Origin: a virus
Reading direction: 5' to 3' (one strand)
DNA length: 35,921 bases
IMG/VR virus record: IMGVR_UViG_3300017978_000288
Location: 1-35,921 of that record
Positions within the stretch are counted from its first letter, which is position 1. The number at the start of each line of letters is the position of its first letter. Positions 1-35,921 of the stretch are shown in pieces. The translations under genes and the position numbers were made by a program. The notes under the pieces are model-generated. The model was given only the letters and a program-made list of their open reading frames with translations, did not search any database and was not told the DNA's origin.

Positions 1-55
1 AATCAGTATTTTTTGACATCTTATTTTGCTTCTATTTTTGCATTTAATTCTTGAA
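1..55. repeat. Terminal direct overlap, copy 1 (identical to 35867..35921); the contig is a circularly closed complete genome
   Basis: Bases 1-55 (aatcagtattttttgacatc...taattcttgaa) recur exactly as the last 55 bases of the window. ORFs read cleanly across the junction. Confidence 0.95.
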
Positions 56-3000
56 TTGCTTTAACTAATGCAGCAATTATTGGTCTATCAGATAAGCCTA
101 TAAAATCACCATCTTCAACATAAGCCTGTGGAATATATTTTTTAACTTCTTGTGCAATAAATCCCAAAGTTTTTTTATCTAAATTATTTTCAGATTTCAT
201 TCTGTATAAAGTAGGCTTTAAATTTAAAACTTCATTTAAGCCAATTTTTGATTCTTCAAAATCTTTCTTTTTATTGACATCTGACAAAGGAGTATAAATA
301 CCATTGCTTGGATTAATGCTTGCTATATTCCCGATATTTGAATTAAACAAAAATGGTGTTCCTGATGTTGCATACCAACCAAAGATGGTGCTTGAACTTC
401 TATCTCTAAAAAAGAAACCTGCATTACCACCTGTAGTTCCTACACTACCTTCAACATGAAGTTTGTCATTTGGATTACTCATGCCTATTCCGACTTTTCC
501 ATCTAATGCAATTCGCATTCTTTCCCCTAATACACCACCAATTCGAGTATTAAATACTAATGTTCCATTACCTGTATTTCCACTCTCATCCCAACTTTGA
601 ATTTGTGCTTTAATTTCTGCATTAAATCCTACAAAGTTTATGTTTAAAAATTTTCTATCAGCACTAATTCCATATTGATTATTTGTTGTAATTGCTAATG
701 TCGTATTACTACCAACTGCATCACCTGTTGCAACTCCTAATGTCAATAAATTGCTTGGGGTTCTTGTTCCAATGCCAACATTACCACCATTAGGATTTAA
801 TGAAAGATTATAATTAACACCTAAATTACCTGCATTTGTTGCTTGAATCCATGCGTAAGTAGTTGCAACATTCATTCCAAAATCTAAAACTTCACCATAA
901 AGTCCATTTGCAGCAATTAATCTAAATATACCATTTTGTGTTGAACCACTTGTCGCAGGAATACCTTGATTAAAACCTGTTACACCTTGATTAACCATCA
1001 ATTTTTGTGATGGATTAGTTAAATTAATTCCTACATTGCCATTGGCTAAAATTCTTAATTTCTCACTATTATTTGTAAATAATGCTAATCCATGATTTGT
1101 TTCTGTACCAATGTATGATGCACCAAAAGCATTATCAGCAAACATTTTAACTCTCATTGCACCTGTTGTACTTTCTGCATAAATACCTGCTCCTGTTGTA
1201 TTTGATGCTTGAACGGTAGTATAACCTGAATATGCTAATGGTGCATTTGTTCCAATTCCTAAATTACCACTTGATGTAAGAGCCATTCTATATGCTCCAT
1301 TACCATACCAAAATAAAGTATTTGCAGAATCTTCTGTATAATTATACCAATTAGTTGTTCCATTGGTCTGCCATTGAAATCCAGCTTGCGAAGTTGTAGT
1401 TCCTCTATTAGCTAAAAAATATGTTGTGCCACTTGATGTTGCACGAATGTTTCCTGAAACTTCTAATGGTACACTTGGATTAGTTAATCCAATTCCAACA
1501 TTACCAGAAGATGCAATAGTAAATAAATCAGAATAACTAACCGCTGCGTTTGCTAATCCAACACCTGCATAGCTATAAATTAAATTACCATTATTTGCAA
1601 TTTGTAATTTACCAGAAGGATTAGCACTATCTACATATTTAAAACCTGAATCAAAATATGCACCATTTGTAATATGAAAATTAGATGCACCAATTAAAAA
1701 GAACTTATTAGCTATATTTAATTGATTTAAGGAAGTTGTATTTATTGTTAAAGTGTCGATAAATCTTCCTGTACCACTAACATCTAATTTATAAGCAGGT
1801 GATGCAGTACCAATACCAACATTTGTACCGTTATCAAATATCAATGAATTAGTCAAGTTTGAACTTCCCGACCATTTAGGAATGTAATTAGTAGTTCCTG
1901 CTCCTGTAAGCCCTGATGTTAAGCTTGCAACATAATTGATAATATCAACAATATCATTTGCTACAACACCTATTGCTAAAACAACAGTAGTACCATTAGT
2001 AGCAGTATAATCAGCATAGTTTAATCTTGCACCATTTACAAATACATCAACCAAGCCAGCAGTATAACCTCCAACAATAGTAAATGTAGTTTGCCCTCCT
2101 GTCGCAACAAAAGAGGAAATATTACGCATTCCCGAACCTGGTGTAATTGTCCAAGCCCTATCAGCAGTTAAGTCATAAGAAGTACCATTAATACTTAATA
2201 AACGAGATGCAGGAGTATAAATAGTATTATCATAGCTGATTGTACTACCACTAACCTTAACGAATCCTGTACCACTTAAAGCACTTTGTTTTGAATTAAA
2301 ATTAGACCAATCAGTTGAACTTAAAAATCCATTAACAGATGCAGATGATTGACTAATACTAATAACACCACTTGTAATAGATAGTGGGGCAGAAGCAGTT
2401 AAAGATGAACCCGTAGAAACACTACCATCAGCCATTAAGTATTGACTTGATGTACCACCACTTTTCTTGATAGAAGAAGCAATTAATGAACCATTGATTT
2501 GAACTAAATCAACTCCATTATCAGTAGTCGTACCCCAAAGTAATCTACCATTTGAATTAACTCTACCTCTTTCACTATTTTCTACTAAGAAAGCCAAAGA
2601 ATGAAATGTAGATGTACCAACTTGAAATACACTATTAAAGGTGTTCATAAAACCCTTAATAGACATATCATAATGATTAACACCTAAGAATCCTGCTCCT
2701 GTCTTTCCTCTGACAATCAATTGTGTAGCACCAGCAACATAAGTTGGAGTTTGACCAACAAACACATTACCATCACTATTAATCCCCATCTTTTCTGATT
2801 GAGAACCATTAGTGTAGAATTGAATACCACTACCTGCTTTCTTAGATGCAATTGCAGCATCAATAGAAGTGCTAGCTTGATAGTAAGCATCAGCACCAAA
2901 CATTGCAGTTTCAGCACCATTCTGGTAAGCACTAAACATACCTCCACCTGTTGGACTATTATTATCTAAGATAACATTAGTATAGGCAGTAGTACCCTTC

Positions 3001-4007
3001 ATGTGCAATAAAGCAGTAGGAGTAATTGTACCTAATCCAACCAATGAACCATTAGTCCAAAAAGGAGAATTAAGCATTAATGATGTATTGTCGTAGTAAG
3101 GTAGATAACCTTGTGTACCAAATATGTTTCTATTTTTCCATAATTCAGTTACACTATCATAGACAATAATATTTTTATTTAATGGATTTAATATTTGAAC
3201 ATCATGTATTTCTTTTAACTCAAAACCATTCTGTACTTTAACAAATATTTCACCATTATTATTATTAGAACGAGTAACAATACCTATAAACACTAAGTGT
3301 GCAGGAGCATAAGGCTTATTAGTTAATCCATAAATTAATGCACCATCAACACCAAGCCAAACAGGGTCGCCAGCATTAGCAGAAGAAGTATTAAGACCTG
3401 TAAGTAATCCCTCTGTGATAACAAAACCCTTAGCATTAATATTTAAGTTTTGAGCAATTAAGCCCATAGTTTTAGATGAAAAAGCTTCATTAACATTAGA
3501 AGCCTTAGAAACAATCATGTTAGTTCCATCAGCACCCGAAACATATACTGCTTGACCTTTTGTTAAAACAACTCCTGCTTTTACCTCATGCTTTAATTGA
3601 CTTGTCCAATCTGCAACATTATCAATCCATTCTGCATTATAGTCATCTGCATCAATCTTAGATAAGATTTGACCTGCCGTACCTCCTGTTGGTAATCCAT
3701 TAAGAGCATTAGCAATAATAATACCCATAACCACATTGTTAATCAATGGGCTATCAGGATAAACACGAACATTACGAGTATAGTTAATATTCCACTCTGA
3801 ACCATGAGAACGAATCCAAACATAGAAGTCAGTCATTACAGTAACTTCTACATCTATATCTGGGTCATCTAATTGGTAAGTGGCAGGAGTTGTACCAGGA
3901 AATGTTCCTGCAATGGTAAAACCATAGTCAATATTACCCTGAGGAGGCATTGGTACAAAGCCTTCGGAAGTAAACTCTTGAAATACTCTTAATGTCTTAA
4001 TTGCCAT
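21..4007 (-). CDS. Long tail fibre / receptor-binding protein with C-terminal auto-cleaving intramolecular chaperone (peptidase S74-like) domain
   Basis: 1328-aa ORF after the tail-tip genes. GGTAGQILSKIDADDYNAEW motif near the N-terminus. At least six GN(V/L)GIG..P...L.V.G repeats. The last ~87 aa (nt 24-284), LSDVNKKKDF...LGFIAQEVKKYIP...IAALVKAIQELNAKIE, look like the chaperone domain of phage fibres and spikes. Confidence 0.8.
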   Translation of the reverse strand: MAIKTLRVFQEFTSEGFVPMPPQGNIDYGFTIAGTFPGTTPATYQLDDPDIDVEVTVMTDFYVWIRSHGSEWNINYTRNVRVYPDSPLINNVVMGIIIANALNGLPTGGTAGQILSKIDADDYNAEWIDNVADWTSQLKHEVKAGVVLTKGQAVYVSGADGTNMIVSKASNVNEAFSSKTMGLIAQNLNINAKGFVITEGLLTGLNTSSANAGDPVWLGVDGALIYGLTNKPYAPAHLVFIGIVTRSNNNNGEIFVKVQNGFELKEIHDVQILNPLNKNIIVYDSVTELWKNRNIFGTQGYLPYYDNTSLMLNSPFWTNGSLVGLGTITPTALLHMKGTTAYTNVILDNNSPTGGGMFSAYQNGAETAMFGADAYYQASTSIDAAIASKKAGSGIQFYTNGSQSEKMGINSDGNVFVGQTPTYVAGATQLIVRGKTGAGFLGVNHYDMSIKGFMNTFNSVFQVGTSTFHSLAFLVENSERGRVNSNGRLLWGTTTDNGVDLVQINGSLIASSIKKSGGTSSQYLMADGSVSTGSSLTASAPLSITSGVISISQSSASVNGFLSSTDWSNFNSKQSALSGTGFVKVSGSTISYDNTIYTPASRLLSINGTSYDLTADRAWTITPGSGMRNISSFVATGGQTTFTIVGGYTAGLVDVFVNGARLNYADYTATNGTTVVLAIGVVANDIVDIINYVASLTSGLTGAGTTNYIPKWSGSSNLTNSLIFDNGTNVGIGTASPAYKLDVSGTGRFIDTLTINTTSLNQLNIANKFFLIGASNFHITNGAYFDSGFKYVDSANPSGKLQIANNGNLIYSYAGVGLANAAVSYSDLFTIASSGNVGIGLTNPSVPLEVSGNIRATSSGTTYFLANRGTTTSQAGFQWQTNGTTNWYNYTEDSANTLFWYGNGAYRMALTSSGNLGIGTNAPLAYSGYTTVQASNTTGAGIYAESTTGAMRVKMFADNAFGASYIGTETNHGLALFTNNSEKLRILANGNVGINLTNPSQKLMVNQGVTGFNQGIPATSGSTQNGIFRLIAANGLYGEVLDFGMNVATTYAWIQATNAGNLGVNYNLSLNPNGGNVGIGTRTPSNLLTLGVATGDAVGSNTTLAITTNNQYGISADRKFLNINFVGFNAEIKAQIQSWDESGNTGNGTLVFNTRIGGVLGERMRIALDGKVGIGMSNPNDKLHVEGSVGTTGGNAGFFFRDRSSSTIFGWYATSGTPFLFNSNIGNIASINPSNGIYTPLSDVNKKKDFEESKIGLNEVLNLKPTLYRMKSENNLDKKTLGFIAQEVKKYIPQAYVEDGDFIGLSDRPIIAALVKAIQELNAKIEAK

Positions 4008-4012
4008 TTGTT

Positions 4013-4597
4013 CTATTCTTTTTGTCCGATTGGGCTAATCCAACAATCTTCCGTATAAACCTTTGTATAATAAGCCAAATTTACATTATCTGAACCACTA
4101 CTACAAGAGAGATGCTTCTCTAATGTTGGATAAGAATCTGTTTCATCGTAAATGGTGTCTAAGTTAGTCCAAGTGATTGCAGTAGGTAAGGTTGTTTCTA
4201 AATCTAAGGAGTAGTTAAATTCGATTTCCCCATCTATTTTCTTCATCTCTAACCAAACACCTTCGGTAACTCCAATCGTTGCTGAGGTGCCAAAAGAAAT
4301 GCTTCCATCCACCTTTAATCTTCTATATATCTTTAACACCCCAGTACCATCAAGAAACATTCCAACAAAAGGTACATTATTCTTTGCCTCTTGTCTAAAT
4401 TGTAAACCAGCTTTTGCATCAGGTGTGTTATAATCAAAGGTGTGTAAGTATGCTCTTAAAGTGAAGTCGGAAAGAAACTCAGTCCAACCATAAATATATC
4501 CTGTATCTTCTGAATCTATAAAATCTCCACTACCAAACATTTGTATCTTGCTTCGACTTATATAATAAAAGTAACCTATTTCTCTTTGTGTTGGCAT
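4013..4597 (-). CDS. Hypothetical protein, tail/baseplate module (position-based)
   Basis: 194-aa ORF ending 5 nt before the fibre gene start. Beta-rich composition, no motif recognised. Confidence 0.7.
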   Translation of the reverse strand: MPTQREIGYFYYISRSKIQMFGSGDFIDSEDTGYIYGWTEFLSDFTLRAYLHTFDYNTPDAKAGLQFRQEAKNNVPFVGMFLDGTGVLKIYRRLKVDGSISFGTSATIGVTEGVWLEMKKIDGEIEFNYSLDLETTLPTAITWTNLDTIYDETDSYPTLEKHLSCSSGSDNVNLAYYTKVYTEDCWISPIGQKE

Positions 4598-4685
4598 TGC
4601 TATTAAGGTTTAAAATCATCCATAAAGAAGGCAACAAATCTATCAAATAATGTTCCTGCACCTCCTGCTTGTCCTAAGTCAGTAC

Positions 4686-6641
4686 CTACCCCATTACGAT
4701 TTTTTTTTTAGAGGAACTAAGTTCCTGATAAACGATATTGCTTTCAATATCAAATAGGGTACAATTTATTCCAGGCTCAATCTCGTTAGGAGTAAGTTCC
4801 ATGAATACAACATCAGCAGTACAATCTCTTTCGTTAAACTTCATTGATAAAGGAAAGAACTTCTTATCAGCTAATGCACCTTGAACTGGGAAGTTGTAGA
4901 TAGCACCATACTCTAAGTCCTTACCAATAATAGTTCCACTAAAAATATTGCGATAATCTGAATATTGATTTAATACATTTCTTACTGATAATTCTTGAAT
5001 CTTATAACCATACTCTTCTTCTCTCTCATAATAAATATCACTAATAACAAATCCATTAGTTGTTATATTAGATTCATCAGTAATAGTATTAGTACCATCT
5101 TGTCTTACAATATAGCTACCATTATAAACCTCAATTGTACTTGGATTGATAGAAGTATCTTTTGGATTAGTAGCAATAGTGCTTTCTAGTGCAAAAGGAA
5201 GTGTAGTGTTAGCACCATAAGTAGATTCAGCATTGAAATAAGTTACAATCTGATTGTACAATCCTTCAAATGCAGGAAAGAAGTACATCTTAAATGTAAC
5301 AGTTCCCTCAAAAGGTACACTAACATTTGTTTCAGAAGTAGTATCAGTCTTGAATATAGATGGCTGATTAGTAGTCCAATTACCATTAACTAAATATTGA
5401 GGATTCTGAACTTGACTTTGTAACTTAACCTCAAATCCTATATAAGACAAAACACCTAATGTATAAGAGAATGTTTCATCTGCTGCAACAAATACACTTG
5501 TTTCTAAGTAAGCACCTAAATCATTAAATGATACTGCCCACTCAGTAGTAGCATTATTTAAACAAGGATAAACATCTCCACCCTTAGTAAAGCTATTCCA
5601 AGTTAATGGTGCAGGAGGAGTTCCCGATGCAGCATCAAGAAGTGTTAAGGTAGCATCACCACCTAATCCATCTGTTTGATATTTCTGATAAGTCCAAACA
5701 CCTGGTAAGTCCTTACTGAATATATTAAAGTTGCTATTAAAAATAGTATCACCATTGTAATACTGATAATCAATTTGTGCTTGCTTATAAAACCTACGAA
5801 TCTTTCTTTTAGGTTCTGCTACAATTAAGAAGTCAGTTCCATGATTGTATTGCTTAATAGTGCCTGAGCCAGTATATACTCCATCTTTATCATACTTATC
5901 AGTAGTGTAGATACCAAAAGCTAAATCCTTAGGCTTAACAATAAACCATTGACCTCTATTCTGATACATTACAACATTAAACAAATAAGATAGTGATTTC
6001 ATAATCACATCAACACCAAAAGGTTGATTCCCCTTTTGTCTGAACACATTTGTGTATGTTCCAATAATATCAATGATTCTATCAATAGGTAAAGGATTCT
6101 TATTCTTTAATTTTAACAATACATTGAAACTATAATTATATCCAATAAATCTTAATGCACTTGCAATAATATCTTTAAATGAATTAAAGCCATACATTAC
6201 ACGACCAGTAGTTTCTCTTAGTTGTGCGTTCTTAAATGCACTAAGTCCATCAATAGTCTTAAATTCAATAGCAGGATACTTTAAGAATATATCTTCCTCA
6301 CATAACTCAGGAGAAACAAAGCCTGTCCAAAATAAAGCACCATCACGATAATATTCTAACACATATTCTTTCTCATCTTCTGAGATAATAGAATCCATAT
6401 TAATTGCACCACCTAAGACCTTAAATGACAACACGCTACCACGAATAGGGTAGAAGATGTCATCATCAGCAGTAGGATAATCAATCTCAACAGGGGTTGC
6501 TTGACCATAAGGTATTTCGGTAATAGCACCACTATAATTTCTTTTTAAGATTAAAACCTTGCACTTTGTAGTTAGTAAAGTTGCAAATGGCTTACAAGTT
6601 CCATCAAATTCAAATTGGTATTTAGTTCCGTATCCTATCAT
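4686..6641 (-). CDS. Tail-tip / distal tail protein candidate (position-based)
   Basis: 651-aa ORF whose ATG overlaps the tape-measure stop (6638-6641). It occupies the Dit/Tal position of siphovirus gene order. No catalytic motif recognised. Confidence 0.6.
   Translation of the reverse strand: MIGYGTKYQFEFDGTCKPFATLLTTKCKVLILKRNYSGAITEIPYGQATPVEIDYPTADDDIFYPIRGSVLSFKVLGGAINMDSIISEDEKEYVLEYYRDGALFWTGFVSPELCEEDIFLKYPAIEFKTIDGLSAFKNAQLRETTGRVMYGFNSFKDIIASALRFIGYNYSFNVLLKLKNKNPLPIDRIIDIIGTYTNVFRQKGNQPFGVDVIMKSLSYLFNVVMYQNRGQWFIVKPKDLAFGIYTTDKYDKDGVYTGSGTIKQYNHGTDFLIVAEPKRKIRRFYKQAQIDYQYYNGDTIFNSNFNIFSKDLPGVWTYQKYQTDGLGGDATLTLLDAASGTPPAPLTWNSFTKGGDVYPCLNNATTEWAVSFNDLGAYLETSVFVAADETFSYTLGVLSYIGFEVKLQSQVQNPQYLVNGNWTTNQPSIFKTDTTSETNVSVPFEGTVTFKMYFFPAFEGLYNQIVTYFNAESTYGANTTLPFALESTIATNPKDTSINPSTIEVYNGSYIVRQDGTNTITDESNITTNGFVISDIYYEREEEYGYKIQELSVRNVLNQYSDYRNIFSGTIIGKDLEYGAIYNFPVQGALADKKFFPLSMKFNERDCTADVVFMELTPNEIEPGINCTLFDIESNIVYQELSSSKKKIVMG
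4700..4709 (-). other. A10 homopolymer (T10 on plus strand) four codons before the stop of the 651-aa tail gene; candidate slippage site
   Basis: Minus strand reads TCT AAA AAA AAA ATC GTA ATG GGG TAG. The -1 frame stays open from the run to a TAA at 4603-4605, filling the 88-nt gap before the next gene. Confidence 0.4.
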
Positions 6642-8848
6642 TGTCTGCCTGTTACTCTAAGTGTTGTTTCTAATGATTTATTAATCTGATAACCTGTTTG
6701 AGTTGCAGTAATTGCTCCTGTAAGGTCAATAGCTAATCTAAGAGTTTGTGATGGGAAAGAAGAACCACCATAGCTATAATTGCTACCTGATGACCTTTGA
6801 GCAACTGATTGACCTTGCCCTGTTTGCATCCCTCCCGCAACTGTGTTTCTTGGTCTTGATAAAGCAGAACCAGCACCTTTAAGAAGTCCACCGATTGCCA
6901 TCATTGCAAGACCACCTGCTAATCCTGCTGCTACACCAAATGGAGAAAACATATTATATAAAAATTTTTGTACAGTTGCCATAGCCTTAGATGCAACTAC
7001 AACACCCATTCCTATTTTAACAAACATATCTCCTAATGCAGATAATATACTTGCACCAAAAACCTTAATGGCATCTGCACCATTACCACCTTCCCCAATT
7101 GCAACAAACATATCAGCAAAAGATGATACAACTCTTTGTGTCATTTCTTCAACTGATGCAGCAATAGTTCTACCAATATCTTGAAAAGCGAACTTTGCTT
7201 TTTGTGCAAATATCTGAACACCTAAAAGTGCTATTTGTGTTGATGCACTAAATTTTGCTAATTGCTCAGGCGATAAAATTTGACCTAACATACCACCCTC
7301 CATTCCTGGCAATGGCTTAACTAATGACATTAAAGCAGCTTTTCTTTCTGTATCAATCTCAGTTTGTAATTGAGATACTTTAAGTAAATAAGCCCTAGTA
7401 ATATTTTCAGTATCTACTCCATATCTTTGGAACTCAGCCTTTTGCTTAGTAAAAGCATCAGCTAAATCAGCTAATCTTTTTCTTGCTCCTGTTAATCCAA
7501 TGTTATTTATTTCAGTTACAGAATCTGCACTAATTTGTTGAAGCTTCTTTAACTTATTGCCATACTCCTTAGTTTGGAAATCTACACCTGGAACTACCTC
7601 AACTCTTTGAGAAGCTTTTCTTGTAGAAGGTTTTTTACTTGGAGTTTCACTTAAACCTGTAAGTGCACTATCATCAACCTTTGGCAAAGCCATTGGTTTA
7701 GCATTATCAATCTTAGTGAACTTCCCAACAATAAAATCAATTGCTTTCCCAAGAACTCCTATACCATTAACTAATTGAAATATTCTTTTATAAATGTTAG
7801 CGAAAAAGTTAATAACAGGTGCATAAACATTATTAACCATAAACATAAATACCTTAGCAAGACCTTGCCAAAGATTTATTGCACCAATCAAAACTGCTAC
7901 TAATAATTTTAATGAAGTCTTAATATTGTCAATGACCATTGAAACCATTTGACCAACTGCCTCATTAGATTGTAATGCAGTTTTAAGGTCATTCATGAAT
8001 TGAAGTATTCCTGTAACTGCACTTGGTAAATCAAAAGCCTTAACCATTGCTTGACCAATTTCACCTAATGCAAAAGTTGTACTTTCAGCTAACTTAGCAT
8101 ACAAACCACCAATAGTCTTAGATTGTTCCTCAGCCATCTTATAATGACTTCCACCCTCACTTGTTGCATAAATAAAAGCATCACCTAAGTCTTTAACAGA
8201 AATCTGTCCATCGTGCATCTTTTGTGTCAATGTTGCCATTGATTGACCAGTTGCTTCTGAAATAGCTTTTAATGGATTGAATCCTGCGTTAATCATTTGG
8301 CGAGCCTCTTGACCCATCAAACGACCTGCTGCATTTACTTGACCAAATGCTAATGCTAAACGAGCAAACCTATCAGCATTACCACTTGATATATCACCAA
8401 GCATTCTTGTTGTTGGTATTACTTGCTCAGCAGTAAGTCCATATTGTAATAATGTTTGAGCCCCCTTGGTGATGTCTTGAAATTGCATTGGGGAATTAAG
8501 TGCCTGATTTTTTAAATCAGTAAGCATATTATTTGCAACTTCTGCACTACCTGTAAATACTCTAAATGATACTGAAATTTGTTCTAATTCAGCAGCCGTT
8601 GTTAATGCAGCTTTACCTATACCTACAATACCAGAAACGATACCAGCAGTTGTTAAAGCTAGACCCATTGCACCAAATGCTTGTGAAATAGCATTAGCAG
8701 TATTATCCATACTACCACTAATTCTATTACCACTTCTTTGTGTAGTAGATGCTAATTGAGATAATTGACTTGACAAGCGATTAAGCTTGCTTATCGCATC
8801 ATCTACATCTGCACCAATCTTTATATAAAACTCATTAGTTTCTGCCAT
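6638..8848 (-). CDS. Tail tape measure protein
   Basis: 736 aa, immediately after the chaperone pair. Helical/coiled-coil N-terminus and Gly/Ala-rich hydrophobic stretches (GIVSGIVGIGKAALTTAA; GVAAGLAGGLAMMAIGGLLKGAG). Confidence 0.85.
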   Translation of the reverse strand: MAETNEFYIKIGADVDDAISKLNRLSSQLSQLASTTQRSGNRISGSMDNTANAISQAFGAMGLALTTAGIVSGIVGIGKAALTTAAELEQISVSFRVFTGSAEVANNMLTDLKNQALNSPMQFQDITKGAQTLLQYGLTAEQVIPTTRMLGDISSGNADRFARLALAFGQVNAAGRLMGQEARQMINAGFNPLKAISEATGQSMATLTQKMHDGQISVKDLGDAFIYATSEGGSHYKMAEEQSKTIGGLYAKLAESTTFALGEIGQAMVKAFDLPSAVTGILQFMNDLKTALQSNEAVGQMVSMVIDNIKTSLKLLVAVLIGAINLWQGLAKVFMFMVNNVYAPVINFFANIYKRIFQLVNGIGVLGKAIDFIVGKFTKIDNAKPMALPKVDDSALTGLSETPSKKPSTRKASQRVEVVPGVDFQTKEYGNKLKKLQQISADSVTEINNIGLTGARKRLADLADAFTKQKAEFQRYGVDTENITRAYLLKVSQLQTEIDTERKAALMSLVKPLPGMEGGMLGQILSPEQLAKFSASTQIALLGVQIFAQKAKFAFQDIGRTIAASVEEMTQRVVSSFADMFVAIGEGGNGADAIKVFGASILSALGDMFVKIGMGVVVASKAMATVQKFLYNMFSPFGVAAGLAGGLAMMAIGGLLKGAGSALSRPRNTVAGGMQTGQGQSVAQRSSGSNYSYGGSSFPSQTLRLAIDLTGAITATQTGYQINKSLETTLRVTGRQ

Positions 8849-9141
8849 TACTGAATAGAATTAACCCACTTTTTAACTATTTCATCCGAAAGATACTCTT
8901 TTTCTTTTGATTTTTCTAAATCCTTACCTATATTGTCCACCCACAATGGAATAAGGTCTTTTGGTTGCTTCATATCCTTTCCTCCCATAGCTGCCAAAGA
9001 AGCCCACATTTGGTGTCTTGTTAAATCCCACTCCTCTGCCTTTCTAAACTCAAAGCCATGCTCATAGTCAAGAAATTCTCCTAAGGTCATTCTTTTCCAC
9101 TCCCACGGCTTTAAACCAGTTCTATAAATTCTTGTGAGCAT
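8848..9141 (-). CDS. Tail assembly chaperone, frameshift-extension (T-like) part
   Basis: 97-aa ORF in the -1 frame relative to 9159..9530. That frame is open back through the A-run with no stop (..KKKVVISWGNMLTRIY..). Lies just upstream of the tape measure gene. Confidence 0.7.
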   Translation of the reverse strand: MLTRIYRTGLKPWEWKRMTLGEFLDYEHGFEFRKAEEWDLTRHQMWASLAAMGGKDMKQPKDLIPLWVDNIGKDLEKSKEKEYLSDEIVKKWVNSIQ

Positions 9142-9158
9142 ATTGCCCCAACTAATAA

Positions 9159-9530
9159 CTACTTTTTTTTTGCTTGCGTAGTTTTAGGAGTATCTAAATC
9201 ACTAGGCATTAAGTCCTTAGTAATCCACTCAACCACAGTAATTACTTGTGTTTGCATTAACCACTTAGTAGCAATCATTTTAGAAGTCTTAATCTTTGAT
9301 AACAAAGTATCAGCAACTTCATCACTACCATTAATGTACAAGTAATAAATGTGTCCTGATAACATCATATCACGAGTTACTTCAATAAGCTTAGAAGGGT
9401 TGTTCTCGTAATCTTGCATATTAATTAAGTCATTGAAGTCGCCTCCTAACTCCTTAACATACACATCATTAATGCTACCTAGGGAAAAGTCAAAATTGAT
9501 TTTTTTGCCTTCAAAAGTAATACTTCTCAT
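9159..9530 (-). CDS. Tail assembly chaperone (G-like)
   Basis: 123-aa acidic ORF between the major tail and tape measure genes. Ends in GCA AAA AAA AAG TAG. Confidence 0.7.
   Translation of the reverse strand: MRSITFEGKKINFDFSLGSINDVYVKELGGDFNDLINMQDYENNPSKLIEVTRDMMLSGHIYYLYINGSDEVADTLLSKIKTSKMIATKWLMQTQVITVVEWITKDLMPSDLDTPKTTQAKKK
9163..9171 (-). other. Programmed -1 frameshift slippery run (A AAA AAA AAG) joining the G-like and T-like chaperone ORFs
   Basis: T9 on the plus strand equals A9 on the coding strand. Codon bookkeeping shows the downstream ORF frame is exactly -1 and open across the run. Confidence 0.7.
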
Positions 9531-9550
9531 GTTTGTTGTGTTTTGGTTTT

Positions 9551-9582
9551 AACAAAAAGGGTGAAGAAATAAATCCTCACCC
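9551..9582 (-). terminator. Rho-independent terminator after the major tail protein gene
   Basis: Minus strand: GGGTGA-ggatttatttct-TCACCC followed by TTTTTGTT. Confidence 0.7.
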
Positions 9583-9608
9583 CAAATGTAATCAATTATT
9601 TTAGATTA

Positions 9609-10022
9609 TTATGCTGCTACAACATTCTTAGTTAATGCTCCTGTACCTTGCAAAGTAATCTCAACTGTTGCAATCTCTTGGTCGCCAGCTTGTACAGGCT
9701 TAGATTCAACATAAGCCTTTCCTGTAAGAGTTGTATCTGCTACTGTTGCAGTTTTGAAAGATACATCTAATTCAGTTTGGTCTAACCAAGCAGTTAATAA
9801 CTCATCATAAGTGTAGTTAGCACCACCATCTGCGTAATCTACTTGAATTGTAGCAGAGATAGACCAAGCCTTACGACCTGGAATCTGAGTAGCCCATGAG
9901 CCACTATCTTTACTTGAAGTTTCAATCATTGATGTAGATAAATCAATGCTACAAGTAGTTTCGTTTGCTATTTTTTTAGTACCTACAAATATGCGTAGGT
10001 CTGTTCCTTTTACTAATCCCAT
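9609..10022 (-). CDS. Major tail protein (position-based)
   Basis: 137-aa beta-rich ORF upstream of the chaperone pair, followed by its own terminator. Confidence 0.6.
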   Translation of the reverse strand: MGLVKGTDLRIFVGTKKIANETTCSIDLSTSMIETSSKDSGSWATQIPGRKAWSISATIQVDYADGGANYTYDELLTAWLDQTELDVSFKTATVADTTLTGKAYVESKPVQAGDQEIATVEITLQGTGALTKNVVAA

Positions 10023-10029
10023 TTTATTT

Positions 10030-10473
10030 TTAATTTAATTGATTTAACAATTGACTGAAAATTATACTTTGTTCAACTTGCCATCCTGTTGGCAATTGTA
10101 ATATTACTGAATTTGTTTGATATTCGCAATTAATGATTTGCCAACCAGTTAAATATTGGCTAAACCCATAAGTGCTATTAGATGTGATTATTCGAGCGAT
10201 AATTAAGTTGGAAATATCATTAACTTGTTTCTTTCCACCTTCGCTTGAATCATACCTCTGAATTACATTAATCTCAATAGTAGAATCTCTTTGGAATGTA
10301 TCCTTGCTTCTTTCTCCTCTTGAAATTTGATTCCCTAAAACAATAACAGGATATACTGAGCCTTCTGGAACAATCTCATCATAAACACCAACTGCCTGGT
10401 TATTATAAGTTATTCCACTTAATGCTTGAAAATAAGCCTTCCGTAAATCAAATGCACTATCCTTATTTATCAT
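10030..10473 (-). CDS. Tail completion / tail terminator-like protein
   Basis: 147 aa, between the gp10-like and major tail genes. YDEIVPEGSVYPVIVLG resembles DUF3168-type tail completion proteins. Confidence 0.45.
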   Translation of the reverse strand: MINKDSAFDLRKAYFQALSGITYNNQAVGVYDEIVPEGSVYPVIVLGNQISRGERSKDTFQRDSTIEINVIQRYDSSEGGKKQVNDISNLIIARIITSNSTYGFSQYLTGWQIINCEYQTNSVILQLPTGWQVEQSIIFSQLLNQLN

Positions 10474-10901
10474 TTTAGTATATTTTTCATCATTGTACTT
10501 GTCTTTCTATTAAGACTTCTACGAGCAATGATGTAGTTATGTAAAAAGTATCTTCTTGGTCTAACTGATGGTCTTGCTATCCCACTTCTTTTAAACTTTA
10601 AAGCAAAATCTCCAAACTCTGTATATTCTGCATTTAACCTAAACCTCTTGCCTGTACCAAATTCCTGGAATGGTGAATAGCCTACTCTAAAACCAATCTT
10701 AACAATAGGGTTTCTTGTTGTTCCCTCATTGTTTCTATATTGGCTTTGCTTCAAAGCACCTGTATCAACAGGAGCATCAGACCTTGACCTCATTTCAATA
10801 AAATCAGCCTCTTTAAGGACATTCTGTGCAACTTGATTATTAAGTCTATCTTTTGCCCTTTCAATTCTGTTTTGAAGGACTTTAAGCCCAGCGAATGTCA
10901 T
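10470..10901 (-). CDS. HK97 gp10-like head-tail joining protein
   Basis: SDAPVDTGALKQS matches the P.DTG.L motif of the family. The ORF-track start at 10961 would overlap the upstream gene by 59 nt. The internal ATG at 10901 sits 1 nt after the upstream stop, so it is preferred. Confidence 0.6.
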   Translation of the reverse strand: MTFAGLKVLQNRIERAKDRLNNQVAQNVLKEADFIEMRSRSDAPVDTGALKQSQYRNNEGTTRNPIVKIGFRVGYSPFQEFGTGKRFRLNAEYTEFGDFALKFKRSGIARPSVRPRRYFLHNYIIARRSLNRKTSTMMKNILK

Positions 10902-10902
10902 T

Positions 10903-11253
10903 TTAATCACTTCTCTTTGTTGCTTTAAAGGTAAGTTTAGTCTTAGTGAAATCTGGGTCAATAATATTACTTAAAGCATACTCAACTCCATTAACTTCTA
11001 AAATGTCAGTTGTTATTGGAATAAAAGAAGAACGATACCTCATTTCTCCTTCAAAAGATTGATTAACTCCAAACTTGGAACTCTCAATGTTTCTGATGCC
11101 TCCGTAGTTACCATAAAACGAACTTGTTTCTGCAAAGTATATACTCGTAGTATAACTTGAATAAGTTACACCCGATAATCCACCTGCACCATCAGATGTT
11201 GCTGATAGCTTTCGTTTAAATGTTCCCTTTAATCTATTAAGTTTGTTATACAT
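10903..11253 (-). CDS. Head closure protein candidate
   Basis: 116 aa, between the connector and gp10-like genes. Function assigned mainly from position. Confidence 0.45.
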   Translation of the reverse strand: MYNKLNRLKGTFKRKLSATSDGAGGLSGVTYSSYTTSIYFAETSSFYGNYGGIRNIESSKFGVNQSFEGEMRYRSSFIPITTDILEVNGVEYALSNIIDPDFTKTKLTFKATKRSD

Positions 11254-11782
11254 AAACAGGGCGATAATGTCTTATTCTATCCTTAATTGCTTTTAATGCT
11301 AATCTCTTATCCTCTACCTTGTTATCAAAATCTACTGCAATAATATCAAGAATTGCATTTTCAATATCTTTTGGCAATGAAGTAAATCCAGCTATGTAAG
11401 TTATTTTAATACCTCCACCATTATACGCACTAAGCTTTGTCTTTTCTCCACTTAAAGAATAGTCTTTATCAAAGACAAGTGCAGTACCATCAAAATCAGT
11501 TACCGAAGTAATTGATTGAATAGGTGCATAAGGTAATAAAACTGTACCATTGATTTGAGTATAAGATAGTCTTACTGTTTTGGTTTTTAAGCCACATTCA
11601 ATAAACAATTCAACTTCACGAAAAGCACTTGCAAGTAGAGCAGTAAGCTTGTCATCTTCATCATTAAAATCAATGTTCAAATGCTCCTTAACTACTGATA
11701 AAGTTATAGGAATAGGTAGTGAATCTGATGTTACCACCAAATCCATACCTTGTGTCTTAACTACTTCTAATTCAAAAGCCAT
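11246..11782 (-). CDS. gp6-like head-tail connector protein
   Basis: LSVVKEHLNIDFNDEDDKLTALLASAFREVELF resembles the N-terminal signature of gp6-type connector proteins. Confidence 0.6.
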   Translation of the reverse strand: MAFELEVVKTQGMDLVVTSDSLPIPITLSVVKEHLNIDFNDEDDKLTALLASAFREVELFIECGLKTKTVRLSYTQINGTVLLPYAPIQSITSVTDFDGTALVFDKDYSLSGEKTKLSAYNGGGIKITYIAGFTSLPKDIENAILDIIAVDFDNKVEDKRLALKAIKDRIRHYRPVYV

Positions 11783-11979
11783 TATTTCTTTTTATAAAGT
11801 GGTTTATCTGCCTTATCTTTCTCAGCCTTGATAGTTACATCTTTTTCAAGAATAACTGCAAGCTTCTTACCATTAAGCACATCTGCACGAGCATCTGTAC
11901 ACTCAAAAATATCACCTGCATTACGCAAAGAGTTAGTTTCTAAGTCATGGAAAATTGTTAATACTTGTACCTTTGCCAT
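11782..11979 (-). CDS. Hypothetical small head-module protein
   Basis: 65-aa ORF. Its stop overlaps the next start (TAATG). It is the first gene after the capsid terminator. Confidence 0.6.
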   Translation of the reverse strand: MAKVQVLTIFHDLETNSLRNAGDIFECTDARADVLNGKKLAVILEKDVTIKAEKDKADKPLYKKK

Positions 11980-11997
11980 TTTAAATAATTTTAGTTT

Positions 11998-12035
11998 TAA
12001 AAAATAAGCCTACTGTTCTTATGGGAAGTAGGCTT
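11998..12035 (-). terminator. Rho-independent terminator after the major capsid gene
   Basis: 9-bp stem AAGCCTACT / AGTAGGCTT (12006-12014 and 12027-12035), 12-nt loop, then ATTTTTTT on the minus strand. Confidence 0.8.
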
Positions 12036-12070
12036 ACATAATTAACAAAAAACAAACAAAAAAAGATAAA

Positions 12071-13255
12071 TTATGCTACCACAAATACACCTTTTCTCAT
12101 TGCAGAACCAAAGTAGATTGGTAAAGCAACTGATTCCTCTACACGAACAGTAACTAAGTTCTTAGTAAAGTTATCTCCATCTTCGTAAGCAAACTCAGTA
12201 TTGATGTTATTTTCGAATAACAATTCAGCACCTTTTGATAAGTCAGCTACCATGAATGAATTTGCAGGGATAATGTCAGTAGCAATTACTGGCACACCAG
12301 CAACTGATAAGTTACCACTTGCAATTAAAGCAGGGAATGAATAACCAGCACCTGATTCCTTGTTAATCAACAATTCCATTTGGTCAATTGGATTAACCAA
12401 GATTGCATTTGGAGCAAAACGAGCAGCACGCAATTGAGCAACTGCATTAGCCAACTTATCCCAACGGTTAGAACCTGCTACTACTGAACCTGATGGTACA
12501 TAAGCAGTTGCATTCTCCCATAAACCTGAGAAATCAGAAGTTCCAGCAATGTCCATCAATTGGTCATCTTCGAAGTTTTGCAAGTCTTGTACCATTTGAG
12601 TAGATACAAAGTTTTGCAACCAAGTCAAACGAGATAACATTTGCTTAGAAATCTTAGAGAAAACTGCAATTGTCTTTGGAGTTACTTCGCTGATTGTGAA
12701 ATCGTAATCAATCTGTGCCTTAGAAGAACCTTCTGTTTGAATACCAACTCCACCTTCTCCACCACTCTTCTTAGCAAACTTGAATACACCATTCTGCTCA
12801 ATTACAGAAGTACGCATCAAATCTCTCAAATGTATTGTACGGAAAGGGTCAGTTAAGATAGTGTTTGATAAACCAGCAATCTTAGAAGCCCAATCAGAAC
12901 CGATGCTAGTTGGCAAAGTCATTGTACCAACTGCCTTAGTGTTCAAAGAAAAACCACCCTTAGAAACTCTTTCTAATGATTTGAATTGGTTAGCATTCTC
13001 ATTGAATACTCTTTGCAAATCAGATTCATTAACTGTCTCTACATTTTTAGCACGAAGGTCTAAGATAGTATCAGATAAACCTTTTTCAACCAATCCTAAT
13101 TTCTCTTCTAATGAGGCATATTTCTCACCTGCATTTTTTACTTCGTTAGTCAAATCATCGATGTTTAAACCTTCGATTTCACGACTAACACCTTTTTGAA
13201 TCATCTCGTTAAGGTCGCCTTTTACTTCCTCAACTAATTTTTTAATATCCTCCAT
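12071..13255 (-). CDS. Major capsid protein (HK97-fold type)
   Basis: 394 aa with a coiled-coil N-terminal delta-like region. Directly follows the prohead protease with overlapping stop/start, and is followed by a strong terminator. Confidence 0.85.
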   Translation of the reverse strand: MEDIKKLVEEVKGDLNEMIQKGVSREIEGLNIDDLTNEVKNAGEKYASLEEKLGLVEKGLSDTILDLRAKNVETVNESDLQRVFNENANQFKSLERVSKGGFSLNTKAVGTMTLPTSIGSDWASKIAGLSNTILTDPFRTIHLRDLMRTSVIEQNGVFKFAKKSGGEGGVGIQTEGSSKAQIDYDFTISEVTPKTIAVFSKISKQMLSRLTWLQNFVSTQMVQDLQNFEDDQLMDIAGTSDFSGLWENATAYVPSGSVVAGSNRWDKLANAVAQLRAARFAPNAILVNPIDQMELLINKESGAGYSFPALIASGNLSVAGVPVIATDIIPANSFMVADLSKGAELLFENNINTEFAYEDGDNFTKNLVTVRVEESVALPIYFGSAMRKGVFVVA

Positions 13256-13989
13256 TATTTAAACGAGTTTTTTAATTGTTGTAAAAATTCTAATTGTTGT
13301 TTTTGGATTAATTCTTCTGGATTAACAATTTCGGGAGTGGTAATAATTTCCGACTTCTCTCTACCGTTAATTAGTTTGAATATTTCCGACTTGATAAAGT
13401 TATACTCAATTTCTAACAATTCATAGGATTCATCTTTTAAATTTCCTTTACGCAACATTTTGTAAAGTTTTTCAAATCTATCAGATAAATCTTTTGCATC
13501 TAATGATTTCAACCCCAAAAATGGAGTATCAGGATTAGCTGCCCATAGAACAGAAGAAAACTCATATAATTTAACTTCTTGAATCTCATAATAAGGATTC
13601 TTATTTTTTGGCTCTACTTTTTCTTCCTTAATAGTTGAGAAACCAATTGAATGCTGATTAATTAAACCTTCTTCATAAAGTTTAAGTATATCTTCACCAA
13701 TTTCAGTATCAACAATTTTAGCTTCAAAGTAAAGACCAAAAGAATCCTCCTTTAAGACTTGTGGCTTTCCAAGTGGCTTAGAAGAATCATGGTCATGTAA
13801 AAACCAAATCTCATTCTTTCCATTTACACCTCTTTCTTTAATGGTTTTAGAAAATGCACCTGGCATAATCATATCACCATGTAAATCAACATTACCAAAC
13901 TTAGCAGCATAACCAGTAACGATTCGCTTTTCTATGTCTAAGTCAGTAATTTCTCCATCAGACTTTATTTTATAATCTCTCATATACAA
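13255..13989 (-). CDS. Prohead serine protease (HK97 family)
   Basis: GYAAKFGNVDLHGDMIMPGAF and LHDHD..KPLGK motifs. Helical C-terminal tail. Confidence 0.8.
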   Translation of the reverse strand: MYMRDYKIKSDGEITDLDIEKRIVTGYAAKFGNVDLHGDMIMPGAFSKTIKERGVNGKNEIWFLHDHDSSKPLGKPQVLKEDSFGLYFEAKIVDTEIGEDILKLYEEGLINQHSIGFSTIKEEKVEPKNKNPYYEIQEVKLYEFSSVLWAANPDTPFLGLKSLDAKDLSDRFEKLYKMLRKGNLKDESYELLEIEYNFIKSEIFKLINGREKSEIITTPEIVNPEELIQKQQLEFLQQLKNSFK

Positions 13990-14030
13990 TTCAATATTCG
14001 CAAATATAACAAAAATTAATTATTACCAAA

Positions 14031-14762
14031 CTATATAAATATTAGCCCACATCTACAATTAACCAATTCGGATGCAGGTGCACTATTGTCCCCTGGGGCA
14101 TTCATAGGGAATCCACCAACTATAAACTTTTCAGAAATTCCAATAGCAGGAGTGCTAGCCATAGCATTATGTGATGCTCTCTCCTTTCCATCTAATGTAA
14201 CTATCCACTTTTTCTTAATTTCTCTTTTCTCTAATTTAGCCCATTCTAAACTAGCAAGATTCATTATTTTAGTTATTTCTGTTCTTGCAATAGTTTGGGC
14301 TCTAATAACATTCTTTTGAGTAAGGTACAAAGCAAGCAAAGTTATGATAGCACTTGTTGGAATACCTTGGCTAAACTTATCTTCTACAAATCGCCTTATA
14401 TCGTTTTTAATTGTTCGAATGATACCAAGTACCACAAGGAACTCTGTTATGTTGTTAAATAGCAAAAGAATGAGCAAATACCAGGTGTTATTAAATTCAT
14501 CCTCTTCTGCTTTTTTTAATGATTGATTTAAAAACTCATTCTGCTTTCTTCCAAACTTTAAATAAGCATCTTTTAGAATCTCTAACATCCACCTATCGCT
14601 GAAATGCGAAGTAATGTGAAATGTATTTGGGTTTCTACCTTCTAGGCTTATAATGTAAGCTTTTGTTTCAACATTTAACTTTGTTTGCAGATAAGCATAA
14701 AAACCCCTTTCATTCATGTCATGCCTTCTTCTCCATGCTCGAATGTATTGCTCTTCTTTCAT
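14031..14762 (-). CDS. Minor head protein, Mu F / SPP1 gp7 family
   Basis: C-terminal WIVTLDGKERASHNAM...APGDNSAPASELVNCRCGL matches the family signature (D.R.R..H...PG....CRC). Confidence 0.8.
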   Translation of the reverse strand: MKEEQYIRAWRRRHDMNERGFYAYLQTKLNVETKAYIISLEGRNPNTFHITSHFSDRWMLEILKDAYLKFGRKQNEFLNQSLKKAEEDEFNNTWYLLILLLFNNITEFLVVLGIIRTIKNDIRRFVEDKFSQGIPTSAIITLLALYLTQKNVIRAQTIARTEITKIMNLASLEWAKLEKREIKKKWIVTLDGKERASHNAMASTPAIGISEKFIVGGFPMNAPGDNSAPASELVNCRCGLIFI

Positions 14763-14896
14763 CGCTTGTTTTTAAATATGCGTTCAACTTTTTTGCGTTC
14801 AATTCTTTTATGCTCAGGCTCATAAGTAAATAAGAACCCAAGCAAGAAAGAACCGACTGCACAAACAATAGTGATTGTTAGTGTGATGTTATCCAT
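14759..14896 (-). CDS. Unannotated 45-aa single-pass membrane micro-ORF between portal and MuF-like genes
   Basis: Hand translation: MDNITLTITIVCAVGSFLLGFLFTYEPEHKRIERKKVERIFKNKR. The ATG is 1 nt after the portal stop, and its TGA overlaps the next ATG (ATGA). It fills an otherwise empty 135-nt gap. Confidence 0.45.
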   Translation of the reverse strand: MDNITLTITIVCAVGSFLLGFLFTYEPEHKRIERKKVERIFKNKR

Positions 14897-14897
14897 A

Positions 14898-16271
14898 TTA
14901 ATCTTCATCTATAATTGGAGAACCAATAATAGTAGGGTCAATATTTAAACTACCAATTGGCACTTGGTTTGAACGAATATAAACACTTTGCATAATAGGG
15001 TCGTTAGTTGGCTCAAAGTCCATAAATACCCTTTTCTCATCTTGTGTAAGCACACCATCAAGTTTTTCAAGAATTGAGGCAGCATCTAAGAAGTTTTGCT
15101 TCATCTCTGGGTAAGCATCAACATCAAAACGCAAAATGTATTGAGCAGGGTTAATGTTCATTGTAGGAGATAACCAAGCAAGCATTTTCTCTAACACCTT
15201 AGATTGCAAAGGTATAACGCAGTTAATAATCATTCTACGAATAAAGTGTGCTAAGTTGCTTTCTGTTAAGTTATCAGAATTTAAAAGCACATAAGGGTAA
15301 TGCCATAAGCGACAAAGTTGCTCAGTAGATAACTTACTCATTTGGCGAAGGTCTAAGTCAATATTGCTTGTAGAAAGCTTTAAGTAACCCATCTTTGTAT
15401 TTGAGAAAGCAATACGACCCTGATTTGCAGAATTATAAATCTTATCATAAACTCTGTCTTGTAAGTCTTGATAACCAGTACCACTAATATCCTGAACATT
15501 AGGGTCATCTGTATAAAGCATTCCTACTGCACCACGAGTTTCGTAATTTTCAATAGCTACCTCTTCTCCTGAGTTTGCTTTTTGTAATACATTAGAGCCA
15601 GCTTGCAAAGGAGAGAATCCACGAGGGATGCTAGTAAAGTTTGTTTCGTTAGGATTAAAAGAACGGAAAGACAAGAAATACTTAGGCTCAATGTTTTTAA
15701 CATTTAAAGAAAAAATATTATACCCAACAATAGTACGAAAGCCATCAGTTACAATTTGGTAGTCATTTGCTGCAATAACATGTAGCCTTGCAATCTTACC
15801 TTTTTTAATTGGGTCCTCTTCTGCATAGATACCAACATCACCTAAAAGCAAATACCAAGAGAATATTGATTCAAAAAACTCCTTTGTAGTTTGATAGCTA
15901 TTAGGTTGTCTAAGCAATTGCAAAATTGGATGCTCTTCTAACTCCTTTAAGTTATTTTTCTTAATTGTATTAGCTTCCATGATACTTCTATCATTTGGTC
16001 GCATAAGCAAAGACTTATATCTTTCAGCCTTCTTAATATCAACTTTACTAGATTGGTAAAGTTCAATTGGCACTTCTACTGCACGAGATGCAATATCACT
16101 AATAATGGCATAAACATCCACATTCTTTTCATAACCATTGAGTATCGCATTACGATAATCAGCATTGTACAAAGAATAGGTTTGCCCACTTAAAAAAAAT
16201 TGTTGTTGCTTGCCAGTTTGACTAGCTACATTAATGGCTTTTTTGCCAGTAAAAAAATCAAGTAATCCCAT
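14898..16271 (-). CDS. Portal protein
   Basis: 457 aa, between terL and the MuF-like gene. Called from size and position. Confidence 0.8.
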   Translation of the reverse strand: MGLLDFFTGKKAINVASQTGKQQQFFLSGQTYSLYNADYRNAILNGYEKNVDVYAIISDIASRAVEVPIELYQSSKVDIKKAERYKSLLMRPNDRSIMEANTIKKNNLKELEEHPILQLLRQPNSYQTTKEFFESIFSWYLLLGDVGIYAEEDPIKKGKIARLHVIAANDYQIVTDGFRTIVGYNIFSLNVKNIEPKYFLSFRSFNPNETNFTSIPRGFSPLQAGSNVLQKANSGEEVAIENYETRGAVGMLYTDDPNVQDISGTGYQDLQDRVYDKIYNSANQGRIAFSNTKMGYLKLSTSNIDLDLRQMSKLSTEQLCRLWHYPYVLLNSDNLTESNLAHFIRRMIINCVIPLQSKVLEKMLAWLSPTMNINPAQYILRFDVDAYPEMKQNFLDAASILEKLDGVLTQDEKRVFMDFEPTNDPIMQSVYIRSNQVPIGSLNIDPTIIGSPIIDED

Positions 16272-16274
16272 TGT

Positions 16275-17657
16275 TTAAAAAATTAAGAGTTTCTTTTTAG
16301 AATACTTCGTATAAATCGCATACCTAATAGCATCAAGTGCGTGATTAAAATCATCTATGGGTTTATTGATTGGTTTCCCACCAACAGTAAGCCATTGATA
16401 ATTATCCACTTCTTTCTTGATATTCTTTGACCTGCGAGTATAATACACCTCATACTCACGCAATTTACTAATACCAGCATTAACTGAATCGTTCCCTTTT
16501 ACTGCTTTAAGAACTTTGACCCCTGCTCTGCGTAATTCCTCAATTGATTTAGGGTCTGCACTATCTGCATAAATTTCCCCATATTTATCTGGGTACATTT
16601 CAATCCTTTTCACCAAATCAGAATTAGTTAATCCTTTATCGTAAATTACTTCGTCAAGGTACAACTTATTAGCAATTTTCGCAATTCTTACTAATGCAGT
16701 AGGGTCATTAGAAAATCCAAAGTCAAGACCACTAAATATAACCTCAGCATCTTTTGGAAAGAACTCACACACTTGCCAATCATGATAAATTAAGGATTCA
16801 CTACTTGGCTTAGGGTTTTGCTGATAAAGTGATTCAAAAGTAAAAGGCTCATTCTTTTTTACCTTTAAAAGTTTCTCAGCACTATGTTTAGCCTCCCATA
16901 AAGCTTCTCCTTCTTTTCTTGTGTCATAACCATTCTCTGCTCTTTCACGAATAGCAGGAAACTCAATAATTGTCCAATCATCATCTCTCTCTAAAAGCCT
17001 TCCTGCTAGGTCATCATCATACCACCTGGTTTGAATAATAATTTGTGCAGAATCGTTATGTAAGCGAGTTTCGAACACATCGGTGTACCAATTCCACAAT
17101 TGCTCCTTTATAATGTTAGATTGAGCCTCTTGTCGGTCTTTTAAGGGGTCATCTATAATACCTAAGTCCACGGCAGTTCCTGTTAGTGAACCTCCACGAC
17201 CAACTGCTTTTATATAACCACCTGAACCAACTACTTGAAAAAACTCAGCAGTTCTGATAGCTTCACCTTTTCTTTCACTAATCCTAGTATCAGGAAACAA
17301 TATCTTATACTCATCACTCGTAATCCTTCTTTGTATCTCACTACTGAATTGTTCTGCTAAGGTTGCGTTATAAGAAGCAAGAGCAATCTTTAAATTAGGC
17401 TTTTTACCCAAAGCATAAGTAGGAAAGCTACGAGTAGATAATTCAGACTTCCCGTGCTGAGGAGGCACAAAAATCATTAACTTCTTTATCTCTCCATTAA
17501 GAACCTTATCTAAATGGTCTGCAATAACCTTGTGAAACCATTGCATATCATAATCAGGCTTAATGTACTTTACAAAGTTATCAAATGACCTCCTCGAAAT
17601 CTCTCTCCTCAATATCTCTCTCTCTAAGTTCTGAGAGCCGTTGTCTAATTTCTTCAT
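16275..17657 (-). CDS. terL: Terminase large subunit
   Basis: Walker A-like VPPQHGKSE, IIQTRWYDDDLAGRL ATPase coupling motif, and a C-terminal nuclease region DFGFSNDPTA...HALDAIRYA. Confidence 0.9.
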   Translation of the reverse strand: MKKLDNGSQNLEREILRREISRRSFDNFVKYIKPDYDMQWFHKVIADHLDKVLNGEIKKLMIFVPPQHGKSELSTRSFPTYALGKKPNLKIALASYNATLAEQFSSEIQRRITSDEYKILFPDTRISERKGEAIRTAEFFQVVGSGGYIKAVGRGGSLTGTAVDLGIIDDPLKDRQEAQSNIIKEQLWNWYTDVFETRLHNDSAQIIIQTRWYDDDLAGRLLERDDDWTIIEFPAIRERAENGYDTRKEGEALWEAKHSAEKLLKVKKNEPFTFESLYQQNPKPSSESLIYHDWQVCEFFPKDAEVIFSGLDFGFSNDPTALVRIAKIANKLYLDEVIYDKGLTNSDLVKRIEMYPDKYGEIYADSADPKSIEELRRAGVKVLKAVKGNDSVNAGISKLREYEVYYTRRSKNIKKEVDNYQWLTVGGKPINKPIDDFNHALDAIRYAIYTKYSKKKLLIF

Positions 17658-18063
17658 CGCTTAATTGTCTTGGGTCTATAATATCTTCTCTAACTACCTT
17701 TTCCATTTGAATAGCTTGTAATGCCTTTCCATGCTGAAACTCTAACATGAACTGAGTATTCTTCATCTCACCATTCTTAATATCACCTAAGATGGCATTA
17801 GCTACTACTGCAATAAAACCTGGGGTTTGAGAATCGTTAGCTACTCTTTTAATCTCACTAACTGTCATTGATTGAACTAAGGCAGTAACACTCATTACAT
17901 CATGTCTACTAAGCTTGACATCAAGAATATCACCTGCCTCCTCAATAACCTTTCTAATCATACTCTTTGGTCTTCCATTAGGATTACGAACCTCACCCTT
18001 TTGAACAGGCTTTAAATTCTTAATACTATTTGGATGAACCTCTCTTTTCTTTTCTTCACTCAT
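17581..18063 (-). CDS. terS: Terminase small subunit candidate
   Basis: First gene of the late arm, 160 aa, basic N-terminus with NPNGRPKS motif. Overlaps terL by 77 nt. Confidence 0.6.
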   Translation of the reverse strand: MSEEKKREVHPNSIKNLKPVQKGEVRNPNGRPKSMIRKVIEEAGDILDVKLSRHDVMSVTALVQSMTVSEIKRVANDSQTPGFIAVVANAILGDIKNGEMKNTQFMLEFQHGKALQAIQMEKVVREDIIDPRQLSDEEIRQRLSELRERDIEERDFEEVI

Positions 18064-18157
18064 AAGTGTAGTTGTTTAAGGGTTTCAAATTGGGTTTGTA
18101 TTTTTTTAAAACGAAATCATAAATCAATACTTTTTCTAAAATTGGCTAACCGAGTTT

Positions 18158-18200
18158 TCATTACACTATATATTACACTAAGAGTATACTAAGAGTATAA
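18158..18200. repeat. Left inverted arm: 2 x ATTACACTA (12-bp phased) plus 2 x AAGAGTATA(C/A)T
   Basis: The reverse complement of 18160-18190 (agtatactcttagtgtaatatatagtgtaat) recurs at 19100-19142 with a 12-nt insertion. Confidence 0.85.
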
Positions 18201-18333
18201 TAATATAATATATATGTTTTCTTATTTGTAATGAATCTAAATAACACCTAACTACTTAAAAACCAATTAGTTAAACATAAGTTAAACCCGATTTTTGACC
18301 TATTTAGACTCAATCTTAATAATGATTACTACG

Positions 18334-18363
18334 CAAACATAGCACTTCTTATTTAGATTCAAT
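18334..18363 (-). promoter_or_regulatory. Leftward Bacteroidota-type promoter-like element (ATTG-N18-TATGTTTG)
   Basis: Plus strand has CAAACATA at 18334-18341 and CAAT at 18360-18363. It lies about 270 nt upstream of the terS ATG. Called from sequence pattern only. Confidence 0.25.
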
Positions 18364-18836
18364 CTAATTTCTTTGTTTTTGCCTAATTTTTATACCCCAT
18401 GTTTACAGGTATTACCCAAATTTTCTTAGGTTTTTTTTGTTGGGTACCCAGGCTAAACCTACCTACCCCCTTTTGCTCCCACACTTTTCCAGGTGCACCC
18501 CTTTAATGCTCAAATACAACCCAAAACCACACAATCACACACTTATAAAGGTGTAAAGGTAGTTATTAAGGTATCCAGGTGGTGGGGTGGGTGGTAGTAC
18601 GGGGGTAACCCCCATAGCCTTTTCAGGGTTCACCCCTTTATCATTGGATATATAAACCTTTCTCCCTTGCATTAAACCAGGTGCACAAAGGCATAAACAA
18701 AGGGGCTTACAAAGGGGTGCACTAAGGGAAAGAAAGAAGCACCTACTAAGGGAAACAAAAGGGCTTATTAAGACTCATTCTAAATAGCTACAAAAGGTAT
18801 TTATTTAGAACAAATCCAGATAACAAAGGGCTTACT

Positions 18837-18857
18837 TATTTAGAACAAATCTAAATA
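18837..18857. repeat. Perfect 21-bp palindrome TATTTAGA-ACAAA-TCTAAATA (best copy of the TATTTAGA box family)
   Basis: Read directly from the sequence. Related boxes lie at 18301, 18350, 18779 (complement) and 18802. Confidence 0.85.
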
Positions 18858-19074
18858 GAGCCAACATTCAATTTAAGGGGTCAAATCTTTGATTTAAGAC
18901 ACTTTATATAGTTAAATGATAAATCATAAGGGAAGCACTAAGAAAGTCCAACACAAGCAAAATAGGGGGTTTATAAGGGCAAATAGGTTTATAAGTTTAT
19001 ACGGCTAAATAACCTGGATTAATACCCCTAATGATTTGAATTAACAACTACGGCAATAGGTTATTATTCTTTTT

Positions 19075-19165
19075 AGTATACTCTTTTCTTACACTTAATA
19101 GTATACTCTTAGTGTACTTAATAGTGTAATATATAGTGTAATTAATAGTGTAATTGTGTAATTAG
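19075..19165. repeat. Right inverted arm: 2 x AGTATACTCTT plus 4-5 x 12-bp-phased TAGTGTAAT iterons
   Basis: AGTATACTCTT at 19075 and 19100. TAGTGTA(C/A)T at 19110, 19122, 19134 and 19146, with a degenerate copy at 19154. Confidence 0.85.
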
Positions 19166-19240
19166 GAAAAAAGGTAAAACTTTTATTAATATGCAAGCAT
19201 TTAAGACAACAAATTATTTTTAAAATATTTTACTAAATGT

Positions 19241-19271
19241 TTTGGATTAATGTAAACAAGTATTATTATTG
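19241..19271 (+). promoter_or_regulatory. Early promoter-like element TTTG-N19-TATTATTG
   Basis: TTTG at 19241-19244, an exact 19-nt spacer, then TATTATTG at 19264-19271. This matches the Bacteroidota -33/-7 layout (TTTG / TAnnTTTG) with one mismatch. Confidence 0.4.
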
Positions 19272-19299
19272 TGAATTGTTTAACCTAAAATATATTAAA

Positions 19300-19476
19300 A
19301 TGAAAAATCAAACAACATTCGAAAAGAAAATCAAGCTAGTAAATGAGCTGGTAATTGATTTAAACAAAGTGGTAGAAACACAAAGCGAAAATTTTGAGCA
19401 AATTAACTACCAATTGAGTATTTTAAACGCTTCCGTAATTCAAGCCCTTAAATACTTAGAAAATCACAAACTTTAA
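19300..19476 (+). CDS. Hypothetical protein (58 aa), first early gene
   Basis: The ORF track starts at 19237, but the promoter-like box lies inside that extension. The internal ATG at 19300 has the usual AAAATG context. Followed by a terminator. Confidence 0.55.
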   Translation: MKNQTTFEKKIKLVNELVIDLNKVVETQSENFEQINYQLSILNASVIQALKYLENHKL

Positions 19477-19484
19477 TCAATCCA

Positions 19485-19515
19485 GGGGGTGTAATAGCCC
19501 CCTTTAAAATCTTTT
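19485..19515 (+). terminator. Rho-independent terminator
   Basis: GGGGG-tgtaatag-CCCCC followed by TTTAAAATCTTTT. Confidence 0.6.
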
Positions 19516-19534
19516 AATCTTAATCAATACCAAA

Positions 19535-19669
19535 ATGAAAAACTCAAAAGAAAATCTAGCACAATTATATTTCGGATTAGATAAATTTACCTTTCAAGAT
19601 TTAATCGAATTATCAAAACAATTAGGGGTATTATTTTTAGCCCTATTAGTTGCTTCTTTATTATCTTAA
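19535..19669 (+). CDS. Unannotated 44-aa micro-ORF with hydrophobic C-terminus
   Basis: Hand translation: MKNSKENLAQLYFGLDKFTFQDLIELSKQLGVLFLALLVASLLS. CAAAATG start context. Below the 60-aa ORF-track cutoff. Confidence 0.4.
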   Translation: MKNSKENLAQLYFGLDKFTFQDLIELSKQLGVLFLALLVASLLS

Positions 19670-19697
19670 CTTTTTAACCTTTTAAAAATATACTAAT

Positions 19698-20018
19698 ATG
19701 AGCACATTTAACAAGTACGGTTTTATTGAAGACCTAAAAAATGATTTATTAAACGATATTAAAAACGGATATTTAAAAGATACGGATGAAATTTGGGATA
19801 GGATACATGAACAAATTGATAATGCTGTAATTTATTACTCAGACTGTTTCGAAATTTGTAAAGAACTTAATTTTACTGATTTTACATCCCATGAATTAGG
19901 CGAAGCTTCAAACATTTGCCAGGCAGCATACTTTGCTCTTTATGATTGGGTAAATGAAGAATTTGACCAAAGTGAAATAGAAGAAGCAATAGAGGCAAAG
20001 CAATTAGAAGAAAACTAA
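19698..20018 (+). CDS. Hypothetical strongly acidic early protein (106 aa)
   Basis: 26 D/E versus 7 K/R by my count. No motif recognised. Confidence 0.8.
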   Translation: MSTFNKYGFIEDLKNDLLNDIKNGYLKDTDEIWDRIHEQIDNAVIYYSDCFEICKELNFTDFTSHELGEASNICQAAYFALYDWVNEEFDQSEIEEAIEAKQLEEN

Positions 20019-20044
20019 ATTTTTAACCTTAAATAATTAATCCA

Positions 20045-20623
20045 ATGAAAACGCAAATAGTTGAAACATACCTACCAATTTTTCCAGGCTTTTATAATTC
20101 CTTAATTGAAGGTGATTTTGAAATTGACCAATTTTTATACGAAAATGATTTGACCTATGAAAATATAAATTTTGACTTTAAAAATTATTCAATAGATGTA
20201 TCAAAAAAAGCCTGCTATTATATAGAAAAACAATTAAAAGATTTCGGCATTTTGTCTATTCAATTCCAGGAATTAATCAGCCCCAAATATTATAACTTTT
20301 CTACTGACTCAATTAATTGTGAAATTGAAATAGAGCCCGAAAAAATTCGCTGGTATATTCACAATAACTTTGAAAATTTTCGGGAATACATTTACGATAA
20401 TTATTCCCATAAATCTGGATTTATATCAAGCTACTCAAACCAGTCTTGCGATTGGATAACCAATACAAGTAATTTTTCAGACTTTACTCAAAATAAACAT
20501 TATTTAGGCTCTATTTTGACTTTTATTTGCCAAAATGAAGGAATAAACGAAAATCATTTATGCCAATTTATCCTAGATGATATATACATTGACAACTATA
20601 TTATAATTCTAGAAAATCAATAA
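20045..20623 (+). CDS. Hypothetical early protein (192 aa)
   Basis: Long ORF, Asn/Tyr/Phe-rich, N-terminal YLPIFPGFYNSLIE. No family recognised. Confidence 0.8.
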   Translation: MKTQIVETYLPIFPGFYNSLIEGDFEIDQFLYENDLTYENINFDFKNYSIDVSKKACYYIEKQLKDFGILSIQFQELISPKYYNFSTDSINCEIEIEPEKIRWYIHNNFENFREYIYDNYSHKSGFISSYSNQSCDWITNTSNFSDFTQNKHYLGSILTFICQNEGINENHLCQFILDDIYIDNYIIILENQ

Positions 20624-20646
20624 TTAACCTATAAAATAAAAAAGCA

Positions 20647-20847
20647 ATGAAAAATGAATTTCCAATTTGGGGCATCAAGCCAAATGAAAAAATAGAAAGC
20701 CTTTTATATACTAAGTGCATTTCATATAAAGAAGCTTTTAAAATTTTAGAATTGCTTGAAAACAAATACAAATGCACTAATTGCAGAATTCAGATTTTAG
20801 ACCTGAATGCCCCTATTAAAAACGATTTTATAAACGCTATAAATTAA
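20647..20847 (+). CDS. Hypothetical protein (66 aa)
   Basis: ORF with AAAGCAATG start context, tightly spaced in the operon. Confidence 0.65.
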   Translation: MKNEFPIWGIKPNEKIESLLYTKCISYKEAFKILELLENKYKCTNCRIQILDLNAPIKNDFINAIN

Positions 20848-20853
20848 AACACA

Positions 20854-21084
20854 ATGAAACGATTTAGAATTTCTCAAACTGATAATTTAAAAATTAATGT
20901 AACCTTAAAAGGTAGCCTTATAATTCCCACAATCCAGGATAACGGCTTCACCAATATAGAACAAATTAAAAATTTTGTTTTAAACAAATTGCCCTGGAAT
21001 GTAAAGGGATACGGTAGGCGAATAGAAATAGGTATCCACAATATGGATAAGGTTCAAAGTAAATATATTAACACATTTTCATAA
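20854..21084 (+). CDS. Hypothetical protein (76 aa)
   Basis: ORF with ACACAATG start context. Followed by a terminator. Confidence 0.65.
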   Translation: MKRFRISQTDNLKINVTLKGSLIIPTIQDNGFTNIEQIKNFVLNKLPWNVKGYGRRIEIGIHNMDKVQSKYINTFS

Positions 21085-21095
21085 CAATTAAAATT

Positions 21096-21117
21096 AGGGC
21101 TTTTTAGCCCTTTTTTT
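21096..21117 (+). terminator. Rho-independent terminator (AGGGCT-TTTT-AGCCCT plus T7)
   Basis: 6-bp GC-rich stem, 4-nt loop and a T-run, 12 nt after the stop of 20854..21084. Confidence 0.75.
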
Positions 21118-21134
21118 ATAGACTTTATATTAAT

Positions 21135-21188
21135 AGCCCTCTTTGGGGCTTTTATTGTTTATAGGGCTTTTTAGCCCTTTGTTTATTT
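21135..21188 (+). terminator. Two further tandem terminator-like hairpins
   Basis: AGCCC-tctttg-GGGCT (21135-21150). An exact second copy of AGGGCTTTTTAGCCCT lies at 21163-21178. Each is followed by T-rich sequence. Confidence 0.45.
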
Positions 21189-21427
21189 AATAGCCTACCA
21201 ATGTATTAAGCGAAGCAATTCAATTGAATACAGGGCAAAAGAAAGGCTAATAAACCAGGTATTTAATTAGGCTTATTAATAGCCTGGAAAACCTTAGTGC
21301 CTTATTAACTCAATACTTTGCATTTAAGCGACTTTTATAGCTTATAAGGTGATTGTATTAAGTACCTATTAAAAGTGCCTTAGAATTAAAGTTTAGTGCC
21401 TTAAAAACAATTTAAATATTTATACCA

Positions 21428-21658
21428 ATGAGAAACAAAATTAGTATCCAGAAAAGTACACTATTAAGAAACATTCTAAATAAGCTATTTAAAAGCTACG
21501 GAAAAGTGGAAAAAGTGCCCCAAGGCTCTATGGGGAAAAAAGCTGATAGTCCTGGGATTTTTTTCGGGAAAATTTCAAATTTGGTAGGAATCCTTTTGTG
21601 GATTATAGTTTTGCTAAATTTAATTATCACTTTTTTAATTTATAAAATAATATTTTAA
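21428..21658 (+). CDS. Small tail-anchored membrane protein (76 aa)
   Basis: Basic N-terminal half and a C-terminal TM segment, LVGILLWIIVLLNLIITFLIY. Confidence 0.65.
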   Translation: MRNKISIQKSTLLRNILNKLFKSYGKVEKVPQGSMGKKADSPGIFFGKISNLVGILLWIIVLLNLIITFLIYKIIF

Positions 21659-21665
21659 TAAATGG

Positions 21666-21695
21666 TGTAGTTTTTAAATTTAATAACTACATTTG
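21666..21695 (+). promoter_or_regulatory. 7-bp inverted repeat TGTAGTT-N12-AACTACA overlapping a perfect -7 box TACATTTG; candidate operator/promoter of the RHH gene
   Basis: TGTAGTT at 21666-21672, AACTACA at 21685-21691, TACATTTG at 21688-21695. It lies 27 nt upstream of the RHH ATG. No clear -33 TTTG was found. Confidence 0.35.
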
Positions 21696-21721
21696 TTCAA
21701 GTTAAAAATACAAATAAAATT

Positions 21722-21922
21722 ATGAACGATAAAACAACAACAAACCCAAAGAAAGCAGGTCGTCCTTATGGTGTTCCTACAAGTGTAATTTCTGTTAGAA
21801 TACCTACTGAATTAAAAAAGAAAGCAGATGAGCGTTTTGGTAATCATTGGGCAGGAATGTTTAGGCATTTTGTAGAGGTATATTTATTAGAAAGAGAGCC
21901 AATAGAAATTAAGAAAAAGTAG
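21722..21922 (+). CDS. Ribbon-helix-helix (CopG/Arc-type) transcriptional regulator
   Basis: 66 aa. VISVRIPTELKKKADERFG is a typical RHH beta-strand/helix-1 start. Confidence 0.65.
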   Translation: MNDKTTTNPKKAGRPYGVPTSVISVRIPTELKKKADERFGNHWAGMFRHFVEVYLLEREPIEIKKK

Positions 21923-21960
21923 ATTGTTTTTTATATTAATAGGTTAAAAATGAGTGTGTA

Positions 21961-21993
21961 AAGTGGTGAAATTTTTTTTCATCACTTTATTTT
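21961..21993 (+). terminator. Rho-independent terminator after the RHH gene
   Basis: AAGTGGTGA / TCATCACTT forms a 9-bp stem with one G-T pair, with T-rich sequence in and after the loop. Confidence 0.55.
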
Positions 21994-22052
21994 AAAACTA
22001 TTTTTCTGAAAATTAAAAATTAGGGACTTTTTCTAAAAATAAATTATCAATC

Positions 22053-22583
22053 ATGGAAATTTGGAAAGACATAGAAGGATATAATGGAATTTACCAGGTA
22101 AGTAATTATGGTAATGTTTATGTTATAGGAAGGAATATTATAAGGAATAATGTTAATTATTTTCTTAAACCAAAATATATGAAATGCAGATACGACTTAG
22201 ATGGATATTTATTAGTTGGATTAACAAAGGATAAAAAACAGAATACTTTTAGAGTTCATAGACTTGTTTGTGAAGCATTTATTAAAAATGAATTTAATAA
22301 ACCTCAAATCAATCATATTGATGGTAACAAATCAAATAATAATATTAGCAATTTGGAATGGTGTACTGCAAGTGAAAATATAAAACACGCATTTAAATTG
22401 GGATTAAATAAATTTAGTCATAAAAATAGATTAGCAGTTAGTAAAAAAGTTATTAATGTTGAAACAAATACTATTTATGATTCTATTAAAGAAGCATCAA
22501 TGGCACATAATTTTAAATCAACTACTCTTTATGATAAATTGAGTGGCAAATCAAATAATAATACTTCTCTTAGATATCAATGA
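22053..22583 (+). CDS. HNH homing endonuclease (NUMOD4 + HNH_3 + C-terminal DNA-binding module)
   Basis: MEIWKDIEGYNGIYQVSNYGNV (NUMOD4-like). HRLVCEAF...INHIDGNKSNNNISNLEWCTASENIKHA (HNH core). VINVETNTIYDSIKEAS (NUMOD1/IENR1-like). Confidence 0.85.
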   Translation: MEIWKDIEGYNGIYQVSNYGNVYVIGRNIIRNNVNYFLKPKYMKCRYDLDGYLLVGLTKDKKQNTFRVHRLVCEAFIKNEFNKPQINHIDGNKSNNNISNLEWCTASENIKHAFKLGLNKFSHKNRLAVSKKVINVETNTIYDSIKEASMAHNFKSTTLYDKLSGKSNNNTSLRYQ

Positions 22584-22684
22584 AAAAAGAATTAGATGAA
22601 ATAAATCACAAATGTGTAGCTATTGCCTACTGGATTATAGCTATTTGCTCAATTGTTATACTACTTAAATGTTGTAACCTATGA
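22580..22684 (+). CDS. Unannotated 34-aa membrane micro-ORF
   Basis: Hand translation: MKKELDEINHKCVAIAYWIIAICSIVILLKCCNL. ATGA overlaps at both ends (HNH stop and next ATG). Confidence 0.4.
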   Translation: MKKELDEINHKCVAIAYWIIAICSIVILLKCCNL

Positions 22685-22857
22685 CACCACAAGAAATGAC
22701 ACAAGAACTATTAGAAGAGTTAACTAACAATTATGATATAACTCCCAAGATAGCAGTAGAGATGGCAATGTTTGCAATAGACAAAGTAGTCAATTACGAA
22801 GGTATTTATAACTCAGATTTCTGGATAGAAGTAATGGAAGAATTAGACAATTTATAA
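22681..22857 (+). CDS. Unannotated 58-aa acidic ORF
   Basis: Hand translation: MTPQEMTQELLEELTNNYDITPKIAVEMAMFAIDKVVNYEGIYNSDFWIEVMEELDNL. Just under the ORF-track cutoff. Confidence 0.5.
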   Translation: MTPQEMTQELLEELTNNYDITPKIAVEMAMFAIDKVVNYEGIYNSDFWIEVMEELDNL

Positions 22858-22930
22858 TATGAAAATTAGACTATTTGTATCTCATAACAGGCTTGAAGTA
22901 TTGCCTTGTTTCACCCTTTTTAAATACAGA

Positions 22931-22960
22931 AGAAGTGCTTCGATGCACTTTTCTTGGATT
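22931..22960 (+). terminator. Terminator-like hairpin
   Basis: GAAGTGC-ttcgat-GCACTT(T) stem followed by TTCTTGG..ATTTT. Confidence 0.35.
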
Positions 22961-22986
22961 ATATTTTCACTAAGCTTCGGAATTAG

Positions 22987-23337
22987 ATGGAGGTAATCTA
23001 CGGAACTGTACCAAGTAAGTCTAACTCTTACAGGATAGCAGGAAGGTTTATGTATAAAACCAAAGTCCTAAAAGATTATGAAGCTTCATTCATTGAGCAA
23101 TGCAAAGTTTACAAAGATGGAAACCTGGAAGGTAATCTTAAAATTATTTTGAAGGTTTATTATCCTAATAGAAAATCTGATTTAGATGGAGTTACAAAAG
23201 CAGTATTAGACTTGCTTCAAAAGGTTAATGCCTTTGAGAATGATAATAAGGTTGCAGAATTATTTTTATACAAAGGATTGGATAAGGAAAATCCTAGAAT
23301 TGAATTTACGATTGAAGTATTAGATTATATTATTTAA
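22987..23337 (+). CDS. rusA: RusA-like Holliday junction resolvase
   Basis: 116 aa. GTVPSKSNSY, RKSDLDGVTKAVLDLL and ENDNKV parallel the RusA motifs (PPS.N; D.DN..K...D.L; DD..V). Confidence 0.6.
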   Translation: MEVIYGTVPSKSNSYRIAGRFMYKTKVLKDYEASFIEQCKVYKDGNLEGNLKIILKVYYPNRKSDLDGVTKAVLDLLQKVNAFENDNKVAELFLYKGLDKENPRIEFTIEVLDYII

Positions 23338-23355
23338 CACTAAACCCAACACAAA

Positions 23356-23460
23356 ATGAAAGCAAAATTAAAAGAACTTTACTGGATTATGGTAGAAGTA
23401 TTTATCTCAATAATTTACATTCCAGTTGAATTATTTAAACAATTTTTTAACCTAAAATAA
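23356..23460 (+). CDS. Unannotated 34-aa hydrophobic micro-ORF
   Basis: Hand translation: MKAKLKELYWIMVEVFISIIYIPVELFKQFFNLK. ACAAAATG start context. Confidence 0.35.
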   Translation: MKAKLKELYWIMVEVFISIIYIPVELFKQFFNLK

Positions 23461-23467
23461 ACGCACA

Positions 23468-23833
23468 ATGACAACACAAGAATCACACAAATTTCTTACC
23501 TATTATTCTTTTTGTAATTACATGACTGACTTTATAGAAGACAGGTGGTCTAATTCATCAATGAATGTTAAGAAAGTAAAGTACCTAACCAATCAATTAA
23601 AAGGAGAGTTGGAGAAATCTATTAATCACATTTTCGAACAAAAGGAAAATGGTGGTATAAACATGGACAATGTCTTAGAGCAGTTTGTCAATGCTAGCTT
23701 TGTTATGGAATACTTTTTTAATGTAGGTTTAGAAATGGATTTATTAGAAGAGGATAAAAAGGTAGAACTTAATGATAGAATGAATAAATTATTAAAGGAG
23801 TATAACATAGACTTAACAAAAAATGAGAGATAG
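23468..23833 (+). CDS. Hypothetical protein (121 aa)
   Basis: ORF with GCACAATG context. Overlaps the next gene by 11 nt. Confidence 0.75.
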   Translation: MTTQESHKFLTYYSFCNYMTDFIEDRWSNSSMNVKKVKYLTNQLKGELEKSINHIFEQKENGGINMDNVLEQFVNASFVMEYFFNVGLEMDLLEEDKKVELNDRMNKLLKEYNIDLTKNER

Positions 23834-24185
23834 CATAGTAGAATCAGTAAGGGAAGATTTACACAATCGTTCCCAGGTTGGAATCAAGAAGTATAATCAA
23901 ACTCTTGATAGAGAAGATTTAGATGAGGTTGATTGGATTCAGCACGCATACGAAGAATTGCTTGATGGGGCTTTGTATCTTAAAAGATTAAAGGGTGATG
24001 TAGAGAGTATGTACAACTCCTGGGATGACCTAATAGCAGAACACTTTAAAGTAAAAGAAGAACTTTCAGTAAAAATCAGAATCATTGAGAATCTTAATAA
24101 GGTAATTTTATCCCAAGAGCAAGAGATAAAAGAGTTAAAAAAGGATAATCATTTGCAACAAAAAAGAAGGGCTTGGCATATTTAG
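23823..24185 (+). CDS. Hypothetical protein; possible MazG-like / dNTP pyrophosphohydrolase-type helical domain plus coiled coil
   Basis: R..VG.KKY......L....W...AYEELLD.ALYL resembles the N-terminal pattern of phage dATP/dGTP diphosphohydrolase/MazG-like proteins. This is a weak, by-eye match. Confidence 0.35.
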   Translation: MRDSIVESVREDLHNRSQVGIKKYNQTLDREDLDEVDWIQHAYEELLDGALYLKRLKGDVESMYNSWDDLIAEHFKVKEELSVKIRIIENLNKVILSQEQEIKELKKDNHLQQKRRAWHI

Positions 24186-24204
24186 AGCCCTTTTTTATTT
24201 TTTT
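24168..24204 (+). terminator. Rho-independent terminator overlapping the end of 23823..24185
   Basis: AGGGCT-tggcatatttag-AGCCCT followed by TTTTTATTTTTTT. Confidence 0.7.
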
Positions 24205-24236
24205 ATCACAATTATTAAATATTTTTTAATATTTTA

Positions 24237-24267
24237 TTTGATACTAAATAAATGTTTACTAATATTG
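24237..24267 (+). promoter_or_regulatory. Promoter-like element TTTG-N19-TAATATTG for the replication/recombination unit
   Basis: TTTG at 24237-24240, an exact 19-nt spacer, then TAATATTG at 24260-24267. It lies 20 nt upstream of the ATG at 24287. It shows the same one-position deviation (TAnnATTG) as the 19241 element. Confidence 0.45.
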
Positions 24268-24286
24268 TACAACAAATAACAACAAA

Positions 24287-24469
24287 ATGAAAATAATCCA
24301 CTTAAAAAACGACATTTACCAAGTTGTAGATGAATCAATTGGTACAACATTTCACCAAGGCACTTATATTGAATGCCAATCTTTTATTGAATTATATCAG
24401 TTTAAAGACAATCCATTTTTTAAAGAATTTTTAAATTTAATCAATCCAACACATGAAAAAGCAAATTAA
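24287..24469 (+). CDS. Hypothetical protein (60 aa)
   Basis: First ORF after the promoter-like box. Confidence 0.65.
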   Translation: MKIIHLKNDIYQVVDESIGTTFHQGTYIECQSFIELYQFKDNPFFKEFLNLINPTHEKAN

Positions 24470-24698
24470 CACTATCGAATCAGATTTAACCAATTTAGGG
24501 TTAGAATTAGATGATTTTTTCATCGTTTCTTTCTGGAAAACAAATGAATCAGTTGCAATCCAGGGGCATTATTCAGACCAACTTTTTAATAAGTTGTCAG
24601 CCCTTGAAAGTAAAGGTTTCGAATCTATTTATCATCAAGATTTTAACCAATGGCATTTTAAAAATCAAGCATTAAATATCAATATTACAATTTCTTAA
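24453..24698 (+). CDS. Hypothetical protein (81 aa)
   Basis: ORF overlapping the previous one by 17 nt. Confidence 0.65.
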   Translation: MKKQINTIESDLTNLGLELDDFFIVSFWKTNESVAIQGHYSDQLFNKLSALESKGFESIYHQDFNQWHFKNQALNINITIS

Positions 24699-24722
24699 AT
24701 TTTAACTTAAACAATTAACACA

Positions 24723-25364
24723 ATGGCAATTTTCGCTAAATCAAATGGTGGGGGAACTACCGAACGCAAATTAGTACCAGCAGGTAATCATGTAGCTAGA
24801 TGCTATGGAATGATTCAGATAGGTACAGTAGAACAGGAGTACATGGGAGAAAAGAAGAAGCTACACAAGGTTATGGTGGACTTCGAATTACCTCTTGAAA
24901 CGGCAGTATTTAAAGAAGGAGAAGAAGCTAAACCTTTTGTTATCTCTAAGGACTTTACACTATCTTTTAATGAGAAGTCTACTCTTCGTAAGATGTTAGA
25001 ATCATGGAGAGGTAAAGCATTTACAGATGCAGAAGCAGCTAACTTTGACATTTCTAAATTAGTTAGTGCACCATGTATGCTTAACATTGTACACAAGGCA
25101 TCTGCTGATGGCACAAAGACTTATGCAAACATTACAGGTATTACACCTATCCCTAAAGGATTGCAATGCCCCGAGCAAATGAACCCAACAAGAGTATTAG
25201 CTTACGATGCTTGGAATCAAGATTTGTTTATGACATTACCCGAATGGTTAGCTGATAAGATTAGTTCTACTCCAGAGTACAAAGCTAAATTCTCAATGGA
25301 TGCACCAAAGCAAGAAGCATTTAAGTTGGATAAAGTAGAAGATGACCAAACGCTTCCTTTTTAA
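24723..25364 (+). CDS. Single-stranded DNA-binding protein candidate (DUF669-like)
   Basis: 213 aa. The N-terminal region resembles DUF669-type phage SSBs (LVPAGNHVARCYGMIQIGT..). The acidic C-terminal tip VEDDQTLPF resembles the SSB interaction tail (DDDIPF). Confidence 0.55.
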   Translation: MAIFAKSNGGGTTERKLVPAGNHVARCYGMIQIGTVEQEYMGEKKKLHKVMVDFELPLETAVFKEGEEAKPFVISKDFTLSFNEKSTLRKMLESWRGKAFTDAEAANFDISKLVSAPCMLNIVHKASADGTKTYANITGITPIPKGLQCPEQMNPTRVLAYDAWNQDLFMTLPEWLADKISSTPEYKAKFSMDAPKQEAFKLDKVEDDQTLPF

Positions 25365-25404
25365 TTTCCATTTTAATAATTATATTTATAGAAAAATATA
25401 ATAT

Positions 25405-25929
25405 ATGAATAAGAAATGCTTTAAATGTGGTGAGGTTAAAATATTAGATGAATTTTATACTCATAAAAAAATGCCTGATGGTCATTTAAATAAATGTAAA
25501 TTATGTTCTAAGATTGATTCCAAAAAAAGATTTGATTTACTAAAATCTGATGTTGATTTTTTGGAAAAAGAACGAAAAAGAGCAAGGGAAAAGTATCATA
25601 GATTGTATTCAAATGTTGAAAAAAGCAACACCCATTATTCTATTAAAAAGATTTATTTATTAAAATTTCCAGAAAAAAAGAAAGCAAGGTCGATTTTAGG
25701 CAAAAAATTTAAAATTGATGGATTTCATAGGCATCATTGGTCATATAAAGAAGAACATTATTGTGATATTATTCATCTGACAATTAAAGAACATAGCAAG
25801 GCACATAGATTTTTAGTATATGACAATGAGCATTTTATGTATAGAAGATATGATAATATGACATTATTAGATACAAAGGATAAGCATTTTGAATTTATAA
25901 ATTATTGCATAAATAAATTAGAAGATTAG
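25405..25929 (+). CDS. Zinc-finger / HNH-like endonuclease candidate (free-standing)
   Basis: N-terminal CFKCGEVK...[10 protein letters not shown] zinc finger, common in phage HNH/AP2 endonucleases. His-rich C-terminal core [21 protein letters not shown]. The gene is conspicuously AT-rich. Confidence 0.45.
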
Positions 25930-25946
25930 TTTAATTACAACACACA

Positions 25947-26228
25947 ATGAAACGCAACGCAAATAACTTAGTCAAGACAATTGAAAGAAGTGTTGGCTAC
26001 AAGGCAAGATTTATCTTCAAATTAGGAAACTTAGAAGAAGATTTAGAATCCGAAATTTTAGGTGTTACGGAATCGGGGAATATGGTTATTATTAATCACC
26101 CCGAACCGTTTCTAAACTTCTCAATCATGGAGGAGCATATCCACAAAGGCAAAAGAGAACTATTGCCTAAGTTGGTAAAACAAATGTGCATCCCAATCAA
26201 CAACATTTTAGCATTTAAGGTATTATGA
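25947..26228 (+). CDS. Hypothetical protein (93 aa)
   Basis: ORF with ACACAATG context. ATGA-type overlap with the next gene. Confidence 0.7.
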   Translation: MKRNANNLVKTIERSVGYKARFIFKLGNLEEDLESEILGVTESGNMVIINHPEPFLNFSIMEEHIHKGKRELLPKLVKQMCIPINNILAFKVL

Positions 26229-26485
26229 GGTACATGAATCCAATTAAAGAAGCACAAGATTTATTTGAAAAATTTACATTATATCTTGGTACAGATTCTG
26301 AAGGTATTGAATATTATGTTAATGATTTGGAAGCAAAAAGATGTGCTGATATTGCGGTGCATTTAATATTAGATTTTATTTCTTCTAATGTAATTCCATA
26401 TACTTATGATAAAGATTCAATAAAAGCCATAAAAGCTAACAGAGAACATTATATAAAAGTTTTAAAAGAAATAGAAAAGCTATGA
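26225..26485 (+). CDS. Hypothetical protein (86 aa)
   Basis: Translationally coupled ORF chain. Confidence 0.7.
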   Translation: MRYMNPIKEAQDLFEKFTLYLGTDSEGIEYYVNDLEAKRCADIAVHLILDFISSNVIPYTYDKDSIKAIKANREHYIKVLKEIEKL

Positions 26486-26703
26486 GTAAATCAAGAGAGA
26501 AATTACCAATCCCCAGAGAGAAGAGTTATTCAGAACTATTCCTGGAAACTGCAAGGCAGTTAAATGAGGATAAGAAGCTACCATACAGAGGTAGAGAGTA
26601 CACAATAGGAATTGTACAATCTCATGCCTACAACAACATTAACGACCCACAAGTAGAAGAATATTTAAAACGAATAGCAAATGAATGGTATAATTCCAAA
26701 TGA
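26482..26703 (+). CDS. Hypothetical protein (73 aa)
   Basis: Translationally coupled ORF chain. Confidence 0.7.
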   Translation: MSKSREKLPIPREKSYSELFLETARQLNEDKKLPYRGREYTIGIVQSHAYNNINDPQVEEYLKRIANEWYNSK

Positions 26704-26881
26704 TATCAAATGGGCAGAGCAACAAGACATACTTTCTAATGCCCATTGGGAACAAGTATTTCAGTTATTGGAGTTCATGATTAATGACATCTACCCAGGT
26801 GATTTTGATGAAAGAGCCCCAAGTGGAAATGTAAAGGATTATTTTAAAAACAAGTATCAACTAACATTTAAACAACAATAA
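26681..26881 (+). CDS. Hypothetical protein (66 aa)
   Basis: ORF overlapping the previous one by 23 nt. Confidence 0.6.
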   Translation: MNGIIPNDIKWAEQQDILSNAHWEQVFQLLEFMINDIYPGDFDERAPSGNVKDYFKNKYQLTFKQQ

Positions 26882-26882
26882 A

Positions 26883-27620
26883 ATGAACGCAGACATAATT
26901 ACAACACTAAAAGATGATAATGAGTATTACAATGGAGTAGGTAGAAACTACTTATCTAATTCAGACATTGGAGTTTTACTTCGTAACCCAAAGATGTTTG
27001 GTATTCAATCAGAGAAAACATTACCAATGTTACAAGGTAATTACTTTCATACTGCTTGCTTAGAGCCTCACAAATTAAAAGATTTTCCATTAGTTGATGC
27101 TTCTACCAGGACTACTAATTTATACAAGGATGCTTGCAAAGACAGAGGATTGGATTTCATGTTATTAAGCAAAGAGGCAGAAGAAGTAGATTACATGGTA
27201 AAGGCTTTAAGAGAAAATCGTGAACTATCTAATTTAGTTTGGGATAATGGTTGCAAATATGAAGTACCTACCATTGGAGAGATAATGAATTTACCTTTTA
27301 AGGGCAAAGCTGATATTATCAATGGAGATATGATTTACGACCTTAAAACTACTACTTCATTAGATGACTTTAAGTTTAGTGCTAAGAAGTATAACTACGA
27401 TTCCCAGGCAGCAATCTATCAGCAATTGTTTGGCAAGAATATGGCATTTATTGTTATTGAAAAGGGGACTAATCGTTTAGGATTCTTTAAGTGTTCGGAT
27501 GAATTTATTGAAACAGGTTGGACTAAGGTGTCCAAAGCAGTAGAAGTTTATAACAACTATTTTGGCATTAACTCTTACCTGGATGTTTCTCAATATTATA
27601 TTAACTCTTATTTATTTTAA
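26883..27620 (+). CDS. PD-(D/E)XK recombination exonuclease (RecE/YqaJ-like, DUF3799-type)
   Basis: FKGKADIINGDMIYDLKTT (D...D.K nuclease core) and QAAIYQQLFG (Q...Y motif). Confidence 0.6.
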   Translation: MNADIITTLKDDNEYYNGVGRNYLSNSDIGVLLRNPKMFGIQSEKTLPMLQGNYFHTACLEPHKLKDFPLVDASTRTTNLYKDACKDRGLDFMLLSKEAEEVDYMVKALRENRELSNLVWDNGCKYEVPTIGEIMNLPFKGKADIINGDMIYDLKTTTSLDDFKFSAKKYNYDSQAAIYQQLFGKNMAFIVIEKGTNRLGFFKCSDEFIETGWTKVSKAVEVYNNYFGINSYLDVSQYYINSYLF

Positions 27621-27621
27621 C

Positions 27622-27810
27622 ATGAAATCACAACACCAATTTAGAACAAATCAACTAGGTATTACTTATAACCAGTATGGGGAAAACCTACACAAACAAC
27701 TTCAACTTAACTATCAAAAACTAAAACTAAATGGCAAAGAATTTAAATCAACATCAGCAAGCATTAAAAGACAACCGAGAGGTAATCACCAAAATGTTAC
27801 AAGAATATGA
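27622..27810 (+). CDS. Hypothetical Gln/Asn/Lys-rich protein (62 aa)
   Basis: The ATG is 1 nt after the exonuclease stop, and its stop overlaps the next ATG (ATGA). The ORF-track start at 27562 lies inside the exonuclease gene. Confidence 0.45.
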   Translation: MKSQHQFRTNQLGITYNQYGENLHKQLQLNYQKLKLNGKEFKSTSASIKRQPRGNHQNVTRI

Positions 27811-28031
27811 AGAAGCTAAAAGCACTCCTAATTGTAACCCCATTAGTATTATTGCTAACAACTATTTTATCATGGAGTTCAAAATCTCAGATGATGAACA
27901 CGCAAACACACTTGGTATATGACCCAAATGACTTTCAAGAAACTTTTCATGATGATTTTGATTCTTCTTATGTCTTTTATGGTTGCAAGTACTTTACATT
28001 TAAACTAAAACATAAGTGCAATGGAAAATAA
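27807..28031 (+). CDS. Small secreted/membrane protein (74 aa) with N-terminal signal-like segment
   Basis: MKKLKALLIVTPLVLLLTTILSWSS followed by a polar domain containing two Cys. Confidence 0.55.
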   Translation: MKKLKALLIVTPLVLLLTTILSWSSKSQMMNTQTHLVYDPNDFQETFHDDFDSSYVFYGCKYFTFKLKHKCNGK

Positions 28032-28254
28032 ATTAACGGCAGTAGAATGGCTAATTCAAAGAATTGTAGGACATACAACATTGCCTATTGAAACCATTAA
28101 TGAATTAATTTCAAAATCAACATCAATGGAGAAAGAGCAGATAATAAATGCTCATTTACAAGGATGGGAAGATGCTTATGATTATTTAATAGATAAAGAT
28201 TTAGAAGCAAGACAAGCAGAACAATATTACAACGAAACTTATGGCACGAATTAG
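28021..28254 (+). CDS. Hypothetical protein (77 aa)
   Basis: ORF in the coupled chain. Confidence 0.7.
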   Translation: MENKLTAVEWLIQRIVGHTTLPIETINELISKSTSMEKEQIINAHLQGWEDAYDYLIDKDLEARQAEQYYNETYGTN

Positions 28255-28510
28255 AGGAAAAACACTAACGCAAGATGAACTTAATTGCCCAGTTTGCAAT
28301 TTTGATTATTCTAAAACTAACCTGGCAAAAAGATTTTTTAAAGCAGGTAATATGTTTTCAATAAGCTTTAATTGTGAATGTGAAAGTAGGCTACTACTTA
28401 GGTCAATGTCAAGGTACATGAAAATCTACGATGCAACAGAAATGCGTAGAAAGCAGTATTTAAAAGCAAAGATGGACAGGATTAAACTGAAAGAAAATGG
28501 AGGAAGTTAA
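28241..28510 (+). CDS. Hypothetical zinc-ribbon protein (89 aa)
   Basis: CPVC...CEC cysteine pairs. Confidence 0.7.
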   Translation: MARIRGKTLTQDELNCPVCNFDYSKTNLAKRFFKAGNMFSISFNCECESRLLLRSMSRYMKIYDATEMRRKQYLKAKMDRIKLKENGGS

Positions 28511-28742
28511 TCAAGATGAGTATTACCAAATGGCAATTGATTGGGCTACTGATTTTATTGAAACAAAAGAGCCAATGATTGACTTTAAATGTTACGATAA
28601 TATCATAATTCACAATTCTCATGATTCATTATCAGTTTCAATTAATAGATTGAAATTCTCGAAAAACAGAGAACAATTTGCATCATTTATTAGAATTAAG
28701 AAATTTAAAGATTGGATAAACACACAACAAAATGAAAACTAA
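28497..28742 (+). CDS. Hypothetical protein (81 aa)
   Basis: ORF in the coupled chain. Confidence 0.7.
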   Translation: MEEVNQDEYYQMAIDWATDFIETKEPMIDFKCYDNIIIHNSHDSLSVSINRLKFSKNREQFASFIRIKKFKDWINTQQNEN

Positions 28743-29208
28743 ACAATTAGCATTAGGTGATTTCTTGCAAGAATTATTAAGTAAGTTTCACTACTCTATT
28801 AAAGACCAAGAATTACTTGATTCATTAAATGAAACAAAATTAATTGCAACAGAAGGCTTAGAATTAATTTACCACATTGATAAACCAATTGCATTACCTC
28901 AAATTGCAAAAGTAAGTGCCCAGGAGATACTTCAAGAAGTCAATCAAAAAGAAGAGCATTTCAATAAGTTTTGGGAAATGTATGATAAAAAGATTGGCAC
29001 TAAGGATGCAAAGACAAAGTTTTTAAAGCTACCTGTAAAGGATATTGAGAAAATATTTGAAACTTTGCCCCACTATTTAAAATCCACACCTGATATTAAG
29101 TTTAGAAAGCATCCTGTAACATACCTTAATCAACGAACCTGGGAAGATGAAGGTTATATCCAAAAGATGATTATTAGACCACAGGCTTCAAACCATTTTA
29201 AGTTTTAA
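28732..29208 (+). CDS. Hypothetical replication-module protein (158 aa)
   Basis: FNKFWEMYDKKIGTKDAKTKFLKL ... HPVTYLNQRTWEDE is a pattern I have seen in uncharacterised phage proteins next to replication genes. Function unknown. Confidence 0.75.
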   Translation: MKTKQLALGDFLQELLSKFHYSIKDQELLDSLNETKLIATEGLELIYHIDKPIALPQIAKVSAQEILQEVNQKEEHFNKFWEMYDKKIGTKDAKTKFLKLPVKDIEKIFETLPHYLKSTPDIKFRKHPVTYLNQRTWEDEGYIQKMIIRPQASNHFKF

Positions 29209-29210
29209 AC

Positions 29211-30059
29211 ATGAATGTACTAAGCTTATTTGATGGGATGTCTTGTGGACAACAAGCATTAGAAAGAGCAGGTATAAAAGTAGATAAATACTTTGCTTCG
29301 GAAATAAAGCCTCATGCTATAAAAGTAACTCAACATAACTATCCTAATACGATTCAGATTGGAGATGTTACAAAAGTATTTGCTAAGGATTTGCCAAAGA
29401 TTGATTTGTTAATTGGTGGTTCTCCTTGCCAAGATTTTAGTTTAGCTAACAGAGAGAAGAAAGGATTAGAAGGAATAAAATCTGGGTTATTTTATGAGTA
29501 TTTAAGATTACTTAAAGAATTAAATCCTAAGTATTTTCTTTTGGAGAATGTTGCTATGGATGACAAAAGTTATAGTATTATTTCTCATTTAATGGGAGGA
29601 TTCCCAGTAGATATAAATTCAGAATTAGTTTCAGGACAATTAAGGCAGAGAAGTTATTGGACTAATATAGGTCCAGTAGAAAAAGATTTGTTTGGTATGT
29701 CTTATTCAAAAATTCCACAACCAAAGGATAAAAAGATTAGCCTACAATCTATTCTTGAAAATGGTTATACTGATAGATTCAAAGCAAGATGTATTTTGGA
29801 ATCAGAAAGTAGACCATTAAAAAGTAAGGATAAAATGTTTAAAAGATATTCATCAACTGGATTTGGAAATATTGTTTATGACAATCAAGATTGCAGGTAT
29901 AATGAGAATATTAGAATATTAACTCAAACAGAACTCGAAAGACTTCAAACTGTAAAGGAAGGATATACATCAATTTTATCAAGAAATGATGCTGCCTGCT
30001 TACTTGGAGATGGGTGGACAGTTGATGTAATTGCCCATATTTTAAGTTATATAAAGTAA
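29211..30059 (+). CDS. DNA (cytosine-5)-methyltransferase, orphan
   Basis: Motif I LSLFDGMSCG, motif IV GGSPCQDFS, motif VI LLENV, QRSYW, and C-terminal LLGDGWTVDVIAHI. Confidence 0.9.
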   Translation: MNVLSLFDGMSCGQQALERAGIKVDKYFASEIKPHAIKVTQHNYPNTIQIGDVTKVFAKDLPKIDLLIGGSPCQDFSLANREKKGLEGIKSGLFYEYLRLLKELNPKYFLLENVAMDDKSYSIISHLMGGFPVDINSELVSGQLRQRSYWTNIGPVEKDLFGMSYSKIPQPKDKKISLQSILENGYTDRFKARCILESESRPLKSKDKMFKRYSSTGFGNIVYDNQDCRYNENIRILTQTELERLQTVKEGYTSILSRNDAACLLGDGWTVDVIAHILSYIK

Positions 30060-30071
30060 AACAACAACACT

Positions 30072-31427
30072 ATGAAACAAGATAAAATTGCATTTACTGA
30101 TTTAGATGCCGAAAGAGAAGTATTAGCACTTCTAATGAACCATCCTAACTACACAAGGGACATCCAGAAGATAATAACTCCAGATGTGTTTCACTTTGGC
30201 ACAACTAAAGCCGTTTATTTGACTTGCGTTGAATTATTTTCCGAAAAAGGGACATTCACTCAATCAGATATTATTATACGCTTAAAATCAAAAGGAAGCA
30301 ATGATTGGGTAGATGTAATGATGGCATCAACAACAAGAACTCCTTTGAATGCTCAAGAGGTTATCTTATACTTAGCAGAACTAAAAGGTAAAAGAGATTT
30401 ATTAACATTAACTCGTGAGGTCAATAATGCACTTGTAAATGGTGAAGATTATTTCACAATTGTTGATAAGATTAGCAATGTAACCTCCAATGATTTAATT
30501 AGAGAGGATACTAATGAGATACTAGACATGAAGTCTGCATTAGGTAATGCTATTAACAATATTGGCGATGTAATGACTAATGGTAGCTTATCAGGAGTGC
30601 CAACAGGATACAACATCTTAGATAATGTTACAGGGGGTTGGTTAAAAGGTAATGTTATATTATTTGCAGCACGACCTGGGCAAGGAAAGACTATTTGTTT
30701 GCTTGAACACTCACGATGTGCAGGAGAGATGAATAAGAAGGTATTATTCTTATCATTAGAGATGCCAGTTGTTTCTTTGATTTACCGAATGATTAGTGGT
30801 CAATTAGTTGATTCAACTCCTTACTCTAAAATCAAAACAGGAAGAATAGATATTAATCAATTCAATAACATTCAAAAGCAAGCAGTAAAAAACTTAGAGA
30901 AGCTACCTATAACATGGTATGATGGGGCTAATAGAGATATTAATTACCTATCCACATTAATACAAAAGATTGTTAGAGAAAAGAACATTGATATGGTTGT
31001 GGTAGACTACTTGCAACTTATCACAGATAGTTCAATTAGAAGCAATGATGAAACGGCAGTAGTTGGAAGTGTATCCAAGAAGATACAACAATTAGCTAAA
31101 AAGTTAAACATTCCATTCCTTTGTGCTGCTCAACTTAATCGCCAATCAGAAGGTAGAACATCTCACCGACCAAAGTTGTCTGATTTGCGTTCTTCTGGAC
31201 AAATAGAACAAGATGCTTCGGTAGTTATTGGATTGTATCGTGATGACTATTATAAGTATGAGAAAGCCAAAGAAGAAGGTAATACTAATGTGGTTTATGA
31301 CAATATTATAGAATATATATTTATGAAGAATAGAGATGGGGATACTAGGACTGCTGACCTTTACATTGATGTAGCAACAAGCAAGATTAGAGAAACAAAC
31401 CCAAGCTACACTTCACCAGGATTTTAA
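30072..31427 (+). CDS. dnaB: Replicative DNA helicase DnaB
   Basis: GVPTGYNILDNVTGGW, Walker A ARPGQGKT, Walker B VVVDYLQLI, AAQLNRQSE, SDLRSSGQIEQDA. Confidence 0.9.
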   Translation: MKQDKIAFTDLDAEREVLALLMNHPNYTRDIQKIITPDVFHFGTTKAVYLTCVELFSEKGTFTQSDIIIRLKSKGSNDWVDVMMASTTRTPLNAQEVILYLAELKGKRDLLTLTREVNNALVNGEDYFTIVDKISNVTSNDLIREDTNEILDMKSALGNAINNIGDVMTNGSLSGVPTGYNILDNVTGGWLKGNVILFAARPGQGKTICLLEHSRCAGEMNKKVLFLSLEMPVVSLIYRMISGQLVDSTPYSKIKTGRIDINQFNNIQKQAVKNLEKLPITWYDGANRDINYLSTLIQKIVREKNIDMVVVDYLQLITDSSIRSNDETAVVGSVSKKIQQLAKKLNIPFLCAAQLNRQSEGRTSHRPKLSDLRSSGQIEQDASVVIGLYRDDYYKYEKAKEEGNTNVVYDNIIEYIFMKNRDGDTRTADLYIDVATSKIRETNPSYTSPGF

Positions 31428-31450
31428 TTTGTTTTCATAGTGTTTAGTAG

Positions 31451-31486
31451 AATACCCATTGACTTTGTTGGTGGGTATTTTTGTTT
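31451..31486 (+). terminator. Rho-independent terminator ending the plus-strand arm
   Basis: AATACCCA / TGGGTATT 8-bp stem, 13-nt loop, then TTTTGTTT. Confidence 0.65.
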
Positions 31487-31527
31487 AAAAAAAAAGACCT
31501 GTTAGCAGTTCTTATGGTATGCTAACA
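31487..31527 (-). terminator. Rho-independent terminator ending the minus-strand arm
   Basis: TGTTAGCA / TGCTAACA 8-bp stem, 12-nt loop, and T9 on the minus strand after a 4-nt spacer. Two smaller hairpins precede it (GTCGG..CCGAC and AACGC..GCGTT at 31538-31612). Confidence 0.6.
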
Positions 31528-31620
31528 AGTACATTATAAAAGCAAAAGTCGGAGATATTCCCCGACCATGCTTAACAAACCACAACACCAATGAAACGCA
31601 ATAAACGCGTTGTAAAGGTA

Positions 31621-32766
31621 TTAAAATATATGAGTAATTCGGCAAATTTGCCCATGAACTTTTGAATGTAAGAAACCTTCGATAGCTTTTACCCCTCCTA
31701 TGCCATAACCGTTGCGATGGTGCCATGAATCAGTACCACTAGGGCTTCTTAAAGATTCGATAGTTATACCAATTAAATCTTTTGAAGTTTTATGATGAAC
31801 ATGGTGAGTATAAAAATATCTATGCTTAGTATCACCCCAATCTTTCTTAGCCTCCTCTGCCATTAGCAAACCTAAATCTGCCTGCTTTGCTCCATCACCA
31901 TGAGTAGTGCCGATAAGGTTCTCAAAGTATCTGTAATACTTACGATGTGCAATTGAACAATCAAATGTAATATTAGAAGAATGTCTGAACCAGGACTTAA
32001 TTGCATCAGCAAGAAAGAAGCCATTAGTATAATCATGATTAGAAGGGTTAAATACAACATGAACATTTGCAACACCTGTAAGCTTTTCAATAACTTCTAC
32101 ATAAAGTTGTTTAGCCATTAAGAAATTATCATACCACATTTGACAAACATCTTGTGATGTTCCTGCCGTAGTGGTGTTCTTAGGAGAATCAACATGGAGA
32201 ATATCATTACCAATAATTAACACTATTTGGTCAATGTTAAACCCATTTACCTTTTGTAATATACCCTCTACTCCTTCGTGTACTCTTTTTACTGCAATGT
32301 GAGAGTTATAATCCTCCCCTGTTTCAAAAGCAGTACACAACTTACCGATATGCACATCAGCTGGGTCTATAACCAACAAATGCCCATCAACTATATAATC
32401 CCTAACAATATCAGGATATACAGGTGAATGAGCATCCATTAATTCAATAATCTCATCTCTTAGATTCTCATAAGTAACTTGATTTTTATCCAACTTTACT
32501 GCTACTGAGTAATCCTTTGTCTTATCCCAATATAGATTAACACCTGTGATGTCAATACCTCTCTCTTCACAATGTTTAGCAAGCCCAGGGTTATCTTGTT
32601 GTCTTGCTAACTTATACTGAAACTTTTGCATACCCTTTCGGATTGTTTCAGAATTAAAAGTTGTACCTTCTACTGCTTTTCTAGAAGCTTCCCCTTTGCT
32701 TACACCTGTTTTATCAAGTATTTCAAGAGCCTTAGCTACTATTTGTGAATATGTTAGATTTGCCAT
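31621..32766 (-). CDS. Calcineurin-like metallophosphoesterase with ~130-aa N-terminal extension
   Basis: Ordered motifs VIDPADVH (DxH), IIGNDILH (GD), NPSNHDY (GNHD/E), TTHGDG (H), YTHHVHH (GHxH). The N-terminal region SQIVAKALEILDKTGVSKGEASRKAV is helical and possibly HTH-like. Confidence 0.7.
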   Translation of the reverse strand: MANLTYSQIVAKALEILDKTGVSKGEASRKAVEGTTFNSETIRKGMQKFQYKLARQQDNPGLAKHCEERGIDITGVNLYWDKTKDYSVAVKLDKNQVTYENLRDEIIELMDAHSPVYPDIVRDYIVDGHLLVIDPADVHIGKLCTAFETGEDYNSHIAVKRVHEGVEGILQKVNGFNIDQIVLIIGNDILHVDSPKNTTTAGTSQDVCQMWYDNFLMAKQLYVEVIEKLTGVANVHVVFNPSNHDYTNGFFLADAIKSWFRHSSNITFDCSIAHRKYYRYFENLIGTTHGDGAKQADLGLLMAEEAKKDWGDTKHRYFYTHHVHHKTSKDLIGITIESLRSPSGTDSWHHRNGYGIGGVKAIEGFLHSKVHGQICRITHIF

Positions 32767-32773
32767 TGTTTGT

Positions 32774-33211
32774 TTATTTCCAAATAAGTCGGAAGTATAA
32801 ATACAATCCGATTATTAGAGTTTCAATTAAGATGATGTAAATAGCCCAAGTAGGTACTCTGTATTTAATTACTTCCTGCTTGATAAATTGTGTTTTGGAA
32901 TTATTACTAGCCTTATACATTGAAGAGTAGATTTGTCTAACTGAATCAATGTTGATAGTAGCTTGTATATTGCCCTTAATTGAACGAATTATAACACTCC
33001 CTAGTGGTAGGTTAGATTTGTAATAAAAGTCCTTTAAACTCAAAGAATCACATGGATTCTCTATTGTTAAAGTATCGTGTACTGAACGAAAGATTTCTAC
33101 ATTGTTTGTGAGGCGAATAGTATCTCTAATCACCTCAGTATTTGAATTGATTGACTTACTTGACTTACACGAACCAAGTGCGATTAGTGTAAAGATTAGG
33201 ATGCGTTTCAT
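32774..33211 (-). CDS. Unimolecular spanin candidate (lipoprotein signal plus C-terminal TM)
   Basis: MKRILIFTLIALGSC has a lipobox-like LGSC. The C-terminal TM is WAIYIILIETLIIGLYLYF. The gene is immediately downstream of the endolysin. Confidence 0.5.
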   Translation of the reverse strand: MKRILIFTLIALGSCKSSKSINSNTEVIRDTIRLTNNVEIFRSVHDTLTIENPCDSLSLKDFYYKSNLPLGSVIIRSIKGNIQATINIDSVRQIYSSMYKASNNSKTQFIKQEVIKYRVPTWAIYIILIETLIIGLYLYFRLIWK

Positions 33212-33222
33212 TTAGTTTGTGT

Positions 33223-33678
33223 TTATGAGAAGTAGATTTTAGCTTCTTCTTCCCTCCTTCTTGATAATCCTGGTATAACCCTTCCTCCACCACGATTCCA
33301 TTTCTTAAACTCATCAGTAATCTTAGGGTTAGTTGGATTCCCATTAACTAATCTAAGAAGTGTTGATTTTTTTAATGCAGCAGTTCCACAATTGTAGGCA
33401 AACGAAACCAAGGCATCAAATTGATTTTGGTTTATGTCATCTCTACAATAAGAATCAACTGCTCTCTCAAATGAAACTAAAAGAGCCATCAACAATGTTG
33501 TGGCTTCTTCTTCGGTAATGGATGGGTCGGTAAGTTTAACCTTATGACCATCTTCGTAGTAAGTGCTTCCGTAACCTATGGTGGGAACGGATGATGGGCA
33601 AAGGTATGGCTTAGATTTAAAGCCTTCGTATTTCTTAATCAGGTTTAACCCTTTTTGACTTACTTTTGTGATTTTCAT
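33223..33678 (-). CDS. Endolysin, GH24 (T4-lysozyme-like) muramidase
   Basis: KKYEGFKSKPYLCPSSVPTIGYG fits the E-x8-(D/C)-x5-T catalytic signature exactly (E18, C27, T33). No N-terminal SAR/TM segment. Confidence 0.85.
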   Translation of the reverse strand: MKITKVSQKGLNLIKKYEGFKSKPYLCPSSVPTIGYGSTYYEDGHKVKLTDPSITEEEATTLLMALLVSFERAVDSYCRDDINQNQFDALVSFAYNCGTAALKKSTLLRLVNGNPTNPKITDEFKKWNRGGGRVIPGLSRRREEEAKIYFS

Positions 33679-33958
33679 CGAATTGGTCTAGTTTATCTTC
33701 TAAGCGAGATATAGTCAATCGTAACTCTTGATTCTCTTTACTAAGCAATTCAACTTGCTCTGTTAGCTTCTCAACCTTCAATGTCATTGTTTCTGCTAAG
33801 TCTTGCCAAATTTTCACTGCCTTATCTACATTATCAAGTTCACTACCTTTTACTTCAACATTCTCTTTCTTTCTACCTGTAAAGAAAGCTACTACACCTA
33901 CTATTGCAGTCCATATAGCATTGAAAGGATTGATTATATTATCAAAGTTATTATCCAT
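33635..33958 (-). CDS. Single-TM coiled-coil protein: holin or i-spanin-like lysis protein
   Basis: 107 aa. TM segment AIWTAIVGVVAFFTG, then a charged coiled coil (KVEKLTEQVELLSKENQELRLTISRLEDKL). Overlaps the endolysin start by 44 nt. Confidence 0.4.
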   Translation of the reverse strand: MDNNFDNIINPFNAIWTAIVGVVAFFTGRKKENVEVKGSELDNVDKAVKIWQDLAETMTLKVEKLTEQVELLSKENQELRLTISRLEDKLDQFDENHKSKSKRVKPD

Positions 33959-34305
33959 TATGATTCAGTAGTTTCTTCTGGAATAGGTGATACCCAAGGA
34001 AGTGGTAGAACAATAATAGGAGGATTCTTTTCTGCTTCAATAGCATTAGCTAACCCAAGGTCAATAGCTACAACATCAAGTCCTGCATCTAACCAAGATT
34101 CTACTTGTGCCTGAGTTAAATCAGGATAAGCAGTAAAGTCTGTGTCGCTAGGGGTAGCACAAGCCATTGTACCATAAGATTCAGATGAATAAGTATCATC
34201 TTGTGCGTGTCTTCTCCAATGCACTACTGATACTACATCAATTAAATCACCTTCTTGTGGTTTGGTATCTAATTGGACTATTATCCATGAGTAAGCTATT
34301 GCCAT
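33958..34305 (-). CDS. Hypothetical protein (115 aa)
   Basis: ORF whose stop overlaps the next start. Acidic, no TM, no family recognised. Confidence 0.7.
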   Translation of the reverse strand: MAIAYSWIIVQLDTKPQEGDLIDVVSVVHWRRHAQDDTYSSESYGTMACATPSDTDFTAYPDLTQAQVESWLDAGLDVVAIDLGLANAIEAEKNPPIIVLPLPWVSPIPEETTES

Positions 34306-34309
34306 AATA

Positions 34310-34705
34310 TTAAAGTTCTATTTCTTCTATTTCTAATTCCTTAAATACTACACCACTTACCCAACCAGTTAAAAAAGGATAAGCATCTAATCCATCAGGA
34401 TTAATTACTGCAATAGGAGTGTAGTCAATCTCACTTAATAATAAATCTCTTAGTTGTTGGTTTAACTTCTTAACCCCTTCTTTGCTAAAAGAATACTCAC
34501 CTTTTTCATTTAATAATAAGTTTCCATCTTTATCAACCGAAGCATTATCTAGTCGTAAATCTTCTTTCTTCTCATTAAACTCATCAAGATGCTTTTGGAT
34601 TCTTTCTCCAATCTTAATTAATTTCTTTTGTCCCTTAGTCTTTCCTTCTCCTACATGAGCATTTAAGAATTGAACTAGGGTCATTAATTGTGCGTTGGTT
34701 TTCAT
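34310..34705 (-). CDS. Hypothetical protein (131 aa from ATG 34705)
   Basis: The ORF-track start at 34738 lies inside a -7-like box (TATATTTG, 34736-34743 on the minus strand). MKTNAQ at 34705 is preferred. Confidence 0.65.
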   Translation of the reverse strand: MKTNAQLMTLVQFLNAHVGEGKTKGQKKLIKIGERIQKHLDEFNEKKEDLRLDNASVDKDGNLLLNEKGEYSFSKEGVKKLNQQLRDLLLSEIDYTPIAVINPDGLDAYPFLTGWVSGVVFKELEIEEIEL

Positions 34706-34757
34706 TTTATTTTGGATGTTTATGTTTTGAATGAGCAAATATAATAATATTTAGCAA

Positions 34758-35885
34758 TTATGTTGCACTTGTAGACCTTTTTACAAATCCATTAGCATCT
34801 ACAAATAAATCTCCTACAATTAAACCACTTGTACTTGTATCTCCTATATTCAACTTACCTGTTGTTTTAATTCTACTAGCTTCCAATCTTAATCCTGGAT
34901 TTGAAGGTAAGTTGTTTGATGAAATAGCTATTCTTGCATATCCTGATTCGCTATCACCTAAAAATTGCATTTGACATGAATTACCACCAACCCAGTTTAC
35001 ATTTACACCACCATAAGCCCCCGAATCACCTGATGGGGAAGCAAACATTGATGAATTACCAATAGTTTGTGAACCAGTAAATATAGGAATTGTAGCATAA
35101 CTACCACTACCACTAATATTACCTGTACCTCCACCTGTACCTATTGCAGTACCATTAACTTTAAATGTTCCGTTAATATTAACATCTCCATTAACTTGTA
35201 ATTGACCTCCACCTGCTATGCCAGTTGTTGTGTTTATCATTACAATCTTAGAAGATGTAATTCTCATTGCCTCCGAAAAACCAATTAAAATACCTAGATG
35301 TGATGAGTTAATAATCATTGGTATTGAACCAAATGTATTATTTACTGCATTAACAAATATTGAATCATCACTAGAAAATAAACTAGCCCTACCAATACCA
35401 AAATTTAAGTTAGCAAAAGGTTGTACTGTAAGTTTGTATAAAGGAGATGTAGTTCCAATAGCAAAATTATTCCCATCATCAAAAGCAACACTATTAGTTA
35501 ATGATGTAGCACCACTCCATTTAGTTAAGAAGTTAGTTGTACCACTACCTGATACACCTCCACCACCACCTGTACCAATAGATGTACCATTGATTCTAAA
35601 AGCACCTGTAATATTAATATCACCAACTACATCAAGCCTGTAAGCAGGAGATGAATTGTTTATACCTACATTACCTGTGTTGTAGAATATATTAGCACCA
35701 CTTGTTGTCCATTGAGTAGCAGGAGAAGTAGTTGTTAAGATATTTCCACTTGAATCAAAACCTAAATAGCCAGCAACAGTTCCTGTGAATGAAGTTGTTG
35801 ATGTGTAAAAAGGGAATGTCAATCTTCCTGATGTAATTCCTTTTACATAATTAATTAGTTCCGATAAATCAGTATTTTTTGACAT
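34758..35885 (-). CDS. Second tail fibre protein (short, no chaperone domain)
   Basis: 375 aa. Shares the TTN(F/Y)..KWSG...LTNS..FD.G.N..IGT.SP.YKL.V module with the 1328-aa fibre. Has an internal duplication (RINGTSIGTGGGGGVSGSG / KVNGTAIGTGGGTGNISGSG). Its start lies 1 nt after the long-fibre stop across the contig junction. Confidence 0.7.
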   Translation of the reverse strand: MSKNTDLSELINYVKGITSGRLTFPFYTSTTSFTGTVAGYLGFDSSGNILTTTSPATQWTTSGANIFYNTGNVGINNSSPAYRLDVVGDINITGAFRINGTSIGTGGGGGVSGSGTTNFLTKWSGATSLTNSVAFDDGNNFAIGTTSPLYKLTVQPFANLNFGIGRASLFSSDDSIFVNAVNNTFGSIPMIINSSHLGILIGFSEAMRITSSKIVMINTTTGIAGGGQLQVNGDVNINGTFKVNGTAIGTGGGTGNISGSGSYATIPIFTGSQTIGNSSMFASPSGDSGAYGGVNVNWVGGNSCQMQFLGDSESGYARIAISSNNLPSNPGLRLEASRIKTTGKLNIGDTSTSGLIVGDLFVDANGFVKRSTSAT

Positions 35886-35921
35886 CTTATTTTGCTTCTA
35901 TTTTTGCATTTAATTCTTGAA
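35867..35921. repeat. Terminal direct overlap, copy 2 (identical to 1..55)
   Basis: Exact 55-nt identity with the window start. Confidence 0.95.

Follow-up and report, generated by a model that had tools for sequence, protein, structure and literature searches.

Results

A gene-free hub between terS and the early genes

The window analyzed here, a 35,921-nt stretch of viral DNA taken at full length from an IMG/VR record, carries terS on the minus strand at 17581–18063, and no ORF of at least 60 aa is present from there to position 19237. This agrees with an earlier note, made from the letters alone, that had described 1,173 bp (18064–19236) as free of such ORFs; the longest small ATG ORFs, which that note had translated by hand as 45, 34 and about 29 aa, were found again as 45 aa (18535–18672, minus strand), 35 aa (18399–18506, plus strand) and 30 aa (18916–19008, plus strand). 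The first early gene has its probable start codon at the ATG at 19300–19302, so the gene-free gap is probably nearer 1.24 kb. The segment, called the hub below, is equally gene-empty in independent gene calls on nine public contigs with identical TerS, and an ORF-free gap of 1.05–1.7 kb lies upstream of terS in 26 of 26 related IMG/VR hubs with enough sequence. Over 18064–19400, the segment compared, a 35,896-nt contig from run ERR3489833 is 100% identical to the window. Its features, with the strand where one applies, are as follows.

18064–18159, minus strand: proximal part of the terS 5' leader, downstream of the predicted late promoter, with an invariant T7 run at 18101–18107
18160–18210, plus strand: left iteron array, four units of 11–12 bp (ATTACACTATAT, ATTACACTAAG, AGTATACTAAG, AGTATAATAAT)
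18196–18221: A/T-only tract (TATAATAATATAATATATAT...), a candidate unwinding element, in which ATATATAT is invariant in relatives
18222–18244: putative operator P1 (TTATTTGTAATGAATCTAAATAA), a palindrome match whose position is kept in all clades
18300–18322: putative operator P2, a palindrome just downstream of the predicted late transcription start
18334–18362, minus strand: predicted late promoter, -33 TTG at 18360–18362 and -7 TATGTTTG at 18334–18341, reading toward terS
18349–18371: putative operator P3, a palindrome overlapping the late promoter -33 element
18400–18438: core motifs a and b (TGTTTACA..TATTA; TTAGGTTTTTTTT), conserved columns in A1
18442–18479: core left arm, made of GGGTACCC (18442–18449), a C-rich stretch and ACCCCCTTTTGCTCC (18465–18479)
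18480–18589: spacer cassette, constrained in length and swappable in sequence, with short G/C quasi-palindromes CCAGGTGCACCCC and GGTATCCAGGTGG
18590–18613: core right arm GGTGGTAGTACGGGGGTAACCCCC, which repeats the left arm imperfectly in inverted orientation and is kept in 33 of 33 sequences
18614–19072: right part of the mosaic island, purine-rich on the plus strand, with most of the motif families of the earlier note
18686–18722, plus strand: CAAAGG units at 12-nt spacing (18686, 18698, 18710), then CTAAGGGAAA
18765–18787, 18801–18823 and 18836–18858: putative operators P4, P5 and P6, palindrome matches
18873–18898, plus strand: motif M (TTAAGGGGTCAAATCTTTGATTTAAG), a conserved module of 26–42 nt
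19008–19075, plus strand: long-loop hairpin (AATAACCT...AGGTTATT) followed by ATTCTTTTT, read from the sequence as a weak rightward terminator candidate
19073–19165, minus strand: right iteron array, seven to eight units of about 12 bp, inverted relative to the left array
19166–19299, plus strand: A-rich and then extremely AT-rich tract
within 19166–19299, plus strand: predicted early promoter, -33 TTTG at 19241–19244, TGTAAACA at 19251–19258 and -7 TATTATTG at 19264–19271

Composition and repeat density

The middle of the hub stands out by composition. The G+C counts per 60 nt that the earlier note had given for 18421–18720 (27, 26, 26, 27 and 29, or 45%) were exact on recount, compared with a genome mean of 32.6%, and the core contains both of the 60-nt windows that rank highest in GC over the entire 35.9 kb, starting at 18575 (61.7%) and 18442 (58.3%). 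Repeats are also dense: the hub holds 29 direct and 32 inverted 10-mer repeats, against 4.4 ± 2.9 and 7.5 ± 3.5 in 200 dinucleotide shuffles, none of which reached either value, while three coding segments of equal length had the same repeat level as their own shuffles. All of the repeats previously listed were found within 1 nt of where they had been placed; they are real, and mostly fall inside the strain-variable part of the hub, and the GGGGG-TAA-CCCCC hairpin among them is part of the core right arm. That list had, however, missed the strongest ones, a 23-bp palindrome and two inverted iteron arrays. The description of the repeats as neither tandem nor CRISPR-like held for its second half, in that the repeat search and TRF found no array of regular identical repeats with unique spacers in the hub, and only in part for its first, since TRF reports tandem arrays of 11 nt × 2.5 at 18177–18203 and 12 nt × 5.1 at 19093–19152. 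Purine loading changes strand near 18550, each half being purine-rich in the outward sense. A G-quadruplex idea, raised by eye, was dropped, the G-runs not being kept across clades.

Predicted outward promoters

A sigma-70 promoter scan of the hub returned seven sites against 7.0 in shuffles, and the Bacteroidota consensus was used instead; TerL relatives support a Bacteroidota host. With this consensus, outward-facing late (toward terS) and early promoters of the Bacteroidota -33/-7 type are predicted, and the features of a Bacteroidota sigma-A promoter (-33 TTG or TTTG, -7 TAnnTTTG, 17–23 nt spacing, conservation, position before an operon) are found at the level of sequence. Transcription is predicted to begin near 18327 (leftward) and 19278 (rightward). 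The minus-strand pattern TTG-N17-23-TAnnTTTG has only six matches genome-wide, the late promoter being one of them, and the late -7 box occurs at the homologous place in 24 of 27 hubs (the window and 26 relatives). At the early promoter the -7 box of the window has one mismatch to the consensus; of the 27 hubs, 17 (17 of the 26 relatives) have a canonical TTG-N-TAnnTTTG ahead of their first early ORFs, which in L014, L029 and L035 sits at the homologous place. The segment 18400–18438, read on the minus strand, is promoter-like and akin to the early promoter spacer (TTTGG..TAAT..TGTAAACA), with no TAnnTTTG -7 box; TGTAAACA itself occurs at two sites only in the genome, 18400–18407 (minus) and 19251–19258 (plus). 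The consensus scan gave no canonical promoter facing into the core in the window, and a terminator scan of the hub found none.

A palindromic operator and two inverted iteron arrays

The 23-bp palindrome TTATTTAGA-N5-TCTAAATAA, counted with up to three mismatches, has seven matches genome-wide where 0.26 would be expected: six in the hub and a seventh in a downstream promoter region near 21.46 kb. The palindrome is kept in all clades, and most relatives have the second operator pair just upstream of the early promoter instead, about 86 bp apart. Because the six palindromes surround both promoters and a further copy recurs near 21.46 kb, the early/late switch is probably under the control of a single dimeric regulator. 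Neither an RHH nor an HTH domain was detected when 30 ORFs of the early arm and the packaging region were scanned with Pfam, so that the phage RHH protein named in the earlier note is at most putative.

Perfect copies of ATTACACTA number five in the genome, all in the hub, two in the left iteron array (plus) and three in the right (minus), and the repeat search pairs the two arrays as inverted 32-nt arms, 91% complementary and 907 nt apart. Iteron arrays are found in all relatives and clades, and left and right arrays agree within each clade in carrying the C-type or the T-type iteron variant. The copy number of the right array differs between near-identical genomes, and array positions relative to the promoters differ between clades. 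An iteron-like unit also stands beside the operator at 21455–21483. As to the neighboring AT-rich tracts, 100-nt windows over 18196–18221 have about 21–23% GC and the one at 19209 has 14%; the 80-nt windows at 18165, 19221 and 19055 rank third, seventh and ninth among the least stable duplexes genome-wide, although other intergenic spots are equally weak.

A conserved left half, a constrained core and a mosaic island

BLASTN alignments run unbroken from terS into the hub as far as about 18250–18490, depending on clade, at 66–72% identity, and the left half (18064–18615) can be aligned across clades as motif islands at fixed spacing. The T7 run and its flanking bases are also kept in all clades. 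Further afield, neither the hub nor the 20 kb at 10000–30000 matched any of 50,697 phage records by BLASTN; the hub is absent from distant TerL relatives (31–48% identity) and from cultured Flavobacterium phages, which are therefore of no help, and an IMG/VR pattern scan for the core matched only within the same phage group.

The most strongly conserved motif of the hub is ACCCCCTTTTGCTCC, whose TTTGCT is invariant in 33 of 33 sequences. The distance from TTTGCTCC to GGGTAGCC is 121–137 nt in all clades, and the orientation of the core relative to terS never flips among relatives. Alleles of the spacer between the arms are common to several clades, and in L245 the spacer cassette is replaced between flanks 98–100% identical to the window. 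The mosaic island as a whole spans about 18490–19200 and varies block-wise even where both sides are 97–100% identical; its part at 18614–19072 shows 25–92% identity in genomes with flanks 97–100% identical and could not be aligned between clades. The boundaries are sharp: the terS side is clonal up to 18490–18610, and a second boundary lies at about 19200–19300. Within the island, the equivalents of 18686–18722 in relatives are analogous CAAAG or (AAGAAAG)n purine arrays, and motif M has the opposite orientation in most relatives, looks by eye like half of an imperfect palindrome some 85 nt long in L014 (clade B), and has an M-like copy at 21317–21335. An attP or invertible switch was considered and rejected, no integrase or recombinase being found in the 40 ORFs scanned with PHROGs or Pfam.

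No sign of a hidden gene or a folded RNA

That the hub is made up of one or more protein-coding genes, missed or decayed, is exceedingly improbable. Some relatives do have short ORFs of 30–96 aa in it, and the plus-strand ORF from 18399 gives peptides that are alike in clades A and D. However, relative to the start of that ORF the invariant TTTGCT falls in frame 0, 1 or 2 depending on clade, the ORF meets a stop after 13 codons in clade C and after one codon in clade E, and the lengths of hub indels are not multiples of three. Clustering of small ORFs across clades gives similar 'peptides' in several frames at once, as is expected from conservation of the DNA, and no open frame kept across relatives was found among the clades compared. 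The earlier note had held that codon-periodic conservation would make the hub a missed gene; none was found across relatives, which argues that it is not one.

It is also very unlikely, in our estimation, that the core, the island or both are transcribed into a long non-coding RNA, structured or not, for regulation, replication priming or phage-host conflict. Precedents for RNA priming are the origin transcript of lactococcal phage c2 and RNA II of ColE1. The outward purine loading of each half, the rightward hairpin and T-run terminators inside the hubs of relatives, and the core arms of clade A (18442–18471 and 18589–18611), which are 92% complementary with five pairs changed on both sides (5 of 500 shuffles), speak for such an RNA. 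Over all 33 sequences, however, complementarity of the arms drops to 69%, with covariation that does not exceed that of slid controls; the RNAalifold covariation terms are -0.37, +0.08, -0.16 and +2.31, and folding z-scores against shuffled sequence of +1.12 (plus strand) and +0.90 (minus strand) show no excess folding energy. Many of the G/C palindromes have 'loops' of 0–2 nt and are therefore impossible as RNA hairpins, and the lack of a canonical promoter facing into the core of the window also weighs against transcription of this part. Rfam gave no match at the gathering score in the window and nine relatives and only chance-level matches in a lenient scan (E = 2.4, a sub-threshold sbrA-like match to the hairpin at 19008–19075, and E = 4.2), and a tRNA/tmRNA scan of the hub returned nothing. 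GOLLD, ROOL and similar phage RNAs resemble the hub in size class, in GC elevation within an AT-rich genome and in lacking ORFs; unlike them, the hub has no Rfam match, no covariation and no thermodynamic signal. Overall, the hub shows no sign of a hidden gene or a folded RNA.

Discussion

Taken as a whole, the hub is a patchwork of candidate DNA-binding sites that, judged by comparison among relatives, are real and conserved. The earlier note had offered four roles. A generic protein-binding cis hub is clearly supported by the predicted promoters, the genome-unique operator palindrome and the iterons; a replication origin and a pac site are plausible; a structured RNA finds no support from Rfam, folding energy or covariation; and a cos site is unlikely, given a TerL of the SPP1 headful type and contig ends in which no clustering was seen, long contigs starting at arbitrary positions. 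Besides regulating transcription, the hub is probably also a start site of replication and/or packaging.

Our best reading, which is tentative and which we would put at not quite an even chance, is that the hub is a protein-bound double-stranded DNA control region combining a promoter/operator switch with an iteron-type bidirectional origin. Let us assume that the roughly 1 kb between the promoters is indeed bracketed by two inverted, helically phased arrays of 11–12-bp iterons, each beside an A/T-only tract, and has at its center a conserved, GC-rich dyad core with a constant distance between the two arms. An initiator might then coat both arrays and the core, upon which the AT-rich flanks would melt and the DnaB-type helicase of the phage (30072–31427) would be loaded with the help of a DnaD-like protein (28732–29208). 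Both forks would travel in the direction of transcription until they met where the two gene arms converge, near 31.5 kb. The left array and the leader, being close to terS, may in addition serve as the TerS binding site (pac), as in SPP1. Consistent with an origin, the phage encodes replication genes (a DnaB-like helicase and a phrog_270-type initiation/primosomal protein), the two TRF arrays provide helically phased iterons, and AT-rich tracts of 14–22% GC that could serve as unwinding elements adjoin them at 18196–18221 and 19200–19300.

Several observations temper this scenario. The strand-skew reversal at the hub is confounded with the direction of transcription. The two arrays stand about 900 bp apart, a wide separation for one origin. 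No DnaA box (TTATCCACA, up to one mismatch) occurs in the hub of the window and only sporadic ones in relatives. The 158-aa Rep-like protein is 59–94% identical across clades and conserved over its whole length, with no variable specificity domain, and showed no correlation with the C/T iteron type or with spacer cassettes. Since the predicted late 5' leader includes the left array, and a unit resembling the iterons recurs at 21455–21483, the iterons could instead be transcriptional sites, and conservation of the core could equally serve packaging or late-promoter activation.

Known origins offer a measure of how far the resemblance goes. [quoted passage not shown] The hub is like SPP1 oriR/oriL and the PLE origin in being a long ORF-free segment with several direct-repeat families and AT-rich tracts, in its location (between divergent units as in PLE, or among the longest intergenic regions as with oriR), and in that a DnaB-type helicase together with a loader or initiator is encoded by the phage, as in origin systems of this type. 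It differs in having no sequence similarity to these origins, in the arrangement of its iterons, which flank a GC-rich dyad core as two inverted arrays some 900 bp from each other, and in that its initiator-like gene, at a distance of 9.5 kb, shows no co-variation with the repeats.

The main rival, possible if on balance unlikely, takes the conserved left half as an SPP1-type pac region. TerS would bind to repeated sites on both sides of a loosely defined cleavage zone within the core, where TerL would make the cut, and packaging by the headful mechanism would then run leftward through terS; the non-encapsidated right end would be recombinogenic, giving rise to the mosaic island. TerL has Terminase_6N and Terminase_3C domains, its only solved homologue being the SPP1 gp2 nuclease domain (2WBN), and a Mu_F/gp7-like head protein is also SPP1-like. 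The hub adjoins terS; the conserved arms at a fixed distance around a sequence-free spacer and the sharp boundary at 18490–18610 between clonal terS side and mosaic far side would fit such a cleavage zone; and long contigs are permuted, as expected of headful packaging or of circular assembly. The pac region of SPP1, in which pacC lies between pacL and pacR, shares sequence with both the late promoters and the 5' end of terS, and the terminase represses its own synthesis (PMC6316719). SPP1 pac and the hub thus share an SPP1-type TerL, a position by terS at the head of the late operon, an internal late promoter, conserved sites around a less specific center and possibly terS autoregulation. However, SPP1 pac extends into the terS coding sequence, whereas in the hub the left iteron array, the leader and the late promoter are within 300 bp of terS and the conserved core lies farther out, 330–550 bp upstream of terS and beyond the late promoter, and we know of no characterized pac site as far away. 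SPP1 pac spans about 270 bp, and the hub at its whole length is four times as long. Moreover, one identical TerS protein occurs with different spacer cassettes, no relationship being found between spacer allele or iteron type and TerS sequence; the second mosaic boundary at about 19200–19300 is sharp where a decaying gradient would be expected, and the second, inverted iteron array 900 bp away is unexplained by pac. No clustering of contig ends was seen, the ends being scattered or in low-complexity (AAGAAAG)n tracts, though the metagenome scan gave just six true hits, a small number for testing termini; one apparent end at the core edge carries a Nextera adapter remnant.

Alternatively, the hub might be a transcriptional switch only, with two promoters, the operators of one regulator and late activator sites in the core, the remainder being length-constrained spacer and recombination-tolerant filler, an explanation that we consider rather unlikely. 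Promoters and operator palindromes are the best-supported elements of the hub, and the same operator, iteron-like and M-like motifs recur at a second regulatory gap at 21.1–21.5 kb. The core lies about 40–250 bp beyond the late -33 element (40–320 bp upstream of the predicted start), where activators bind, and the early-promoter-like module at 18400–18435 on the minus strand would also belong to such a switch. The divergent switch of phi29 pairs A2b/A2c with A3 around p4 sites within about 220 bp, and in lactococcal phage c2 the early/late intergenic region also carries the origin, in the same ORF-free gap. Like these, the hub is predicted to have back-to-back early and late promoters and one regulator with sites at both. 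In contrast to the 0.2–0.6 kb of the phi29 and c2 regions, its promoters are about 900 bp apart and follow Bacteroidota -33/-7 logic, and a conserved core and a hypervariable island lie between them. About 1 kb with at least four repeat families and two iteron arrays of 50–90 bp is well above the needs of known phage switches, and the array-to-promoter positions are not kept between clades.

A further proposal concerns the island rather than the whole hub. It is distinctly unlikely, we think, that the segment at 18490–19200 is, instead of filler, a fast-diversifying non-coding determinant whose alleles are swapped among genomes 97–100% identical. It would then be held between anchors, with the core arms on the left and the right iteron array and early promoter on the right. 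Candidates for such a determinant are an origin/iteron cassette, decoy DNA, or an unstructured RNA under conflict-driven selection. Examples of conflict in this setting are escape from origin-targeting nucleases, satellites and superinfection exclusion.

Irrespective of which reading is correct, the hub is of a kind of element already known, and its sequence is new; if it is a promoter/origin region only, it is ordinary in kind. Its value lies in the phages that carry it. Signals for regulation, replication and packaging are almost uncharted in Bacteroidota (Flavobacteriia-type) siphophages, and for a phage group that is widespread in freshwater and marine habitats the hub supplies a set of parts open to testing: the two predicted promoters, an operator of 23 bp that is unique in the genome and marks every major promoter region, paired iteron arrays and a conserved GC-rich dyad core. 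It also illustrates that, in phage genomes that are clonal elsewhere, mosaicism can be strongest in a non-coding segment, which matters for strain-level assembly because contigs break at the hub. Should the island prove to be an origin or specificity cassette, it would bear on the conflict-driven evolution of cis-elements.

Position and composition of the hub

The window is an essentially complete siphophage genome, and the hub, its ORF-free stretch of about 1.2 kb from 18064, lies between a minus-strand late arm and a plus-strand early arm that begins at about 19300.

17581–18063, minus strand: TerS, opening the late arm
16275–17657, minus strand: TerL, opening the late arm
14898–16271, minus strand: portal, opening the late arm
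33223–33678, minus strand: endolysin, late arm
Early arm, plus strand: HNH endonuclease, RusA, PD-(D/E)XK exonuclease and C5 methylase
28732–29208, plus strand: 158-aa replication-initiation/primosomal-like (DnaD-like) protein (Rep), early arm
30072–31427, plus strand: DnaB-type helicase, early arm

The longest TerL ORF is 460 aa and shares 77 nt with terS; in public gene calls the start lies further downstream (423 aa), leaving no overlap. No integrase was found in the 40 ORFs searched against PHROGs or Pfam. The second early ORF (19698–20018, 106 aa) may encode an anti-restriction protein: Pfam gives a weak match, below threshold (E = 0.0012; 19.7 bits, cut-off 25), to PF08684, the DNA mimic Ocr. 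A NUMOD4 and HNH_3 homing-endonuclease-like gene (22053–22583) lies where the early arm is poorest in GC (23%).

The measurements of the earlier note were all correct: the hub holds no ORF of at least 60 aa (the longest from ATG are 45, 35 and 30 aa), the per-line G+C counts are 27, 26, 26, 27 and 29, and every repeat it listed was found within 1 nt of its listed position. The two most GC-rich 60-nt segments of the genome (61.7% and 58.3%, against a mean of 32.6%) fall in the core, the GC-rich conserved part of the hub with arms at 18442–18479 and 18590–18613. Direct 10-mer repeats number 29 in the hub against 4.4 ± 2.9 in dinucleotide shuffles, and inverted ones 32 against 7.5 ± 3.5, counts equalled by none of 200 shuffles; three coding control segments had repeat densities like those of their own shuffles.

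Operator palindromes and iteron arrays

Most of the motif families that had been listed (CCAGGTGCAC, ACAAAGGGGCTTA, TAAGGGAA and GGTTTATAAG) are strain-specific and sit in the mosaic island at 18490–19200. What had been overlooked is a 23-bp palindrome and two iteron arrays. The palindrome, TTATTTAGA-N5-TCTAAATAA, occurs in the hub at 18222, 18300, 18349, 18765, 18801 and 18836 (P1–P6) and a seventh time at 21461, within a second regulatory gap; chance alone would give only 0.26 copies in the genome.

18160–18210, plus strand: left iteron array (TRF, 11 nt × 2.5)
19073–19165, minus strand: right iteron array (TRF, 12 nt × 5.1)

The best inverted pair between the arrays has 32-nt arms, 91% complementary and 907 nt apart. 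All five perfect copies of ATTACACTA in the genome lie in the arrays, two in the left on the plus strand and three in the right on the minus strand, and iteron copy number varies among near-identical genomes (the window, L245, L247, L250 and L252).

Predicted promoters and a second regulatory gap

The nearest cultured relatives by TerL are Flavobacterium phages (33–49% identity), and an uncultured Bacteroidetes MAG includes a contig with 85% TerL identity; we therefore applied the Bacteroidota promoter pattern, TTTG at −33 and TAnnTTTG at −7.

18360–18362 (TTG) and 18334–18341 (TATGTTTG), minus strand: predicted late promoter, canonical pattern with a 17–23-nt spacer
19241–19271, plus strand: predicted early promoter, homologous site with one mismatch

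The late promoter is one of only six canonical minus-strand matches, and its −7 box is found at the homologous position in 24 of 27 hubs (the window and 26 relatives). P3 overlaps its −33 element. A repressor would be expected to act just past the predicted start, on its downstream side, which is where P2 and P1 are found; the predicted 5′ leader of about 265 nt contains the left iteron array. Upstream of the first early ORFs a canonical TTG-N-TAnnTTTG is present in 17 of the 27 hubs, most of them with TGTAAAC in the spacer and usually with two palindromes just upstream. TGTAAACA has only one further copy in the genome, on the opposite strand at the left edge of the core, in a promoter-like module without the TTTG of the −7 box.

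The predicted early promoter falls within the first 35 nt of a 79-aa ORF (19237–19476), and ATG 19300 is the most likely start codon of the first early gene, a choice that shortens this ORF to 58 aa. In the related loci L014, L029 and L035 the first early ORF is likewise short (about 40–75 aa) and starts just downstream of the homologous promoter.

A second ORF-poor gap, at 21085–21483, carries three tandem hairpin and T-run terminators (about 21096–21185), three copies of AGTGCCTTA (21296, 21374 and 21395), a sequence (21317–21335) resembling motif M, a conserved 26–42-nt module found in the hub at 18873–18898, and the seventh palindrome fused to an iteron-like unit (21455–21483). A canonical TTG-N-TAnnTTTG promoter begins at 21581. 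This gap is probably the boundary between immediate-early and middle transcription.

Conservation and mosaicism

Relatives were retrieved by TerL as 59 IMG/VR loci in several clades (96–97%, 86% and 82–84% TerL identity, plus distant ones). An ORF-free gap of 1.05–1.7 kb before terS is kept in all 26 relatives with enough upstream sequence; the hub is absent from the distant relatives (31–48% TerL identity) and from cultured Flavobacterium phages. Deposited phages gave no DNA-level match to the hub or to window positions 10000–30000 (20 kb), and an IMG/VR scan found the core pattern nowhere outside this phage group. BLASTN alignments run continuously from terS into the hub to about 18250–18490, depending on clade, at 66–72% identity, and in the multiple alignment islands are conserved at conserved distances: a T7 run, the iterons, an invariant ATATATAT tract, the palindromes, GCAAACATAG, CTTTGTTTTTG, TGTTTACA..TATTA, TTAGGATTTTTTT, GGGTACCC, ACCCCCTTTTGCTCC, GTAG and GGTGGTAGTCGGGGGGTAGCC. 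From TTTGCTCC to GGGTAGCC the distance is 121–137 nt in every clade, with the intervening sequence swapped for unrelated alleles.

In L014 of clade B (e.g. hub 676–773 and 785–830, window orientation) motif M appears, by eye, to form an arm of an imperfect palindrome about 85 nt long. After M, clades B and C have a hairpin (GC-rich in clade B) that is preceded by an A-run and followed by a T-run, a sequence pattern that may represent a terminator, possibly bidirectional, inside these hubs. The window retains only one copy of M, inverted relative to these hubs.

The mosaic island was mapped finely with public contigs encoding an identical TerS protein. L245, L247, L250 and L252 are 97–100% identical to the window from the late arm into the hub as far as about 18490–18610, and in L247 and L250 identity returns to 95–100% from about 19200–19300 onward; between these limits it is only 25–92%. 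The differences are block-wise, and the blocks are common to several genomes; this is recombination between old alleles and not scattered mutation. In the equivalent place relatives carry CAAAG units at 12-nt spacing or (AAGAAAG)n tracts, where assemblies often break.

The polypurine (AAGAAAG)n tract, 50–70 nt long, is conserved left of the right-hand array in relatives (L014, 941–980; L029, 900–940; L035, 850–925), and several metagenome contigs (L005, L032 and L040) stop within it, for which assembly breakage is the most likely cause. The marine contig OSIY01000724 (L157) ends 8 nt past the left edge of the core with AGAGACAG; we rejected this end as a genome terminus, AGAGACAG being a Nextera mosaic-end adapter tail and the end an artefact.

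Discussion

The coding-signal check proposed in the earlier note bore out that the region is not a gene: there is no conserved frame, and no short ORF in the hub is conserved across relatives. Alignment indels include 1, 2 and 14 nt, and more than one frame yields similar 'peptides' simultaneously, which is what conservation at the DNA level should produce. The ORF from 18399 was rejected as a gene, the invariant TTTGCT lying in frame 0, 1 or 2 by clade and the frame closing within 13 codons in clade C and one codon in clade E. The suggestion of a structured RNA found no support in Rfam, folding or covariation. Neither the window nor nine relatives matched an Rfam family, neither strand of the core folds more stably than its shuffles (z = +1.1 and +0.9), and RNAalifold covariation terms were −0.37 and +0.08 for clade A (plus and minus strand), −0.16 for 33 sequences and +2.31 for the island. 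The sole recurrent long-range pairing joins the core arms (18442–18471 with 18589–18611); in clade A it holds at 92%, and five of its pairs have changes on each side (5 of 500 shuffles). Over the 33 sequences it drops to 69%, and covariation does not exceed that obtained after sliding the partner by one column. We read it as an imperfect inverted DNA repeat built of G-runs and C-runs. Many of the short G/C palindromes (GGGTACCC, GGTGCACC, GGATCC, GGGCCC) would leave only 0–2 nt as a loop, which fits dimeric DNA-binding sites and not RNA hairpins.

We regard it as solid that this is a DNA-level control hub, with predicted early and late promoters facing outward and one palindromic operator at every major promoter region. 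The roughly 1 kb between the promoters would be an iteron-type origin of bidirectional replication, the reading we favour because the two mirrored, helically phased iteron arrays evolve in concert, A/T-only tracts adjoin each array, the conserved dyad core has fixed arm spacing, the hub separates divergent arms whose point of convergence is at 31.5 kb, and the genome encodes a DnaB-type helicase and a DnaD-like initiation protein. [quoted passage not shown] The hub contains no DnaA boxes, neither Rep nor TerS co-varies with repeats or cassettes, and strand skew at the hub is confounded with transcription.

The main rival to the origin is a pac region of the SPP1 type. The only solved homologue of TerL is the SPP1 gp2 nuclease domain, SPP1 pac overlaps late promoters and the terS start, and a recombinogenic, non-encapsidated end could give the sharp clonal-to-mosaic boundary in the core. 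Contig ends showed no clustering in a comparison of low power, with six true metagenome hits. Origin and pac could coexist, TerS using the leader and left array and replication the remainder. We consider it unlikely that the island acts as a diversifying non-coding determinant of specificity or conflict.

In kind the hub is familiar: it is the lytic-phage region for early/late control and origin/pac function. Its sequence and layout are unrelated to those of any characterised region. What is new in the layout is the set of Bacteroidota promoters about 900 bp apart, the genome-unique 23-bp operator, the inverted iteron arrays, the GC-rich dyad core and the hypervariable non-coding island.
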